Positions 1 to 64,000 of a stretch of DNA of 64,000 bases are shown piece after piece. This DNA is from an uncultured Gemmatimonadaceae bacterium (GTDB taxonomy: Bacteria; Gemmatimonadota; Gemmatimonadetes; Gemmatimonadales; Gemmatimonadaceae). The translations under genes and the position numbers were made by a program. Location: NCBI GenBank assembly GCA_963740355.1, contig CAVUDW010000003.1, positions 2,272,001 through 2,336,000 of the forward strand, read 5' to 3'. Within the stretch, counting starts at the first letter, position 1. Every line of letters begins with the position of its first letter. Below the pieces are notes generated by a model, which was not told the DNA's origin, ran no database searches, and saw only the letters and a program-made list of their open reading frames with translations.

Positions 1-1104
1 CGGAAAGACCGTCGGATCCAGCTCCGTGCCCTGCAACCCGCGCAGCAGGTCGAGGGCACGTGCCTGTGTCCACGCGTCACGGTACGGGCGCTTCGAACAG
101 AGCGCATCATACACGTCGCACACATGCACGATACGGCTGGCATAATGCGCATCCCGCTTGAACGACACGCTCGGGTACCCACCCTTGCCATTGAACCAGA
201 TGTGATGCTCGTACGCCACCGTCGATGCCAGTGCATTGCCACCGCCGCGCTGGCTGAGAATCTTCGCCCCTTCGACGGGGTGGGACTTCATCAGCGCAAA
301 TTCCTCGTCGGTCAGCTTGCCCGGCTTGATCATGACGTCGAGCGGGACCTTCACCTTGCCGATGTCGTGCAGCAGCGCGGCTGTTCCGATGGCGCGCACC
401 TTGCCACCGTCGAGGCCGAGCTCCTCGCACAACCCGATCGAGAGCATCGCCACGTTGCACGAGTGCGTGGTCGTGTACTGGTCGAAGGTCTTCAGCTCCA
501 GCAGCGGCAGCACGAGATGCTGTTCGCGATGAATCGTGACGGCCAAGCCATGCACGATCGCCTCGACTTCGGCCATCGGCACTGCACGTCCGGCAGACAC
601 TTCGTCGTGCACGTACTCGACGGCGTCGGCTTCCTCCGCGAGAGTGCTCAGCGACAGCGACTCGACCACCGATGCCAGAGTCTCGGTGACGTCCGACTCG
701 TTGGCTGATGCGACCGTCAGGGTGCCGATCCGGATGCCATGTGACGACCAGGCTGGCGACATCTTGCCACCCATCGTCAGTCGCACGCGGAGCGCCGCCA
801 GCAGGTTCTGCAGGTCGTCACCGTTCGGCGGCTGGCCGGCATCGATCTCGATGCGCTGGATGCCGACGGCCGCCAAGCGCGTGCTCCACTCCCAGCCGCG
901 CAACTCCGTCAGCACGCGGGTGCCGAGCACGATGTCGCCGTCGATCAGCGACAACTTCAGCGTGCCGTGGGCGCTGAGCATCTGCAGCATCGCGAGGTGC
1001 GTGCGTGCCAGCACGGCGTGCCGTGTGGGATGTTCATCGCCGTAGAGCGACATCGTGGCCAACGCCTGGCCAAGCGCATTGAGGAAGCGCAGGACTTCGT
1101 TCAT
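1..1104 (-). CDS. HD-GYP domain phosphodiesterase (3' end runs off window)
   Basis: Manual translation from ATG at 1104 (overlaps upstream stop, ATGA), in frame to position 1: MNEVLRFLNALGQALATMSLYGDEHP...LHDIGKVKVP...HPVEGAKIL...EHH...GGYP...DVYDALCSKRPYR. Not in ORF track because no stop falls in the window. Confidence 0.9.
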   Translation of the reverse strand, partial: MNEVLRFLNALGQALATMSLYGDEHPTRHAVLARTHLAMLQMLSAHGTLKLSLIDGDIVLGTRVLTELRGWEWSTRLAAVGIQRIEIDAGQPPNGDDLQNLLAALRVRLTMGGKMSPAWSSHGIRIGTLTVASANESDVTETLASVVESLSLSTLAEEADAVEYVHDEVSAGRAVPMAEVEAIVHGLAVTIHREQHLVLPLLELKTFDQYTTTHSCNVAMLSIGLCEELGLDGGKVRAIGTAALLHDIGKVKVPLDVMIKPGKLTDEEFALMKSHPVEGAKILSQRGGGNALASTVAYEHHIWFNGKGGYPSVSFKRDAHYASRIVHVCDVYDALCSKRPYRDAWTQARALDLLRGLQGTELDPTVFP

Positions 1105-3302
1105 TTCGTCACCGTCGGTCCATGATACGGCGTCGGCACGCGCCACAGAGCATCACCGCGGACGGCGTTGCCCAGCGAGAGCGCGTTCGCCACCAGCGGG
1201 TCGCCGGCGTAGTGTCGCTGCAGGGCATGCAGCGCCGTCGCGGTGAGGAGCGAGGGCTTGGCCAGCACCTGCCGGCGGAGGAACGTGCTGCGCGTGAGCA
1301 CCTTGGACAGCAGCCAGTCGCGCACCGACGGCGCACCCGACGTGGCCGCTGCTCGAATGGCGGTCACCTTGAGGTGCTCGGGATGTGCGCTGCCATCCAC
1401 GAACTTCACCAGGTGCCCCGTGGCCCCCAGCGAGAGGGAGTGCCGTCGTCCCTCATGCGGCACGTTGAGCCAGCGGTCGATGAAGTCGAGCACGCACGTC
1501 GTCACTCGCTCGTCGGGATCCTGCAACCCACGGCGAATCGCCGCGTCGCGCACCGCGTCGACATCCAGCAGCATGCGCACCGCTTCCACACGAACCATCG
1601 GGTTCTCGTGGTCGAGGAACTTGAGCATCGAGCCGACGTCGGTCGTGCCCTTCTGCCCGACGATCAGGTCGCGCAGCAGGCCAAGCAGGTTGCGAGCGAA
1701 GAACCAGGACGCGCCATCCAGCTGCGCGATCAGCGTGGCGCGCAGTGGTTCACCGAAACTCCGCAAGCGCTCGAGGATCAGTTCACGCGCCTCACGCGAC
1801 TCGGCCTTGGCCAGCGCCTCCAGCAGCGTGTCGGACATCGAAATGTCGATCGTGTTGAGCAGCGCGCGCGCCGCCGGCTCATCCACCGGATTGCCCTGCA
1901 GCACTCTGCGCACCGCATCCGGCGCCATGATTCTTGCCCGCAACGTGCGCGAACTCTCGGTCGATCCCGCCTCATCCAGCCATTGCAGCAGGACCGGCAG
2001 GTGCCCGGTCTCGACCACCGCGGTGGCGGCAGCGAGGGCATCATCACCCACGACATCGATTTCGAGCGCCATCTGCACCACGCGCGCGGCCTCGGTCAGT
2101 GCCGTGTCGTCATCGACGCTGAGCTGCCCAAGCGTGCTGACCGTCCCCTCGTGCGCCAGCGCAATGCGGTCCAGCAGCCGCACGTGCTCGTCCGGATTCG
2201 GATCGCTGAGCACCCAGCCTTCAACCAGTTCCTTCGCGGCGTTGCGGAAGGTGGCGTCGGTCAGGCCTTCGCGCTTGTTGACGGCATGCTGCGACAACTT
2301 GGTCATCAGGCGCAACAGGTGATGCGACAATTCCTGTTCCGTGGCGCGCGCCGCCACCTGCAGCCAGTTGCTCACGGCCAGCACTGGCAGCACGTCCACC
2401 ACCTGCAGCATGAATTCCTGCTGTTCGGCGCGCTGGCCCAGTCCACGAATGATCGGGGCGAACGACGAGTCACCAAGGCGCGAGATCACACTGTGCAACC
2501 GCTCACCGATACGGGCACGGAGTTCCGGCGGCGCCTGCGCCCCCTGTGCCGCAAGATTCATCAGCGCCACCGCGGTCCGTCGCGCAAACTCCGGCTGCGA
2601 CACGAGCGCCTGCAGCGACTCCGCGATGTCACTGACATGCTCTTCTTCGCGAAGCATGACGTTGAACGCCGACTCGTCATCGCCGGATGCGGCCACGACA
2701 TCCGAGCTGCGCGCCGTACCGAAGCCGTACTGCCGACCAGTGCCATCGGTCGCGATCTGGGCCAGGGCCTGCCAGAGCGACGCCAGTGATGCATCTGCCA
2801 CGCGGTCCGTGTCGCCCATCATCAGGGCATCGTACGCCAGGCGACCGATGATGATGCCGGTGATGTTCGGCGGCTCGACCATGGCCGCGTCTTCCTCGCC
2901 CTCGCGCGTCGGATCGAGTGCCAGCCACGCCAGCAACTGCTGCAGGCGATCGAGATCCACGCCGGCGTGCAGGGTCAGGGCGCCCACACCACGTCGATGG
3001 AGGCGCGCCCCCAGTTCTCGACTGATGTTGGCCGATCCGCTCAGTGGCTGCCCGTTGATGAGCAGTTCGTGCTTGGCGACGCCGATCGTGAAGGTGGAAC
3101 GGGTCGCCAACACGCCGTCGAGCGCGCTCACCGCCTCCTTCTCCGTGCTGACCACCATTGGGTGCGTGGCGCCGTACGTTCGGCGACGATTCAGCGCGAC
3201 GTGCAGCTTGGTCAGGAACGCCACGAGCATCGCCTCGCCATGCTGCGGGGCGACGCTGGATGTCGAACGGGGGGTGGGCGATCTCTGGGTGGTGGCCTGC
3301 AT
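1101..3302 (-). CDS. HEAT-repeat protein
   Basis: About 733 aa, helical; C-terminal HEAT-like repeats (WFFARNLLGLL, LDHENPMVRVEAVRML, LQDPDERV); translationally coupled to HD-GYP gene. Confidence 0.8.
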   Translation of the reverse strand: MQATTQRSPTPRSTSSVAPQHGEAMLVAFLTKLHVALNRRRTYGATHPMVVSTEKEAVSALDGVLATRSTFTIGVAKHELLINGQPLSGSANISRELGARLHRRGVGALTLHAGVDLDRLQQLLAWLALDPTREGEEDAAMVEPPNITGIIIGRLAYDALMMGDTDRVADASLASLWQALAQIATDGTGRQYGFGTARSSDVVAASGDDESAFNVMLREEEHVSDIAESLQALVSQPEFARRTAVALMNLAAQGAQAPPELRARIGERLHSVISRLGDSSFAPIIRGLGQRAEQQEFMLQVVDVLPVLAVSNWLQVAARATEQELSHHLLRLMTKLSQHAVNKREGLTDATFRNAAKELVEGWVLSDPNPDEHVRLLDRIALAHEGTVSTLGQLSVDDDTALTEAARVVQMALEIDVVGDDALAAATAVVETGHLPVLLQWLDEAGSTESSRTLRARIMAPDAVRRVLQGNPVDEPAARALLNTIDISMSDTLLEALAKAESREARELILERLRSFGEPLRATLIAQLDGASWFFARNLLGLLRDLIVGQKGTTDVGSMLKFLDHENPMVRVEAVRMLLDVDAVRDAAIRRGLQDPDERVTTCVLDFIDRWLNVPHEGRRHSLSLGATGHLVKFVDGSAHPEHLKVTAIRAAATSGAPSVRDWLLSKVLTRSTFLRRQVLAKPSLLTATALHALQRHYAGDPLVANALSLGNAVRGDALWRVPTPYHGPTVTK

Positions 3303-3398
3303 CAAATATCAGGACGGGTGAACCGGTACCCGGGTCACTGGAATTCGTCCTGAACTGTGACCGCGCGCTCCCGCCGCACGGCTATATGGCAGAGCTTG

Positions 3399-5042
3399 CT
3401 ATCTCGGGCGCATGAACCAGAGCACCGGGGGCACTGGCTTGTCGATCCGCGGACGCAAGCGACCGTTCGCCACCGTCCACAACGTCACGTACACCGCGCG
3501 GGCCACCGCCTCGAACTTGACCGGATCGAGCTTGGAGACCTCATCCGTTTGCGCGTGATAGTCCTCGTGCAAGCCGGTGAAGAACTCCATGTAGGGAATC
3601 CCTTGCTCGATGTACGGCGCCGCATCGGTGCGCGGATAGAAAAACTCGTGCCGCGGATCTTCGTAGCGCCGATCGAAGTGGATGTAGCCGTAGTCCCGCG
3701 ACACCGTGGCCAATGCCGAATCGAGCACGGTGCTCAGCACCCCAGGCCCCGAGACGAACACTTCACCCGGCCCACTCAGCTCTCCCTGGCCCGCGATGTT
3801 GGTGCCGGGCTCCTTCGTGCGACCGATCATGTCGACCGTGAAATGCGCCACGACCTGTTTCGCGAGAGGGCCGTAGGCCAGGAATCGTGTGCCCCAGAGT
3901 CCGGATTCCTCCCCTGAATCCCACACCAGCAGGACCGAGCGTTTCGGCCGCGGCCCCGAGAGCAGCGCCCGCGCGATGCTCAGGTTCCCAGCCGATCCGG
4001 TCCCGTTGTCATCTGCCGCGTTGTAGATCGAGTCGCCACTCGGCGTCACCGCGCGACCCACCGCGCCATCGAGGTGCGTCGAGACGGTGATCCACTCGCG
4101 GCGCAGCACCGGGTCGGCCCCTTCGACCAGACCAACCACATTGTAGGCGCGGCGATGTTCGCTGGTGCCGGCGAAATGCACGAGTAGCTCTCGGCGCGCC
4201 AGCGGGAATGACGCGGGCGTCGTCTCGAGGCTGTCCGCCGCGAGGATCTCGGCCGCGCTCGTGCGCTCGCCGGCCAGCAGCGCGGCGACCGCCGCTCGCG
4301 TGAGCATCACCACCGGAATCGGAAACGACGCGTATGCGCGGCCAACGGGTGGGCTCAACTCGCGCGATCGTGGGGACTGCGCCCGCAGCTCATTCCACGC
4401 CATCTCATCGGCGGCCGAGGCGATCACCAGCAGGCCGGCGGCACCACGCGATCGCGCTTCGTCCTGCACCGTCGTGTAATCCACGCCGTACGTGCCGAGT
4501 GTCTCCGACAGCGCGGCGCTCGGTCGACGCCGACCACTGTGCACCAGCAGCCACTTCCCCCGCACGTCGAGGCCGCCGTACGCATCGAGGCCACGCTTCG
4601 GCGCTCGCAGTCCGTTGCCGACGTACACCACATCACCACGGATATCGCCAGGCACGAGGAACGACGGCACCACGAACTCCTCGCCCCAGCGCATCCGTGC
4701 CGTCCCGATCGACAGCGACGTTTCGGCAGTATCGAGCATCGAACTGACCACGTCATAGTGCTGGAAGTACGAACCGGCGTCACCCATCGGCGTCACGCCG
4801 AGTAGGGTGAGACGTTGCACCACGTACGCGGCGGCCGTGTCGAGGCCGGGCGATGGCGTGCTTCGTCCCTTCAGTGCATCCGACGCGATGAACGACACAT
4901 CGCGCATCAGGTCTGCCGCCACGATGCCTTCTGCCGCGGCCCGCACACGCGGATTGGGATTCGGCTGAGCCACCAGCGGGGCCACCAGCGGTGACATCGC
5001 GAGCAGCAGTGCTGCCACCCAATACGCGGTGCGGGAAACCAT
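3399..5042 (-). CDS. M28 family metallopeptidase, secreted
   Basis: Signal peptide; SDALKGR, HLD, GDSIYNAADDNGTG, GEESGLWG, DMIGR, RTD, HEDYH motifs. Start placed at ATG 5042. Confidence 0.9.
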   Translation of the reverse strand: MVSRTAYWVAALLLAMSPLVAPLVAQPNPNPRVRAAAEGIVAADLMRDVSFIASDALKGRSTPSPGLDTAAAYVVQRLTLLGVTPMGDAGSYFQHYDVVSSMLDTAETSLSIGTARMRWGEEFVVPSFLVPGDIRGDVVYVGNGLRAPKRGLDAYGGLDVRGKWLLVHSGRRRPSAALSETLGTYGVDYTTVQDEARSRGAAGLLVIASAADEMAWNELRAQSPRSRELSPPVGRAYASFPIPVVMLTRAAVAALLAGERTSAAEILAADSLETTPASFPLARRELLVHFAGTSEHRRAYNVVGLVEGADPVLRREWITVSTHLDGAVGRAVTPSGDSIYNAADDNGTGSAGNLSIARALLSGPRPKRSVLLVWDSGEESGLWGTRFLAYGPLAKQVVAHFTVDMIGRTKEPGTNIAGQGELSGPGEVFVSGPGVLSTVLDSALATVSRDYGYIHFDRRYEDPRHEFFYPRTDAAPYIEQGIPYMEFFTGLHEDYHAQTDEVSKLDPVKFEAVARAVYVTLWTVANGRLRPRIDKPVPPVLWFMRPR

Positions 5043-5073
5043 TTGACGCTCCGTCAGGCGAGCTGGATACGAC

Positions 5074-6975
5074 TCAGGCGACACTCTCCGACGTCGACGC
5101 CGGAACCGTCTTGATCATGCCATCGCGCACCAGATTCGCCAGCAGGACGTCGATGATCGAGCCACTCGACCCTCCGCTGCCACTACCACCGCTGACGAGG
5201 ATCTCCGGCACCAGCTTGATCTTGTTCTCGGCCAGCGCGCGCCCGATTTCTATCATCGCGAAGTTCCCCTGCCCAACGGCGTCGGTCTTCTTCTGGATCA
5301 CCTCGGCCTCGGCGTTGCCGACCGCCAGGGTCTTTGCAGCCTGGGCATCACCAACCGCCTTCAGCACCATCGCGTCGGCTTCGGCATTGAGCGTCTTCGC
5401 CCGTGCGTCACCCTCGGCGTTCAGTGTCTTGGCTTTTGCGTCGCCCTCGGCGTTGAGCGTCTTCGATCGCAGGTCACCCTCCGCCTTCTTCACCGTGGCT
5501 TGTGCCGCGAATTCAGCGATCGTGACGCTCCGCTCGGCGTCCACCACACGGGCCTGTGTATCGGCGAGGGCGCGCGCCTGCTGCAATTCCTTGCGCGTGT
5601 CTTCTGCCATGCGCTCGGTGTCGTACGTGATCTTCTGTTGCTCAGCGAGCTTGCGATCGGTGAGCGTCTTCATGAGGTCTGGCGGCGGCGTGATGTCACC
5701 GATCAGCGTGTCGACGGCACCGACATTGTACTCCTGCAACGCCTCGCCAATGCGGGCCTTGGCATCCCCCTGCCGCTGCTGTCGTCCCTTGAGGAAGTCG
5801 ATCACATCCGACCCCTGCGCGGCATTCCGGAAGTAGTTGCCGATGGTCGGCTCCAGCACCTGCGTCACGAGGTTCATCAGGTTGCCGAAACGCGCGATCA
5901 CCTTCGGCGCGTCGGTGCGCGGGATGTGGATGATCTGGCTCACGTCGAGGTTGAACGTGAAACCGTCGGACGAGCGCACGGTGATGGTCGACAGGTTCTT
6001 GTCGAGATTGTGCGATTCCGTCTTGCCGGTCGCCCAGTTGAGCACGACGTTGGCCGTCGGCACGATCTCGACCTTGTGCGTGTACGGGTTGATCGGATAC
6101 TTGCCCGGGTCGAGCGGCTCGACGCAGACACCCTTCTGCCCGCGCGTCACCAGGTTGCCGTGCTTGAACGAGTCGCCGGTCACGTCCACACCAGCGTCAC
6201 CGACATAGGAAATCACGACCCCGACATTCGCAATCGGGACCGTCGTCATCTCCTTGATCTCGACCGTCGCGAAGCGTGGGTTGATGAAATAGCGTCCGGC
6301 GAGAATCACCTGCTCCTGCAGGCCCTTGAATCCACCGCGATCGACGAAGCCCTGCCCATCCTGAAAGAGGTTGTGCCCGTCGATCTCCTTGCCGGCAATC
6401 TCGCCAGTCCGCAGCGGTTCACCTTCGCGCGTGGTGACGATGCCGACCATGTTGTCCTCGATCTCGGTCACTGCCTCCTGCACGACCGAGAAGAGCGCCG
6501 TGTTGATGCGATAGGTACCTGGTGGAATGATCGTGATCTGCGGACCACGCTCGCCACCGTTTTCGAGGAAGGCGCGGGCGTTCTGGAACGAGTCGCATTC
6601 CACGAAGCGCGCCAGCACGCGCCCCGCCGACAGCGGCTTGCCGTCGCGCGACTCGACGATGCCGATCGAGCCCTCGTCGATGGTGATGAATGGCCGGAGC
6701 TGCACTTCGTATTGCCATGGCCAGTAACCGAACTTCACGCCTGGCGCGAGGGTGTCGGCCTGGATGCCGGCTTCGCCCTTCAGTGCCACGAGGCGGCCGT
6801 CAGGAAGCGACTTGTCGCTGCCAATCAGCTTCCACTTCTTGTTGACGATGCCAACGGCGTCCTGTCGAATGATGACGACGCCAAAGAGCCGGAATGTCCA
6901 GCGATAAAAGACCACGAACAACACACCGAAAACGACCCACCAGAACGACGCGAGAACGTCAAGGATCAGTGGCAT
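5074..6975 (-). CDS. SPFH / flotillin-like membrane protein
   Basis: N-terminal TM helix, repeated I.PGxY.IN motifs, SPFH core (ITVRSSDGFTFNLDVSQIIHI), A/E-rich coiled-coil tail. Confidence 0.88.
   Translation of the reverse strand: MPLILDVLASFWWVVFGVLFVVFYRWTFRLFGVVIIRQDAVGIVNKKWKLIGSDKSLPDGRLVALKGEAGIQADTLAPGVKFGYWPWQYEVQLRPFITIDEGSIGIVESRDGKPLSAGRVLARFVECDSFQNARAFLENGGERGPQITIIPPGTYRINTALFSVVQEAVTEIEDNMVGIVTTREGEPLRTGEIAGKEIDGHNLFQDGQGFVDRGGFKGLQEQVILAGRYFINPRFATVEIKEMTTVPIANVGVVISYVGDAGVDVTGDSFKHGNLVTRGQKGVCVEPLDPGKYPINPYTHKVEIVPTANVVLNWATGKTESHNLDKNLSTITVRSSDGFTFNLDVSQIIHIPRTDAPKVIARFGNLMNLVTQVLEPTIGNYFRNAAQGSDVIDFLKGRQQRQGDAKARIGEALQEYNVGAVDTLIGDITPPPDLMKTLTDRKLAEQQKITYDTERMAEDTRKELQQARALADTQARVVDAERSVTIAEFAAQATVKKAEGDLRSKTLNAEGDAKAKTLNAEGDARAKTLNAEADAMVLKAVGDAQAAKTLAVGNAEAEVIQKKTDAVGQGNFAMIEIGRALAENKIKLVPEILVSGGSGSGGSSGSIIDVLLANLVRDGMIKTVPASTSESVA
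5371..5485 (-). repeat. Intragenic 33-bp (11-aa) tandem repeat in the SPFH tail
   Basis: AEGDLRSKTLN / AEGDAKAKTLN / AEGDARAKTLN / AEADA. Confidence 0.75.
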
Positions 6976-7079
6976 GGAGACGGTTGAAGTTAGAGATGCA
7001 CTACGTCTCTAAAACTAATCGATCCGGGCCAAAGTTTCAGGTTGCGCCTTGTGCGACACGATGCGCGCCAGGCCCCGAT

Positions 7080-8681
7080 TCACCGGCGCCGCAACGCCCG
7101 TCCCGCCATCGCTCCCGTCAACTCGCCGTCGCGCACCGCCGCCGTCCCGTTCACGATCACCCAGCGCATACCCGTCGCCAGCTTCTTCGGCGCGAGATAG
7201 GTCGCCATGTCGCGAATCGTGCGCGGATCGAACAGGATCAGGTCCGCAAATGCGCCGGCGCGCAGCACGCCACGATCGACCAGCCCATACGTGGCGGCCA
7301 CCTGCGCCGACGATGCCTGCACCATTCGATTCATCGTTATCACATGGTCCGTCAGCACGTACTTCCGGATCTTTCGCGGATACGTGCCATACAGGCGCGG
7401 ATGGCCTTCCGACCCGTCCGAACTGGTCATCACGAACGGATCACGCATGAAGGTGGCGATGTCCCGTTCGGTCATGTTGAACGACGCCACACCCATGTCG
7501 CCGTGGCTGCGGATGATGCCCAGCGCCGCCTCCACCGCCGACAGCTTCGCCGCCGCCGCAACCTGCTTCAGCGTCCGACCCACATACCGCTGCGCACCGG
7601 CATTGCCCGACGTCAGCAGGATGGTGCTGTCGCCGCCGCGACGACGCAGGTTCTCGCGCATCGCCTCCAGCATTTTCGCACGTAGCTCGCCATCCGCGAT
7701 CCGCGCCAGCAACGAGTCGCGCCCACCCGCCTCGGCCCACCGGGGAAGCAATGCGGCGGTGAGAGCCGTGCCACTCGCCGTCCACGGATACTGGTCTGCC
7801 GTCACCTTGCAGCCACGTACCCGCGCCGCGCGCATGACGCCCAGCACACTGTCGGCCTTCCCCCACACATCGACGCCGAGGGCCTTGATGTGACCGATGT
7901 TCGTGGTGAGGCCGGACTCGCAACCGATACGGATCGCCTCGCGCACGGAATTCAGCAATCCGATGGAGTACGAGCTTTCGTCACGCTGGTGGGTGTCGTA
8001 CACGCCGCCGAACGGCTTGGCGGCCGACACGACGGCGATCACCTCGTCGGTGGTGGCGTAACTCTGTGGCGCGTAGAACAGCCCCGAACCGACACCGTAC
8101 GCCCCTTCGCGCATCGCTTGCGTGATCAGCGCGCGCATCGAGTCGATCTGGGCCGGTGTCGCGGCGGCTGACGACTTCCCCATCACCTGTTCGCGCACCG
8201 TCCCGAAGCCGGTCAGCGCGTAGGTATTGGTGCCAATGCCGGCCTGCTCTGATTCTGTCAACGTGCGTGCAACATCCAGCGGACCGCGCCCATCGGCGCC
8301 GAGAACGACGGTGGTGATACCCTGCATCAGCGAGCTGGCGTTCTGCCGCGCCGTGGCGTCGAGCTTCGGCAGCCCCTCGTAGGCATGTGTGTGCGGGTCG
8401 ATGAATCCCGGTGCCGCGATGAGACCACGCCCTTCGATCTGCGACAGCGCCTCGAGGCCAGCTGGCGCCGGTCCGACGAAGGCGATCCGATCGCCGCGGA
8501 TGCCGATGTCGGTCACGCGCGCACGCCCGCCCGAACCGTCGTACACCGTGGCACCTGTGATCAACACATCCACTGGCTCCGGCGCCAGGCGCGACGCAGG
8601 GACGGGTGGCAGTACCGCCGCTGCGCCCACTCCGAGCGCGAGGAGGGTTCGGCGCGACTGGCTGACGAGGCGAAGAGGCAT
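7080..8681 (-). CDS. N-acyl-D-amino-acid deacylase family amidohydrolase
   Basis: APGFIDPHTH, QGITTVVLG, GLFYAP, HQRDES, DQYPWTAS, SDG..GHPRLYGTYPR. Confidence 0.9.
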   Translation of the reverse strand: MPLRLVSQSRRTLLALGVGAAAVLPPVPASRLAPEPVDVLITGATVYDGSGGRARVTDIGIRGDRIAFVGPAPAGLEALSQIEGRGLIAAPGFIDPHTHAYEGLPKLDATARQNASSLMQGITTVVLGADGRGPLDVARTLTESEQAGIGTNTYALTGFGTVREQVMGKSSAAATPAQIDSMRALITQAMREGAYGVGSGLFYAPQSYATTDEVIAVVSAAKPFGGVYDTHQRDESSYSIGLLNSVREAIRIGCESGLTTNIGHIKALGVDVWGKADSVLGVMRAARVRGCKVTADQYPWTASGTALTAALLPRWAEAGGRDSLLARIADGELRAKMLEAMRENLRRRGGDSTILLTSGNAGAQRYVGRTLKQVAAAAKLSAVEAALGIIRSHGDMGVASFNMTERDIATFMRDPFVMTSSDGSEGHPRLYGTYPRKIRKYVLTDHVITMNRMVQASSAQVAATYGLVDRGVLRAGAFADLILFDPRTIRDMATYLAPKKLATGMRWVIVNGTAAVRDGELTGAMAGRALRRR

Positions 8682-8754
8682 GCGCAGAAGTTACAGTACG
8701 CTGAGCCAAACTCCGCTCTCCCCCTCGTGCCGATCCTGTATGCGCTGCCACACG

Positions 8755-9906
8755 ATGCTCCGACTCGTCCCCCTCGTACTTCTGCTACTGACCACACCGG
8801 CGCGTGCGCAGGATCGACCGCGCGCACGCGATCTCGGGATTGTCGTGGGGACGTTTTCGCCCGGGCCGAACAACGCGATCACCGACGTGGCGGGGGTGCG
8901 GGTCGGCCATCGCACGCTCATTCGTGGCGACAGCGTCCGCACTGGCGTGACGGTTGTCTTTCCGCACTCGGGCAACCCGTTCGAGAGTCGGGTGCCGGCC
9001 GCCGCGGTGGTCGGCAACGGCTTCGGCAAGTTCGTCGGCTACACACAAGTCACCGAGCTCGGTGAACTGGAAACACCGATCGCGCTCACCTGCACGCTGT
9101 GCGTGTGGCGCGTGGCCGAAGGCATGGCGAAGTGGATGCTGGAGCAGCCACGGATGCAGGGCGTCCGATCGATCAACCCGGTGGTCGGCGAAACCAACGA
9201 CGGCTGGGCACTGAACAACATCCGGTCGATTCCCGTGACGGAGTCGGATGTCCGCGCCGCGCTCGATGCCGCCACCACCGGCCCTGTGGCGGAGGGCGCC
9301 GTCGGTGCAGGCACTGGTACCGTGGCATTCGAGTGGAAAGGCGGCATCGGCACCAGCTCGCGCGTCATTCCGGGTGGACCATGGACCGTCGGCGTGCTGG
9401 TGCAGTCGAACTTCGGAAATGGGCGCGACCTGCTGATCAATGGCGCACCTGTCGGTCGTGAACTCGGTCGCAATGGTGTGAAGCCCAATCGTGGGCAGGG
9501 CGCCAGCGGCTCGATCGTAGTGATCGTGGCCACCGACGCCCCACTCTCCGATCGCAACCTGCGGCGCCTCGCCTCGCGCGCCCTGCTCGGCATCGGCCGC
9601 ACTGGTGGATATGCGGGCAACGGCTCGGGCGACTACGTCATCGCCTTTTCCACCAATCCATCCGTCCGTCGCAACGGTCGCATCGGATCCAGCGGTACGC
9701 CGCCAGACACGATCCAGTCCGCAGAACTCGGCAACGAGCGCGCGTCGATGCTCTTCGAGCCCACGGTGGACGCGACGGTGGAGGCGATCTACAACTCGTT
9801 GTTTCGCGCCACGACCATCAAGGGCGCCTGGTCCACGGTGGAAGCGATTCCGATTGATGAAGTGCGCGCGATCCTGGCCAAATATGGGATCGGTGTCCGG
9901 CGATAG
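8755..9906 (+). CDS. DmpA-like aminopeptidase (peptidase S58/P1)
   Basis: RPRARDLGI, NAITDVAGVRVGH, NGFGK, GAVGAGTG, KGGIGTSSR, GSIVVIVATDAPL, GSGD; signal peptide from ATG 8755. Confidence 0.92.
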   Translation: MLRLVPLVLLLLTTPARAQDRPRARDLGIVVGTFSPGPNNAITDVAGVRVGHRTLIRGDSVRTGVTVVFPHSGNPFESRVPAAAVVGNGFGKFVGYTQVTELGELETPIALTCTLCVWRVAEGMAKWMLEQPRMQGVRSINPVVGETNDGWALNNIRSIPVTESDVRAALDAATTGPVAEGAVGAGTGTVAFEWKGGIGTSSRVIPGGPWTVGVLVQSNFGNGRDLLINGAPVGRELGRNGVKPNRGQGASGSIVVIVATDAPLSDRNLRRLASRALLGIGRTGGYAGNGSGDYVIAFSTNPSVRRNGRIGSSGTPPDTIQSAELGNERASMLFEPTVDATVEAIYNSLFRATTIKGAWSTVEAIPIDEVRAILAKYGIGVRR

Positions 9907-9929
9907 CGGTCGCCGCCTCGCGCAGCACG

Positions 9930-10721
9930 TCAGACGGCAATGCGGGTGCCTTCGCCAATCGGTAGCCAGCGAAGGCAGTCACGCAGCGCCGCCGGCGCGG
10001 CGACGAAGGCGCGCTCCACCGCGTCGCGATGCTGCTGAAAATGGTGCCACCCTTCGTAGTGCACTGGCAGCAGCGTGGTTGGGTGCATCAGCTCCGCCAC
10101 GCGCACCGCATCGTCGGCAGTCATGGTATACCGGAGCGGGCCGCTGATGGGAAACTGCACGCCGCCGAGGTGCAGGAGCACCGTACCGACCTGCACGCGC
10201 TCCGCCACCTGGCGCACGCCGTCGTACCAGACGGTATCGCCAGAAATCCAGAGCGCGCCATGCTCCTGGCCGTCCCAGCGCAGAGCAAAGCCGATCACGT
10301 CACCCACGATTGGAGCACTCAGCGGTGGGCCGTGGCGGCAGGGTGTCGCCGTGATCTCCAGCGTGGGGCGATCACCGTGTGAGAGTCGCGTGCTGCTCCA
10401 CGGCGCGAGCCCCCGTGCGCTGCCACCCAGTCGCTCCGCCCCCACCACCGTCGTGAGCACGACGCCGGCCCGCGGTAGCATTGCGCGGCCGGCGTCGTCG
10501 AGATTATCCGCATGCTGGTCGTGACTCAGCAGCACGGCGTCGATCGTCGGAAGATCGCGCACCGAAATCGCCGGCCCCGCGGTCTTGCGTGACCCGGTAC
10601 CGTACCCGAAACCGTATTTCCGACCCGGTGGATCGAACGTCGGGTCGGTCAACAGGCACCAACCATCGACTTCGATCAGTACTGTCGGACCGCCAATGTG
10701 CGTGATGCGAATGTCGCTCAA
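9930..10721 (-). CDS. MBL-fold metallo-hydrolase
   Basis: ITHIGGPT, LTDPTFD, LLSHDQHADNLD, SGDT, PVHYEGW; start probably TTG 10721. Confidence 0.88.
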   Translation of the reverse strand: MSDIRITHIGGPTVLIEVDGWCLLTDPTFDPPGRKYGFGYGTGSRKTAGPAISVRDLPTIDAVLLSHDQHADNLDDAGRAMLPRAGVVLTTVVGAERLGGSARGLAPWSSTRLSHGDRPTLEITATPCRHGPPLSAPIVGDVIGFALRWDGQEHGALWISGDTVWYDGVRQVAERVQVGTVLLHLGGVQFPISGPLRYTMTADDAVRVAELMHPTTLLPVHYEGWHHFQQHRDAVERAFVAAPAALRDCLRWLPIGEGTRIAV

Positions 10722-10725
10722 TGCG

Positions 10726-11556
10726 CTACCGCACTGCCACAGGCTGCATTCGCGCATGCTGTAGCGCCCATGACAAAGCGTAATCCGCCACTTCTTCCCA
10801 CCCGTCCTGCGCCGGCATCAGGTGCGCCCGGCCCGGATACTCGACGATCTCGGTCAGCGTGTTCGACTTGTAGTGCTTTGCGTTCGAGCGCTGAACCGAC
10901 GGCGGCATCAGGTTGTCCGATTCGCCGGAGATGAACAACAGCGGCGCCCGATTGTCGTTGTGGTAGTCCACCCACGAGCCCTGGTGTCCCGGCGTCAGGT
11001 TCGCGAGGGCACTCTCGAAGAAGATCGGCCCTGATGCGGGCACGTGATAACGCTCGTACAGGCGCCGCGATTCGTCATCGCTGAAGGTGTTGGTGAAGGC
11101 GTATTGCCATTGCTCATAGCTCAGCGCCACCGCCTTGTGGCGGTTCGATGGATGACTGAGCACTGGGAAGGTGGCCTTGAGCTGCGTCAGCGGCAGCACG
11201 GCGACTCCTTCCGTGGGCGCCGAGTTGATCGCGACGCCACAGGCTCCAAACCCGTGGTCGAGCAGCACCTGCGTGAACACCCCGCCGGCCGAATGTCCCA
11301 TCAGGATCGGCGGCGCATCGAGCTCGCGCACGATGCCTTCCAGCTTCTCGATGATCTGCGGCACCGTCACCCGTTCGATCGGCGTCGTATCGGCGTTCAG
11401 GGACTCGACCTCCACCTCGAAGCCAGGATAGGCGGGCGCGAGCACGCGATATCCCTTCGCCTCGTAGTGCGTGATCCAGTGCCCCCAGCTTCGTGGTGTG
11501 ACCCAGAAGCCATGAATGAGGATGATCGTGTCGGGCGTTGATGCGCTGTGACTAAT
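10726..11556 (-). CDS. Alpha/beta hydrolase (apparent ATT start)
   Basis: Frame stays open upstream of the track start: TIILIHGFWVTPRSW..W...Y...GYRVLAP; GHSAGG nucleophile. In-frame TAA just upstream; ATT at 11556 follows a GAGG RBS. Confidence 0.85.
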   Translation of the reverse strand: MSHSASTPDTIILIHGFWVTPRSWGHWITHYEAKGYRVLAPAYPGFEVEVESLNADTTPIERVTVPQIIEKLEGIVRELDAPPILMGHSAGGVFTQVLLDHGFGACGVAINSAPTEGVAVLPLTQLKATFPVLSHPSNRHKAVALSYEQWQYAFTNTFSDDESRRLYERYHVPASGPIFFESALANLTPGHQGSWVDYHNDNRAPLLFISGESDNLMPPSVQRSNAKHYKSNTLTEIVEYPGRAHLMPAQDGWEEVADYALSWALQHARMQPVAVR

Positions 11557-11631
11557 GCTGTGTGCCTCGATGAATTACAATGGGTGAGACGCAACCTCGA
11601 CGACGCGCCGAGTGTCGCAATTGACGCGAAA

Positions 11632-12492
11632 TCACTCCGCCGTGATGAACTCCAGCAGGTCGCGCGAGAGCTGCACCTTGTGTGTGTCGGTGATGCCGTG
11701 CGGCGCACCGGCGTACACCTTGAGCGCCGCGCCCTTGATGCGCGCCGCGCTCGCCTTGCCACCCACGGCGAATGGCACCACCTGGTCGTCGTCGCCATGA
11801 ATCACCAGAGTCGGTACGTCGAACGCGTCGAGGTCGGGGCGGAAATCGGTGGCAGAGAATGCCTCGATGCACTCCAGTGCATTCCGATGGCCTGACTGCA
11901 TGCCCTGCAGCCAGAAGGCATCCTTCATCCCGCGCGACACCGTAGCGCCAGGGCGATTGGCGCCGAAGAACGGCCCGTCGGCGAGATCGTGGTAGAGTTG
12001 CGAACGGTCGGCTTGCGAACCCGCGCGAATGCCATCGAACACCGCCAGCGGCACACCATCCGGATTGTCCGCGGTCTGCAGCATGAACGGAGGCACAGCG
12101 GAAACGAGCACGGCTTTCGCGACGCGGGCCGTGCCGTGCCGGCCGATGTACCGCGCCACTTCCCCACCCCCTGTGGAGAATCCAACCATCGTGATGTCGC
12201 GCAGGTCGAGCGCCTCGATCAGCGTGGCAAGGTCATCGGCATACGTGTTCATGTCGTTGCCGGACCACGACTGGGTGGAGCGGCCATGCCCGCGTCGATC
12301 GTGCGCAATGCAACGGCAGCCGTTGGAGGAAAGGAACAACATCTGCGCCTCCCAGCTGTCCGAGCTCAACGGCCAGCCGTGCGACAGCACCACGGGTCGC
12401 CCGGCTCCCCAGTCCTTGAAATAGATCTGCGTGCCGTCCTTCATCGTGACAGTCGACGCTGAACGCTCCAGCTCGATGGCTTTGCCTGACAT
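11632..12492 (-). CDS. Non-heme chloroperoxidase / arylesterase-like alpha/beta hydrolase
   Basis: [47 protein letters not shown]. Confidence 0.92.
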
Positions 12493-12646
12493 GCTGTAGT
12501 CCTCATCGCAGTGGAAATGGCCCTGACCCCTGCAACAAGACTCCCTGATATATCGCCGTCGCGAATCGATCCAGCGACGAGTCTTCTCCTACGTCGATGG
12601 GCGTAGGCGTTGTAAATCGACTTCCACGCTGACATACCTTGCCTCC

Positions 12647-13279
12647 ATGCCAGCCGACGATGCGATCACTGTCCTCGCCGTTGACGACCATCCGCTGATT
12701 CGCGCGGGACTGTCTGCCATCATTGCAACACAGTCCGACATGCGCCTTGTCGCCGAAGCGGCCGACGGAACGGCGGCGCTCGCAGCGTACCGCGAGTTTC
12801 GCCCACGCATCGTGCTGATGGACCTCCGCATGCCGAGCATGGACGGCATCACGGCGCTGACGAAGATTCGCGAGGAGTTTCCCGACGCCCGCATCATCGC
12901 GCTCACCTCGTACGATGGCGATGAGGACATCCATCGCGCGCTGGCCGCCGGTGCCATGGGGTACCTGCTGAAGGACATGCTCCGCAGCCAGCTGCTCGAG
13001 ACGATTCGAAGCGTGCATCGTGGAGTGCGCGTGATTCCGCCTGCAGTGGCTGCGCACCTCGCCGAGCACCTGCCGCGACAGCCACTCACCGCCCGTGAAG
13101 TGGAAGTCCTCGAACTCATTGCACAGGGACGAAGCAACCCGCAGATCGCGGCGCGCCTTGGCCGGGCCGAAAGTACGATGAAGGTGCATGTGCGCAGCAT
13201 CCTCCGAAAGCTGGGCACCGATGATCGCACGGAAGCCGTCATGATTGCGGCGCGCCGCGGAATCATCCGGCCATTCTGA
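12647..13279 (+). CDS. NarL/LuxR-type response regulator
   Basis: VDDHPLIR, MDLRMP, GYLLKD; C-terminal HTH LTAREVEVL...TMKVHVRSILRKL. Confidence 0.95.
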   Translation: MPADDAITVLAVDDHPLIRAGLSAIIATQSDMRLVAEAADGTAALAAYREFRPRIVLMDLRMPSMDGITALTKIREEFPDARIIALTSYDGDEDIHRALAAGAMGYLLKDMLRSQLLETIRSVHRGVRVIPPAVAAHLAEHLPRQPLTAREVEVLELIAQGRSNPQIAARLGRAESTMKVHVRSILRKLGTDDRTEAVMIAARRGIIRPF

Positions 13280-13313
13280 GTCGCTGTTGCGCCGATCATC
13301 GCTCGTTCGCACA

Positions 13314-16300
13314 GTGTTCATCGCACTCTGCTTCGCACTCGGTAGTGTTGCCGATGCAGTGACTGCGCCATTGCCGCAGCCAACGGGAGCGGGGGCAACG
13401 ATGCCACGTTCAGTCCCGCCGCGACGCCTCATCCACTTGCAGCACACGGCCTGGGGTGAGGAGGCCGGGATTCCCGTGGCGGGAATCTCGTTCCTGCAGC
13501 GCTCCGGCGATGGCTATCTCTGGCTCGGCACGGTGGATGGGCTGTTGCGCTTCGACGGCGTTCGTTTCGTCATGGTCGATGGTTCACGGGTGCCGGCACT
13601 ACGCAGCAGCGTCGCAGGTCCAATGGAACCGGTCGGTGTCGACCGTCGGGGCGCACTCTGGATTCACCGACGCGACGGCGCGCTGGTGGAGTACTTCAAC
13701 GGTGCGTTTCGCATCGCGCTTGGCCCCGATACCACGCGAAGCTGGCTCGGGGCATCGACCTTCGGCGGCGACGGAACGTTATGGGTGAACGCACGCGGGC
13801 TGGTTGCCGTGCGACACGGCCAACGTGTACGGCTGAGCCCTCCGCGCGAGTTGCAGGGCACGGCATCGATGGGTATCGCCGCGGATACAGGCGCTGGCGT
13901 GTGGGTGGGCACACGATCGGGTCAACTCTGGCACGTCACGGAACGCGTCGCGACACAGGTCGAATACGTCAGTGAATCCGGCGATGGCATTCGTCCGCTG
14001 CTGCAATCGCGCGATGGTGCACTCTGGCTGCTCGATCACGGCATCGTGCGATGGAAGGACGGCGTGCGCACGCGTGTCATGGTACCGGGAACAGCCGTCA
14101 TCCCCACCGGGACATGGGGCGAAGAACTTCCCGATGGATCGGTGATCATCGGCACCCGCGGCCACGGCGTGCTTCGGTGGTCGAACGGCATCGTGGATCA
14201 GTTTTCGGTCGCCGAGGGGTTGTCGAATGCCATCGTGCGCGCATTGCTCGTCGACCGTGACGGCACCATCTGGCTCACCACCGATGCGGGGCTCGACCGC
14301 TTGCGCCGCACCCCATTCGTCACGCTCGGCGCCCGCGATGGCCTGACGACGAACTACCTCGGCGCCGTCATCAGCGATGCTGGCGGTGGCGTGTGGATCG
14401 ACGAGTACTCGACCCGTCGCACCTACCTGGTCGACTCGGGGCCCGTGCGGCAGCGCGATGGGCCACTCGCCATTTCGCAGGCCGTCCGCCCCCGGGCCGA
14501 TGGCGACATCCATGTCACCGTCGCACCGGCGCGCGGCGGGGGTGCCTACCAGTACGACTACCGCGGACACCTGCTGCTCGCCAGGAAGGATCGGAGCACA
14601 GTCATCGAGGCGAGAGGGTTGCCTCGCTTGCGCCCTCGCGCCGTCTACGAGACTCGGGCCGGCGACATCTGGATCGGGTTCGACAGGGGACAGATTGGCG
14701 TCCTTCGCAATGGGGTGTACGCCGAATTGCGCGGCTTTACACGCGCGGGCAGAGCCAGGGCAACGGCAATCACCGAGGATGCGCGGCACCACATCTGGAT
14801 CACCACCCGCGATCCTGGCCTGCTCGTGGAGGTCGTTGGTGATAGTGTGCGCCGCCAGTTCGCGCCGGCGGAGAACGCGTCGGCCGTCCTCAAGAATCCG
14901 CTCGTCGATCAGGGCGACACGATCTGGATGGCAACCGGTGACAGGCTGCTCCGCCTGGCGAACGACACCCTGGTCGTGGCGCATCTCCCAGGACTGGTTG
15001 CGGCAATGCGCGACCCCTCGTACTCCATGCTGATCGCCGCGAAGCATCTCTGGGTCTGCAGCGCACTCGGGATCGGGCGTATTTCAATGACGGCACTGAA
15101 CCGGATTGCGGACGGCGACAGTGCGGCCACCGCACCGTTGCAGTGGTTCGGGCAGTCGGATGGCCTGCCGATGGCGAAGGGCACCATCATGAATGCACAG
15201 GCCTGCACCACGGGACCGGACGCGCGACTCTGGTTCAGCACTCCCGTTGGCGTGGCAGTGCTCGATCCCGCCAGTCTCGCCGATCCAGCACCACCACCCC
15301 GCGTGCACATCGAGGAAGTCATCGCTGACGGCAAACCGCTCGCGATCGATCCGGTGCTGCGCATTCCACCCAACCCCGAACGCGTGGAGTTCAAGTTCAC
15401 GGCCACCGAGCTCCGCCTGCCGGAGCGCACCAATTTGCAGTATCGACTCGACGGCGCAGATGGTGTGTGGATCGATGTGCGCGGTGCTCGCAGCGCCACG
15501 TACACGCAACTGCGTCCTGGGAAATACCAGTTTCGCGTACGGGCCTGGCTGGACGGTGGTGCACCGGGGAGCGCCGTGACACTCGCGTTGCGTGTGCTGC
15601 CGGCATGGTATCAGTCATGGTGGTTTGCACTTCCTGGTCGCGGCGGCCGCCGGCGGAGCGGCAGTCCTCGCTGCCATCTCGATGCTGCGCGCCAGGACGC
15701 GACGACTGGCCGAACGGCTGCAGGCTCGGTTCGACGCGGAGACTGCGGAGCGCAGCCGCATTGCCCGTGACCTGCACGACACGGTGCTTCAGGGCTTCAC
15801 CGGCATTACGATGCAGCTGCAGGCGGTGCGCGAGACGATGCTGCACTCGCCAGCGACAGCGGCCGCCACCATGGACCGCGTCCTCACATCGGCCGACGCC
15901 GCGCTCCGTGAAGCACGGTTGATCGTGTTCGACTTGCGCGCGCCGGAGTTGGAGGCGATGGACCTGCCGACGGCGCTCGAAAGCGCCGCTCGTACGTTGA
16001 TCGATGGCACGCCGCTGACCGTCCAGATGACGGTCACCGGCCAGCGACGCCGACTGCCCCTGGAACGCGAGACGGCTGTGCTGCGCGTCGGCAAGGAAGC
16101 GGTGGCCAACATCGTCAAGCATGCCAATGCCGAGCGAGTCACCATCACGTTTCACTACGCGCCAGATACCGTTTCGCTCGTCGTCGAGGACGACGGTCAG
16201 GGGCTTGGCGACAGCGCGTCATCCGACCGACAACCTACGCATGGCTGGGGCATCGTCGGCATGCGCGAACGCGCCACGCGACTCGGCGGGACCCTCGACA

Positions 16301-16356
16301 TCAGCGCGATCGCCGAGGGCGGTGTTCGTGTCACCTTGTGCCTGCCGACGACCTGA
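13314..16356 (+). pseudogene. Sensor histidine kinase (beta-propeller + Y_Y_Y + HisKA_3), frameshifted near 15630
   Basis: ORF 13245-15770 has propeller repeats (DGYLWLGT..GLLRFDG) and Y_Y_Y (YRLDG...YTQLRPGKYQFRVRA). ORF 15592-16356 has TM plus ERSRIARDLHDT, EAVANIVKHA, DDGQG, GIVGMRERA. One extra base joins them; may be an assembly error. Confidence 0.85.
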
Positions 16357-16391
16357 GTGCGGAATCGCCGGCTGCACCGTGGAGCGACGGA

Positions 16392-18045
16392 CTACGGCTT
16401 CGTCACCCACGGTTCACGCACGACATCCATCGGCATGTCCTTCTTCGCCTCGCGCACGATCCGCTCCACGTCACGCATCAGGTTCGCGTTCTCGATCACC
16501 ACACCATCCTTGATCGTGTGCACGATGCCACGCGTGCGACGCACCGTGCCGTCGGGATTCCGCACCAGGTCGCCGAACGCATACAGCAGCTTGAGGTTCG
16601 CGGCCGGATTGCCATCCACGATCAGCAGGTCGGCCAGGTAGCCCTGCCGCACGAGGCCGAGCTTCGGCACGCCGAGCGTGTTGGCGCTCGACAGTGTGGC
16701 GGCCTTCAACACCTCGAGGTTGTGCATGCCGGTTTCGCGCATCAGTTGCGCCTCGCGCACCGTGCTGAAGCCCGGCGTGGCCCAGATGTAGTTGTCGTCG
16801 GTGCCGAACGCCACGCGACCGCCGCGCTTGTTGAAGGCGAAGATCAGGTCACCCCACAGCCGGTACGCCTGCGTCCAGGTGTATTCGTCGTCCGAGGTCC
16901 AGTCGGCGTGATACGCACCATGGTTGGCAGGATTCGGCAGGTTCCAGTTCCAGAGTGCCGGATGTGTGTACTTCTCATGCCACGGCAGGCTCATCGCGCG
17001 CACCGCATCACGATTCGCTTCGTATACCACGCGCGTCGGCAGCATCGTCACGCCACACTTCACCAGCGAATCGGCGACGGCGCCAAGCAGCCGATCACGA
17101 TCGGCTTCCAGCCACACCTTGCCGGCATACCGAAAACGCTGGTTCTCGTTGCCGAAGCTGTATTCCGGGCCGAAGTCCTGCACACTCCGGTTGAGCGCTG
17201 ACTCCGCATACCCGTAGTGATGCTCGATCATCGTCACGCCGGCGCACGCCGCCTGCACGGCATTCACCACCGCTGTGGTCGACGGCGGAATGTGGAAGCT
17301 GGTGATCATGCCATTCGGCTTCGCCGCCGCGGCAATCGCCTTCACCAGGTCGAGGCTCCAGCCGTTGGAGTCCATCGAGATCACGCGCAGACCACGCGCC
17401 GCCATCGCCTTCGCCACTTCGGGCGCACGCGACGGATCATCGATCTCGGCCCGCGAGAACCGCGTGCCACCGCCCCAGCTCACGAGCGGATACAGCCGCG
17501 GCGCCAGCACCTTGTTCTGCCGCGAGAGATCGGCCTGCGTGATCGCGCTGTCCACCCCACGATCGCTGGCCGGCACCATCGTCGTCACACCCATCGCCAG
17601 CTTCAGGTAGTAGACGTACGACAAGCGGCATCGGCTGCGTCCGGATGTGGGTGTGCAGGTCGAACATCCCCGGCATCACATACATCCCCGTGGCGTCGAT
17701 CACCCGGTCGCCCGTCGGGCGCTCGATGCGACCGCGCCGCTCGGCGGTGACCGGATCGAAGGCGATCATCTCCGTGATCATGTTCCCCTCGATCACGATG
17801 TCGTACGGCCCCGCCGGCGGGCCGCCATGGCCCGGAATCACCATCGCGCCACGAATCACGAGGCGCTTGTACGGCCCGGCGGCGAGGTCGCCGAAGTTGA
17901 CTGGCGTGATGGTCGCAGCAGCAGTCGATGGCGATTGCGCCGTCGCAACAGCGGGCGCCATCCCACTGAAGGCCAGCGCCCTCACGGCGACTCGAAGCAG
18001 CTGCGACGATGCAAGTCGGCGGGGGAGGCCGGCAAGTCTGGGCAT
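16392..18045 (-). pseudogene. Amidohydrolase, frameshifted near 17620
   Basis: N-part (signal peptide, MPGMFDLHTH) lies in ORF 17437-18702 from ATG 18045; C-part (YLKLAMGVTT...GTDD...ADLLIVDGNP) in ORF 16392-17624. Confidence 0.82.
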
Positions 18046-18261
18046 GTGGTTCCGGGACGTGGGAGGAGCACGGGTGGTCGACGCCGATCCAACGGGCGAC
18101 ACCTCGCAGACGTTGCGACGCACCCGGCTGATATATCGGACAGGCGCTTCGGGTGTACCGGCGATACTATCAGCTAATCTCAGGTCGATACCCGGCTCGG
18201 AACCGCGAGTCTTGCTGCAGCACCCGGGACCACAGCCAGCACGTCGAACCCTGGAGCCGCG

Positions 18262-20202
18262 ATGAGCGACAGCGAGGAGCGACACGCCTTCGTGCTCGAT
18301 TGCATCCAGGCCGGTGTCGTGATCCACAACGCAGCGACCGAGATCATCTACGCCAATGCAAAGGCGAGCGAGATGCTCGGCGTGACGCATGACCGCATCC
18401 TCGGCGTGGTCAATACCGACCCCCGATGGGTCTTCACGACCGAGGATGGCGCCCCGATGCCGGTCGAGGATTACCCGGTCAGTCGCGCACTCCGCACCCG
18501 CCAGGTCGTTCGGGACCTGGTGGTCGGTGTCCGTCGTCCGACCGACAACGAAAGCGTGTGGTTGATGGGCAACGCGTATCCGGTCATGGATGGCGACGGC
18601 GTGCCGATCGAGGTCGTGGTCACCTTCTCCGATGTGACTGGGCTCAAGACCGCCGAACGCGCCCGGAAGAAATCGGAGGAACGGCTCGAGCTCGTGCTGC
18701 AAGGGTCAACCGATGCGCCATGGGATATCGACTTGCTCAGCGGTGAGGCGTACTACTCGCCGCGCTGGTGGGCGATGGCCGGCTATGCGCCCAATGACAT
18801 GCCCGTCAACATGCTCACATGGACGCACCTGCTGCATCCCGACGACAAAGGCTGGGTGCTGCGCGATCTCGCCAGGCACCTCGACGAGGGCGCAACGACG
18901 TGGGCCACCGAATTTCGGTTCCAGCACAAGGACGGCCACGTCGTGCAGATCCTCTCGCGTGGATTCATCCTGCGCGATGCCACCGGTCGTCCGATTCGCG
19001 TCTCCGGCGCCAATACCGACATCACCGAGCGCCGGGCGATTGAAGCCCAGTTGCGACAGTCACAAAAACTCGAAGCGATCGGGCAGCTGGCTGGTGGAGT
19101 CGCGCACGACTTCAACAACCTCCTCGCCGTGATATGCGGCAATATCGAACTCGTGCAGCAGGATTGGGATGGCACTGCCGACCAGAACGATATGCTCGAT
19201 GAAGCGCTCGGTGCCGCGCGACGTGGCGCCGAGCTGACCCGTCGCCTCCTGGCCTCGACCCGCCAGCAGGCGCTTCAGCCAACGGTGGTGCACGTCGAAA
19301 CGATGGTGACGAACCTGGTGCAGGTTCTCCGGCGCCTGATTCACGAGTCGATCCGAATCGATACGCACGTCGCGGCCGACGTGTCGCGAATTCGCATTGA
19401 CGCCAACCAGTTCGAGAACGCGCTCCTGAATCTTGCAATCAACGCACGCGACGCGATGCCAAGCGGCGGTGTGCTTGCCATCAGCGCTGAAAACGTGGAC
19501 CTCAGCGACGCTGTCATCCCCGTTGACGTCGATGTCACCCCCGGCTCGTACGTGCGCGTATCGATCTCGGACGATGGCGTCGGCATGAGCCGCGAAACCC
19601 TGCAACACGCCCTCGAACCGTTCTTCACCACCAAGCCAGTCGGTCAGGGCTCGGGGCTGGGCTTGAGCATGGTCTACGGCTTCGTGAAGCAGTCGGGCGG
19701 CGGGCTCAAGATCTACAGCGAGCCTGGGCGAGGGACGTCGATCCAGCTCTACCTGCCTGCCACCGACGCGCAGGTGACCGCCGGTGACCTGGCGCACGAT
19801 GACGCACCACACGCCTCCGCCGAGCGGGAAGAAGTCGTGCTGGTGGTCGAGGACGACTCGAACGTGCGACTGTTCTGTCTCCGCTGCCTGAATTCACTTG
19901 GATATCGCACCATCGAGGCGATCAACGGTCCGAGCGCGCTTCGTGCAATCACGGGCGGCCAACACATCGACCTGATGTTGACCGACGTCGTGATGCCGAA
20001 CGGCCTCAATGGACCAGAGGTCGCGTCGGCCGCTCGCAAGATGATCCCCGGATTGCGGGTGCTCTTCATGTCGGGATATCCCGCCCACATGCTGGACGTG
20101 GATGATGCGCTGGCGCGGGAGCACCTGCTCACGAAGCCGTTCTCGCGCGCCATCCTGGCGCGAACGATTCGCGCACTCCTCGACGCACCGATTCAGGCGT
20201 AG
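18262..20202 (+). CDS. PAS-domain hybrid sensor kinase/response regulator
   Basis: Two PAS/PAC domains; QKLEAIGQLAGGVAHDFNNLL, NARDAM, FFTTK, GLGL; receiver (VVEDD, TDVVMP). Confidence 0.95.
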   Translation: MSDSEERHAFVLDCIQAGVVIHNAATEIIYANAKASEMLGVTHDRILGVVNTDPRWVFTTEDGAPMPVEDYPVSRALRTRQVVRDLVVGVRRPTDNESVWLMGNAYPVMDGDGVPIEVVVTFSDVTGLKTAERARKKSEERLELVLQGSTDAPWDIDLLSGEAYYSPRWWAMAGYAPNDMPVNMLTWTHLLHPDDKGWVLRDLARHLDEGATTWATEFRFQHKDGHVVQILSRGFILRDATGRPIRVSGANTDITERRAIEAQLRQSQKLEAIGQLAGGVAHDFNNLLAVICGNIELVQQDWDGTADQNDMLDEALGAARRGAELTRRLLASTRQQALQPTVVHVETMVTNLVQVLRRLIHESIRIDTHVAADVSRIRIDANQFENALLNLAINARDAMPSGGVLAISAENVDLSDAVIPVDVDVTPGSYVRVSISDDGVGMSRETLQHALEPFFTTKPVGQGSGLGLSMVYGFVKQSGGGLKIYSEPGRGTSIQLYLPATDAQVTAGDLAHDDAPHASAEREEVVLVVEDDSNVRLFCLRCLNSLGYRTIEAINGPSALRAITGGQHIDLMLTDVVMPNGLNGPEVASAARKMIPGLRVLFMSGYPAHMLDVDDALAREHLLTKPFSRAILARTIRALLDAPIQA

Positions 20203-20242
20203 TCCGCGTCGGTCATTCCCGACGACGCGATCGACCAACGCG

Positions 20243-20644
20243 TCAGGCCGGGGGTGACCCGCTGCCCACGCTGGCGGGATTCGTGAACAGCAGCCGCCCG
20301 AACGCGGCGAACAGGATCGCGCTCACCACACAGGTCACGCCGTACACCACGTCGCCGTGCGCGCGCCAAAGACGGAGCGCGGAGAAGGTGCAGTTGCTGA
20401 GAAACAGCATGTTGGTGAACAGCAGCGGCCGGCCGTAAATGCCGCCGATCATGGTGTGGCGCTGGAACCAGTTGAGTAGCGCAAGGGACACGACGGCACC
20501 GCCAAGCAGCGCGGCCATCCAGAGCGCGATCGGGGGAACGCCTGTCGCCGCCTGGGCAACGATGTCCTCACCGGCAAACAGCAACGCGAGACCAACCACG
20601 GCGTACACCACGCTCGTGACGACAAGCAGACGATTGACTGGCAT
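20243..20644 (-). CDS. Hypothetical 4-TM membrane protein
   Basis: Four hydrophobic segments, IGGIYGRP motif; ATG 20644. Confidence 0.7.
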   Translation of the reverse strand: MPVNRLLVVTSVVYAVVGLALLFAGEDIVAQAATGVPPIALWMAALLGGAVVSLALLNWFQRHTMIGGIYGRPLLFTNMLFLSNCTFSALRLWRAHGDVVYGVTCVVSAILFAAFGRLLFTNPASVGSGSPPA

Positions 20645-20687
20645 CGAATGAATATGCAGCGGGAAACGAGCCGCGTGAGCTGGCGCG

Positions 20688-21107
20688 TCACTCCGGCAGG
20701 TACGTGATCCACTGGCGCAGGATGGCTTCCAGCGCGCCACGATGCGCATTGATGTCGGCCATGCTGGAAATCGTCACCAGTGCGCGATCGTTCGACTTCC
20801 AGTCGAGCAAGCCAGCGGGATCGGGAATTTCTGCACGCGCGGCGAGATCCGCCCTTGGCTTGGCGCCGAAATGCAGGACCAGCTGCACTCCCTTCTTCGC
20901 CCGCGGATTGAAGGTGGCAAAGTGTTCGCCCTGCGCAAAACTGGGCGCGTTCCACTTGATCCCCTCCGTAATGTGCGGGCTCACGCCACGAATCACCGTG
21001 CGCAGCTGTTGCATGATCAGCGCTGCCGCAGGTTTCTCGGTCGCGAACCATGCATCCACCGGACTCATACCATCGGTGGCGGGCTTCGCCGCTTTCTTGG
21101 CTGCCAT
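20688..21107 (-). CDS. DUF1801 (YdhG-like) protein
   Basis: LRTVIRGVSPHITEGIKWNAPSF, LVLHFGAK. Confidence 0.85.
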   Translation of the reverse strand: MAAKKAAKPATDGMSPVDAWFATEKPAAALIMQQLRTVIRGVSPHITEGIKWNAPSFAQGEHFATFNPRAKKGVQLVLHFGAKPRADLAARAEIPDPAGLLDWKSNDRALVTISSMADINAHRGALEAILRQWITYLPE

Positions 21108-21372
21108 TACGTTGCTCCCGTCACAATCGCCAGCATCTCGCCTGCATTCATCTCACGGTCTCGGGTCGAAAGGTCTCGGTGCGTCGTGTGCGGCATGACG
21201 GAGGTTGCGGCGGCGGCCAGATGCCCGCGCAGCTGGCCATGCCTGTTATCGTGACAGTGCCAACGATACGACAGCCAGTTTAAGGGTAGGCCGGCGTCGC
21301 GGCAGCATCGGGCTCTCGCTCAGCCGATCGCTCCATTCCCGATTGTCATCCGAATCAAGGCCAGAATTCGCC

Positions 21373-22299
21373 ATGCCGACGTTTCGCCGGGTCACACTGC
21401 TTGCGGCATGCCTGACGGCAGCCGCCTGTGCATCGCTGCCACGGGCCAGCGGGCCCAGCGAACCGCCACGGATCGCCGTGATTTCTGCCTTTGATGCAGA
21501 GCTCGTCCGGCTCAAGGCCGCCACCGAGATCACCGGAACCCGCGTCATCAATGGGCGCACCCACTATCTCGGCCGGCTGGCTGGCCACGACGTGGTGCTG
21601 CTGCTGAGCGGCTTCAGCATGGTGAATGCGGCCATGACCACGCAGGCCATGCTCGACCGATTTCCGATCAGCGGCATCGTCTTCTCCGGCATCGCCGGTG
21701 GCGTCAACCCGGGACTGCGGGTCGGCGATGTCACGGTGCCGGCGCAGTGGGGCAACTACCAGGAGAATGTCTTCGCGCGCGAGACGCCGACTGGATTCGA
21801 CCCAGGCCGGCAGACCGTGGAATTCACGAACTTCGGCATGATGTTCCCGCGTGGCGCCTCCGTGGTGCCACCCGACGGCCGGCCCGATTCACTGACGCGT
21901 CAGTTCTGGTTCACCGTCGGCACGACCGAGATGGCGACCGCGAAAGAGGTAGCCCGCACCGTCAAGCTCAGTCGCTGCACCAGCAGTGGCGAGTGTCTCG
22001 AACATGAGCCACGCGTCGTGACGGGCGGCAATGGTGTCAGTGGCCCCACCTTCGTCGATAACGCGGCCTATCGCGACTGGGCCTGGACCACCTTTCACGC
22101 CGACGCACTCGACATGGAGACAGCGGCCGTCGCATTGGTGGCCTATGAGAATCGTGTGCCCTACATCGCCTTCCGATCACTCTCCGACCTCGCGGGCGGC
22201 GGGCCGGGGAAGAATGAACAACCGGTGTTCGGCAAGCTGGCCGCTGACAACTCCGCAGCCGTGGTGATCGCATACCTGAAGGCGCTCCCCGCGAAATAG
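21373..22299 (+). CDS. MTA/SAH nucleosidase-like (PNP_UDP family) putative lipoprotein
   Basis: Signal with Cys (LTAAAC); FSGIAGG, ALDMETAAV, FRSLSDLAGG. Confidence 0.85.
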   Translation: MPTFRRVTLLAACLTAAACASLPRASGPSEPPRIAVISAFDAELVRLKAATEITGTRVINGRTHYLGRLAGHDVVLLLSGFSMVNAAMTTQAMLDRFPISGIVFSGIAGGVNPGLRVGDVTVPAQWGNYQENVFARETPTGFDPGRQTVEFTNFGMMFPRGASVVPPDGRPDSLTRQFWFTVGTTEMATAKEVARTVKLSRCTSSGECLEHEPRVVTGGNGVSGPTFVDNAAYRDWAWTTFHADALDMETAAVALVAYENRVPYIAFRSLSDLAGGGPGKNEQPVFGKLAADNSAAVVIAYLKALPAK

Positions 22300-22324
22300 C
22301 ACCGCATTCCCAAACGCCCCGCAC

Positions 22325-23626
22325 ATGCACCGCTATTTCGAGTTCGCCAGGTACAAGACGAGTTACCGCCAGGAAATTGTGGCGGGCCTGACGACCTTCC
22401 TCACGATGGCCTACATCATCATCGTGAATCCGGCCATTCTGCAGGCCGCCGGCCTCCCGAAGGACGCGTCGATCACCGCCACCATCATCTCGGCCGCCTT
22501 TGGCACGCTGGTAATGGGCGTCTACGCGAAAAAGCCGTTTGCCATCGCGCCATACATGGGCGAAAACGCCTTCATCGCCTTCACCGTCGTGAAAGGCATG
22601 GGCTTCCCATGGCAAACGGCCCTCGGCGCCATCTTCCTCGCCGGCGTGTTGTTCACCGTGTTGACCGTCTTCCGGGTGCGAAGCTGGTTGGCCAACGCCA
22701 TTCCCCTCTCGCTGAAGCACAGCTTCGCGGTCGGGATCGGCCTGTTCCTGACGTTCATCGGGCTGAACGAAGTGGGCGTCGTGGCGCTGGGCGTGCCGGG
22801 CGCTCCGGTGGCACTGGGTCATGTCACAAGCCCTGCAACGCTGCTCGCCATCCTCGGCTTCACCATCACGATCTGGCTGTTGGTGAAGAAGGTGCCTGGC
22901 GCGTTGATCGCCGGCATCCTCGTCACCACGGTGCTCTCGTTCATCGGCGGCGTGACGCCGCTACCCAGTGCCCTCGTCAGCATGCCACCGAGTCTTGCGC
23001 CAATTCTCGGTCAACTCGATATCGCTGGCGCGTTGACGCTGAAGGGCCTGCCGGTGGTGGTGATCATCTTCGTCATGGCGTTCGTCGATACCATCGGCAC
23101 CCTCATCGGCCTCTCGGCGCGCGCCGGCTTCCTCGATGACAAGGGCAACCTGCCAGAGATCGAGAAGCCGATGATGGCCGACGCGCTCGCCAATCTCGTG
23201 GCGCCATTCGTCGGCACGACCACCAGCGGCGCGTTCGTCGAATCGGCAGCCGGCATCGAGGAAGGTGGGCGCACAGGCTTCACCGCGGTCGTGGTGGCAG
23301 CACTGTTCCTGTTGTCGCTGTTCTTCGCCCCACTCTTCACGGCCATTCCACCGCATGCGTATGGCATCGCGCTGGTGGCGATCGGCAGCCTCATGATCGC
23401 GCCCGTCGCGAAGCTCGATTTCACTGACTACACCGAGCTCATACCCGCATTTCTCACGATCGTGTTGATCAGCTTCACCTACAACGTGGGCGTCGGGCTG
23501 ACCGCAGGGTTGCTGATCTATCCCGTCCTCAAGTTGATCACCGGACGTGTGCGCGAAGTCTCGCCACCGCTCTGGGTGCTGGCGGGCATGTCACTGGTGT
23601 TCTTCCTCGTCTACCCGTATCACTGA
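22325..23626 (+). CDS. NCS2/AzgA-family purine permease
   Basis: AGLTTFLTMAYIIIVNP, APYMGENAF, DTIGT, ESAAGIEEGGRTG. Confidence 0.93.
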   Translation: MHRYFEFARYKTSYRQEIVAGLTTFLTMAYIIIVNPAILQAAGLPKDASITATIISAAFGTLVMGVYAKKPFAIAPYMGENAFIAFTVVKGMGFPWQTALGAIFLAGVLFTVLTVFRVRSWLANAIPLSLKHSFAVGIGLFLTFIGLNEVGVVALGVPGAPVALGHVTSPATLLAILGFTITIWLLVKKVPGALIAGILVTTVLSFIGGVTPLPSALVSMPPSLAPILGQLDIAGALTLKGLPVVVIIFVMAFVDTIGTLIGLSARAGFLDDKGNLPEIEKPMMADALANLVAPFVGTTTSGAFVESAAGIEEGGRTGFTAVVVAALFLLSLFFAPLFTAIPPHAYGIALVAIGSLMIAPVAKLDFTDYTELIPAFLTIVLISFTYNVGVGLTAGLLIYPVLKLITGRVREVSPPLWVLAGMSLVFFLVYPYH

Positions 23627-23650
23627 TGTCGGTACACAGGCCAGCGCGGG

Positions 23651-24097
23651 TTACGGCACACGCACCGTAAAGACCGCCGGTTGTGATGTGATACCGCTGC
23701 CACTGCCCGTGATGGAGATGTTGGTCGTGGACGTCGGCATGCCGGCGGCGACCGTCACCGTCAGTGACGTACTGACCGCACTGGGCGAGACGGTGGGTGA
23801 TGCAAAGGCCACCGTGATGCCTGCCGGGAGCCCTGTGGCGGCCAGCGACACCGCGCCGGCGAAGTTGCCGCCGCGGGTCACCGCGAGACCTGCGCTGCCG
23901 CTTGCACCCGGCGCCACCGTCACGCTGGACGGTGTCAGGTTCACCGTGATCGTGCCCGTGACAACGGGCGGTGCCACTGAGCCGTTGCTACTACTGCTGC
24001 ACCCAGCCAGCGCCACGACAGCCAGCGCCGTGACAGACAGCGCCGCGAGGATCGAGGGTCGCAACTGGCGGCGAACTACACCAAGCATTGTCGTCAT
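23651..24097 (-). CDS. Putative lipoprotein with Ig-like domain
   Basis: LAGC lipobox; S/T/V-rich beta domain (VSLAATGLPAGIT). Confidence 0.7.
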   Translation of the reverse strand: MTTMLGVVRRQLRPSILAALSVTALAVVALAGCSSSSNGSVAPPVVTGTITVNLTPSSVTVAPGASGSAGLAVTRGGNFAGAVSLAATGLPAGITVAFASPTVSPSAVSTSLTVTVAAGMPTSTTNISITGSGSGITSQPAVFTVRVP

Positions 24098-24214
24098 TCG
24101 AATCCCTGAGAGACGGGTGACACCCCTTCGATCTGGAAACTGTCGTACACCACAGAGCGCCGCCATGCGACCGGTCGCTCCGCGCGTGGAGGCCTGCCAC
24201 TACGATACGACGCC

Positions 24215-25531
24215 ATGACACCAGAAACGACGCCAGACGCCGCCCCCGACCCGATGCCCCGCTGGCCGCTCTGGCAGCGCATCGCCTTCCGGTTCATCGC
24301 AGTCGCCTTGCCGTTGCTGATCATCCCGAATCTGATCGCCAGCTGGATCAAGCCGCTCGACACGGGAATCGACGCCGCCGTGGAGGCCGCCAACACGCAC
24401 CTCTTCCATGTCCGGCCGGTCCTGATCGCGCCCAATGGCAGCGGTGACACCTCGTGGTCGTATGCACATCTGTGGCTCGTCCTGCTGATCGCGACCGTGG
24501 CCACGGTCGTGTGGAGCGTGCTCGATGCTCGGCGTGCGGCGTACCCACGCGCCGCGTATGCGCTCCGTACGCTGCTTCGGTATCAACTCGCCAGCGCTGC
24601 GCTGACATACGGGATCATCAAGATTTTCGCACTGCAGATGACATTCCCCGCGCTGAGCCAGCTCGCCACGCCGCTCGGTGACTTCCTGCCGATGCGTTTC
24701 TCGTGGTTGTTCATCGGCTATTCCGTGCCGTACCAGGTTTTCTGCGGCGTGATGGAGACGATGGCTGGCCTGCTGTTGCTCTGGCGTCGATCCGTCACAC
24801 TCGGCCTGATCTTCGCGTCGGCGGCCTTCATGAACGTGCTGCTACTCAACCTCGCCTACGACGTGCCGGTGAAGCTGTACGCCTCACAGTTGCTGATCAC
24901 CAGTGCCATCCTGCTGGCGATGGATGCGCCGCGGCTGATCAACGGCTTGCTGCTCAACTCCCCGACACCACACTCCACGCTCTACCAACCGCCTTTCACC
25001 AGCGCACGCGCACGCGTGGTCGGCTGGCTCGCAAAGGCTGCGATCGTCGTCTACATCCTGTTTCTTCCACTGCAGAGCACCTGGGAGCGGGCGAGGTCGA
25101 ACGCCGCGCAAGCCGCCATGGCTGCCATTCCTCTCCCGGTCGGCGTGTACGACGTGACGCGATTCGTGCTCAAGGGCGATACCATCCCCGCACTGATCAG
25201 CGATACCACGCGCTGGCGCGACTTCATCATCGACAATGCACGACAGGGCAGCGTCGGAACGACTGACACCCTGTTCTGGCAGCGGTATCGACGCGGCTAC
25301 TTCCGCTTCAAGGCCGATACGGCGAAGCACATGCTCACCGTCTGGCGCACATCGATGCTGCAGGACAGCACACCGGTCTTCACCGCGCGCTACGCCGTTC
25401 GCGACAGCACGTCGGCGCAACTCTGGACCACGCTCCGCGGCGACTCCCTCTACGTCGAACTCGTGCGCAGCCCGCGGCATTTCCAGCTCGCCGAGCGACA
25501 GTTCCACTGGCTCTCGGAGTACAACCGCTAG
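24215..25531 (+). CDS. DoxX-like multi-pass membrane protein
   Basis: YGIIKIF..Q, TPLGDFLPMRFSWLFIGYS, NLAYDVPVK. Confidence 0.75.
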   Translation: MTPETTPDAAPDPMPRWPLWQRIAFRFIAVALPLLIIPNLIASWIKPLDTGIDAAVEAANTHLFHVRPVLIAPNGSGDTSWSYAHLWLVLLIATVATVVWSVLDARRAAYPRAAYALRTLLRYQLASAALTYGIIKIFALQMTFPALSQLATPLGDFLPMRFSWLFIGYSVPYQVFCGVMETMAGLLLLWRRSVTLGLIFASAAFMNVLLLNLAYDVPVKLYASQLLITSAILLAMDAPRLINGLLLNSPTPHSTLYQPPFTSARARVVGWLAKAAIVVYILFLPLQSTWERARSNAAQAAMAAIPLPVGVYDVTRFVLKGDTIPALISDTTRWRDFIIDNARQGSVGTTDTLFWQRYRRGYFRFKADTAKHMLTVWRTSMLQDSTPVFTARYAVRDSTSAQLWTTLRGDSLYVELVRSPRHFQLAERQFHWLSEYNR

Positions 25532-25682
25532 GGTCAGGGCGGAGGCGAGCGGAGCGACTGAACCCAGGCCGTCAGGGCGGCACGAACATGGGACAGGCGA
25601 CCGGCGTATCCACCATGTAAACTCACGTCACTGACGGCGCGCCAGCCTGTCAGCTGCCTCCTTCACTGTCGCTGGAGTTTCC

Positions 25683-26636
25683 ATGGACCGCCGTCAGTTC
25701 GTCCTCACCACTGCCGCTGCCGCGGCTGCCGGGCGCCTGCGCCTCGACGCCCCACCGACGCAGGCCGCGCGGATCGCCAACGTTGGCGTGCAGCTGTTCT
25801 CGGTGCCGAAGCTGCTCGAGAAGGACTTCCGGGCCGGCATCGCCATGCTGGCAGGTCTGGGCTACCGCGAAATCGAGATGTACGGCCCCTTCGCCTTCAG
25901 CGCACCGGAAGCGATCGCTGGCTGGGCCGCCGTCACGCCGCAGCTCGGGTTCAGCGGCAGCGGCTTCTTCGGGCTCACCGCAGCGCAGGTGCGCGCGATC
26001 CTCGACGAAAATCACATCACTGCGCCATCGGTGCACACCGACTGGGCGACGCTGCAGACGGGTATGGGCCGCCTCGCCGACGCCGCACACACCGTCGGCT
26101 ACACCTACGTCGGCTTGCCGTCCATTCCACCTGACCTGCGCAAGAATCTCGACGACTACAAGCGCATGGCCGACAACTTCAACAAGGTCGGTGCGGAAGC
26201 GAAACGCCTCGGCCTCAAGTTCGCGTACCACAACCACGGCTACGGCCTGCACGAGATGGAAGGGCAGATTCCGCTCCACCTGCTCTTGAAGAACACCGAC
26301 AAGGATCTGGTCTTCTTCGAGATGGATATTTTCTGGACCGTGGCCGGCGGTGCCAATCCGGTCGAACTGCTGCGCACGAACCCGGGACGCTACCATCTCA
26401 TGCACGTGAAGGACATGAAGGCAATCCACCACTTCAGCGGTGACGGTGGCGACTCCAATCAGTGGATCGAGTTGTTCCAGTACATGACCACCGCTGGTGA
26501 CGGCGTGATGGAGCTGCCGGCGATCATCGCAGCCGGCAAGGCGAATGGCGTCAAGCACTTCTTCGTCGAGCAGGACATGGTGGCGAACCCGGACGTCGCG
26601 TTGAAGCGCAGCATCGACTACGTGAAGACGCTGTAG
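25683..26636 (+). CDS. Sugar-phosphate isomerase/epimerase (TIM barrel), Tat-exported
   Basis: MDRRQFV twin-Arg signal; GVQLFSV, YHNH, EMDIFW, HVKD, VEQD. Confidence 0.9.
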   Translation: MDRRQFVLTTAAAAAAGRLRLDAPPTQAARIANVGVQLFSVPKLLEKDFRAGIAMLAGLGYREIEMYGPFAFSAPEAIAGWAAVTPQLGFSGSGFFGLTAAQVRAILDENHITAPSVHTDWATLQTGMGRLADAAHTVGYTYVGLPSIPPDLRKNLDDYKRMADNFNKVGAEAKRLGLKFAYHNHGYGLHEMEGQIPLHLLLKNTDKDLVFFEMDIFWTVAGGANPVELLRTNPGRYHLMHVKDMKAIHHFSGDGGDSNQWIELFQYMTTAGDGVMELPAIIAAGKANGVKHFFVEQDMVANPDVALKRSIDYVKTL

Positions 26637-26712
26637 CGGTGCGCCTGGAGGCAGGCGGTTAGACTTCGCACCGTCCACCCGCCTGCACCTTCGCTTCCCG
26701 TCGTCGCCATTC

Positions 26713-27579
26713 GTGTCACCCAGCATCGCCGTTCTCTCGCAGTACCTGCTGCCGAAGACCGCATTGACCACGCTTGCCGGTCGCGCCGCCAGTGCGCGAC
26801 TGGGCGGCGTCACGACCTCGTTCATCCGATGGTTCGTGAAGCAGTATGACGTCGACATGCGCGAGGCCGCCGATCCGGATGTGGCGCACTACAGCAGCTT
26901 CAACGAGTTCTTCACCCGACCGCTGAAGGCAGGCGCACGTCCCATCGCCGCTGCAGACCTCGTCTGCCCGGTTGACGGCGCGATCAGCCAGTGTGGTCCG
27001 ATTGACGGCGACCAGATCTTCCAGGCCAAGGGGCATCACTACTCCACCACCGCGCTCGTCGCCGGCGACGCAACGTTGGCGGCACAGTTCACCGATGGCG
27101 TCTTTGCCACGATCTATCTCAGCCCGAAGGACTACCATCGGATTCACATGCCCTGTGACGGCACGCTGAAGAAGATGGTCTACGTGCCGGGCGATCTCTT
27201 TTCGGTCAACCCGGCCACCGCACGTGGGGTGCCGGGGCTCTTTGCACGGAACGAACGTGTGGTCTGCGTCTTCGACAGCCCCGCCGGGCCGTTCGTGCTT
27301 GTGCTTGTTGGTGCCACCATCGTTGGCAGCATGGCGACCGTCTGGCATGGCACGATCAATCCACCGCGCTCGGGCAGTGTGCGGGAATGGACCTACGACG
27401 ACGGCGCCGTCACGCTGAAACAGGGTGATGAAATGGGCCGCTTCCTGCTCGGCTCAACGGTCGTGCTGCTCTTCGGCAAGGACCGCGTGCTGCTCAACCC
27501 CCTGTGGAAGACCGAGCGCACTGTGCGTCTCGGTGAAGTGATGGGCACCTATCCTGCGCGCGAGTCAATGATCGGCTGA
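26713..27579 (+). CDS. psd: Phosphatidylserine decarboxylase proenzyme
   Basis: SFNEFFTR, YLSPKDYHRIHMP, LFARNERV, VGATIVGS, LGST autocleavage motif. Confidence 0.95.
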   Translation: MSPSIAVLSQYLLPKTALTTLAGRAASARLGGVTTSFIRWFVKQYDVDMREAADPDVAHYSSFNEFFTRPLKAGARPIAAADLVCPVDGAISQCGPIDGDQIFQAKGHHYSTTALVAGDATLAAQFTDGVFATIYLSPKDYHRIHMPCDGTLKKMVYVPGDLFSVNPATARGVPGLFARNERVVCVFDSPAGPFVLVLVGATIVGSMATVWHGTINPPRSGSVREWTYDDGAVTLKQGDEMGRFLLGSTVVLLFGKDRVLLNPLWKTERTVRLGEVMGTYPARESMIG

Positions 27580-27584
27580 GCCGC

Positions 27585-28070
27585 TCATTTCGCTCGACGC
27601 GGGCGTTGCTTCGCAGAAATCGACTTGATGATCAGCTTGCCGCGTCCCGACGATGCAAGGGCGCGCGGCGCCTCCAGTTCTGCGGCCCGAAGCAGATCGA
27701 GCACTGCAGGTTCTTCCAGCATCGCGGGGCCCGTCAATCGAAGGAATCGATGCTGATTGCCTTCGCCGAGGAGGATGCCAGATGGATCCGGGAGCGATGC
27801 GCCTCGGAAAAACGACATCGCGACGCCCTTCGGCGACACTGCCAGCGACACCAGGCAGTCCGACGTTCGCTCGCTGGCGGAATACCCTACGGCGAGGAAC
27901 TGGTAGTTGTCATACACCAGCTCATTCGCGGTTGGAAATCGCTTTCGCACGGCCGCCCGCAGTTCACGGAACAGGCGACCCACAGCCGGATCGTACTTCG
28001 CGACAAAACCGGCGAGTTGTGTCGAGGGAGTCGATCCCGTGGTAGCTGCAGCCTTCTTCGAGGCGGACAT
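27585..28070 (-). CDS. DUF1801-like protein
   Basis: ELVYDNY, LPDP..ILLGEGNQ, IKSISAKQRPRR. Confidence 0.75.
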   Translation of the reverse strand: MSASKKAAATTGSTPSTQLAGFVAKYDPAVGRLFRELRAAVRKRFPTANELVYDNYQFLAVGYSASERTSDCLVSLAVSPKGVAMSFFRGASLPDPSGILLGEGNQHRFLRLTGPAMLEEPAVLDLLRAAELEAPRALASSGRGKLIIKSISAKQRPRRAK

Positions 28071-28190
28071 CGGCGCTCCATGGCGTGATGGTGCAACTTC
28101 TTGCACACGACCTGGCGGCTAGCACGCACCGACTGCGACAAGTGCCCTGCCCAACCGGTAGGCAGCCGCTCCCAACTCATTCCGTGGCAT

Positions 28191-28655
28191 TCACACCTCC
28201 TGCATGTGTAGAAGCGGAAACGGCCTCCCGCCCCCGTCCAGCTCCGATCGACCGACGACGCTGAACCCCTGCGCCTCGTAGAACTTCCGCGCCTCGGGAT
28301 TCTGTTCGTTGACGTCCACGCGCAACGCACCGTGCAGGGCGCGGGCATGCGCCAGGAGCAGTCGACCGCCGCCACGTCGGCTCCACTCGGGCGCGATGAA
28401 CAGCGCTTCCACTGACGCGCCGTCCAGCCCCATGAATCCCACTGGTGTCTCGCCCGACGTCAGCACCCATAGCGACAGCTGCGGCAAGGCCAGGTCACGG
28501 ACGACCGGGTACAACTCGTCGATGTCCACGGCGCTCAGGAAGGTGTGCGTCTCACGAACGGCGCGCAGCCAGATGTCCAGCAACAGCGCATGATCCGTGG
28601 CGCTGCCTTCCCGAATGCGCAGCGATGTGTCGGAGGCGGCGGCAGGATCCCCCAC
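28191..28655 (-). CDS. GNAT acetyltransferase (YjaB-like)
   Basis: AVRETHTFL, VEALFIAP, VDVNEQNPEARKFY. Confidence 0.88.
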   Translation of the reverse strand: MGDPAAASDTSLRIREGSATDHALLLDIWLRAVRETHTFLSAVDIDELYPVVRDLALPQLSLWVLTSGETPVGFMGLDGASVEALFIAPEWSRRGGGRLLLAHARALHGALRVDVNEQNPEARKFYEAQGFSVVGRSELDGGGRPFPLLHMQEV

Positions 28656-28657
28656 GA

Positions 28658-29710
28658 TCAGTAGACGCTTCCCGTCGATGAGGTCAGCGCACCACTGGCC
28701 GCCGACAAGGTGTACGGCACGGCATCCGCAGTCGTCCACGTCGCAATGTTGAACTGCTTGCCCACCGGCACGTGCACGGTCGTCACCGGTCGAAAGACGA
28801 GCGGGGTCGATGGCTGGCAGACCCGCGTCGTCGGCGTCGCGACGCTGAGAAAGTAGACGCCGTTGCCGCTGCCGAAGACCGTCGCCGCACCAGTCCGTGT
28901 CACTCCCAGCGCCGACGTTTCATCGACCGCAATGCCACGCGGCGACGGCGACTGACCATCCTGCTGCAGTCGCGCGAGGAAGGTCACGCTCCGACCCATC
29001 CGATCCCGGGTCACGAAATGACTATCGGTGATCAGGTTCTGCAGCAGCGGGACCGTGAACAGCGAGCGTGCGAAGGTCACGCTTGCGTCGTACGGATTTG
29101 CCAGCACGGTCGCGGAGACGGATGAGACGTTGAGCGCGGAATACACGAACTCGCCCATCACGGCGAGGCCCGCGCTCGTGCCGCCGATCGGATATCCTGC
29201 CGCGACGCGCGCATTGACGGCGGTCTGCAGCGCCGTACCCGCCCACAGGTTTACATACGTCGATTGATCGCCGCCGGCCACGAAGACGACCTCCGCCTTC
29301 GCGATCGCATTGCTCACGTACGCGCTGTTGGCACCGGCAACGCTCGTGATCACGATCGACGTCACCGAGTTGGCACCAAAATTCATCAGGTACTTGTTGT
29401 AGCCGTTGGTGCCACTGGTGCGCAGCACCACCACGTCGCCATACAGGTTGGTGCCACGCGCGCCACCTTGTGCCAGCAACCAGCGCATGCCGACGTCGCT
29501 GTCGGTGCCACCACCGGCGAGCAGCGCGCCACCGAGCGGTGTGGTGACGGCATTGGTCGAACTGCCGGAGACATAGGCGGTGTAGCCCGGATCGGGCTTC
29601 GCTGCCAGGCTGACGTTCGACGGCAACGGCTCCTTCGTCGCGGTCGGCGAACCTGCACAGGCGGCGAGCACACTACAGACGACCATCGAAACACAGAGGC
29701 GACGAAACAC
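28658..29710 (-). CDS. Cyanophycinase-like S51 peptidase, putative lipoprotein
   Basis: LAAC lipobox; AGGDQS, GGTSAG, TDSHF..RDRMGR, IAVDE. Confidence 0.85.
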   Translation of the reverse strand: MFRRLCVSMVVCSVLAACAGSPTATKEPLPSNVSLAAKPDPGYTAYVSGSSTNAVTTPLGGALLAGGGTDSDVGMRWLLAQGGARGTNLYGDVVVLRTSGTNGYNKYLMNFGANSVTSIVITSVAGANSAYVSNAIAKAEVVFVAGGDQSTYVNLWAGTALQTAVNARVAAGYPIGGTSAGLAVMGEFVYSALNVSSVSATVLANPYDASVTFARSLFTVPLLQNLITDSHFVTRDRMGRSVTFLARLQQDGQSPSPRGIAVDETSALGVTRTGAATVFGSGNGVYFLSVATPTTRVCQPSTPLVFRPVTTVHVPVGKQFNIATWTTADAVPYTLSAASGALTSSTGSVY

Positions 29711-29765
29711 TTTACGCTCGCGGTGTGAGAAGCTGAACAGGAACTGCACAAGGAACGCTCGCACG

Positions 29766-30738
29766 TTACGCCGCAGGCATCGCGACCAACTCGCTGAAGA
29801 CACTGAGGTCGATGTTACCGCCCGACACGATCGCCACGATTGGTCCATTCCCCGCCTTGCCCGACAACGCAGCGGCCAGTGACAGCGCTCCCTGCACCTT
29901 CCGAGATCACCCGTGCCTTTTCCGCCAGCATTCGCAGCGCGCGACGGGTCTCCTCGATCGTCACCACCACGAAATCATCGGCGATCGGCTGCAGCCGCTC
30001 CCACATCCGCGGAAACATCATCCGCCCGCCGGCACCGTCCACGAACGTCGGCGTCCAGCCGGGAAATTCCTGCGCCGATCCCTTCGCGAACGACAACGCA
30101 GCCGGCGCGCCTGTTTCCGGTTCCACGCCGATCACGCGCACGTCTGGCTTCAGCGCCTTGATCGCACTGCCCACACCGACCAGCAGGCCACCGCCGCCGA
30201 CCGCGCCGATCACGGCGGTCACCGACGGGAGGTCCTCGAGAATCTCGAGGCCCATCGTCGCGTGTCCCGCAATGAAGTCGTGGTCGTCGAAGGGATGTAC
30301 GAAGACACCGTCCATGCCCGGATACGCACGCTCGCCCATGGCGGCCCACGCCACGTTCACCGGCACTGGGATCAACGTCGCGCCCAGCGCACGCATGCGA
30401 TCGAGCTTCGCCTTCGGTGCTGTCTCGAGCACGACGACCGTGCACGGAATACCCGCCTGGCGCGCCGCATACGCCACGCCTTGCCCGGCATTGCCGGCGC
30501 TGATCGTCCACACACCGCGCGCACGCTCGTCCGGCGGAATCAGTGCCACCGCGTTGGCCGCACCGCGCAGCTTGTAGGAATTGATCGGCTGCAGGTTCTC
30601 GAGCTTCAGGCGGATGTCGGGAAACTCCGGCCCGAGTTCCAGCTTCACCAGCGGCGTACGAATGACCGTCCCTGCAATTCGCTCACGCGCCGCGCGAATG
30701 TCAGCCAACGAGATCGCGCGAACATCGGTGTCGGTCAC
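29766..30738 (-). pseudogene. PLP-dependent threonine/serine dehydratase family, frameshifted near 29890
   Basis: SYKLRGA, SAGNAGQG, VGGGGL. After EGAG another frame continues ALSLAAAL...IVSGGNID to TAA at 29766. Confidence 0.85.
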
Positions 30739-31160
30739 GGCTTCCTGGCAGTCGTCGTGATTTCGATCACCCCTTTCTCGTGCCCCGGACCGCGCATCTG
30801 GATCGCGCGGTTCTGCTCCAGATATCGCATCTCGACGACGGATGACGCCTTCACGGTCTGCAGCACCTCGATCGAGGGCTGGCGATTGTCATCGATGTAG
30901 ATCACGACTTCCGTCGCACCGCCGCTCACACCACCATCCATGTTGGAATTGGATGTCCGTCCCCGCGACGGGCTGAGCCACTGCGGCCGCATCGTCCTGA
31001 TCACATCGAACGCCGTGTTCATGGTCCCCGAGGCTTCGGCCATGTCATCGGTCGTGATGCGATTGCGGTCGCCCCGCTTCTTGGCCTGTGCCTCGAGGTC
31101 GTGCGGCAACGCAAACACGGTCAGTACGAGCAGCAATCCAGCCAGCAAGAAGCGTCGCAT
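30735..31160 (-). CDS. Secreted small protein, TonB-plug-like
   Basis: Signal peptide; AFDVIRTMRPQWL, VVIYID, GVIEITT. Confidence 0.65.
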   Translation of the reverse strand: MRRFLLAGLLLVLTVFALPHDLEAQAKKRGDRNRITTDDMAEASGTMNTAFDVIRTMRPQWLSPSRGRTSNSNMDGGVSGGATEVVIYIDDNRQPSIEVLQTVKASSVVEMRYLEQNRAIQMRGPGHEKGVIEITTTARKP

Positions 31161-31334
31161 CGGGGTCTCCGCGGGAAGTAGGCGAATGGTCGAGTGTAGG
31201 CGTCACGCAGCGATCCGTCCACCCTGACGCCCCTCCACGCGCGACGGGCGCCGCTCCAGCAGCGAGCCCGGCCAAATCCATGTACTATTTCAATCACCTA
31301 TCGCCCTGGCCGCGTCTCACCCGGTGGAGTCCAC

Positions 31335-31943
31335 ATGCGTCCTGCTGTTGTCATCGCGTCGCTCGCACTCGCTGCGATTGCCTGTTCACGCACCAAACCA
31401 GCCAGCACCCCTGCGCCGGCCGGCGCCACACCGACCGTCGCTGCGGCCCCTGCGGGCACGCCACCCGCTGGCGCACCAGGTGCACCCGGCGGCCCCGCGG
31501 CGCCACGCCGCCGTGTGCCACCCAACCCGATGCAGCAGGACACCGTGCGGCGCGCCATGGTCGATTCCCTCCTCGGCACCATCGCTGGGCGCGAGAACGA
31601 ACCCGCCGGCACCGTCTTCAAGAACGTGAAGCTGCTCAAGGACATGCCCGCCGGCGAATTCCTTCGCACCATGGACACCCAATACGGCCGTGGGCTGGGC
31701 TGGACCTGCAGCAACTGTCACGTCGCCGGCAAGTTCGAGGACGACTCGAAGAAGAACAAGCGCCTCGCACGACAGATGCAGGAGATGCAGAACTACATCA
31801 ATCGCACGTCGCTTTCCGGCATGAAGGAACTCGACGTCGAGCACGACAACGCCACCTGCGTCATGTGCCACCACGGGGCGAACGAGCCGAAGGGCACGAT
31901 GGAAGTCCCGCTGCCGCTCGCTCCGGTTCGCACCAGCAACTAG
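31335..31943 (+). CDS. Diheme c-type cytochrome lipoprotein (RC-cytochrome-c-like)
   Basis: IAC lipobox, VFKNVKLL, two CXXCH motifs (CSNCH, CVMCH). Confidence 0.85.
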   Translation: MRPAVVIASLALAAIACSRTKPASTPAPAGATPTVAAAPAGTPPAGAPGAPGGPAAPRRRVPPNPMQQDTVRRAMVDSLLGTIAGRENEPAGTVFKNVKLLKDMPAGEFLRTMDTQYGRGLGWTCSNCHVAGKFEDDSKKNKRLARQMQEMQNYINRTSLSGMKELDVEHDNATCVMCHHGANEPKGTMEVPLPLAPVRTSN

Positions 31944-31963
31944 CCGCGCGCAGGCCTCTCGGA

Positions 31964-32002
31964 CCTGACCGCGCAGCACGCCCGCGTCAACGCGCGGTCA
32001 GG
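31964..32002. terminator. Hairpin between convergent genes
   Basis: CCTGACCGCGC ... GCGCGGTCAGG, 11-bp inverted repeat; no U-tract. Confidence 0.3.
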
Positions 32003-32044
32003 ACTCGGATTCCGTGTACCACGTTGCTGGTTTGCGGGACGGCA

Positions 32045-32521
32045 TCAGAGCGCCAGCTCCATTCGTATCTCCGCCCGCGCATAACCCGTGTCCGGCGGCA
32101 AAGGCACGAGACGAAAGCCAAGCTTCTCGTACAGGTGCAACGCCGGGCGGAGCTTGGAGTGTGTGAGCAGGATCAGCGTATGCGCGCCTGCCTCGCGCGC
32201 AAACCCGATCACCGCCTCGACCAGCAGCTTCCCCACGCCACGCCCCTGCGCTTCCGGCTCCACGGCCATCTTCGCCAACTCGAATACTCCCGCGGCCGTC
32301 GGAAGCGCCGCCACGGTGCCGATCACTCGCGTGCCGTCGAGCGCGAAGTAGACCTGCCCGCCAGGGGCGAGGATCGCGCCTTCGGGATCACTCAGCACCG
32401 CGATGTCCGGCGCTTCGAGCGTGAAGTATTCCGTGATCCATCGCGTGTTGAGTCGCGCAAAATCGGCAGCATAGTGCGCGGCATACGGCACGATCGTGAC
32501 AGCGTCGGGTGAGACAGTCAT
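32045..32521 (-). CDS. GNAT acetyltransferase
   Basis: ELAKMAV...QGRGVG, ALHLYEKLGF. Confidence 0.9.
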   Translation of the reverse strand: MTVSPDAVTIVPYAAHYAADFARLNTRWITEYFTLEAPDIAVLSDPEGAILAPGGQVYFALDGTRVIGTVAALPTAAGVFELAKMAVEPEAQGRGVGKLLVEAVIGFAREAGAHTLILLTHSKLRPALHLYEKLGFRLVPLPPDTGYARAEIRMELAL

Positions 32522-32592
32522 GGGGGCCGACAGATGGTTGCAACGCAGGGTGGCAGCGGTGCGTGAAGACGCCGTGCCTGGCACCGGACCAC

Positions 32593-33972
32593 TCACTTCC
32601 AGCCGACCAACCCCTTCACCGACGCGAACAGCTTCGCACTGTCGTAGCCAACGCCGCGCTTGAACACCAGCTGCATGCGCGTGATCGCGCCGGCGTCAGT
32701 CACAGGGTTGCCATCCAGGATCACGAGGTCCGCATCCTTGCCAGTGGCAATCGAGCCGGTGCGTTTGTCGATACCGAGGAATGCCGCTCCATTCAGCGTT
32801 GCGATGTGAATCGCCTCGACCGCGGAGAAGCCTGCCTCCACCAGGAGCTGAATCGCGCGCTGGTTGGCGTAACCCGGCACGACGCCGCCGTAGCCGGTAG
32901 GGTCGGTGCCCAGCACGAGGCGACCACCAAGTCGAACGAACTCCCGCTCCAGCTCCAACATGCGAGTGTATTCCCGCCTGGCACTGCTGTTCGTGTCGCG
33001 CGAGATACGCTCCCAGGTCGCTTCATACTGTGCGCGTACCTGCGGCAACATCGATTCCAGCGCGCCAAGAGGGGCCTTGGGCTGACCGGGAACACTGATT
33101 TCCATCACGGTCGGTGTCGACGTCAGCGTCACGCCTTTGGACACCAGGTGCTTCAGCAGTTGCTGCACGTCCGGGTCGCGCACATCACGCGACGCGAGCG
33201 CCCTTTTCCCCGCAGGACCTGCCGGACACTGATCCACCACCTTGCCCGGTGCAAAATCGGTCGACGCAAAGAAGCCATGCTCGAGATTGTCGATGCCGAT
33301 GTCGGCGGCTTCCCGATATGTGACCGAACACAGGTGTCCCGTCACCTTGATGCCGCGTGCGTGCGCCACTGCCACGATCGCCGCCAGCTCCGGGCGCGAG
33401 ATCTGCATGTAGGCCTTGAAACTCGTGGCGCCTTCATCGGCCCAGTAGGTCGCCATCCGGGATGCGTCGGCCGAATCGCGGAGCCCCTTCACGCCCGGAA
33501 TCGGCAACCCCGGTCCGTTGAAGTAGGGAGCGGTGACGAAGATATCCGGCCCGGGAATCCGGCCCGATTCAATGTTGCGCGCGACGTTGAAGTCGGTGTA
33601 CCCGCCCATGTTGCCCGCGGTGCGCATCGTAGTCACACCACCACCCAAGTACAGGCGCGGAAAACTCTCGGCATGCGTCGGATATGCGCCGCCGCCCGCG
33701 ACGTAGAAGAGGTGCTCGTGCAACATCACCAGGCCGGGGATCACCGTCTTGCCCGTCAAGTCTCGCACGGCCGCCCCTGCGGGCACCGGGGTGGAGGCTG
33801 ACGGTCCGTACGCCGCGATCTTGCCGTCGCGCAGAACGATCGTCTGGCCTTCGCGCGCCGCCGCGCCGGTGCCATCCACGACGCGGGCATTCGTGAGTGC
33901 GATCACCGGCTCGTTTGCCGCGACGAATTGTGCTGGAGATTGCAGCAGGAAGGCGAGCGATAGAATCAGCAT
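32593..33972 (-). CDS. Amidohydrolase family protein
   Basis: PGLVMLHEH, GVTTMRTAG, GHL, LEHG, GTD, GKDADLVILDGNP. Confidence 0.9.
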   Translation of the reverse strand: MLILSLAFLLQSPAQFVAANEPVIALTNARVVDGTGAAAREGQTIVLRDGKIAAYGPSASTPVPAGAAVRDLTGKTVIPGLVMLHEHLFYVAGGGAYPTHAESFPRLYLGGGVTTMRTAGNMGGYTDFNVARNIESGRIPGPDIFVTAPYFNGPGLPIPGVKGLRDSADASRMATYWADEGATSFKAYMQISRPELAAIVAVAHARGIKVTGHLCSVTYREAADIGIDNLEHGFFASTDFAPGKVVDQCPAGPAGKRALASRDVRDPDVQQLLKHLVSKGVTLTSTPTVMEISVPGQPKAPLGALESMLPQVRAQYEATWERISRDTNSSARREYTRMLELEREFVRLGGRLVLGTDPTGYGGVVPGYANQRAIQLLVEAGFSAVEAIHIATLNGAAFLGIDKRTGSIATGKDADLVILDGNPVTDAGAITRMQLVFKRGVGYDSAKLFASVKGLVGWK

Positions 33973-34066
33973 GGATCACGGTGACCGACGGTGAACGAAC
34001 GGAGGGCCCTCTTCGCGCTGCCACGAGCGACACGACACGCCGCCTTGCGCACAAGCTATGTACGCG

Positions 34067-34459
34067 TCAGGGTGCCGGTTCGCGGACCTGCAGCACGTTG
34101 CCCTCAGGGTCGTGCCCATCGCAGGCGCGAAATCCCCGTGCCTCCCATTCCGCCGATGCCGGCTTGATCGCTCCACCAAGCGCGAACGCTGCGCTACGGG
34201 CGGCGGCGATGCTCACGACCGGAAAGCAGAACTTCAGGTACGAGTCCTCGCGCACGACGACACCACCCGCGACACCTGCCTGATCCCCGTCACTCCAGCG
34301 CATCGCATGCACGACTAGCTGCATCCCGTGCGTTTCGAGAATCACGTGGTCGGCGGCGTCATGCACCATCACCATGCCGCCGACGCCCTCGTAGAACCGC
34401 GATACACGGTGCACATCAGAGACGAACAACACGACGGCGGCTTGCGGCAGTGAAGGCAT
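34067..34459 (-). CDS. VOC/glyoxalase family protein
   Basis: VLFVSD...FY, DPEGNV. Confidence 0.8.
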   Translation of the reverse strand: MPSLPQAAVVLFVSDVHRVSRFYEGVGGMVMVHDAADHVILETHGMQLVVHAMRWSDGDQAGVAGGVVVREDSYLKFCFPVVSIAAARSAAFALGGAIKPASAEWEARGFRACDGHDPEGNVLQVREPAP

Positions 34460-34474
34460 CAGGTGACTCGCGAT

Positions 34475-34873
34475 TCAGGTTGGCGCTGACGCGGCGCTGT
34501 GCATATCAGCGGTCTGCCGTGCGCGAAACCAGCCGCCCGCAACAGCACTCGGCGCCATCAGCAGCAATGCTGCAACCTGACTCCACACCGATCCATGCCC
34601 AAGTGTCGCGGCCAGCGATACCCCCGCGCCAATTGCCAGTAACACCGAGACAGCCACTCCGTGCGCCTGTGGATTGCGGCCTGCGATCACGCCGGCTGCG
34701 TAGCCGCCAGCACACGCGAACAGCATCCCCGACACGATACTCAGCGCCATGAACGACATCGGCGCCGCGGCATGTGGTGCCTGACCCGACACGCGAAAGA
34801 TCGCGAAGGACAGCGCAGCAAAAATGACGTAGCCGACAAACACCGCCAGCATCGAGCGAAGAAACGAGATCAC
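34475..34873 (-). CDS. Hypothetical membrane protein
   Basis: Four hydrophobic helices. Confidence 0.65.
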   Translation of the reverse strand: MISFLRSMLAVFVGYVIFAALSFAIFRVSGQAPHAAAPMSFMALSIVSGMLFACAGGYAAGVIAGRNPQAHGVAVSVLLAIGAGVSLAATLGHGSVWSQVAALLLMAPSAVAGGWFRARQTADMHSAASAPT

Positions 34874-35007
34874 AGGAGTCTCGAGAGGTTCGAATACGAC
34901 GTGGAAAATTCTGGCATCAGGACCAACGCGGTCTCATCGTCATCCCTCCAATGGGCGATGTACGATCGAACCACCATCGCTTCCGACCGACTCGCGCACC
35001 GTTGACG

Positions 35008-35397
35008 TCAGCTCGCCCTCTCGGATGAGAAGACCAACAGAAAACCATCCAGATCTCGCGCGCGAAACACACGGGCACCGAAAGCGTCTGCCGGCTCACT
35101 GGCCAGGACACCGCCGCGCGCCACGATACCGGCGGCCAATTCGTCGATATTCGCTCGGGTGGTGAATTGCATCGAGAACCCGTCGCCCTTCTGTCGATCC
35201 AGCCCCTTCGTTCCATCATCCTGCGTGAGGAGGATCTTCACCGTTCCAGCACTCAGCGAGACGGCGCGCACAACGCCCTCGCGGACGTATTCCTGATGCA
35301 CCGTGAAGCCGACGACGTCACGGTACCAGCCAAGGCTGGCGGCAAGATCGGCGACGGTAAGTGACACGTTCAACGCAACTGCTTCAAATGGGATCAT
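35008..35397 (-). CDS. VOC/glyoxalase family protein
   Basis: LTVADL...WYRDVVGF, FGARVF...DLDGF. Confidence 0.85.
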   Translation of the reverse strand: MIPFEAVALNVSLTVADLAASLGWYRDVVGFTVHQEYVREGVVRAVSLSAGTVKILLTQDDGTKGLDRQKGDGFSMQFTTRANIDELAAGIVARGGVLASEPADAFGARVFRARDLDGFLLVFSSERAS

Positions 35398-35510
35398 CGC
35401 GTGATGCTGGGCGTTCTCTCGGAGGGGACGTCATGATCGAGCCCAAGCTACGATGAGCGCGCTGCCTTGTGCCACTCAGCCCAGTCGGCACTCGCGACGC
35501 GGAAGCGCGC

Positions 35511-36251
35511 CTAGACGAGCTCGACGGCCCGCTTCGCGCCGACGCTCCGAAGCCACGCCACAAAGTCGGCATCGCCGCCCTCCAGCGCCACATCACAGGC
35601 CGTCTTGCGGTCATGCCCGATCCAGTTCACGTCTGCTCCACGCTCCATCAGGAGCGTGGCTGTCGCGCGCTGACCGCCACGGCAGGAATGCCAGAGCGCA
35701 TTCGTGAGATCGCGAGTGTCAGGCGCGGGGGTCGATGCCATCAGTGCTTGCACACGCTCGACCAACCCGAGCGCTGCCGCCTGCCAGATCGTCGTCTCGG
35801 CGCCGCGCTCGAATAGACGCCGTGCCGCGCGCCACTGCGCGAAGATCACCGCATCCGACATTGCCGGACCACCGGTGAAGACGGCGCCTCCGGCCTCGAT
35901 CTCGGCGCCGTGATCGAGCAACGCGTCCAGGACCGCCACATCATCACTGCTGGCTGCCGCGTGCAACGCGGTCTCAGGCGACCCCGACTTGGCCGCGTGA
36001 ATCAGCGGCGCGCTCATCTCCGCCCCTGCCGCTGCCAGGACAGCCACCGTCGCCGCACCGTTCGGGAAATGCCCCGGCCAATCCGCCACGATATGCGCCA
36101 GCGTGCGCGACACACCCTTGTCGTCGACGATCCGCGCCGTCGCCAATGCAGGTCGCGCCTTCAATTGTTGTTCGAGTGACGCCGTGTCACCGCCCTGAAT
36201 CGCGGCCACGATCGCTCGTGCACTCGCATCACTCGCTGGAATCTTCAGCAT
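35511..36251 (-). CDS. Ankyrin-repeat protein
   Basis: DWPGHFP, ETALHAAASSDD, LLDHGAEIE, GADVN. Confidence 0.88.
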   Translation of the reverse strand: MLKIPASDASARAIVAAIQGGDTASLEQQLKARPALATARIVDDKGVSRTLAHIVADWPGHFPNGAATVAVLAAAGAEMSAPLIHAAKSGSPETALHAAASSDDVAVLDALLDHGAEIEAGGAVFTGGPAMSDAVIFAQWRAARRLFERGAETTIWQAAALGLVERVQALMASTPAPDTRDLTNALWHSCRGGQRATATLLMERGADVNWIGHDRKTACDVALEGGDADFVAWLRSVGAKRAVELV

Positions 36252-36759
36252 CGCGCCTCATCGCTTTCGTCTTGTCCATCCACACGCCCCACGTCGCCCG
36301 CCCAGCATCGGCATCGCGCACCGGCTGACCCGCCAACTTCATCGTCAACTTGATCTGGCCATGATGATAACCCTCATGCCAGATCATGTGTTGCAGCATG
36401 AGCACTGGATGATCGTAATGCAACTCCATTGCGCGACCAGATGCTATGCGTGATTGCACCGCATCCCGTACAACTTTCGCACTTTCGTTCAGCATCTGTG
36501 CAATGCGGGCCGGATCTCGCTCGTGCAGCCACTCGATCGGAGGCACGGTCGTGGCGCGCTCCGGCACATCCTCCGCCACCGAGATCAGGCGCACGTAGTG
36601 CATGTGCGTGAACAGCTCGGCTATCGTCGCACTGCCATCCATCGATCGCACCTCGAGCGCATCCGGCGGCAGCAGGGCGAGCAAGTTGACGAGGATGGTG
36701 TTGTTGCGATCCCACGAGTCGAGCAGGGCGTCGAGAAGGCTCTGGTCAGATTCCGTCAA
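36229..36759 (-). CDS. DinB family protein
   Basis: SWDRNNTIL, HMHYVR, HMIWHEGYHHGQI; start uncertain (TTG 36759). Confidence 0.85.
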   Translation of the reverse strand: MTESDQSLLDALLDSWDRNNTILVNLLALLPPDALEVRSMDGSATIAELFTHMHYVRLISVAEDVPERATTVPPIEWLHERDPARIAQMLNESAKVVRDAVQSRIASGRAMELHYDHPVLMLQHMIWHEGYHHGQIKLTMKLAGQPVRDADAGRATWGVWMDKTKAMRRDAEDSSE

Positions 36760-36805
36760 GATGTCGCCGCTCCACGTCGTGGATGACGCCAACGGACGAG
36801 GGTGC

Positions 36806-37378
36806 TCACGCCGGTGGCAGGTAGAACAGCAGGTCGAGCGACGGTGGCTTGATCCCCTGCGTCCGCAACAGCACACAGATCTGGGCCGTATGCCGCATCT
36901 CGTGAATCATCACATGCCACATCAACCCGTCCAGCGTGTATCGCTCCGACGGTGCATCGTGCAAGCTCACGACGCGACTCAGCTCGTCGTCGGTGAAGGT
37001 CGCGAGGTGCGCCAGCGTGTTGCGCTCTACCGCGCGCCAGTAGTCCAGCAACGCGTCGAGTCGCATGCCGGAGTAGTCGTCACCCGACTGGTGATCCCGC
37101 AACGCCGGTATCGACTCCCACACCGGCGGCACGCAGAGGATGTCTTCGTTCACCCATCCATCTTCCACTGCCGGAATGTGGAAGACGAAATCCTTGATGC
37201 TGCGGAATCGGTCTCCACGCAACAGGGGCTTGGCCAGCACCTCCTCCGGGATGGCCGACAGCGCGCTCCAGAGATCTCGACGCGCTCGGCCGAGGTAGTC
37301 GTATGCTGCTGCGATGTTCACCGGGTCTGCTCCGAGATGGCGTAGGATGTCGATGTCGGCGCGTGCGGGCGATGCCAT
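36806..37378 (-). CDS. DinB family protein
   Basis: SIKDFVFHI, HVMIHEMRHTAQI. Confidence 0.85.
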   Translation of the reverse strand: MASPARADIDILRHLGADPVNIAAAYDYLGRARRDLWSALSAIPEEVLAKPLLRGDRFRSIKDFVFHIPAVEDGWVNEDILCVPPVWESIPALRDHQSGDDYSGMRLDALLDYWRAVERNTLAHLATFTDDELSRVVSLHDAPSERYTLDGLMWHVMIHEMRHTAQICVLLRTQGIKPPSLDLLFYLPPA

Positions 37379-37497
37379 ACGACTCCCCATCTGTCGTACT
37401 GCACCGCACGTCGCGCGCGGTCACGATACGCGCCCAGTGTCACAGCCGGCAAGTCGTGGCGCTGTGACCCAATCTGGTAGCCCGCACGCGCCGGATG

Positions 37498-37944
37498 TCA
37501 CGTGTTGGACACCGCCAGCACGGCAGCCGATAGGGACATGATCGCACAGAGCGGCGTGAACACTCGCGTATCCCACGTTGCGAACGGTGTCCCGTGCACG
37601 CGCTTGAACAGGCCGACATAGCGGAATTCGCCGATTGTCCGCGCACCAAACGCGAGGGCCACGCCCCAGATTCCCGTACGCTGCACCACGACCGGCAGGT
37701 GCACGCCCAGCAGGTGCGCACTGCCAAGTACGATGATGCCGGCCAGCGAAAGCGCGATCGCAACGCCGACCGTCGTAATTCGGCCAGGGCGGAAGAGCGG
37801 GCGACCATCGAGGCGCGTCGGCACCGCTGCGCCAGAGCTGGCACCACGGACCGCCCAGTGGACGTGCAATGCCGCCAGCACGAACAGGATGACCGAAAGG
37901 CACGACGCAAGAATCTTCACGAATGGCGCAATTTGAGGTGGCAT
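37498..37944 (-). CDS. DUF3995-like membrane protein
   Basis: LHVHWA, RTIGEFRYVGLFK, FATWDT..FTPLC. Confidence 0.78.
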   Translation of the reverse strand: MPPQIAPFVKILASCLSVILFVLAALHVHWAVRGASSGAAVPTRLDGRPLFRPGRITTVGVAIALSLAGIIVLGSAHLLGVHLPVVVQRTGIWGVALAFGARTIGEFRYVGLFKRVHGTPFATWDTRVFTPLCAIMSLSAAVLAVSNT

Positions 37945-38206
37945 AAACATATCCGCTGCGTCGCTGCCCAATGGAATGCCATCGAGGAAGCGACCGTGAA
38001 TTCGCTCCGCATTTGGTCGCGTTGACGCGGGCGACACCCGCACCGCGCATGGGTCGAATGACCTGTGTTCGAACCAACTTCCAGCGTGTCAGCGCACGTG
38101 TAACCCGCGGCGCCGATCTCCCGTATTTCTCGTGTATTCGCAGCCGCCATTTGTCATGTCTGAAGACAGGCAGCCTTACCCACAGACGATTTGAAACGAG
38201 GAAGAC

Positions 38207-38611
38207 ATGTCGATCGAACTCTCGCAGGATGACCGCGCCGCACTCGAGCGGACTGTCTCCCAACTCGAAGCCGGATGGAATGCTCTCGATGGCGCGGCAT
38301 TCGCCACGCCCTTTGCCGACGATGCCGACTTCGTCAACGTTCGCGGTGAGCACCATCGCACTCGCAACGCCATTGCCGGCGGACACGAAGGAATCTTCTC
38401 CACCATCTACGCCGGCAGCCGCAACCAGTACACGCTCGAGTCGGCGCGCCTGCTGCGTCCCGATGTCGCCCTCGTACACGTGCGATCGGCGCTCGATGTC
38501 CCGCAAGGGCCGTTGGCCGGTCATCTCAGCGCGCTCTTCTCGATGGTGCTCACCAAGGAGCCTGATGGATGGCGCATCGCGACCTTCCACAATACGCTCA
38601 CCAATGCCTGA
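38207..38611 (+). CDS. SgcJ/EcaC (SnoaL/NTF2-like) protein
   Basis: WNALDG..F...FADDADFVNV.G, WRIATFHNT; GAGG RBS. Confidence 0.85.
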   Translation: MSIELSQDDRAALERTVSQLEAGWNALDGAAFATPFADDADFVNVRGEHHRTRNAIAGGHEGIFSTIYAGSRNQYTLESARLLRPDVALVHVRSALDVPQGPLAGHLSALFSMVLTKEPDGWRIATFHNTLTNA

Positions 38612-38685
38612 CGTCGTTGCGATCGTGGCGTTGATGCGCCACGGCGCCGCGGCGCAGTGAAGGCGTTCGCGCAGTCAGCGCCGCA

Positions 38686-39108
38686 TCACATCGCGTCCAG
38701 GCGTTGCTGAAGTCGCTCCATTCCGCCACGCACCATGTCCGCGTAGCCGCCATCTGGCAGCGCATCCACGACATCGCGGCCGCGGCGGGCGAGTCGGCGC
38801 GCCTCGTCGATCCGCCCGGCGACTCGGTACGACTCCGCGAGGTTCAGGCAGAGTGACGGCAATAACTCGACCATCCGCGCGTCGGTGAGGGCGTCGGCAT
38901 GGTGGAGGGCGACTTCGTTCCAGTGCAGTGTCAGTTCCGGCGCACCCTGCAGTCTCGCGAGGTAGTGCGCCGCAATGCTGGCATCGAAGTCATCAGTGCG
39001 CGCAGCCCATGCCTGCTCGTACAACGCAAGCGCCTCGGCGCGATTGCCTTCCACCTGGATGCCCGCGATGCAGAGCGCCACGACGGAATTGTTGGTGTCG
39101 AAGATCAT
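38686..39108 (-). CDS. TPR-like hypothetical protein
   Basis: A.ALYEQAW...D.FDASIAAHYLAR, PSLCLNLA. Confidence 0.7.
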   Translation of the reverse strand: MIFDTNNSVVALCIAGIQVEGNRAEALALYEQAWAARTDDFDASIAAHYLARLQGAPELTLHWNEVALHHADALTDARMVELLPSLCLNLAESYRVAGRIDEARRLARRGRDVVDALPDGGYADMVRGGMERLQQRLDAM

Positions 39109-39274
39109 CGGACCTCGTCTACGGCAACCAGCGCAGCGACGATCACCGCCCGGGATTCTGCCTGCTGTGTGTCGCGCGTGATGGTGGCGCTGCAATCGTC
39201 GAGCTGTCGGTCGTATGACCCGAACTGCGGGTCCAAATGCATCAGGCCAGCCGTGTCTTGGAACGTAACGCAAC

Positions 39275-39643
39275 TCACGCGCCGCGTGCCCACCACAGAT
39301 ATACCAGCGCCAACGCGATATCCGGCGTCGCCTGAAAGGCCATCGTAGTCGGTACATCGCCGCGGAGCGCATACGCCGCCGTCAGGAAGAAGAATCCAGC
39401 CTTCCCGATCGCACCTACTACGATCAGCGGCCGGTTGAGCGTGCGCTGCATCGCCTGCCACCCGTATACGATTCCAAACAGGGCGATCGTAAACGCGATC
39501 TGCCCGGCGTAGTACGGCGGCGCCGCGATCGGCCACATCAGCGAGGGTCGCCCGATCGCGAGTGGTGCAAGGATGAACACGCCAAGCGCGTTGAGCGCAA
39601 CGCTGCTCCACAACGCACCGCGGATGATCTGATCTCGTGACAT
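39275..39643 (-). CDS. Hypothetical membrane protein
   Basis: Four hydrophobic segments. Confidence 0.6.
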   Translation of the reverse strand: MSRDQIIRGALWSSVALNALGVFILAPLAIGRPSLMWPIAAPPYYAGQIAFTIALFGIVYGWQAMQRTLNRPLIVVGAIGKAGFFFLTAAYALRGDVPTTMAFQATPDIALALVYLWWARGA

Positions 39644-39754
39644 CGGCGCGAGAAGTGGGAATACAGCATGCATGGCCGTGCGGTCCATACGAATCGAGGG
39701 CATGCGGGTTTCGTGCGACACACTCCCTGCAGCAGCGTTGACGTCACGCAGCAG

Positions 39755-40168
39755 TCACCGCCACGTCGTGGCGGCGCCGGAACGACCGACCAGCCACCAT
39801 TCGCTGGCAACGGCCACCCCCACCCCCACAGCGTACGCCAGCAGATCGCGTGGGTCGAACCCGCTGCCGAGCACCAGGCGCCCGAACAGCGTGCCACGTA
39901 AGGCGTCGAGCGCCGGCGTGTGGAGGAGCTGGCTCAGTTCCACGGCGACACAGATGGTCAGTGCTGCCACTCCGCGGCTCGTGCGTGTGGCGGCTGGGAA
40001 CAGCGCGCTGATCCACCACACGATCATCACCGCCCAGAGCGCGTCACCAAGTACATCCTGCGCCGCCGCACCGAGCGCCGCGCCTCGCAGATGCACCACA
40101 AGTCCTGCCACAATCGTCGCCAGCGCGAGCCCAGCGTACGTCACCCGCGCGCGAAGCATGGAGGGCAT
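39755..40168 (-). CDS. DUF2809 (YjgA-like) membrane protein
   Basis: GDALWA, VELSQL, R.TLFGRLVLG..F...DL.AY. Confidence 0.85.
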   Translation of the reverse strand: MPSMLRARVTYAGLALATIVAGLVVHLRGAALGAAAQDVLGDALWAVMIVWWISALFPAATRTSRGVAALTICVAVELSQLLHTPALDALRGTLFGRLVLGSGFDPRDLLAYAVGVGVAVASEWWLVGRSGAATTWR

Positions 40169-40172
40169 GGAC

Positions 40173-40652
40173 TCAAGTACGAAGTGGAATCGGTTGCAGC
40201 AAGTAGTAGACGTCTGTCCTCAAAAGCGAGGGATCGGCGTGCCAATGCCCATACACCTCCCACGACGGTCCTGCGTACTGGCGATCATTCGTGCGGCACC
40301 AATCGAGAATCGCAGCGTGTGCGGCGCCCAATCCGGTATAGTCACCGACGTGCACTGCCGTCGCTGCGATGCCAGCGGGCGTCGACATCGGCACGACCAA
40401 ACCACGCGCTGTAAACGGCGACGTCACACCGACGCAGAAGTCGACCTGCAGCGACCCATCATCCTGCTCGAGGTAGATGAAGATGTTCTGCCCGTCGAGC
40501 GCCGCCACACCGTCGCGACCTGCGGCATACACCTGGTCGAGGTGCGCCCTGAACGTTCGGGAAACTTCGCCACGGCCACCGCGCACACGAACACCGGCCA
40601 CCGCCCGCGCCTCGACCGCCACCTCCGCTACGCCGTAGTGTTTTCCCGCCAT
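40173..40652 (-). CDS. GyrI-like small-molecule-binding protein
   Basis: HVGDY..L..AH..I..W, WEVYG, LRTDVYY. Confidence 0.82.
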   Translation of the reverse strand: MAGKHYGVAEVAVEARAVAGVRVRGGRGEVSRTFRAHLDQVYAAGRDGVAALDGQNIFIYLEQDDGSLQVDFCVGVTSPFTARGLVVPMSTPAGIAATAVHVGDYTGLGAAHAAILDWCRTNDRQYAGPSWEVYGHWHADPSLLRTDVYYLLQPIPLRT

Positions 40653-40791
40653 CGTTCGCTCCGATTGCGTCGTCGTACGCAACGTGACGAGTACACAGAC
40701 CCGCGTCGAGAAACAGCAGGAATCAGGTCACAAACCGAAGTACGACGATCCTCGACCGACAAGTGTCTTCCACAACCTGCCCAGCCAACAG

Positions 40792-43452
40792 CTAGAACGT
40801 CCCGCCCAAAAACACCGCGTTCGCAAAAATCGGCAACTGCCCGCGGAACATGTCGCGGTACACGGGATCCTGCGTAAACGCGATCACTCGACCACGCCCC
40901 ACGCGCTCGGTCCAGAGATAGGGCGTCAAGCCCAGCTTGTCGGCCGCCTCGGGCCAGTAGTAGCCCGCCAGGCGAACACGACCCGCCGGCGCAAACCGAA
41001 TCACCGCCTCTCCCGCCGCCAGATCCTTCGGCACGGTGAATTGCCGGTCCCCGTTCACGAACACGGGAATTTCACGCGCATTCACACCGGACAGCAGCGG
41101 CGAAAGTGTGTCGATCGTCGCCCGCGCCAGCACACCGGGAAGTCCACCAGGCAACGGCGCGCCACCCGCCGAATCAGCGCGCGTCGAGTCGCGTCGCGCC
41201 CGCAAGCGAAGCAGGCCGTTCGGTTGCGCCGCCCAGGACGTCGCCGCTTCCGTCGTGATCAGCACACCACCGCTTCGCACCCATTCCGCCAACCGTGCCT
41301 TGCCCGCATCGCCCAGGATGCGATCCAGCGCCCCGCCCTGCACCGACGGGATAATGAGCACCGTGTACCGCCGCATGTCGCCATTCGCGAGGTATGATGC
41401 ATCGATCACCGTCGACGGATATCCAAGTCGCTGGTCGAGCGCATACCACACGAACCCGAATGGCGTGCCCGACACCGGCGCGCCGCCGAGTACCGCCACT
41501 GTCGGTGCACGCACCGGAACCACCGAGTTACTTCCCAGGTCGGTGCCCTCCGTCACACCGGCCGAGGCGATCGGTGCCACCTGTGCGCCAGCCGCCAGCG
41601 CCAATGCCGATACCCGTCCGTGCACCGACGCATCGTTCATCGCCACACGCACCACATAGGCACCGTGCGGGAACTTCGCACTGCCGGATGTGAACGGCAT
41701 CGGCGCATACCAGACACGAATCGAGTCTCCCAACAGCGACGACAGCAGCCGGATCGACGACTCGCTCCCCGGCGCGAACGCGTACCCATACTGCGCGATC
41801 GACATCGTGGTTGCGACCGCCCGCGGCAACTCCGTAACCGCGGTCACGCCCGCCGGAATCGCCCGCACCGCATACGCCTGCACGCGCCACGCCATGGGCA
41901 GTGACCACGCCGTCACATCGTAGAATCGGTTCCGGCTGCCGGTGCGGCGAAGTTCGAGCTCGAACTTGAGGAACGCCGAATCGAGTGCCGCATCCGGCTC
42001 GAGCAGCGCCTTCGCCAGGTGCCCCTGCGGTTGCGCGTAGTCCACGACATAGGCGCCCGCACGCACCTTCGTCGTCAGCACCGACGACGACGTGCCATAC
42101 GCCGTCGCGTTCATCAGGTCGGCGTCCGCGTTCAGCCGCGAGACATCGATGCCGTTGGCACGCAGCGACATCGCCAGCGAATCGGCACGCCCCTGATCGT
42201 CTCGCACGAACACCACGCCGCGATTCACATCCTTTGCGTGGCTGCTTATCGCATCCGCACGCGCCTGCGCGTAGTCACGCAGCAGTTCGGTCCGCCGACG
42301 CGCTGACGTCCGCACCGTCGCCCACTCCGCCGTGTAATGCTCCCACGCCGCCTGGCGCAACGTGCGCAGCGTGCCGTCATTCCGCATCACGGCGCCGCCC
42401 GCGCTGGATGCCGCCTCGAACAACATGCCGATGCTGCCGGTGAGCATCGGCCATCCCTCGCCATAGCCGGGATAGAACGAATCGTAGCCCTCGCGACGGA
42501 AGTACGACCAGCCGTGCGTGTCAAAGTCTGCACCATGCGCCGCTGCGAAGATGTCGAACCACTTCGGCAGGTTCTTCGGATTGTTCGCGTTGTCTGGCTC
42601 TCGCGGTGGCGCGAAATAGAACGACGAACTCGAGCCCTGCTCATGCAGGTCGACAGCGACCTGCGGCATCCAGGTCAGGAAGGTCTTCACGCGACCCTTT
42701 GACTCGGGGTGCGACTGCGTGAACCAGTCGCGATTGAGGTCGAAGTAGTAGTGCGAGGTGCGCGGCCCGGGCCAGCTGCCGGCATTGTTCAGCGCCTGCG
42801 GATCGCTGGCGATGCCGGCGCTGCTCGTCATGCGCTCGAGGTCGTGCGTGAAACGCTCACGTCCATCCGGATTTTCGTTCGGATCGATCAACACCACCGT
42901 GCTGTCCAGCGCCATCAGCGTCTCGGCATCCGTTCCGGCCGCCAACTGGTAGAGCAGCGCCAACCCCGCTTCGGCCCCCGACGCCTCGCCACCATGCACT
43001 GAGTGCGCCAGCCAGACGATCGCAGGTGTCCGCTTGATCGCTGCCTCCACCTCACCGGCCGTCGCACCGCGCGGATCGGCAATGCGACGTGCATCGCGCG
43101 AAATGTCAGCCAGTCGAGCCATGTTGGCTTCACTCGACACCGTGATCACGAGCATCTCGCGACCCTCGAACGTGTGCGACACCGTGTCCACCTTCACACG
43201 CTTCGACGTCGCCGCGATCCGCTCGATGTAGCGCATCATCAACCGCTGCGGCGTGAAGCGGGCGCCATTTTCGTAGCCAAGGATGCTGCGCGGCGTCGGT
43301 ACCCGCGGATCGTAGGTCCGCGCCGGCGTGCCGGTGGCCTCGGTGAATCCGTGCTGCGCGCGTGCGGTGAGCGGCAGGAGGGCGCTGGCGGCAAGCAGCA
43401 GGCCGGGAACGACGAAGCGCCGAGGCGCGCGACTGGTGACAATGCGGGGCAT
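40792..43452 (-). CDS. M14 zinc carboxypeptidase family protein
   Basis: HGGEASG, NPDGRER, DLNRDW, DLHEQ; signal peptide; ATG 43452. Confidence 0.9.
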   Translation of the reverse strand: MPRIVTSRAPRRFVVPGLLLAASALLPLTARAQHGFTEATGTPARTYDPRVPTPRSILGYENGARFTPQRLMMRYIERIAATSKRVKVDTVSHTFEGREMLVITVSSEANMARLADISRDARRIADPRGATAGEVEAAIKRTPAIVWLAHSVHGGEASGAEAGLALLYQLAAGTDAETLMALDSTVVLIDPNENPDGRERFTHDLERMTSSAGIASDPQALNNAGSWPGPRTSHYYFDLNRDWFTQSHPESKGRVKTFLTWMPQVAVDLHEQGSSSSFYFAPPREPDNANNPKNLPKWFDIFAAAHGADFDTHGWSYFRREGYDSFYPGYGEGWPMLTGSIGMLFEAASSAGGAVMRNDGTLRTLRQAAWEHYTAEWATVRTSARRRTELLRDYAQARADAISSHAKDVNRGVVFVRDDQGRADSLAMSLRANGIDVSRLNADADLMNATAYGTSSSVLTTKVRAGAYVVDYAQPQGHLAKALLEPDAALDSAFLKFELELRRTGSRNRFYDVTAWSLPMAWRVQAYAVRAIPAGVTAVTELPRAVATTMSIAQYGYAFAPGSESSIRLLSSLLGDSIRVWYAPMPFTSGSAKFPHGAYVVRVAMNDASVHGRVSALALAAGAQVAPIASAGVTEGTDLGSNSVVPVRAPTVAVLGGAPVSGTPFGFVWYALDQRLGYPSTVIDASYLANGDMRRYTVLIIPSVQGGALDRILGDAGKARLAEWVRSGGVLITTEAATSWAAQPNGLLRLRARRDSTRADSAGGAPLPGGLPGVLARATIDTLSPLLSGVNAREIPVFVNGDRQFTVPKDLAAGEAVIRFAPAGRVRLAGYYWPEAADKLGLTPYLWTERVGRGRVIAFTQDPVYRDMFRGQLPIFANAVFLGGTF

Positions 43453-43498
43453 ATGACGCGGAAGGGGGGCGAGTGTCGAGACGAGCACGCCCACCAAG

Positions 43499-44110
43499 TT
43501 ACGGTCGAGTCCGCGCTCCACGCACCTCGTAGCGCAGCTCCACCATGCCGTTCTTGTACGCCTTGACCTCTGCCAGATGGAGCGCGATGTCCTGGTCAAG
43601 CCGCTCGAAGAACGGGATCCCTTCACCGATCAGGACCGGCAGGATCGAGTAGCGTACCTCATCCGCCAGTCCAAGCCGGAGACACTCGGCCGCGACCACA
43701 CCGCCACCGGCGAACCAGATGTTCCGGAAGCTCGGACGTAACTGCTCATTCACCAGCTGGCTCAGGTCTCCAGCGTAGAACTCGACATTCGGCCGGCTGC
43801 GAGGAAGGTCACGAGTGGTGAGCACGAACGTCGGCTTGTCACCATACACCCATCCCAGCCCCTGCGCCTCGAAGCGCAAGGCGGTCTCGTAGGTGCGCGA
43901 TCCCATGACGTAGCAGTCGATCGACTTCAGGAACGCCTCGACGTATGCGGGCTCCATGCTGACACCATCGGCAAACTCGTCCGCCGTCTCGAGCCAGTCC
44001 ACGCGTCCATCCTTGCGGGCGATGAAGCCGTCGAGGCTTGCCGCCATGTGCAGCGTAACGCGGGAGTCGGTGGGCGGCATCGGCGACGGCACCGGACGCT
44101 CGAGCGACAT
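43499..44110 (-). CDS. Dihydrofolate reductase family (RibD C-terminal) protein
   Basis: MAASLDGFIA, MGSRTYE, GGG, PVLIGEGIPFF. Confidence 0.88.
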   Translation of the reverse strand: MSLERPVPSPMPPTDSRVTLHMAASLDGFIARKDGRVDWLETADEFADGVSMEPAYVEAFLKSIDCYVMGSRTYETALRFEAQGLGWVYGDKPTFVLTTRDLPRSRPNVEFYAGDLSQLVNEQLRPSFRNIWFAGGGVVAAECLRLGLADEVRYSILPVLIGEGIPFFERLDQDIALHLAEVKAYKNGMVELRYEVRGARTRP

Positions 44111-45798
44111 CACGGCTTCTGGGCCGGCGCGCTCGAAGCGCTGTTCAGTCGATCCAGCGTGACGCGCCCGCCAACAACAGTGAGCAGGCTGGTCGTGCCA
44201 GGCAGCGCTGGCGGCGGGACGATGAAGATGTCCTGCGACAACACCGCGATATCCGCCAGTTTCCCTGCCACCAATGACCCCTTCTCTCGCTCCGCGTGTT
44301 CTGCGTACGCGGACATCAGCGTATATGCGATCACGGCCTGCTCACGGGTCAGCGCGTTCGATGGATTCGCTGGATTGACCGTTGCCAGCAGCACGTTCAG
44401 CCCGGTATTGGCCGGGCCGTCACTACCGATGGCCAGTGGAATGCCGGCCGCCACGATGCTACGCAACGCCTCTGACCGACTCGCGCGTTCGACACCCCAA
44501 CGATCACGGAGCAGCGGCAACGCAAGATGTGTCGGATTCTGCACGACCACGATGCCGAGCTTGCGTGCGTCGTCGAACTGATCCTCCATCAGTTGGTCTC
44601 CGTGCTCGAGACGTGGACGAATCGCACGCCAGACGGAGTCCGGTGCCACCATGCGCATCGCGCTGAACACCAGCGCAATCGTGCTATCCCCAACCGCGTG
44701 CAGGATCGGTTGCTGCTTCCGGCGCACCGCCTCGCGCAGCAGTGTGACAATGCTATCGAGCGAGAAGTTGCTTCGTCCGTACCACCCCGCTCGATCTGAG
44801 TATGGTGCGCGCATCAAGGCCAGTCGCTCGACCGGTGTCCCGTCGAGAACCCATTTCGCTCCCGAGACACGTGTCAGCCCAGCGCTCGCTCGAGCTGCGT
44901 TCCACATCTCAGCGCGGCTGCCGACTCGCGTCATTTCAAACGGAATGACGCGATGCCGCACGTGAAACACGCCAGCGCGCGAGACCGAAGCGAGAAGCGC
45001 TGGCGTGAGACCCGTGGTCATGTCCTGCACCGAGGTGATCCCGAACGCCGCCAATTCCGCATTCTGTGCCGTGAACGCCGCCACCGTCGGCGCACTGCCG
45101 TTTTCCACCGTCAGTCGCTGCAGCAGCGTGAAGTGGAGATACTCATCGATGCGGCCCGTGACGCGTCCGCTCGCGGTGCGTTCGAACCAACCGCCGACGG
45201 GGTCGTGCAACGTGTCGAGCCGTGCAGCCTTGATCGCTGCTGAATTCAGGATCGCGCCATGCCCGGACCAACCCTGCAGGTACACATTGTGACGCGGAGC
45301 CACGCGGTCAAGCGCAGCGCGACGGGCCATGGAATCGCCAAGAATCGTCTCGGCGACCTGCGTGGTGATCCAGGTGCCCGATGGCGTGCGACCAGTGATT
45401 GCCGCGATGGAATCGAGCAGCACGCTGAGCGCGGGATCGGGCGTCGGACTCTCGCCGGTAGCGAAGCTGATTGCCTTGATGCCAGCGCCAAGGTGTGTGT
45501 GGGCATCGTTGAACCCTGGCACGACCAGCTTCCCGTTCAGCGCGATGTGGCGCGTACGTGCAGTCCGTAGCCGCTCGACCTCCGCGTCACTGCCGACAGC
45601 GAGGATCCTGTCGCCTCGTAACGCGATCGCAGTCGCCCACGGGCGCGTTGAGTCGGCAGTGAATATTCGGCCACCGCTCAGGATCATGTCGGCACCGGCG
45701 CGATCACGAATCACTTGCGCACGCGTCGCGGATGCTGAAAACAGGGCAACGGTGACCAGAAAGCCAGCGCAAATGGCGCGACTCGACGCAGACGACAT
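44110..45798 (-). CDS. Amidohydrolase 3 (YtcJ-like)
   Basis: PGFNDAHTH, KWVLDG, HAVGD, RLEH, GSDGP, GKLADIAVL. Confidence 0.9.
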   Translation of the reverse strand: MSSASSRAICAGFLVTVALFSASATRAQVIRDRAGADMILSGGRIFTADSTRPWATAIALRGDRILAVGSDAEVERLRTARTRHIALNGKLVVPGFNDAHTHLGAGIKAISFATGESPTPDPALSVLLDSIAAITGRTPSGTWITTQVAETILGDSMARRAALDRVAPRHNVYLQGWSGHGAILNSAAIKAARLDTLHDPVGGWFERTASGRVTGRIDEYLHFTLLQRLTVENGSAPTVAAFTAQNAELAAFGITSVQDMTTGLTPALLASVSRAGVFHVRHRVIPFEMTRVGSRAEMWNAARASAGLTRVSGAKWVLDGTPVERLALMRAPYSDRAGWYGRSNFSLDSIVTLLREAVRRKQQPILHAVGDSTIALVFSAMRMVAPDSVWRAIRPRLEHGDQLMEDQFDDARKLGIVVVQNPTHLALPLLRDRWGVERASRSEALRSIVAAGIPLAIGSDGPANTGLNVLLATVNPANPSNALTREQAVIAYTLMSAYAEHAEREKGSLVAGKLADIAVLSQDIFIVPPPALPGTTSLLTVVGGRVTLDRLNSASSAPAQKP

Positions 45799-45878
45799 GG
45801 CAAGAGCTCCGTGTTATGGCGATCGAAAGCCAATGAACGACAACAGTCTACGCGCTGTGGCGAGGCCACCCGCCCTGA

Positions 45879-46265
45879 TCATTCGCCGTCCGGCGGTTGC
45901 CAGAGCTCGACCTTGTTGCCTTCGGGATCGATCACCCACGCGAACTTTCCGTACTCCGAGTCGTCAACCTTGTCGAGCACATTGCAGCCTTCCTCGCGCA
46001 AGGCCTGCACGAGGCCGAGCAGATCGGCGACTCGGTAGTTGACCATGAATGGCGCACTACTTGGCGCGAACTGATCGCCCCCCTCCGGAAAGATCGACCA
46101 CGCCGTCGTACCGGCGACCGGCTTCCCATCGCCATCGGTCCATGGAAACGCTGCCCCACCCCACGGCTGCACGTCCACGCCGAGGTGGCGCTTGTACCAC
46201 GCTTGAAGCGCCGGCGCGTCCTTCGCCGTGAAAAAAATGCCGCCGATGCCGGTCACACGCTTCAT
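45879..46265 (-). CDS. VOC family protein
   Basis: MKRVTGIGGIFF, YGKFAWVIDPEGNKVELWQP. Confidence 0.9.
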   Translation of the reverse strand: MKRVTGIGGIFFTAKDAPALQAWYKRHLGVDVQPWGGAAFPWTDGDGKPVAGTTAWSIFPEGGDQFAPSSAPFMVNYRVADLLGLVQALREEGCNVLDKVDDSEYGKFAWVIDPEGNKVELWQPPDGE

Positions 46266-46360
46266 GGGTCCTTCGCAGTTGGGGGGGGCAGGCTTCTGGA
46301 TCGAATGCACCATCGGTCGTACACAACCTGTCATCCGCGAGCGCCGTCATCGCCTCGCCA

Positions 46361-46729
46361 TCAACCTGGCGGCCCGACCGCCAGCGTCGGCCCCATGACG
46401 AAGATGGTGTTGTCGAATGGATCCTGCAGGCCGAATGTTCGCGCGCCCCACGGCTCGTCCCGTGGCGCCTGCGACACCGTCACGCGAGAAGACCACTCGT
46501 CGTAGTATGCGTCGGCGCTATCAACCTCCAGTGAAACGCACGCCTGGCGGCCATGTCCGTTCATCGGGCAGTCGAGCGTGATCGCAATCCCGCCACGCAC
46601 GACGCCGAGCAGCCCCGTTCGACCGTCATCGCTCGCCTCGAAGCTGACGGAGAAACCAAGCTTCTCGACGTAGAAGTGTCGTGCGACTCGCAGGTCGTCG
46701 ACCGGCAAGACAGGCACTGCGCGTTCCAT
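46361..46729 (-). CDS. Glyoxalase/bleomycin-resistance family protein
   Basis: VPVLPV, FYVEKLGF, PWGARTF...DPF.N. Confidence 0.85.
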   Translation of the reverse strand: MERAVPVLPVDDLRVARHFYVEKLGFSVSFEASDDGRTGLLGVVRGGIAITLDCPMNGHGRQACVSLEVDSADAYYDEWSSRVTVSQAPRDEPWGARTFGLQDPFDNTIFVMGPTLAVGPPG

Positions 46730-46837
46730 GACGACCTCACAGGCAGTGGCGTGGCGCGGCGACTTCAGGGCATGTTGGTGGATTCCGCCATCACACTGTG
46801 GCCCGTGACGGATGCTGGCAAGGTCGGCCCCGCTGGC

Positions 46838-47257
46838 TCACGGAGACTTCCGGAAAAGCCGCACCATCGACTCGGCGTCGATCGCACGCATCTCGACCAG
46901 CTTGAGCGATTTGACCATTTCGGCCGTGGTCGTCTTGTAGCGAAGGAAGTGCGGAGTGAGCAAATGCGCCTCATAGGCGGCGCGGCTGGCGTAGATCTCG
47001 AGAATGCGCACGTGGGTGGGATGCTCTTTCTCGATCATCGGGAAAATGGCAATCACGCCCGGTTCCAGCCGAACGGACGCTTCCGCCTCTTCCTTGAGAA
47101 TGGCCTGATACGCGTCAAGGTCGCCTGGCCCGACCTCGATCTCCGCGACGCGAACCATCGCCATCGCCTCACCGCGCTGCTCGCTTGTGGCTGCCGGATC
47201 GATGAAAAGCATTGCCATCGCGACGACTCCCACCGACGTTCGAAATTGATGCCGCAT
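46838..47257 (-). CDS. Antibiotic-biosynthesis-monooxygenase (ABM) domain protein
   Basis: SVRLEPG, ILEIY...AYEAHL.TPHF. Confidence 0.82.
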   Translation of the reverse strand: MRHQFRTSVGVVAMAMLFIDPAATSEQRGEAMAMVRVAEIEVGPGDLDAYQAILKEEAEASVRLEPGVIAIFPMIEKEHPTHVRILEIYASRAAYEAHLLTPHFLRYKTTTAEMVKSLKLVEMRAIDAESMVRLFRKSP

Positions 47258-47349
47258 TGATGTTCCGTATCGGTGCAAGGTGCGCGATGCCAGCTCTTCA
47301 TGGAAATAGAGCCGACGGCACCGACTATCGCATCACCCACCGACCGCGA

Positions 47350-48501
47350 CTACGGCGCAAATGTCCAGGCCGTCGCCTGCGGGCCACGATCATCGCCGTA
47401 GCCACCGGTGATCAGGACTTCGCCAGTCCGGAGCAGCGTGGAGGCAGAGAACTGTCCGCTCAGGCGACCACCGCCGTCGACGGACGCGAACGCGTCGCGG
47501 CGCGGGTCGAACAACTCCGCGTCGCGTGCACCACCGGCCATCAGCACCATGCCAGACGGCAGCAGGATCGAACTCCCGTTGTGTTTGTAGCGACCATGAG
47601 TGAGTGCGGGCCCGGCGCGGAAGCTGCCCGTCAACGGATCGAACAGCTCAGTCGAGCGATACACGCCGGCATCGTCGCGCTCGTCGGAGCCACCGGATAC
47701 CAGCACCCGTCCGTCGCGTAGAAGCACTGCATCGTGTTTGTGACGGCGCACATGCATGTCGCCCGTCCGCTGAAAGGTGCCTGTGGTCGGATCATACAGT
47801 TCCGCGGAGGCGTAGAGCGTGATGGACGCTCGTCGACCTTGATGCCCACCAACGATCAGCACTCGTCCGTCGCTCAATCGCACCGCAGCATGGCTCTCGC
47901 GCGCGACCGTCATTGGTCCAGTGGCGGTAAAGCGACCGGTCGCCGGGTCATAGCGTTCGGCACTCGACAAGAACTGCCAGTCCGGCCCCACGCCGCCCGC
48001 AATCAGCACGGTGCCATCCCGCAACGCGATCGCGATGTGCCCAGCGCGCGGCGCCAGCAGCGATCCAGTCGGCGTGAACGTGTTGCGCGTCGGGTCGAAG
48101 ATTTCGGCGGAGGTCACGGTGCGTCCGCCCTCCGCATACCCACCGACAATCAACACCGTGCCATTCTGGAGCAGCGTCGCCGTATGACTGTGGCGCAGCG
48201 TGGTGAGCCGCGGCAGCGCTGTAAATCGCTCGCTGCGGCGATCATAGGCTTCAGCACTGTGCGCCGCATTCTGCTCCGCCGTGAAGCCGCCCACCACCAG
48301 CACGCGACCGTCCAGCAGCGTCGTGGCCGTATGCGCCATCCTCGCCACATGCATCGACGCCGTCGGCTGGACGCGCGGCCCCCCCGTCTCACTGAATCCG
48401 CGCTCCGCCGCGGCACCAGTGTCCCAACGAATGCCGGCCGCGCCAATCAGTGTGAACGCAAGCAGGCAGAACACGCGTCGTGCTCCGTAGACTGGAACCA
48501 T
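47350..48501 (-). CDS. Kelch/galactose-oxidase-type beta-propeller protein
   Basis: About six repeats of R..H.A..L.DGRVL..GG.....SAE.YDP; signal peptide. Confidence 0.88.
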   Translation of the reverse strand: MVPVYGARRVFCLLAFTLIGAAGIRWDTGAAAERGFSETGGPRVQPTASMHVARMAHTATTLLDGRVLVVGGFTAEQNAAHSAEAYDRRSERFTALPRLTTLRHSHTATLLQNGTVLIVGGYAEGGRTVTSAEIFDPTRNTFTPTGSLLAPRAGHIAIALRDGTVLIAGGVGPDWQFLSSAERYDPATGRFTATGPMTVARESHAAVRLSDGRVLIVGGHQGRRASITLYASAELYDPTTGTFQRTGDMHVRRHKHDAVLLRDGRVLVSGGSDERDDAGVYRSTELFDPLTGSFRAGPALTHGRYKHNGSSILLPSGMVLMAGGARDAELFDPRRDAFASVDGGGRLSGQFSASTLLRTGEVLITGGYGDDRGPQATAWTFAP

Positions 48502-48580
48502 GCCCTCACTCCCGGAAGTCGGTGCGTCACCTCTCGACGATCGACTATGAGTTCCCGCAGCGCGCACGCGGGTTTACCCG

Positions 48581-48694
48581 AATCCGGTGACAGTGCACTC
48601 AATAGCCGCGAAAACTGGTGACAGCGAAATCCGGTGACAGTGCACTCAATTCTTTGAATTGAGTGCACTGTCACCGGATTTCCGCTGTCACCGG
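48581..48694. repeat. REP-like palindromic repeat cluster 1
   Basis: Unit AATCCGGTGACAGTGCACTCA at 48581 and 48628, inverted at 48660-48680; perfect 27-bp hairpin 48626-48652 / 48656-48682; partial copies nearby. Confidence 0.9.
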
Positions 48695-49365
48695 AAGTCG
48701 CTCCCCTCCGCATCGCCCGAGCTCCCTCGCACCGAAGCTCGCCGCCGGAACTCCCGGCTCACGAGCGCGCAGACGACCGGCAGGATCAGCGCATAGCCCA
48801 CGATGCCAACACGCTGGAGCGGCATCTTTCCAAGCGCAGGACCGACCAGGCCAACCAGACACAGCACACCCGCAATCGCAAACCCAGCGCGTATCGCTCG
48901 GAGTCGAGGCAGGTCCTCGATAGCCATTGAGGTGCAGACGAGCGCGATTCCGAGCAGTGCATCCCACGCGGCAAGTTCCGCGGCGTAGAGCACCGACGGC
49001 CAGACCATCGTCGGCATGCCGAGCTGACGGCCCGCCGTGAGTGCGATCACGTGCACGAGCGTGGTAGTGCCTGCGAACAGCCCCGTGAACGTCAGCGCCA
49101 ACTGACCATAGACACGCCGCTCCCGCCGCGCGTCACTGGCGATCGCCGCGACCATCAGGGTGATCGCAACGGCTGAAAGGACTGTGATGACTTCCATCAG
49201 CGCGAGGATTGGATCACCGATTGGCGCCTCGAGCCCGAACTCGGCAACGCCAGCACCGAGCACCACCAGGTAGAGCGCACCAAGGGCGACGACCGTGTTC
49301 GCCGACCAACGTCCCAGCACTGCGATCTCCACGTTTACACCAAAGCAATTGACGCATGACGGCAC
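48688..49365 (-). CDS. Hypothetical 6-TM membrane protein
   Basis: Six hydrophobic helices; stop codon lies in a partial repeat unit; start uncertain. Confidence 0.7.
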   Translation of the reverse strand: MPSCVNCFGVNVEIAVLGRWSANTVVALGALYLVVLGAGVAEFGLEAPIGDPILALMEVITVLSAVAITLMVAAIASDARRERRVYGQLALTFTGLFAGTTTLVHVIALTAGRQLGMPTMVWPSVLYAAELAAWDALLGIALVCTSMAIEDLPRLRAIRAGFAIAGVLCLVGLVGPALGKMPLQRVGIVGYALILPVVCALVSREFRRRASVRGSSGDAEGSDFR

Positions 49366-49479
49366 TGCGTTCTGCAGGACCAGAACTGCACATGGGGAAC
49401 GTACGCCGACGCGCCGACCAGCACTCGCGCAGTCGCCAGCACCATCGCGGACACGCCACGCCGGGGTCGAAACTCCCTT

Positions 49480-49508
49480 TTGACAAGAAACGTTGTCAAG
49501 CCTAGAAT
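49480..49508 (+). promoter_or_regulatory. Sigma70-type promoter with overlapping palindromic operator
   Basis: TTGACA (49480) - 17 nt - TAGAAT (49503); TTGACAA-N6-TTGTCAA inverted repeat 49480-49499. Confidence 0.75.
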
Positions 49509-49514
49509 CTCCTC

Positions 49515-49685
49515 ATGCTCGCGCTCGGTTCCTTCAATATGGGCGGCGACAACAGCATGGCTGCGTTGAGCTTCTTCCACTACGGCGACCACGCCGCCGA
49601 AACCGCCGCCCGCGAGACGCCGATCTGGCAGGCGTGGATCGACGACCACTTCCCGATGCCGACGGAACCCAGTCCGAGCGCGTGA
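49515..49685 (+). pseudogene. 56-aa remnant resembling the C-terminal tail of SRPBCC-domain proteins
   Basis: MLALGSFNMGGDNSMAALSFFHYGDHAAETAARETPIWQAWIDDHFP; resemblance recalled, not searched. Confidence 0.45.
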
Positions 49686-49803
49686 ACTGGTGGCCACGGC
49701 AACGCGGTCGTGTCAACGCGACCGCGCTCCCGGGCTCCCGGTATTAGTCTGCTGAAAGGCGCCGCAAAGCCTTCCCTCACGTTTGTGACTCGCGAGTTTG
49801 CCG

Positions 49804-52245
49804 ATGCCGCTCGACCTTCGGTACGTCCTCCGTTCGCTGGCGCGCGCCAAGGTGTTCACGATCGCCGTCGTGCTCACACTGGGTCTCGGCATCGGCGCCA
49901 ACACCGCCATCTTCTCGGCGGTTCGAGGGGTCTTCCTCCGCCCGCTGCCGCACGCCGATGGCGATCGACTCATGTACCTGCGCCACCACACGGTGAATCA
50001 GGGACAGTCGAACGTCGCGTTCTCGGTGCCGGAGATCAACGACTTCCGCACGCAGTCGCGCACGATGCAGCAGATCGCGGAATACTCGCCGCTGACGCTG
50101 TCACTGATCGAGAAGACGGATGCCTCGCAGATCGACGTCGGACTCGTGACGGGCAACTACCTGAGCGTGATGGGCCTCAAGCCGATCTTGGGCCGCGGCT
50201 TCACAACGGGTGATGACGGTGCCGGGGCGGCGCCAGTCATTCTGCTCAGTAACGCATTCTGGCTGACGCATTTCAACGGCGATCCGAGCATCGTCGGAAA
50301 GACCATGCAGATCAGCAAGCGCGCCGTCGAGGTGATCGGCGTGCTCGAGCCGGCGCCGTTCTTTCCTGGCCGAATCGATGCGCTGATGAACATGTCGATC
50401 AGCGAACATCACGTCAGCGCAATGATGGTGCAGGGCCGGTCGCACCGGATGACGGAGATGATCGCGCGACTGACGCCCGGTGCGACGGTGGATCAGGCAC
50501 GCCAGGAGATCGGCATCATCACCCAGCGCAGGAACGCCCAGTATCCGGAATCGTACGAAAAGGCTGCGCAATACACGGTGGAACTGACGCCGTTCAAGGA
50601 AATCCTCGGGCGTGATGCGCGGCTCATGTTGTGGATGCTGATGGGTGTGGCGTCGCTCGTGCTGGTCATTGCCTGTGCCAATGTGGCGAACCTGACGCTG
50701 ATGCGCGGCGTGCGTCGCGAGCACGAGATGACCGTGCGCGCCGCCCTCGGCGCCGGCGCGTCGCGACTCCGTCGGTTGTTGATCGTCGAAAACCTGGTGC
50801 TCGCGGCTGGTGGAGCATTGCTTGGGCTGTTCGTCGCGTTCGCCGGTGTCGGCACGTTGTCATCCTTCGTCGCGCGGTTCTCGCCGCGCGCGAACGAAAT
50901 TCACGTCGACTGGATGGTGCTGGCGTTCACCGCGCTGCTTGCCGTGCTGATCGCGTTCCTGTTGTCCTTCGTCCCGCGCGTTGGCGCCGAGCACACACTC
51001 GGCGCGGGCCTTGCTGCCGGCAGCGTCAAGACCAGTGGCAGCGGTCGTCGCAAGCGACTGCAGCAGGCGCTCGTGATCACGCAAGTGGCGGTGTCGATGG
51101 TGCTGCTGTCCGGCGCGGGATTGCTGGTGCGCTCCATGCAGCGCCTCGCGGCGGTCGATCCGGGGCTCAACCCCAAGAACGTGCTGACGATGGAAGTACC
51201 GCCCGACTTCACGTCGGCCGACATCGGGCGCGCCGGCCAGCGGATGGAGGAGATGCAACGTGCACTGACGGCGCTGCCTGGTGTCGAGGTGGTGGGAATC
51301 GGGTCGACGGTGCCATTGCGCTCGAGCCAGATCCAGCTCGAGATCAAGGCCGAGTCGCGCACCATCGACAACGGTGCGACGCCGTCTGCGGAATATCGTA
51401 CGGCCGATCCTGGATACTTTCGCGCGGCGGGCATTCCGTTGCTCGCCGGTCGCGAATTCACGCCCGGTGATGCGGCGAAGTCCGGCAAGGTCGTGATCCT
51501 CAACAAGACACTCGCCGATCGACTCTTCGCGGATGTCGATCCGATCGGGCGTCGCGTGGCATGGACCGGTGAAGTACTGAGCTTCATCGGCATCCCGGAG
51601 AACGATTGGCGCACCGTGGTTGGTGTGATGCGCGACACGAAGGACGGCGGCCTCGATGCGAAGCCACTACCCGTCGCGTTCCTGCCGGTGGCGCAAGCCG
51701 ACTTCCCGCCCGGAGGACTCGTCATTCGCAGCACCGTCGATCCCACCGGGCTGACCAACGCAGCGCGCGCGATCGTGCGGTCGATCGCCCCGGATCAACC
51801 GATCAAGAACGTGTTGTCGCTTGAGGCCGTGCGCGACGAAAGCGTCGGCCCGAGACGGCTCAACGCATTGCTGCTGGGCGGATTCGCGCTCCTTGCCCTC
51901 GTCATCGCCGCAATCGGGATCGCCGCCGTCCTCGCGTTCAACGTGAGCGCGCGCACCAACGAGATCGGCATCCGGATGGCGCTTGGTGCGGCACCTGGGA
52001 TGGTGACGACGATGATCTTGAAGGAAGGCTTCCTGTTGGTGGGGCTCGGCCTGCTGGTCGGCGTTGCGAGTTCGCTCGCGTTGTCACGCACCATCGACAG
52101 CTTCCTGTTCGGCGTCGCCTCGCGCGATCCCGCCACGCTACTCATCGTCGCGTTGACGATGACCACGATCGGCTTGGTCGCCTGCTGGATGCCAGCGCGG
52201 CGGGCGAGCCGGATCGATCCGAGCGAGGCGTTGCGCGCGAGCTGA
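49804..52245 (+). CDS. Duplicated MacB/FtsX ABC permease (ADOP-type)
   Basis: LTLGLGIGANTAIFS, LVIACANVANL, RAALGA, EIGIRMALGA, PARRASRIDP. Confidence 0.93.
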   Translation: MPLDLRYVLRSLARAKVFTIAVVLTLGLGIGANTAIFSAVRGVFLRPLPHADGDRLMYLRHHTVNQGQSNVAFSVPEINDFRTQSRTMQQIAEYSPLTLSLIEKTDASQIDVGLVTGNYLSVMGLKPILGRGFTTGDDGAGAAPVILLSNAFWLTHFNGDPSIVGKTMQISKRAVEVIGVLEPAPFFPGRIDALMNMSISEHHVSAMMVQGRSHRMTEMIARLTPGATVDQARQEIGIITQRRNAQYPESYEKAAQYTVELTPFKEILGRDARLMLWMLMGVASLVLVIACANVANLTLMRGVRREHEMTVRAALGAGASRLRRLLIVENLVLAAGGALLGLFVAFAGVGTLSSFVARFSPRANEIHVDWMVLAFTALLAVLIAFLLSFVPRVGAEHTLGAGLAAGSVKTSGSGRRKRLQQALVITQVAVSMVLLSGAGLLVRSMQRLAAVDPGLNPKNVLTMEVPPDFTSADIGRAGQRMEEMQRALTALPGVEVVGIGSTVPLRSSQIQLEIKAESRTIDNGATPSAEYRTADPGYFRAAGIPLLAGREFTPGDAAKSGKVVILNKTLADRLFADVDPIGRRVAWTGEVLSFIGIPENDWRTVVGVMRDTKDGGLDAKPLPVAFLPVAQADFPPGGLVIRSTVDPTGLTNAARAIVRSIAPDQPIKNVLSLEAVRDESVGPRRLNALLLGGFALLALVIAAIGIAAVLAFNVSARTNEIGIRMALGAAPGMVTTMILKEGFLLVGLGLLVGVASSLALSRTIDSFLFGVASRDPATLLIVALTMTTIGLVACWMPARRASRIDPSEALRAS

Positions 52246-52266
52246 CGGCGGCGGTAGCAGTTCTAC

Positions 52267-52364
52267 AATCCGGCGACAACAAATCCGGTGACAGTGCACT
52301 CAATTCGAAATCCGGTGACAGTGCACTCATTTTCAGCTAATGAGTGCACTGTCACCGGATTTCG
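52267..52364. repeat. REP-like palindromic repeat cluster 2
   Basis: Same 21-bp unit at 52282 and 52309, inverted at 52341-52361; perfect 26-bp hairpin 52306-52331 / 52339-52364; between convergent genes. Confidence 0.9.
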
Positions 52365-52366
52365 TC

Positions 52367-52798
52367 TCACGCTACGCCCGTCTGCGCGATCGCATCCCGT
52401 ATCGCCGCCTTGAGCACATCGACATCGATGTCGCTCAGCGTCTTGAACTTGATGCAGTACCCCGTCACGCTCGCCTTGCCGAGTGTCTTGCCGTATGTGT
52501 CCGCCAGGTACTTCTTGTCCTTGAGACCCATGATGTACACGGAGACCCCGGTGGTATTGCCGCTGATACCAACCTGATAGAACTCCCGGCTGCTGCCATC
52601 GGCGTAGGTCATCATGAGATGTCCATAGCCGATGTTTGGATTGGCGACAGTGCGACCCTCGTCGTTCTTGCCGTCCAGAAACCACAATCGACAGCCTGGC
52701 ATCAATGCCTGGATGATGTCATGCAAGGCCTGAATGTCGCTACGCTTGCGTGCCGGCTGCGCGGCGATGTGGTCTGCGATCTGCTTCTTGACGTTCAT
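52367..52798 (-). CDS. DUF1801 protein
   Basis: LWFLDG, NPNIGYG, GKASVTGYCIKFK. Confidence 0.85.
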   Translation of the reverse strand: MNVKKQIADHIAAQPARKRSDIQALHDIIQALMPGCRLWFLDGKNDEGRTVANPNIGYGHLMMTYADGSSREFYQVGISGNTTGVSVYIMGLKDKKYLADTYGKTLGKASVTGYCIKFKTLSDIDVDVLKAAIRDAIAQTGVA

Positions 52799-52858
52799 GC
52801 CGCGCTCCAGTTGAAGTGGCGCATTTTCGCCGCGGCGAGATTCATGCACCCGCGAGGT

Positions 52859-53398
52859 TCAGCTCGTCTGCGGACTGGGTGGCACCGCCGCATGCAGAAA
52901 TCGGACGAACCCAATCTCGGCCGCATTTTTTGCGAGTTCGACATTCAACCACGCAACCACGTCGCCAAAGGGGCGATTCGTAAATGGCCATCGAGTCTGT
53001 GCGGCAGACGCCAAGTCCGCGTCCGTGAGCGTTTCGAGGTGATGCCGCCATCGCTCGTGGAGTTCGCCGATTCGCTGAGTGACCGCTTCAGCGCTGCCTG
53101 GCCACGGTATGTCATGACGGGTGAGCGTGCTCGGACCGTTGTTGTGCTCCACCACCATCGTCCACCAAAAACAGACATGCCAGGTGAGCCACGCAATGCT
53201 CGATGGGCCAAGTGAATAGCCTTCATGCTCCGGCCAGTCCGCCATCCACGTGCCGTCGGCGAGCTGATGGACATGCAATCCGCGCTCGGCGGGACGCCGG
53301 AGGCACTCAGCAGTGGACAAGCCGTCGAGATGATGCGCTAACAGTTTCCACGCCAGGTCAAACTGGCGAAGCAGATAGCCGCGCGCGTCCTCACTCAT
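52859..53398 (-). CDS. DinB family protein
   Basis: SIAWLTWH..FWW, WLNVELAKNAAEIG. Confidence 0.8.
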   Translation of the reverse strand: MSEDARGYLLRQFDLAWKLLAHHLDGLSTAECLRRPAERGLHVHQLADGTWMADWPEHEGYSLGPSSIAWLTWHVCFWWTMVVEHNNGPSTLTRHDIPWPGSAEAVTQRIGELHERWRHHLETLTDADLASAAQTRWPFTNRPFGDVVAWLNVELAKNAAEIGFVRFLHAAVPPSPQTS

Positions 53399-53415
53399 CG
53401 GCGCGGCGTGCGAGC

Positions 53416-53883
53416 TCACGGAGTTGGTCCATGCGTATCCCCAACTGTGCGGATCGTCCACGCACCGTCGATTAGCACGACGCTAGCGCACGCAGGGCCC
53501 CCGTCACGCGCCATGCCATCTACGGCGCCGTCGAGGACGATAGGCGGCGTCACCCCCAGCAACGCGGCGATGTCGATGGTAGCGAGTGGCACCTTCGCCC
53601 GACGGTCCCAGCCCGACATCAAATCGCCGGCACGTTTTCCCGAGTTGACGTAGACGAAGCGAGCAGCGGGCGGCCCTTGTATCGCAGTTCCACGGAGCTG
53701 CAGCGTGCCGCGCTGATTCGGCCCGAGCGTCAACGGTACCTCGAACAGCAGGCGGTCGTGGTCGACATGCACCGGCGCCAGCAACGCATCGCGGCCGAGC
53801 TGCACCGCCCAACGCACGCCCGGCGGCGGCCGCACGATGCTGAGGCGGAGGGTGACGGGAATGTCAGTCTGCGGCGCGCTCAT
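53416..53883 (-). CDS. DUF5990-like protein
   Basis: QGPPAARFVYVNSG, WDRRAKVPL, DGGPACASV. Confidence 0.7.
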   Translation of the reverse strand: MSAPQTDIPVTLRLSIVRPPPGVRWAVQLGRDALLAPVHVDHDRLLFEVPLTLGPNQRGTLQLRGTAIQGPPAARFVYVNSGKRAGDLMSGWDRRAKVPLATIDIAALLGVTPPIVLDGAVDGMARDGGPACASVVLIDGAWTIRTVGDTHGPTP

Positions 53884-54119
53884 GCGAGAACCCGACAGTC
53901 GCTGGCACAGGTCGCGCTCGGGAACATGATCTCGGTGATGCCCGGTGTGTTCGCCTTCATGGACTGTCGCCGATCTCCATGATGTTCGATGAGTACGGTC
54001 GCTCGAGATCAGCGGCAGCGGCGCTACGCAATCCACGCCGACACGCGACAAGGTACGCGCCGCGTTCTGCTGCAACAACTCGCGGGATCTCGGACGCCGA
54101 CGATGACGCGAGGCGCCAC

Positions 54120-54701
54120 TTAGCGATGCAGCGTTTCCCTTCGCTGCAGCATGGCGACGAACTCTGCGATCCGACGTGCGCGCGTCTCAGCTTTGACGGC
54201 GGCCTGAATCCGATACAGGATCGCATATCGGTTCGCGCCCTTCAGCGACTCGAAGAACACTCGCGCCTCCGGATGTGCATCGAGTGCCGCGTGCAGGTCG
54301 CTCGGCACACTCATCGTGCGCGCGGAGTCATAGGCGCGGTCCCAACGACCATCGCCCTTGGCGGCTTCCACGGCAGCACGTCCTGCAGCCTGCATCTCCC
54401 CCGCTGCAGTCAGACGCTCGACATGCTCGCGGTTCCGCTTCGACCAGGGGCTGCGCTTCTGTCGCGGCGTGAACTTCTGGAGGAAGGAATCCCCGTCGTA
54501 ACTCTTCTTCTGCCCATCGATCCAGCCGAAGCAGAGCGCGAGGTCGAGCGCTTCCGCATACGTGACGGATCGAAAGGGCGAGGCGGCCTTTGCGATCCGT
54601 AGCCAGAGCCCGGGCTCAGTGGCATGATGAACGCTGAGCCACGTGCGGAACGCGGTCGGATCAGCGAAGAGTACGATTGGGTAGTCGGTCGCCGGCGCCA
54701 C
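54120..54701 (-). CDS. YdeI/OmpD-associated protein
   Basis: ALCFGWIDG, FTPR...S.WS..N, NRYAILYRI..A.K.ETR.RRI. Confidence 0.9.
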   Translation of the reverse strand: MAPATDYPIVLFADPTAFRTWLSVHHATEPGLWLRIAKAASPFRSVTYAEALDLALCFGWIDGQKKSYDGDSFLQKFTPRQKRSPWSKRNREHVERLTAAGEMQAAGRAAVEAAKGDGRWDRAYDSARTMSVPSDLHAALDAHPEARVFFESLKGANRYAILYRIQAAVKAETRARRIAEFVAMLQRRETLHR

Positions 54702-54741
54702 GGTCAGTCACGAAAGAGGTGAGTACGGCGCACGCCAGCCC

Positions 54742-55242
54742 TCAGAGCCTTCGCTCCCAACGCCAGACCGGACCATCGTCGGGATCGACCACGTCGCCCA
54801 CGTTCACAAAACCCACCTTTTCGAGGACGCGGGTCGACGCACTCGACTCCGGAAGAGTATGCGCGACGAGCAGCCCTGCGGCAGCAGGAGCGGATTTCGC
54901 CAGTTGCACCAAGCCAGCGGCCATCGCACTGGCGATGCCTCGACCTTCTTCGCCCGGAAACGTGAAGTAGGCCAGTTCCACCGCTCCAGACGCATCTGGC
55001 CCGCTCTTGAATCCACACGAGCCGACCACGCGGCGCGATCCGCCGTCGAGCGCGAGGTATCCGCCCCACGGTGTCGACACTGGATGCGCGACGAGCATCG
55101 CTGCGGTGGCGCCGGCGATTGCGATAGTCGTCGCCTCGTGCGGCGCCAACGTGATGGCGTGCTGCTGCGCACACGACGCGGGCTCACGTGCGAGATGATC
55201 GGCGGTGTCATGGTCCAACGCGAACAGGGTCAGTTGCAGCAT
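54742..55242 (-). CDS. GNAT (RimJ/RimL-like) acetyltransferase
   Basis: VGSCGFK, VELAY, GRGIAS, STRVLEKVGF. Confidence 0.85.
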   Translation of the reverse strand: MLQLTLFALDHDTADHLAREPASCAQQHAITLAPHEATTIAIAGATAAMLVAHPVSTPWGGYLALDGGSRRVVGSCGFKSGPDASGAVELAYFTFPGEEGRGIASAMAAGLVQLAKSAPAAAGLLVAHTLPESSASTRVLEKVGFVNVGDVVDPDDGPVWRWERRL

Positions 55243-55321
55243 GCCTAAGCCTGCACCTCGTCATTACCATCCGCCAGCTCTCCCGACTCGCGCGAATCCC
55301 GATCGACGCGGGCGCCCGTCG

Positions 55322-55876
55322 TCAGCCGCGCTGGTAGTGCATGGCGACCACGCCATTACGAAGCGGCATCGACGAGACCAACTCGAGCCGTCGCGTGCTG
55401 GGGAGCCCCGTCTGATACAAGCTCGGGCCGTGACCGACGATCCTGGGGTGGACGAGGAACTGGTACTCGTCGATCAGGTCCAGACGATCCAGCTCGGTCG
55501 CGAGCGTGCCACTGCCGAGAAGCACGCCGGCGGGAGTTGCATCCTTGAGTTGCTGCACGTTCGCGCGCAGATCGCCGGCAATGTGGTGACTGTTCGCCCA
55601 GGGGAAGTCCGTGCGCGTCGACGATACGACGTACTTCGGCTTCGCATCCAGCTTGACCGCCCACTCGCGCATGCTCGGCGGCGCCGTGACGTCGCCGCGA
55701 GCGACGGCCGGCCAATGGACCTCCATCATCTCGTAGGTGACGCGGCCCCACAGCATCGCCCCGCATTCGTCCAAAAGGCGGGTGAAGAACGCGTGCGTCT
55801 CGTCGTCGGCGATCCCCTCCTGGTGGTCGACGCAGCCGTCCAGGGTGACGTTGAGGCTGAAGGTAAGAAGTCCCAT
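55322..55876 (-). CDS. Dihydrofolate reductase family (RibD C-terminal) protein; probable former cassette
   Basis: NVTLDGC, GRVTYEMM, LIDEY.F.VHP; stop TGA lies inside the GGCTGAC core-like heptamer. Confidence 0.88.
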   Translation of the reverse strand: MGLLTFSLNVTLDGCVDHQEGIADDETHAFFTRLLDECGAMLWGRVTYEMMEVHWPAVARGDVTAPPSMREWAVKLDAKPKYVVSSTRTDFPWANSHHIAGDLRANVQQLKDATPAGVLLGSGTLATELDRLDLIDEYQFLVHPRIVGHGPSLYQTGLPSTRRLELVSSMPLRNGVVAMHYQRG

Positions 55877-55939
55877 CTCGGGCTCTCAGGGTTGGGCGTT
55901 CCGCTAGAGTCTCGCGTGTCGACGAGGTCTCGTCGCAGC

Positions 55940-56046
55940 GGCTGACGGAACAGGGTTCTGTGAAGATGCGGCGGTCGGGTTTCGATCCTGAAGTTGTCCT
56001 GCTCACAATCTCCGCGCCGCTGTGTCAGCAGCAACCAGGGTGAGGC
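55940..56046 (-). repeat. Degenerate attC-like site
   Basis: GGCTGAC GGAACAGGGTTCTG...TGTCAGCAGCAACCAGG GTGAGGC: same arms as the 59-64 kb sites but with altered cores. Confidence 0.7.
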
Positions 56047-56097
56047 TGCAGTGCGACACCGAGCGCCGATTGACTGGCAGTCTTCGTGAATTCCGTT

Positions 56098-56327
56098 TTA
56101 GTCGCCGCGCTGCAAGTACTTCTCGAACACTCTCGACTCCGCTCTAGGCCCGCAGTGGTGAGCTCGACGGACTTCGCGCGACCGCGCGGATTGCAGATCA
56201 ATCCCTGCTGCTCGAGGAGTGCCAACACATCCCAGCTGTGCCCCTTCCATGCCCGATTCGTATCGTGCAACGTGAGATGTAGCAATGCAAGCACGAGTTC
56301 CGCCGCCTTCTCTTCGTCATACGACAC
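56098..56327 (-). pseudogene. DUF6429-like protein with frameshift near the 3' end
   Basis: YDEEK...LALLHL...RAWKG..W..L..L...GLI.NP...AKSV.LT..G; alternative frame gives FEKYLQRGD* ending at 56098. Confidence 0.65.
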
Positions 56328-56628
56328 ACGGCCTCCGCGATTGACCTGCTGATCGAACGACGTTCCACGACACCACTTATGGAAATGTCATTCCGCTCGC
56401 GTTGCAAGCACAACTATTTGTACAGCGCTGAACTTCGGGCTGTCGGCTGGGTGGCAGAGCGCAAAGGCGACAGAGGCGAGGCGCTGTTCGCTCTCCGCGC
56501 TGAAACTCCGGGGAATGCAAGTCCAAGGCTCGATCAGGCCGCCGCCAAGGCTTGCTCCCGCGTGGAGGTGGGACGTCGCCGGACCATGCGCGCGCTACGA
56601 CGTAGCCGCGCCCGCTGAGGGTGACGAT

Positions 56629-56676
56629 GCCCGCTACGGCGCGCGGAATCCCGTCGCACTCGAACGGCTGACCTAC
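56629..56676 (+). mobile_element. IS91-family (Y2) transposase-like remnant, fragment 1
   Basis: Encodes ARYGARNPVALERLTY; continues at 58792 through a shared 17-bp repeat. Family resemblance recalled, not searched. Confidence 0.45.
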
Positions 56677-57011
56677 AACTATCCCGACTGCCGACATCGA
56701 CACCGGAATCGAGGACCTGCACCGCATGGCTCTCCTCAATTGTTCGTCGCGTAGATGCGTGCAGGCGCGACGGCGTCGGCGACACGTCGAACAATTCCCG
56801 CGGCGACATCGAGAGCCCGACATCAGCGAGGCAGTCAGACGACGTGGTCGATGGACTGCAGCTCGCGCGAACACGGACGAGGTGCGCCAGAGTGTGGTAC
56901 ACAGACTCAGGTCACGCATGACGGGTGTACACGCATTACGCTTCCGGGGACAGCGGAGCGGTTCCCGGCCCATCGGCCCGTCAATCCTCCGTCCACACGG
57001 AGGCACGTTCC

Positions 57012-57659
57012 ATGCGACGTTTCGTATCACTCCTCGCACTGTGCGCCTGCGTTCCAGCCGCGGCGCACGCTGGTGACCTGCAGCCCGGCCACGGGATTCT
57101 CGAGTCGATCGTCAGTGACGCCCCGGGTGCGTCGGGGTTCGCCTGGCTTCTGGACGACGGGATCGGCGCGTCGAGCGGCCGTCGCACCGGCATCGCGCCC
57201 GAATTCTGCTTGGGCGTCTGCACCTACAACTTCTCGAACAGCTTTGCGAACAGCCTGCTCGCAGGGACCACGAGTTCGGGTGAGTACACGGCGTTTGCAA
57301 GTTTCGTGTTCAGCGGCCCGTCAGTCGAAGCGCGTGCATGCCCGGTGGAATGCCAGCCCGGCGCGTTTGTCTACTCGGCCACCTGGGCAGACGTCCCGAT
57401 CACCATGACGGGCCAGGTGGACCTGGCCTCGAACGTCGATCCGCGCGTGATCCTTCGCTTCGTGATCGCCGGCTCAGGCATGGCACGGGCGCAGACGTTC
57501 CTGTACCCGAATCAGCCAGCCACCTTCAGCTACCGCCAGCTTCGCTACGATTTCAGGTACGACATCGTACCAGAACCACGGGCCATCATGCTCGTGCTCG
57601 TCGGCATGATGGTGCTCGGCGCGTGGCGACTGCGCGTACGCGTGCGCGCGGCCCAGTGA
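57012..57659 (+). CDS. PEP-CTERM sorting-domain protein (paralog 1)
   Basis: Signal peptide ending AHA; C-terminal VPEP + TM helix + Arg-rich tail; 215 aa. Confidence 0.88.
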   Translation: MRRFVSLLALCACVPAAAHAGDLQPGHGILESIVSDAPGASGFAWLLDDGIGASSGRRTGIAPEFCLGVCTYNFSNSFANSLLAGTTSSGEYTAFASFVFSGPSVEARACPVECQPGAFVYSATWADVPITMTGQVDLASNVDPRVILRFVIAGSGMARAQTFLYPNQPATFSYRQLRYDFRYDIVPEPRAIMLVLVGMMVLGAWRLRVRVRAAQ

Positions 57660-58040
57660 GTCGCTGCTCGCCCCTGACCGGTCGTGTCGGTGGGCGTAGT
57701 GAATACTGGGGCTCGGGCGATTATGTGGTCGCGTTCGCACTTCCCTGACGGTCGCGCCCGCACCCTGCCCCCGTCACGCCCTTTCCGGCTGTAGAACAGC
57801 AGCGGCCGACGTGCTGGCTGCCGCCTGTGTGCAAGGGAAATGCGCACACCCGTGTTTGGGCTGTCTGGAACTTCGTTCAGAGCCAACAACCTCGAGCGAT
57901 GAACGAATGCTCTAGTCGAGTGTGGTGACGCCACGCCATCGCGGGCAGACCGCATCGACATGCGCTACGCTTCAATGACCAACATGCTCGCACGCGCACC
58001 GCGAGCCATGGCGACCACTGTCCACAAGGAGATGCTCCGC

Positions 58041-58688
58041 ATGCGACGCGTCACCGCACTTCTCGCGATCTGCGCCATCCTTCCCGTGGCGGCACATGCC
58101 GGCGATTTTCAGCCTGGCCGCGGGTTTCTGGAGTCGCTTCGGGCTCCATTGCCTCGATACGCATGGTCGATTGCCGATGGGATCTCGTTCACCGACCGTT
58201 ACGGACCCGGCATCGCGCCCGGGGATTGTGTGGGTGTCTGTCCATACAATTTCTCGAATGACTTTTGGGGGGTCACCGAATCGGGTGACTATCAGGTCCA
58301 GGTATTTCTCCACTTCAGCGGGCCGACCGTCACGGCGATCACGAGGTGCGGCCCATACGGGTGTCCGCCCGATCACGTTTTCGGCTCCTACGCGAACGAC
58401 TGGGCGGACGTCCCGATCACGTTGACAGGGGAGGTGCACCTGATCTCGCGCATAGATCCCTTCGTCATCTTCCATTACCTCATTGCAGGATCCGGGACGG
58501 CTCGGGCGGAGACGCGTCAGTTCGCGGTGAATGAGGGCGAGTCCCATGACTACAACCTGCTCCGGTACGAATTCACGTACGACGTGGTGCCGGAGCCGCG
58601 TACCGCAGCGCTGTTCCTCTTCGGCACGATCGCGATCGGTGCCACCAGCCTGACACTGCGACGTCGGCGCGGCGCGGCGCGCGCCTGA
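58041..58688 (+). CDS. PEP-CTERM sorting-domain protein (paralog 2)
   Basis: AAGGAG RBS, signal peptide ending AHA, VPEP + TM + RRRR; 215 aa; clear similarity to paralog 1. Confidence 0.88.
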   Translation: MRRVTALLAICAILPVAAHAGDFQPGRGFLESLRAPLPRYAWSIADGISFTDRYGPGIAPGDCVGVCPYNFSNDFWGVTESGDYQVQVFLHFSGPTVTAITRCGPYGCPPDHVFGSYANDWADVPITLTGEVHLISRIDPFVIFHYLIAGSGTARAETRQFAVNEGESHDYNLLRYEFTYDVVPEPRTAALFLFGTIAIGATSLTLRRRRGAARA

Positions 58689-58789
58689 TCGTGTTCGTGC
58701 GTGCGTCGCTCGCGCACCCTGACAGTGCACCGACAGATGTCGTCATTCCGCGGGCGCAGGCAGCCGCCTTGTTCACGCTGATCGGCACG

Positions 58790-58842
58790 TCGAACGGCTG
58801 ACCTACGACCGAGCCGCCACGGCGGTGACGTACCGGTCGGAG
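58790..58842 (+). mobile_element. IS91-family (Y2) transposase-like remnant, fragment 2
   Basis: Encodes ERLTYDRAATAVTYRSE; starts with TCGAACGGCTGACCTAC, identical to 56660-56676. Confidence 0.45.
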
Positions 58843-59209
58843 TGGCCGGCCTCGCAGGTTGCGAGCACCGCATCAAGATTGGCCACTCGCGACAGGTCTT
58901 TGTCGATTTTGACCGACATTGGGACTGGTGCGTAGTACGCATCACCACGACGCTGAATCGTGACACCCTTCGTGCACAAACTCGCTACCTTCCCGTCCTC
59001 AACGACGAGAATGCCTAGGTGGTCAAGGTCAAGCGTGAGCGCCTCGCAGTACCCAGCATTGAGGCGTAAAGCTCCTGCGCTAAGCGGCGCGACTCACCAG
59101 CGATCGCCGAGCGTATCAGCTGCGTGCTAGGAACGCGGCAACTCTGCGGGCGTCTGCAATCGGCGTTGACGGCGACCATTGCGCCATCTGGTGGACTTGG
59201 TTGATAGCT

Positions 59210-59305
59210 CGCTAACGAGACAGGGTTCTGCTGCAATGCGGCCACGAGATGGCCCGCCCGCTCACGATATCTCGATCGCATTGTCGGCAGCAACCGGCGT
59301 TAGGC
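59210..59305 (-). repeat. attC-like site 1
   Basis: + strand CGCTAAC GAGACAGGG TTCTGCTGCAATGCG...CGCATTGTCGGCAGCAA CCGGC GTTAGGC; 96 bp. Confidence 0.88.
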
Positions 59306-59406
59306 GCGGAAGGGGTCATGCCCGCTTCGCCCGGTACCAGAGTAGAACAGCCGCATGAACAAGCGTTGCCAAATCACGTGCGCACTGAGCCCCATCACGC
59401 AGCACG

Positions 59407-60180
59407 TTAGTACAGTCCGGCGAAGGTGTGACCCACCCAAGCGAGGCCGCGGGCGAGCGACTGACCAACGCCAGACGAGGCGCCTAGCCATGCGCTGACC
59501 TCGACAACGAGGCAGATCGCCAACGCCAGCCAGTACGCCCGGTGGACTCGCCGCTCGCGAAAAGCATCGTACCCGATGCCGCCGAGGATGAACATGTTGG
59601 TCGCCAGAATGCCTGCGGGCGTCGCCCAATCCACGGGACCGAACATCGTCATCACGATGCGAAACCCGGCAGCCCCCAGCCCGGCCGCGCCTGCCACCAG
59701 CATCAGCCGCTTGTGGATCGCGCGGTTCCTGCGCAGGACGATCGCTACGGTGTAGAAGCCGATGAAGAGCACGAGCGTCGCAAAGATCATCAGGCCGAAC
59801 GACGACCAGAAGGACGGCTCTGGCGACGCTACCGCCGCTGCCATCTGCACACCGAGAACTAGCGTGCCGGTAGCCGTCATGACCGCCGCGAGCCCGATGC
59901 TGCTCCAGCCCAGCGTGCGATGCGTGCGCACCCGCCGCGCGTGGATCAGTCCGGCCTGGAGCGGCAGGAGGAGATACCACGCGAAGAAACTCCAGCCATG
60001 GAGATGCACGGCGGGCGCGGCCGCCGGATAGGTGCCTCGGATGTTTGGGCCGAAGTACGTGAACCAGAAGCCAAGGTACGCGGTGGCACTCAAGGCCAGC
60101 GCGGTCAGCAGATAGTGCGCCTCCCGCTGCCGGGAGGGAGCGCCCACGACCACGGGCACGGCATCAGTCATGAGCGCCAT
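59407..60180 (-). CDS. Cassette gene: multi-pass membrane protein
   Basis: HLHG..F..W..L...Q..LI......HR.LG and HKRLM motifs; about 7 TM helices. Confidence 0.8.
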   Translation of the reverse strand: MALMTDAVPVVVGAPSRQREAHYLLTALALSATAYLGFWFTYFGPNIRGTYPAAAPAVHLHGWSFFAWYLLLPLQAGLIHARRVRTHRTLGWSSIGLAAVMTATGTLVLGVQMAAAVASPEPSFWSSFGLMIFATLVLFIGFYTVAIVLRRNRAIHKRLMLVAGAAGLGAAGFRIVMTMFGPVDWATPAGILATNMFILGGIGYDAFRERRVHRAYWLALAICLVVEVSAWLGASSGVGQSLARGLAWVGHTFAGLY

Positions 60181-60268
60181 ACGTCACGCAGGCGTGGGGG
60201 GGACGACACATCGGAACATCATCACGAGTGACCTGCGTGGCAAACACGAGACGTCGAGGTGAAGTAGC

Positions 60269-60412
60269 GCCAAACGAAACTGGGTTTTGCTGCACGGAGT
60301 CCTCCACGCGCGTTCCTGTTCACGTCAGGCGTCGTCGCCTCGACGGGTGAATGTCTGCGGCGACTGGACACCGTCCATACGCCCAGTCATCGGTCACCAA
60401 CCGTCGTTAGGG
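60269..60412 (-). repeat. attC-like site 2 (long, divergent)
   Basis: GCCAAAC GAAACTGGG TTTTGCTGCA...CAACCGTC GTTAGGG; 144 bp; the upstream gene's TAA lies in the core. Confidence 0.7.
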
Positions 60413-60904
60413 GGAGCCCAGAACCGGGAGCGACGGATAGAACCACGCATGTCGGATCAGTCGGTCGCGGACCTCGTAGACGACGAGGCTGGTCTGTCCA
60501 CCGACGCCGGATGACGACGCATCCCATCGTGTTCGTTCGTGCGTCGTCACCCATGGCCCCGTCGCGTCGATCGTGCGCAGCTCCGAGCGCGCTGACGGCA
60601 CGGCACGAAAGTATCCCGAGATCATCCGCCGAAACGCGTCGATGCCGCGTCCTACATCGCTCAGTGAGTCGCCAGCCACGCTCATCCACACCACGTCGCT
60701 CGCGACCACCCTCATCATGGCGTCCAGATCCTTGGCATTGAACGCCGCCACGTACGCACGGACCACCGAGATCGGCGTGGTGTCGCGCGCGCTGTTCACC
60801 GCACGCTGCGCGCCTGCGGCAGCGGTGTGGCCGAGAAGCAGGATGACAAGCAGCATGAGGCGGCCTCGCTCGAGACCATCCAAGAGACAACGTACGTGGC
60901 TCAT
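60407..60904 (-). CDS. Cassette gene: SnoaL/NTF2-like secreted protein
   Basis: YVAAFNAKDLD, GPWV..HE, VYEVRD.LI..AW.Y; ATG directly after the attC core (alternative start 60857). Confidence 0.82.
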   Translation of the reverse strand: MSHVRCLLDGLERGRLMLLVILLLGHTAAAGAQRAVNSARDTTPISVVRAYVAAFNAKDLDAMMRVVASDVVWMSVAGDSLSDVGRGIDAFRRMISGYFRAVPSARSELRTIDATGPWVTTHERTRWDASSSGVGGQTSLVVYEVRDRLIRHAWFYPSLPVLGSP

Positions 60905-60910
60905 CGCTCC

Positions 60911-61007
60911 ACCTAACGAGACAGGGTTCTGCTGCACGGCGACCGCACCTTCCTTATTCCGGGACACCAGCCGCCGGTCGCCGTGGCTGCAACAATCAGG
61001 GTTAGGC
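60911..61007 (-). repeat. attC-like site 3
   Basis: ACCTAAC GAGACAGGG TTCTGCTGCACGGCGACCG...CGGTCGCCGTGGCTGCAACAA TCAGG GTTAGGC; 97 bp. Confidence 0.88.
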
Positions 61008-61032
61008 CGCCCGCAACACGTCCCCGACTGCG

Positions 61033-61233
61033 CTACCGCTCGCGTCGGGCGAGCGCTTGGAAGAAGCTGGGGCTCTGTACCGCGTCAGTGAAGTCGATGC
61101 CAACGATCTCCCACCCATCGGCGCCGAGCTCGTTCAAGTACGCCTCCAGTGCATCTCGTTCCTTGATGCCAAAGAAACCACCGCCCTGCACGTCGTTGGT
61201 GCTGATCAACTTGTACTCCCATCGGCGCGACAT
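61033..61233 (-). CDS. Cassette gene: DUF4177-like protein
   Basis: WEYK, LNELGADGWEIV; AGGAG RBS. Confidence 0.8.
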   Translation of the reverse strand: MSRRWEYKLISTNDVQGGGFFGIKERDALEAYLNELGADGWEIVGIDFTDAVQSPSFFQALARRER

Positions 61234-61261
61234 CGAGTTCTCCTGTGTTGTTCAACTTTGC

Positions 61262-61450
61262 GCGGGCGAGCCACCCCGATGCGGCGATGTCCGCACCGTG
61301 AAGATCCGGTATCTACGGTAGAGCGTCCGCGCTGGAGATGCTTGCCGCGGGCAGATCCAGCACTTCGCTGACCCGGATGGGCAGGTCGCGGACGCAAATT
61401 TGCCCACCACACTGGTCGGGGTTCACGGTAATGGGGTCCTTGAGTTCAAC
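61262..61450 (-). pseudogene. DUF433 antitoxin-like pseudogene
   Basis: ITVNPDQCGGQICVRDLPIRVSEVLDL...; internal TAG at 61313, then IPDLHGADIAA in frame; no start codon. Confidence 0.65.
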
Positions 61451-61535
61451 GGTCTGCCGCGTGCGCCTCGCCCTGGTTGGGAAGGCTGGAAACCTGTCGT
61501 CGAACAAGAGTGCGCAACACCACAGGTGGCTGGCG

Positions 61536-61631
61536 TTCTAACGAGACAGGGTTCTGCTGCAATGCGGCTTCTTGATCCTACGCCTCCTCAACGATGGTCG
61601 GCCGCATTGTCAGCAGCAACCCGGGCTAGGT
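61536..61631 (-). repeat. attC-like site 4 (R'' core AAC>AGC)
   Basis: TTCTAAC GAGACAGGG TTCTGCTGCAATGCGGC...GCCGCATTGTCAGCAGCAA CCCGG GCTAGGT; 96 bp. Confidence 0.88.
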
Positions 61632-62220
61632 GGCTGGCGGGCTGCAGCGAGATCCGAAACCGTTTGCCGGGCGTGCCACCATGACTCTCGGGTTTGGAAA
61701 AATTTTCGACGAAAATCCCACCATTTGATTCGATCACTCGCTGGGATGCTACGTTCGCGGCATCCGTTGTGAGCTCGACGAACGGGAGGTCAAGCGACAC
61801 GAGTTCGGGCAGCAACAGCGCGAGCGCGCGCGTCGCATAGCCGCGACGCCGTTTCCATGGTACGACCGAATAGCCGATGTGTCCGAGACACGTCGGAGGG
61901 AGCGCCGTCGTTCCTGGCTGCCACCGCACATTGATGGCGCCTGAGAATTCACCGTCCCAGAGCCAGCGCGTGAAGCCAGGAAGCCGAGGCACCGACGAAC
62001 CATCCGGAAGCACAATCGCCGGTCCGCGCGCGGCGCGGTCGACTTGCGCCTCGACGAATTGCGCCGGATCCTGCGCGATGCGCGCCAACTCGTCGTGCGC
62101 GGCGTCCGCCCGTTGCGTATCCGGCGACCAACCTTGGCGGAGTGCCGCGGCGTAGCTCGGTAGAAACTCCGCGGCGGGCCAGACGAGTTCCACGGTGAAC
62201 ACGCGCAGTGGTGAAGCCAC
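61588..62220 (-). CDS. Cassette gene: GNAT acetyltransferase
   Basis: GHIGYSVVPWKRRRGYA, NVASQRVIESNGG; start GTG overlaps the attC core; 3' end reads into site 4. Confidence 0.9.
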   Translation of the reverse strand: MASPLRVFTVELVWPAAEFLPSYAAALRQGWSPDTQRADAAHDELARIAQDPAQFVEAQVDRAARGPAIVLPDGSSVPRLPGFTRWLWDGEFSGAINVRWQPGTTALPPTCLGHIGYSVVPWKRRRGYATRALALLLPELVSLDLPFVELTTDAANVASQRVIESNGGIFVENFSKPESHGGTPGKRFRISLQPASHLARVAADNAADHR

Positions 62221-62314
62221 CTAACGAGACGGGGTCCTGTTGCAATGCGACCGCACGATCGTTCTCCTGCGCACGATACCTCGGTCGCATTGTCAGCAGC
62301 AACCAGGGTTAGAC
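62219..62314 (-). repeat. attC-like site 5
   Basis: ACCTAAC GAGACGGGG TCCTGTTGCAATGCGACCG...CGGTCGCATTGTCAGCAGCAA CCAGG GTTAGAC; 96 bp. Confidence 0.9.
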
Positions 62315-62459
62315 CTCAGGCGCACGAATGCCCTCGCTCTCGACGGCGAAGTGAGCATGTGGCGATCAGCCGTACCCACACGTTGCCACAACCTTCCGCC
62401 GCCCAGCTATTGCCGCTGAACTAGTGAGCGGCGCCTTGACCGCGATCCGTTGCCAGCGG

Positions 62460-62807
62460 CTAGAGGTCCCACCCGAGGAAATGACGGACGTCATCTATGG
62501 CGTCGTAGGCGTGCCCAGAGACGTAGGTGTCCGGATCCAGGAGGGCCGAACGGAGGAATGGTTCCACACGCGCCCGGTCCAACTGCCCGAAACGCCGCGC
62601 AAGATGCCCAAAGCCCAGGATGGCGTTCCCCCGCACGTTGAAGTGGGAGTGCGCAGCCAGCCGGAGACAGACTCCCTGAGTCCACTCCAGATTGTCCGAG
62701 TACAGCGATGCGGCAACCGGCACGTAGAGCAACTCTGCCGGGTCATCCCGCAGGATCGCCGCTTCTGCGGCTGCTTCACCGAGAAAATCGAGTGACTCGT
62801 ACTGCAT
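62460..62807 (-). CDS. Cassette gene: small HEAT-like hypothetical protein
   Basis: 115 aa; H.NVRGNAILGFGHLARRF, AL.DPD.YV; sole ORF filling the cassette in array orientation. Confidence 0.75.
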   Translation of the reverse strand: MQYESLDFLGEAAAEAAILRDDPAELLYVPVAASLYSDNLEWTQGVCLRLAAHSHFNVRGNAILGFGHLARRFGQLDRARVEPFLRSALLDPDTYVSGHAYDAIDDVRHFLGWDL

Positions 62808-62829
62808 GGAAGCAATGAGCTTTGCTGAG

Positions 62830-62925
62830 GTCTAACGAGACAGGGTTCTGCTGCAATGCGACCGCACGTTCCTTCTCCTGCTCACGGCACCCCGGTCGCA
62901 TTGTCAGCAGCCACCCGGGTTTGGC
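62830..62925 (-). repeat. attC-like site 6
   Basis: GTCTAAC GAGACAGGG TTCTGCTGCAATGCGACCG...CGGTCGCATTGTCAGCAGCCA CCCGG GTTTGGC; 96 bp. Confidence 0.9.
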
Positions 62926-62950
62926 GGCCGCGCAAACGCTCGCGGCTTGA

Positions 62951-63493
62951 TCAATCGCAGTCGCTATACCCGGTGTGGCGGCCGCAGTGCAAACAGCGAA
63001 AGATATAGGCCACGGGACTACCCGATGCGTCCATCTCCGCGAACCACGATTCCCAGTCGCTGCCCGACATCTCTGACTCGCGTCGAAGGTCCGGAATCGC
63101 GTCCGGGAAGCGCGTGACGATCTCCTCTTGCCCGGCTGTGCCGAGGTATGCAGCGGCGTCGCCGCAGCAGACGGCCCAACGCTCCTGCTGCCATCCACTG
63201 AACCCGGGCGTTCGAAATGCGACCTCAGCGATCACGTCCGCGGAAGCTACCGGCCAAATGCCGCCGCCAATGCCGTCTGAGTCGGTGCACTCCGCATCAA
63301 ACATCTCGTGTACGGAGCCATCGGCGATACACCACGGACATACCGTGCCATGCAGTTCGTCCACGGCGTAGACCGGGCCGACGTACATAAACCCGCGCAC
63401 CCGATGGCAGCACCGACATGTGTCGCGAGATTGGACAATGCTTCCGGTCGCAATCGGATCCGGATGATGACGGAACGTAGGCAATGCTTCCAC
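62951..63493 (-). CDS. Cassette gene: CbrC (UPF0167) family protein
   Basis: LPTFRHHPDP..TG, CPWCIADG, RTPGFSGWQQE.W, YIFRCLHCG; start probably GTG 63493. Confidence 0.85.
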   Translation of the reverse strand: MEALPTFRHHPDPIATGSIVQSRDTCRCCHRVRGFMYVGPVYAVDELHGTVCPWCIADGSVHEMFDAECTDSDGIGGGIWPVASADVIAEVAFRTPGFSGWQQERWAVCCGDAAAYLGTAGQEEIVTRFPDAIPDLRRESEMSGSDWESWFAEMDASGSPVAYIFRCLHCGRHTGYSDCD

Positions 63494-63520
63494 GGGTGCG
63501 CTGCTCAATGATGACTGACC

Positions 63521-63616
63521 GCCTAACGAAACTGGGTTCGGCTGCAATGCGACCGCGCGATCCTTCTCCTGCTCACGATAGCCCGGTCGCATTGTCAGCA
63601 GCAACCCGGGTTAGGG
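63521..63616 (-). repeat. attC-like site 7
   Basis: GCCTAAC GAAACTGGG TTCGGCTGCAATGCGACCG...CGGTCGCATTGTCAGCAGCAA CCCGG GTTAGGG; 96 bp. Confidence 0.9.
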
Positions 63617-63688
63617 CGCACGCTCACGTCCTGCCACACGATCCGCCCCCCCGGCGCCTGCCGCGTAATCGCCCGCCAGCGTCGAGGC

Positions 63689-64000
63689 TCACTGCAGTCG
63701 CCTCTGCAGATCAATGACGGATGCACGCCACGCATCGCCTTCGTCCGACTCAGCCCACAACTCCGCCAGCTCCGAACTTTCGAGCACCAGCGCCACTGCG
63801 CGGCGCGTGTTTTCCACGAGCTCGTCGCCAAGGTCAAACCCGGCCAGTTTTCGCACGTACGCGGCAACATCCGGAGGCAGGTCCAAGGAAGGTCGGCCAC
63901 GGATACCGGCGATGATCTCCGCGGCAGCCAACCCTTCCTCGCATACGGGGGCTTCGAGATAATCGGGCGCGAGATCCAAGATCGCTTGAACCGCGACTCC
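63689..64000 (-). CDS. Cassette gene: DUF4259-like protein (5' end outside window)
   Basis: LAAAEIIA, SELAELW.ES, W...V.DL..RL; frame open to the window edge. Confidence 0.75.
   Translation of the reverse strand, partial: GVAVQAILDLAPDYLEAPVCEEGLAAAEIIAGIRGRPSLDLPPDVAAYVRKLAGFDLGDELVENTRRAVALVLESSELAELWAESDEGDAWRASVIDLQRRLQ

Follow-up and report, generated by a model that had tools for sequence, protein, structure and literature searches.

A very probable sedentary chromosomal integron with a co-directional integrase gene in an uncultured Gemmatimonadaceae genome

Introduction

Integrons with an inverted integrase gene are described for certain Treponema species in part of Cury et al. 2016 (PMC4889954), where this group is given as paraphyletic, and inverted-integrase integrons are also treated in PMC13323075. 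Gemmatimonadota are listed among the integron-bearing phyla (Ghaly et al. 2021, PMC8618304), and in Gemmatirosa kalamazoonesis KBS708 more than 10 attC sites were reported on a 1.1-Mb replicon (PMC9024848). The same source gives >10 attC sites as the threshold for a sedentary chromosomal integron. Part of PMC5027507 defines attC as an imperfect palindrome with RYYYAAC and GTTRRRY cores, an unpaired spacer and a variable centre, and describes bottom strands with extrahelical bases opposite the AAC arm and a 6-bp stem between them. Our literature search returned no paper combining Gemmatimonas, integron and gene cassettes.

The window analyzed here is a stretch of 64,000 nucleotides from an uncultured Gemmatimonadaceae genome (CAVUDW010000003.1:2272001-2336000); positions past its end are given as window-equivalent coordinates. 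It very probably contains the end, distal to the integrase, of a complete sedentary chromosomal integron. Both the occurrence of integrons in this phylum and the inverted-integrase layout have been reported before, and the knowledge of integrons stays unchanged. The locus would nevertheless provide a complete, contiguous inverted-type chromosomal integron in Gemmatimonadaceae, with intI, a candidate attI and 17 sites.

Structure and strand of the attC family

The final 4.8 kb of the window contain six well-formed attC hairpins of one family, each ~97 nt long, and one aberrant site. The well-formed sites start at 59210, 60911, 61536, ~62218, 62830, and 63521. All seven palindromes reported in a first-pass annotation of the sequence were thus recovered, and the near-identity of six of them was confirmed by the 23-nt left arm. 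As a pattern taken from 59212-59234, this arm occurs six times with at most 3 mismatches, always on the + strand, against a chance expectation of 0.00 (100 shuffles). R1, a covariance model trained on 14 of the array's copies (six in the window and eight beyond), scored the six sites at 88.8-109.5 bits with E-values of 1e-22 to 1e-27. Shuffle-controlled folding as single-stranded DNA covered two of the six, 63521-63620 and 62830-62928, which reached z-scores of -4.69 and -3.69, respectively, with 0 of 200 shuffles as good in both cases.

The outer part of the consensus consists of a 5-bp CTAAC/GTTAG box followed by an unpaired spacer. In the stem of ~22 bp, two bases bulge out of the 3' arm (+ strand) with 6 paired bases between them, as had been noticed from the sequence. 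Pairing was found in 91.2% of 377 cells, with compensatory changes in 5 pairs, compared to 20-48% when partners were shifted by 1-3 columns. The 14 aligned array copies were more alike in the arms (81.5% identity) than in the centre (55.6%). While the core on the cleaved side, CTAACG, was identical in 14 of 14 aligned sites, the GTT-side core was altered in 4 of 14. The structure is that of attC sites with two departures: the first extrahelical base, usually G, is here C, and the unpaired spacer is lopsided, with ~6 nt versus 2 where 5-6 per arm are usual.

R1 is strand-specific, as sites with 92-113 bits on the + strand dropped to 14-35 bits on the other one. For two sites, both strands were folded and proved about equally stable, so that the choice of strand rests on geometry and not on energy. 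The + strand of each attC is predicted to fold into a hairpin whose 5' arm carries the AAC triplet and whose opposite arm has an extrahelical C and an extrahelical T with 6 bp between them; with this arrangement, the + strand would, by analogy, be the recombined bottom strand. The mechanism of folding, IntI cleavage and cassette exchange is borrowed from the integron family, in which case IntI would cut the folded + strand between AA and C, and double-stranded attI or another attC would be the partner of the exchange. Cassettes would enter at attI and leave as circles.

Integrase, attI and order of the array

The first-pass annotation had proposed that the window ends within a longer array, with attI and intI, if any, past 64000. 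Nine more attC sites were found there (window-equivalent 64111 to ~69783), the last of them ending ~1.35 kb short of the intI stop (71144), together with a candidate attI and an intact intI (Table 1). As these predicted elements all lie outside the window, the window covers the array's end distal to the integrase. In total the array comprises 17 sites, including the relic at ~55942, the aberrant site at ~60270 and the nine past the window.

The intI frame is open over 374 aa without stops; like the cassettes it lies on the minus strand, and its 3' end points to attI. It matched TIGR02249 with 386.2 bits against a cut-off of 265 and was the only locus of the genome above this integron-integrase cut-off, with four other matches at two further loci reaching 36-87 bits. 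The alignment to VchIntIA (PDB 2A3V; 257.6 bits) was unbroken over residues 11-318 and included the integron-specific insert, and Xer structures matched IntI in two pieces only, skipping approximately residues 185-252. RHR-H-Y motif blocks were visible in the structure alignment. Of the divergent IntI-type recombinase with insertion that had been suggested for inspection, the recombinase and its insert were therefore found, but not the divergent orientation, as intI shares the strand of the cassettes. An IntI with the extra segment, the attC structure and the clustering of attC near intI are among the parts of a complete integron, and intI and cassette genes all on the minus strand give the inverted-integrase layout. 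Structure, covariation, clustering and the intact intI support the attC/gene-cassette architecture proposed earlier. With genuine integron recombination sites and a serving integrase 7 kb beyond the window end, the element reads as an ordinary, though well-preserved, chromosomal integron of a Gemmatimonas-like bacterium from soil or water.

The candidate attI is separated from intI by a 278-bp spacer, and crossover would fall between A70865 and C70866 of the + strand. Its core, AAT-n3-CGTTAG, occupies the expected junction here as well as in 9 of the 12 relatives examined, 220-418 nt downstream of the intI match, and the sequences following it diverge among relatives. Along the minus strand, in the direction of falling coordinates, the proposed order is intI (72193-71144), spacer, attI and the cassette array. 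The latter would consist of ~16 cassette intervals, each a putatively promoterless minus-strand gene followed by an attC of ~97 nt, with 59210 as the last good site and an apparently dead relic at ~55942. The polarity of genes relative to attC appears canonical; intI alone would be reversed and hence co-directional with the cassettes.

A scan for one promoter type found no sigma-70-like promoter near intI and attI (L007 17500-19600), and the 278-bp spacer, scanned in the locus of this genome alone, had no terminator-like hairpin and no sigma-70-like promoter. We infer the mode of cassette transcription from layout: tentatively, and with considerable doubt, intI transcription in this clade may run straight through attI into the cassettes, the basis being that intI and array run in one direction in all relatives with attC matches. 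If so, cassette expression would rise and fall with integrase expression, a regulatory logic unlike the divergent Pint/Pc pair of classical integrons, and Gemmatimonadales would be a natural model given their high intI frequency.

Cassettes

Minus-strand genes between the sites had been claimed in the annotation and were borne out by ORF and Pfam scans. A minus-strand ORF above the Pfam cut-off was present in 12 of 16 cassette intervals, and two alternative + strand ORFs that were scanned had no match. The stop codon of the SnoaL-like gene (60407) does lie within the core of the aberrant site. The true start of the UPF0167 gene is probably near 63510, since its domain begins at residue 41 of the longest ORF. 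Among 17 cassette proteins, one, of the DUF6933 type, matched the unnamed candidate defence family PDC-S63 weakly (E 6e-7).

Table 1. Coordinates of array features in the window and, past 64000, in window-equivalent positions.
Feature	Position	Strand	Evidence
Decayed attC relic	55935..56053 (start also given as 55942)	+	R1 38.2 bits; no fold, z -0.08
DUF6429 gene adjoining the relic	56025..56327	-	Pfam PF20008, E 9e-25
attC, last well-formed of the array	59205..59312	+	R1 92.6 bits; exact match, source of the 23-nt pattern
Cassette ORF, 257 aa	59407..60180	-	no Pfam, NCBIfam or PADLOC match
Aberrant 143-nt attC	60270..60412	+	nhmmer E 3e-4, left arm only
SnoaL-like cassette gene	60407..60904	-	Pfam PF12680, E 1.3e-14
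attC	60906..61014	+	R1 88.8 bits
DUF4177 cassette gene, 66 aa	61033..61233	-	Pfam PF13783, E 1.5e-6, 28.8 bits (cut-off 25)
DUF433-like gene, 64 aa, sharing the cassette of the DUF4177 gene	61313..61507	-	Pfam PF04255, E 1.9e-6, 28 bits (cut-off 23.6)
attC	61531..61638	+	R1 102.8 bits
GNAT acetyltransferase cassette gene	61588..62220	-	Pfam PF13302, PF00583
attC	62214..62321	+	R1 107.2 bits
Cassette ORF, 115 aa	62460..62807	-	sub-threshold HEAT_2, 21.3 bits (cut-off 27.7)
attC	62825..62932	+	R1 108.5 bits
UPF0167 cassette gene	62951..63604	-	Pfam PF03691, E 3e-52
attC	63516..63623	+	R1 109.5 bits; fold z -4.69
DUF4259 cassette gene, truncated where the window ends	63689..64000 (to 64087)	-	Pfam PF14078, E 3.5e-24 (L007 10689-11087)
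attC nearest intI	69682..69790	+
Candidate attI	70860..70866
intI	71144..72193	-	TIGR02249

The bases after one site were complementary to those before the next site towards intI. Adjacent pairs agreed at 7.8 of 11 positions (n = 15) and non-adjacent pairs at 5.24 (n = 240; Mann-Whitney p = 1.3e-7). This complementarity would be the trace expected from former circles that carried a complete attC. One sediment-metagenome run (8% of sampled words; short contigs) contained no joints on the 20-kb locus and was uninformative on excision and expression; the same search of public reads listed no RNA run.

Distribution of the attC family in the genome

In the whole genome, R1 identified 28 distinct sites, of which 16 lie within the 14 kb of C3:2327935-2341790, all on the + strand; the array's seventeenth site was detected by nhmmer only. 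The remaining 12 copies occur at eight other loci without intI, either as single sites or in small clusters (536-790 nt apart), and many of them have mutated cores. A GC3 filter for the genes beside these 12 sites was too strict and thus uninformative. Twelve copies elsewhere, and the fact that the sites would fold as RNA too, are what a REP/MITE-like dispersed repeat or transcript hairpins merely lying near a tyrosine recombinase gene could also produce. Scattered copies without fixed orientation, which the annotation had named as grounds for abandoning the integron, were however not what genome-wide mapping returned, since 16 of 28 copies share one stretch and one orientation and end at intI. 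Core boxes, bulge geometry and cassette-end complementarity fit attC, and a true dispersed hairpin repeat of the same genome looks different, with 36 half-sites over two contigs. T-run terminators were lacking, as was any Rfam family at E <= 0.1 in the 20-kb locus. Either explanation is therefore exceedingly improbable next to an integron array.

Related genomes and genomic setting

An intI above the family cut-off was present in 33 of 41 sampled genomes of the order Gemmatimonadales, this genome included, so that integron integrases are very common in the order. R1 matched in 22 of 55 loci of relatives, always downstream of intI and in the same relative orientation, while this family-specific model had no match in 33 of 55. 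The model can thus recover arrays in related genomes as well. On the intI side, the flank is syntenic with three related Gemmatimonadaceae genomes (L018, L019, and L021) at 73-75% identity over 3.1-7.5 kb. In contrast to this shared flank, the content of the array differs between the species, contrary to the absence of cassette variation that the annotation had also named as grounds for abandoning the integron: one cassette interval matched in L018 and part of the first cassette in L019, and no more. The L018 match is the GNAT cassette, which sits at another position there (19411-20070; blastn 78% identity over 712 nt).

An integron borne by a transposon, a plasmid or an island would differ from a sedentary one in lying on a mobile element. 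On the low-coordinate side, the search of three related genomes showed no synteny (window 40000-59200 gave scattered matches only to the genomes behind L018, L022, and L046, so the far end of the array is not fixable by synteny), and some relatives have two to four intI copies or fragments. Against this, the syntenic intI-side flank carries ordinary genes, encoding a methyltransferase, a cation efflux protein, a TIM-barrel protein and DsbA, and no transposase was found among the seven flank ORFs scanned. With 17 sites of one homogeneous family, the array exceeds the published threshold of 10, and its G+C is near that of the genome. A mobile setting is accordingly very unlikely, and the sedentary chromosomal integron remains the preferred reading.

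Damaged sites and distal end

Both core triplets are mutated in the relic at 55935-56053, a copy absent from the site list of the annotation. The DUF6429 gene adjoining it is probably a fossil cassette, with the same order of gene and attC as in the rest of the array. The minus-strand small genes at 52859-56327 were considered as old cassettes, but they are separated by gaps of ~40 nt with no attC between them, which leaves this reading unsupported. A 50-nt stretch at 58792-58841 was rejected as a second type of attC, being unstructured and present once in this genome except for a weak match of 27 nt on a different contig. This stretch recurs in the genome behind L046.

The aberrant site has the left arm of the family, a shortened right arm and a replaced centre. 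It was not reported by R1 at E <= 1 and folded poorly (z -1.88; 8 of 200 shuffles as good). Past the window, site 66844 lacks part of one arm and site 67574 is truncated. With sites 60270, 66844, and 67574 damaged and 4 of 14 GTT-side cores changed, part of the array may be frozen. These sites together with the degenerate one at 55942, the core mutations in many of the 12 sites outside the array, and the lack of joints in the sole public run found, with its short contigs, would suit a real integron that is now a fossil, no longer recombined and with its sites decaying in place. An intact, full-length intI with its catalytic blocks speaks against this, as do the unchanged CTAACG core in 14 of 14 aligned sites, the still detectable complementarity of cassette ends and an array content unlike that of relatives sharing the flank. 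A wholly fossil array is unlikely on this balance; we infer that recombination in the integron continues.

Comparison with known integrons

Parts, geometry, order and between-species variation of the integron are direct observations, and the locus could help to link cassette metagenomes from soil and freshwater to their hosts and to study how cassettes are expressed in inverted integrons. The twelve family copies at eight other loci of the genome, which have no intI, resemble CALINs. The array of the window is attached to an integrase and a candidate attI and is thus not a CALIN. The Gemmatirosa kalamazoonesis KBS708 array, likened here by its published description only, is also large and belongs to the same phylum.

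The Treponema inverted-integrase integrons share with this locus intI and attC in one orientation, as found in 22 of 22 loci of relatives with matches. They belong to another phylum, and the likeness is one of layout only.

Compared to the Vibrio cholerae superintegron (VCR sites, VchIntIA), the array here is short, with 17 sites, and its attC sequences form an unrelated family. It has C in place of G as the first extrahelical base, a lopsided spacer and an intI that runs in the direction of the cassettes, its 3' end towards attI. Both systems nevertheless have an IntI with the integron-specific insert, a long array of one homogeneous attC family, small and mostly promoterless cassettes, many encoding proteins of unknown function, and the bottom-strand geometry of two extrahelical bases 6 bp apart.

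Structure and polarity of the attC sites

The array is a genuine sedentary chromosomal integron, complete and with the inverted-integrase layout. It was located in and beyond the window (C3:2272001-2336000), on a contig of 2.58 Mb in a genome of 5.45 Mb, 5 contigs, and 65% G+C. The integron reading of the first-pass annotation was supported overall, while the divergent orientation it gave to intI was wrong. All seven palindromes it listed were present, and six of them form a single tight family. The 23-nt left arm of these sites occurred six times at up to 3 mismatches in the window, on the + strand only, against an expectation of none in 100 shuffles. The covariance model of the family, R1, was built on 14 array copies, six from the window and eight from beyond it, and assigned 88.8-109.5 bits to the six family sites. 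Folding as ssDNA against shuffles, reported for two of these six, gave z values of -4.69 (63521-63620) and -3.69 (62830-62928), and 0 of 200 shuffles were as good in either case. The seventh palindrome was absent from the R1 matches and folded poorly as ssDNA. One decayed copy was missing from the first-pass list, and several array sites are damaged.

The consensus structure combines a CTAAC/GTTAG box and an unpaired spacer with a stem of about 22 bp, whose two bulged bases both lie in the + strand's 3' arm. Pairing was observed in 91.2% of 377 cells with compensatory changes in five pairs, and 0 of 500 shuffles reached the observed pairing or covariation. Sliding the partners by 1-3 columns as a control lowered pairing to 20-48%. 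Identity among the 14 aligned copies was 81.5% in the arms and 55.6% in the centres.

According to PMC5027507, the recombined bottom strand has the AAC triplet in R' and its extrahelical bases on the opposite arm near L'', with a 6-bp stem between the first, usually G, and the last, a conserved T. Here, CTAAC is on the 5' arm of the + strand, and the 3' arm has the two bulged bases, first C and then T, 6 pairs apart. The + strand is therefore the bottom strand. The minus-strand cassette genes are thus on the top strand, with canonical gene-to-attC polarity. In two small departures from that description, the first bulged base is C instead of the usual G, and the unpaired spacer is lopsided, with about 6 nt on one arm against 2 on the other. 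In the two sites folded on both strands, the free energies of these strands were similar.

Integrase and candidate attI

As had been inferred, the array extends past 64000, with nine more sites, and the intI gene expected there was present. Its locus is the only one in the genome above the curated integron-integrase cut-off (386.2 bits vs 265), and the remaining four integrase-profile matches in the whole genome scored 36-87 bits at two further loci. The protein aligned unbroken with the Vibrio cholerae integrase VchIntIA (2A3V) across residues 11-318. Xer structures covered it only in two pieces, omitting about residues 185-252, which constitute the integron-specific segment. The tryptophan aligned with VchIntIA W219, a residue contacting an extrahelical base, is conserved in this alignment.

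On the minus strand, 278 nt past the intI stop, the sequence reads ...TATAATTCTCG|TTAGAC..., sharing the core TCTCGTTAG with the attC sites, and the first cassette follows. In 9 of 12 relatives examined, a core of the form AAT-n3-CGTTAG occurred 220-418 nt past the intI match, beyond which their sequences diverge. This core locus is taken to be a candidate attI.

Coordinates of the features described. Positions above 64000 are window equivalents (C3 coordinate minus 2272000); C2 and C3 are contigs of the source genome.
Feature	Coordinates	Strand	Remarks
Family sites in window (starts)	59210, 60911, 61536, 62219, 62830, 63521	+	
Aberrant site	60270-60412		143 nt; family match in left arm only
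Decayed attC copy	55935-56053		
Further sites	64111, 64698, 66108, 66844, 67574, 67774, 68395, 68971, 69687	+	nhmmer and R1
intI ORF	71144-72193	minus	stop-free frame
Integrase-profile match	C3:2343237-2344169	minus	
Span of array sites	C3:2327935-2341790	+	
attC group of three	C3:732705-734237		cassette-like spacing
attC group of two	C2:1978282-1978925		cassette-like spacing
Outlying attC copies	C2:1431611-1434657		also five single sites elsewhere
Hairpin repeat	48585-48690; 52280-52365		about 25 bp, near-perfect
Row of small genes	52859-56327	minus	DinB_2, DUF5990, OmdA/YdeI, GNAT, unannotated ORF, DUF6429
Tandem paralogues	56925-57659; 57960-58688	+	244 and 242 aa
50-nt stretch	58792-58841		20-nt core recurs near 56660 (56629-56679)
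Array of locus L018	11981-20715		G041:C5:1022376-1041472

Cassette content

The cassette census comprised 16 intervals between attI and 59210. A minus-strand ORF above the Pfam cut-off was found in 12 of them, encoding DUF433 with DUF2071, DUF4177, DUF6933, GNAT (twice), glyoxalase, a PF00144 serine hydrolase, DUF4262, DUF4259, UPF0167, DUF433-like with DUF4177, and SnoaL. Three intervals held unannotated minus-strand ORFs only, and one, of 120 nt and adjoining a truncated site, was empty. The PF00144 protein scored 92.8 against NCBIfam class C beta-lactamases (cut-off 415) and 123.8 against AmpH (cut-off 266), both far below the cut-offs, and should be called a beta-lactamase-fold hydrolase, nothing more specific. 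These scores suggest a serine hydrolase other than a beta-lactamase.

The bases that follow a site were complementary to those that precede its neighbour on the intI side: of 11 positions, 7.8 matched in adjacent pairs (n=15), compared to 5.24 (sd 1.47, n=240) in non-adjacent pairs (one-sided Mann-Whitney p = 1.3e-7). Former circles with a complete attC, opened at G|TT, would leave such complementarity at their ends. No joints were found in one small public run (8% of sampled words, short contigs only).

Distal end of the array

The 3.1 kb at 56050-59210 contain two paralogous + strand genes and broken minus-strand frames. The paralogues, in opposite orientation, are flanked by the last good attC on one side and by the relic on the other, and matched no Pfam family. 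Both have a signal-peptide-like N-terminus, and their C-termini, with VPEP, then a hydrophobic segment and arginines, resemble a PEP-CTERM sorting signal. The small accessory-type genes of the row at 52859-56327 are tightly spaced, about 40 nt apart, and no attC site lies in the gaps; these genes may be former cassettes whose sites were lost, or unrelated. The 50-nt stretch occurred in more than 10 places at 80-95% identity in the genome behind L046, a locus from another relative, and in one copy in the source genome, where a different contig also gave a weak 27-nt match. The stretch lacks a stable fold and may be a conserved part of some multi-copy gene.

Distribution in the genome and in relatives

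Scanning the genome with R1 yielded 38 matches at E <= 0.1, ten of which were weak duplicates, on the opposite strand, of sites already matched, leaving 28 distinct sites. The array accounted for 16 of them, all on the + strand, and the other 12 were spread over eight further loci, away from any integrase and many with mutated cores. These twelve are CALIN-like clusters or single sites. An unrelated hairpin repeat in the window is built on the AAATCCGGTGACAGTGCACTCA half-site, with an extra direct half-site copy just upstream. In contrast to the attC family, its 36 half-sites (<=2 mismatches) are spread over contigs C2 and C3, so that it behaves as a REP-type dispersed element.

The nearest relatives of the integrase were at most 76% identical, all in Gemmatimonadaceae, Gemmatimonas or Gemmatimonadales assemblies, and 33 of the 41 genomes sampled from the order, including the source genome, had an IntI above the family cut-off. 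R1 was run on 55 of 80 relatives' loci, the 25 left out being mostly short. Matches appeared in 22 loci, where they always lay downstream of intI with the relative orientation seen in the source genome, while 33 had no match at E <= 0.001. Two to four integron-integrase matches each were found in seven genomes (G001, G005, G012, G014, G022, G025, and G038), some truncated or with internal stops, so that genomes of this order commonly have several integrons or decaying ones.

The intI-side flank, with genes for a methyltransferase, a cation efflux protein, a TIM-barrel protein, DUF6929, and DsbA, was 73-75% identical with three relatives' loci (L018, L019, L021) over 3.1-7.5 kb. Matches of the array itself to these loci were limited to the GNAT cassette interval, 78% identical in L018 at another position, and, in L019, to a portion of the first cassette (85% identical). 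On the low-coordinate side, no synteny was found with the three related genomes searched, those behind L018, L022 and L046. L018 carries the same attC family and a 72% identical IntI, with 16 sites in the 10 kb that follow intI; since relic-site matches extend over at least 22 kb, the L018 array exceeds the present one in length.

Comparison with known integrons

In the library searched, no paper combined Gemmatimonas, integron, and gene cassettes. The two papers naming integron, attC, and Gemmatimonadetes concerned, by title, clinical isolates and Antarctic soil beta-lactamases and not the present element. Related genomes may figure in the tables that accompany the IntegronFinder papers. PMC8618304 places Gemmatimonadota among the integron-bearing phyla, and PMC9024848 mentions an array with more than 10 sites in Gemmatirosa. 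The inverted integrase layout found here is described by Cury et al. 2016 (PMC4889954) and likewise in PMC13323075.

Follow-up and report, generated by a model that had tools for sequence, protein, structure and literature searches.

The repeats between positions 59210 and 63616 of the window (the whole 64-kb stretch of DNA that was analysed) very probably belong, as attC sites, to a sedentary chromosomal integron of a soil-type Gemmatimonadaceae bacterium; an integron integrase (IntI) would act on them, and their 4/8 spacer geometry is a trait of the genus. The 4/8 sites represent a new attC family, of a kind already known, and do not indicate a new recombination system. The direct evidence comprises sequence, fold, covariation, array anatomy, an adjacent IntI, restriction to one genus, and the modularity of the cassettes.

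Geometry and pairing of the sites

Here, 4/8 denotes the R''-L'' and L'-R' arms on the cassette (-) strand, and 8/4 the same arms along the + (bottom) strand. In the covariance-model alignment A3, all six well-preserved sites in 59210-63616 have an R''-L'' spacer of 4 nt and an L'-R' spacer of 8 nt, as an earlier note on this DNA had claimed for every well-preserved copy, and two extrahelical bases with 6 bp between them. Read with the + strand as the bottom strand, a site runs CTAAC, 8-nt arm, GTT-CTGCTG-stem ... stem-[T]-CAGCAG-[C]-AAC, 4-nt arm, GTTAG; in the window's array the 8-nt arm is mostly GAGACAGG or GAAACTGG, and the 4-nt arm mostly CCGG. A search of the window allowing up to three mismatches gave five matches to the 3' arm of the repeat and six to the 5' arm (0.00 expected from shuffles). 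Alignment A1, with 14 sites of the window's array read by eye, contains 11 sites of 8/4, two of 7/4 and one with a deletion in the 3' arm. When registers were enumerated from the extrahelical bases, 8/4 was the sole register in four of the best five related sites, and the fifth scored as 8/4 with G as the second flipped-out base. A canonical 5-nt register was tried and rejected: the first enumeration returned 8/4 only, and later runs were mixed for stem-mismatch sites, some of which gave no parse or another register.

Among the 128 sites of A3, drawn from 27 sources (the window's array and relatives' loci), 111 are 8/4, and the remainder are 7/4 (13 sites), 8/5 (two), 9/4 (one) and 8/1 (one). 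The first flipped base on the bottom strand is C in 125 of the 128; the second is T in 77, G in 38, A in 12 and C in one.

The sites pair as attC hairpins do. Of 124 distinct sites, 116-120 have a paired AAC/GTT triplet in the R box (CTAAC ... GTTAG in the window sites), and the first extrahelical base follows three L-box base pairs and lies 6 bp from the last, the two being C and then mostly T, not G and T. Compensatory change is evident in two pairing tests: in one, 87.4% of the cells pair vs 19-45% in slid registers, with both sides changed in 23 cells vs 11.3 in shuffles; in the other, 89.1% pair vs 19-52%, with both sides changed in 279 cells vs 116.8. Six window sites fold as DNA with z-scores from -1.65 to -5.71. 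An unpaired central spacer of about 5-6 nt per arm, which forms part of the attC description in Nivina 2016, was not found: the arms of the 111 sites measure 4 and 8 nt, and two of their positions are paired. Buongermino Pereira 2020 permits spacers as long as 10 nt. Spacer columns 19-93 hold GC in 101 sites, CG in 15, GU in two and AU in one (four unpaired), and in columns 18-95 a pair is present in 108 of 122. Thus two "spacer" bases out of four pair and covary, so that a purine-rich bulge of 4 nt remains, the size of which is not fixed, because a third spacer pair (columns 15-98) is formed in only 60 of 124 sites.

The stability of bottom and top strands in the folds was without consistent bias toward the bottom strand, unlike mobile-integron sites, for which Nivina 2016 gives a mean bias to a more stable bottom strand; for lack of a consistent bias, strand stability is left out of the evidence. 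A scan of the 64-kb window with Rfam returned no family at the gathering score. Rfam is not known to hold an attC model.

Array, cassettes and integrase

The array continues for about 5.8 kb beyond the window end, up to an intact integron integrase. The R1 search of the genome yielded 34 matches at E<=0.01, which include cases of one site echoed on the opposite strand; as read from these matches, the stretch C3:2327940 to C3:2341783 contains 16 distinct sites, on one strand throughout. Cassette ORFs of typical kinds lie between successive sites on the - strand, with the sites at their 3' ends, which makes the array one-directional.

In the window, where all sites lie on the + strand and all cassette ORFs on the - strand, the distal end of the array is an 8/4 site at 59210..59305 (R1 81.9 bits; A1 row w59212; also seen in the fold), with + as the presumed recombinogenic bottom strand and - as the cassette strand. 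Past this end, a decayed attC-like remnant occupies 55940..56046 (R1 34.3 bits, E 4.2e-5). One cassette carries an ORF at 59407..60180, which encodes a hydrophobic protein of 257 aa without a Pfam family in our search, and is bounded by a decayed, longer attC-like site with a 138-nt core at 60271..60412 (fold z -2.21); this site gave no R1 match at E<=0.01, and both its arms are recognisable by fuzzy matches. An ORF for a SnoaL-like domain protein (60407..60967; PF12680, E 1.3e-14) is followed by an 8/4 site at 60911..61007 with a mutated inner stem and AAT for AAC (R1 84.2 bits; A1 row w60913). The next cassette is shared by a DUF4177 ORF (61033..61233; PF13783, E 1.5e-6) and a small DUF433 ORF (61313..61507; PF04255, E 1.9e-6), and the 8/4 site at 61536..61631 has GCTAG as R'' (R1 91.5 bits; fold z -5.71). 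Further along lie a GNAT acetyltransferase ORF (61588..62220; PF13302, E 1.4e-8), the 8/4 site at 62219..62314 (R1 90.9 bits), a 115-aa ORF with a HEAT_2 match below its cut-off (62460..62807), and the 8/4 site at 62830..62925 with CAC for AAC and GTTTG for GTTAG (R1 98.5 bits; fold z -4.44). An ORF of the UPF0167 family (62951..63604; PF03691, E 3e-52, from residue 41) has a listed frame that begins inside an attC site, so its true start is probably internal. That site, at 63521..63616, is 8/4 and the best preserved in the window (R1 100.3 bits), and its fold contains the R box, the 4-nt bulge and a paired remainder of the spacer. A DUF4259 ORF (63689..64000; PF14078, E 1.4e-15) runs past the window end.

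The cassette with the 115-aa ORF also occurs in another genome, G016, and the homology ends inside its own site at 62219..62314. Between genomes G000 and G016 the shared cassette is 78% identical; on both sides the homology breaks off at the flanking attC site, and the neighbours differ in each genome. Such modularity bears on the view that the sites are relics of a once-active integron that no longer recombines, with decay as the cause of their odd geometry. The window represents the distal part of the array, two of its sites are badly decayed and several have mutated triplets or stems; given the altered conserved triplets (GCTAG, CAC, GTTTG, AAT), the distal array may indeed be partly inactive. 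Decay as a general explanation is nevertheless very improbable, as the geometry is kept with covarying pairs in the 111 sites across the sampled genomes, the frame of the integrase is intact, and a cassette is common to two genomes with different neighbours.

The integrase gene (C3:2343144-2344244, - strand) lies about 7 kb past the window end and is co-directional with the cassettes. Its product scores 386.2 bits with TIGR02249 (cut-off 265) over model positions 3-313 of 315, aligns with VchIntIA (2a3v) at E 1.8e-75 without large gaps and continuously through the IntI-specific segment, with the conserved equivalent of W219 and the catalytic residues (R, K, HxxR and H...Y) included. Its identity to IntI1 is 46.9%. 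The - strand intI stands at higher coordinates than the - strand cassettes and is thus transcribed in the cassette direction, the layout of the inverted integron-integrase group, which is likewise found in related loci. A candidate attI, with the core GTTAGAC, lies some 280 nt past the stop codon of intI.

Linkage of sites and integrase is consistent among relatives. On eight contigs where both features were read together, IntI is directly upstream of the array and co-oriented, and in 80 IntI loci all distinct R1 matches are downstream of intI, with the bottom strand opposite to intI. A model-free scan found 65 sites on the strand with this orientation and four on the opposite one; shuffled DNA gave 12 on both strands together. 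In class 1 plasmid loci this scanner found no sites under its first length rule, which excluded short sites; with a relaxed rule its calls in the four class 1 loci came to two sites only, each of them 6/5 with G/T. Because this positive control is thin, the canonical geometry was taken from the published seed alignment.

These observations leave hardly any probability to a different single-strand hairpin recombinase, of the HUH transposase type or the Xer type, as the enzyme that processes the sites. The idea goes back to a suggestion in the earlier note, and Xer-like genes do exist elsewhere in the genome. However, those genes sit on different contigs or over 1 Mb from the array, a co-oriented IntI is directly upstream on the eight contigs, and in R box, L box and flipped bases the sites correspond to IntI substrates; the partner of the sites is a bona fide IntI, and the suggestion is not supported.

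We infer that this IntI recombines sites of the window class and tolerates the 4/8 geometry without the need for a special enzyme. The + strand of each site would serve as the bottom strand and fold into the recombinogenic hairpin, with the cassettes on the - strand. The predicted hairpin consists of a 7-bp R box, a spacer region, the L box, a flipped-out C and then mostly T at a distance of 6 bp, a stem and a loop. The integrase would bind R box and L box and exchange a single strand at the R-box triplet AAC/GTT. Beside the L box, the two covarying spacer bases pair, often with a further pair or wobble, and four purine-rich bases (GAGA or GAAA) bulge just 3' of the R-box AAC. The bend and the choice of strand are expected to be maintained, since the longer arm has the side that it has in classical sites.

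Distribution of the class and its integrases

The class is lineage-specific, as the earlier note had proposed: it is present in 19 of 19 same-genus genomes vs one of 41 others, and in a family-wide sample in three of three vs one of 147. Outside the window's genus, the genome samples searched contain two single sites only. The class does not follow a single lineage of integrases. Next to 4/8 sites stand IntIs from three lineages (53-76% identity to the window's enzyme), and the closest sister IntIs of the window's enzyme flank 6/5 sites (L'-R'/R''-L'').

This pattern can be read in another way: the geometry might be a specificity code, co-adapted with the inverted integrases of the Gemmatimonas type, on which IntI1-type enzymes perform poorly and which limits the outflow of cassettes from the genus. 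The near-confinement to one genus would be expected under such a code, the 4-nt R''-L'' arm occurs in none of 96 mobile-integron seed sites, and, according to published work, changes in the UCS can shift VCR recombination by orders of magnitude. We regard a code as unlikely, however, because the class is flanked by three IntI lineages and the closest sisters by 6/5 sites, because geometries are mixed within single arrays (L066 combines 5/4, 5/5, 7/5 and 8/5 sites, and Gemmatimonas aurantiaca T-27 has 5/5 with 4/5), and because a homologous cassette has an 8/4 site in one genome and a 7/4 site in another. The genus restriction, moreover, is equally given by shared descent of a sedentary array. 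It is just as doubtful that the 4-nt R''-L'' arm, together with the purine bulge by the cleavage triplet, amounts to a genus code that would make the sites efficient substrates for co-directional Gemmatimonas-type integrases alone, act as a barrier to cassette flow and leave the arrays under-called by standard pipelines.

Relation to known attC families

In the standard attC_4 seed alignment (96 mobile-integron sites, spacers counted by eye), 94 sites have an R''-L'' spacer of 5 nt, one of 8 nt and one of 3 nt, and 92 have an L'-R' spacer of 5-6 nt, one of 4 nt, two of 7 nt and one of 10 nt. No seed site has a 4-nt R''-L'' or an 8-nt L'-R' arm, and the departure from the mobile-integron norm pointed out in the earlier note is therefore real. 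The G/A top-strand extrahelical bases, which it took to be unusual, are not: a count by eye gives G at this position in about 22 of the 96 seed sites, and T-N6-C sites are well excised (Larouche and Roy 2011).

In the 29 attC rows examined from the catalogue built with the standard model (Cury 2016), a 4/5 site is listed for G. aurantiaca T-27 (E 0.0096) and 5/8 sites for a Phycisphaerales genome (E 2.9e-5 to 0.23), so that either deviation is found singly, canonically aligned and with weak scores; neither occurs in the seed. The entry 'default = No' in the same table does not mean "missed by default search", given that 'No' stands on all rows examined, strong canonical sites included. The literature searched on the attC structure of Gemmatimonadota, the supplement of Cury 2016 included, yielded no account of the 4/8 geometry; Gemmatimonadota are not mentioned in the main text of Ghaly 2021, and one review merely lists the phylum.

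Families of natural attC sites in which nothing but the spacer geometry differs offer ready substrates for testing how far IntI tolerates variation in R-to-L spacing and spacer pairing; in the literature consulted, work on this tolerance has relied mainly on a single Vibrio site whose spacers were inverted or paired. Cassette pools of Gemmatimonadota, which live in soil and freshwater, may be under-counted, because tools trained on mobile-integron sites score sites of this phylum weakly, as the T-27 entries illustrate (E 0.008-0.075 in the table of Cury 2016).

Compared with mobile-integron attC sites (the attC_4 seed, and the features given in Nivina 2016), the window class has the same RYYYAAC/GTTRRRY R boxes, an L box in which 3 bp precede the flipped base, a distance of 6 bp from one flipped base to the other, and the longer spacer arm on the same side. 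Mobile-integron spacers, however, are 5 and 5-6 nt long and mostly unpaired, whereas those of the window class are 4 and 8 nt with two to three pairs and a 4-nt bulge. On the bottom strand, the first flipped base is usually G in mobile-integron sites and C in the window class, and the second, a conserved T in the former, is T in 77 of 128 sites of the latter and otherwise G, A or C.

Two catalogued integrons resemble the class in one arm each. That of G. aurantiaca T-27 also belongs to Gemmatimonadaceae, and shares the inverted-integrase layout (flag 1, Cury 2016), the cassette-strand L boxes GTTGCTGC / GCAGAAC and a flipped G in the top strand; its R''-L'' arm is 4 nt in one of three sites, whereas the other two are 5/5, its L'-R' spacers are 5 nt instead of 8, and it comprises three cassettes only. 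The sites of phmi.001 (Planctomycetes, Phycisphaerales), found by the standard model, have an 8-nt L'-R' arm in 14 of 14 rows examined and L boxes GTTGCAGC / GCTGAAC, but the R''-L'' arm is 5 nt, the phylum is another one, and the integrase is without the inverted flag in the one complete integron row examined. In kind, the window class resembles the taxon-specific attC families of sedentary chromosomal integrons described in Ghaly 2021, which are homogeneous within a taxon and for which a taxon-specific covariance model is possible; of the 11 taxon models published, not one is for Gemmatimonadota.

The attC array and its integron integrase

From position 59210 to the end of the window an imperfect palindrome of about 96 nt is repeated between short ORFs, all on the - strand, in a genome of 5.45 Mb, 65% G+C and five contigs, of which the window covers C3:2272001-2336000. 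The + strand of each repeat is built like the bottom strand of an attC site: its 5' half consists of CTAAC, an 8-nt arm, GTT, CTGCTG, a covarying stem and the loop, and its 3' half of the stem, an extra base (mostly T), CAGCAG, an extra C, AAC, a 4-nt arm and GTTAG. At up to three mismatches the window contains 5 and 6 matches to the arms, with 0.00 expected from shuffles. A decayed attC-like site lies at 60271-60412 and a decayed remnant at 55940-56046; between this remnant and the last good attC (59210) sit two paralogous + strand ORFs (56925-57659 and 57960-58688), and the one that was scanned has no Pfam family.

The array extends beyond the window to C3:2341783 on the same contig, where an integron integrase gene, intI (366 aa, TIGR02249), occupies C3:2343144-2344244 on the - strand. 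Its product scores 386 bits against TIGR02249 (cut-off 265) over model positions 3-313 of 315, is 46.9% identical to IntI1, and aligns with VchIntIA (2a3v; E 1.8e-75) without large gaps, in an alignment that spans the IntI-specific segment as well as the catalytic residues. The gene and the cassettes are co-directional, and a GTTAGAC core between the intI stop and the first cassette, about 280 nt past the stop (L001:1124-1130 in the intI locus), may represent attI. The cassette ORFs are of common types (SnoaL-like, GNAT, UPF0167, DUF4177, DUF433 and DUF4259); the first cassette carries a small DUF433-like reading frame and a DUF2071 ORF with no attC in between. The gene immediately upstream of intI, read in the same direction, encodes an arsenite methyltransferase (NF008823, E 8e-105; L001:2567-3622).

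In the 80 closest integrase loci every distinct match to the covariance model R1 lies downstream of intI with its bottom strand opposite to the gene, and a model-free scan found 65 sites on the strand opposite to intI, 4 on the other strand and 12 in shuffled DNA. Cury et al. (2016) discuss an inverted-integrase group, and their table marks the integron of Gemmatimonas aurantiaca T-27 'inverted integrase'. Sites of the same class also occur far from the integron, at C3:724755-734232, C3:839412-839511, C2:1421394-1434650, C2:1692394-1692488 and C2:1978292-1978918; these single sites and small groups are similar to attC clusters that lack an integrase (CALIN-like).

Spacer geometry and a partly paired spacer

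The earlier note had described spacers of 4 nt (R''-L'') and 8 nt (L'-R'), constant in well-preserved copies, with flipped G and A on the cassette strand. This description is borne out: all six well-preserved window sites have 8/4 arms (bottom-strand 5' arm/3' arm). When a script enumerated all possible spacer registers from a fixed anchor (3 bp, flipped base, 6 bp, flipped base, stem), the sites shown from the first run came out as 8/4 alone; in later runs some sites whose stems contain mismatches yielded no parse or a different register. In an alignment of 128 sites drawn from this array and from the loci of relatives, 111 have 8/4 arms, 13 have 7/4, 2 have 8/5, 1 has 9/4 and 1 has lost part of its sequence through a deleted arm. 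There the first flipped base (bottom strand) is C in 125 of 128; at the second, T (77 sites) is followed by G (38), A (12) and C (1), whereas the literature describes a conserved T.

The attC hairpin is real. Across 14 sites of the window's array the proportion of paired cells is 87.4%, compared with 19-45% when the register is slid, and double changes exceed every shuffle; for the class as a whole (124 distinct sites) it is 89.1%, with both-side changes in 279 cells vs 116.8 in shuffles. DNA fold z-scores of the six window sites range from -1.65 to -5.71. Pairing continues into the 'spacer': the final base of the long arm is paired with the initial base of the short one in 119/123 sites, where GC (101) swaps cleanly with CG (15), and the next position is paired in 108/122, a third possible pair in only 60/124. 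The L helix is therefore longer by two pairs, and the long arm begins with four bases (GAGA, GAAA) that form a bulge directly 3' of the R-box AAC; DNA folds show this four-base bulge and the remainder of the spacer paired. Every geometry met in Gemmatimonadota (5/4, 5/5, 6/4, 6/5, 7/4, 7/5, 8/4, 8/5, 9/4 and 9/5) has its longer arm on the same side as classical sites. The loop, a variable terminal structure (e.g. 63556-63585), keeps its sequence across the genus; it carries an AGGAG-like run on the cassette strand, too distant from the likely start of the next ORF for an obvious ribosome site.

A site class of one genus beside several integrases

That the sites form a lineage-specific class, as had been proposed, agrees with their distribution: R1 at E<=1e-9 matches 19/19 same-genus genomes vs 1/41 of other genera, and in a family-wide sample (150 genomes, 77 genera) at E<=1e-12 it matches 3/3 of the same genus and 1/147 of other genera, the latter by a single site. 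The tallies count one genome marked unpublished, G026, which has no attC match and on which no conclusion depends. Integron integrases are far wider spread (41/61 relatives above the cut-off, the window's genome counted in), and among public genomes nearly all of the closest integrase loci come from Gemmatimonadota or Gemmatimonadaceae.

A divergent integrase or other special enzyme for such sites is, on present evidence, not indicated, because three integrase lineages adjoin 8/4 arrays: the window's clade (L041, L038, L039, L051), L094 with L085, and L100 with L093. These lineages, whose identity to the window's enzyme is 53-76%, each lie directly upstream of same-class arrays; L100 and L038 belong to the window's genus. 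In a quickly built tree of 69 integrases, with SH-aLRT support only, the starred branches require at least two changes, and the nearest sister integrases adjoin 6/5 arrays. Single arrays can be mixed, L066 combining 5/4, 5/5, 7/5 and 8/5 and T-27 combining 5/5 and 4/5 (R''-L''/L'-R'); all 21 sites of the cultured relative Gemmatirosa are 6/5. A cassette common to the window (62219-62925) and a relative, G016 (L038:19417-20071), is 78% identical, has different neighbours, and loses homology at the flanking attC sites; its own attC has 8/4 arms in one of the two genomes and 7/4 arms in the second, the short arm bearing matching changes.

The observation in the earlier note thus stands, and its interpretation stands in part: the repeats make up an attC family specific to the genus, belong to a kind of element already known and do not point to a new system. 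Their structural twist is modest, and it merits a recombination assay.

Comparison with known attC sites

The earlier note gave classical spacers as about 5 and 5-6 nt, and the complete seed alignment of attC_4, the standard model (Stockholm file, 96 sites, counted by eye), matches this, with R''-L'' of 5 nt in 94/96 and L'-R' of 5 or 6 nt in 92/96; a 4- or 8-nt arm of the kind seen here occurs in 0/96. Contrary to what had been supposed, the flipped G/A is not unusual, since about 22/96 seed sites have a top-strand G by the same count. According to Nivina et al., the first flipped base is in most cases a G, the last is a conserved T, and 6 bp must lie between the two. Larouche and Roy (2011) observed good excision of T-N6-C sites. 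Buongermino Pereira et al. (2020), who accept spacers as long as 10 nt, caution that software trained on class 1 sites will probably overlook other forms; none of the 11 taxon-specific attC models of Ghaly et al. (2021) is for Gemmatimonadota.

Of 29 attC rows in the table of genomic matches by Cury et al. (2016), 28 have a 5-nt R''-L'' and one has a 4-nt R''-L'', and none shows the 4/8 combination. In that table attc_002 of T-27 (E 0.0096) has a 4-nt R''-L'' and the same L boxes as our class, and the Phycisphaerales replicon phmi.001 has an 8-nt L'-R' in all 14 rows (E 2.9e-5 to 0.23). Each deviation by itself is therefore already in the catalogue, where the standard model aligns it canonically and scores it weakly. 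Judging from these E-values, attC_4 scores of the window's class are expected near the inclusion limit of IntegronFinder (E = 1).
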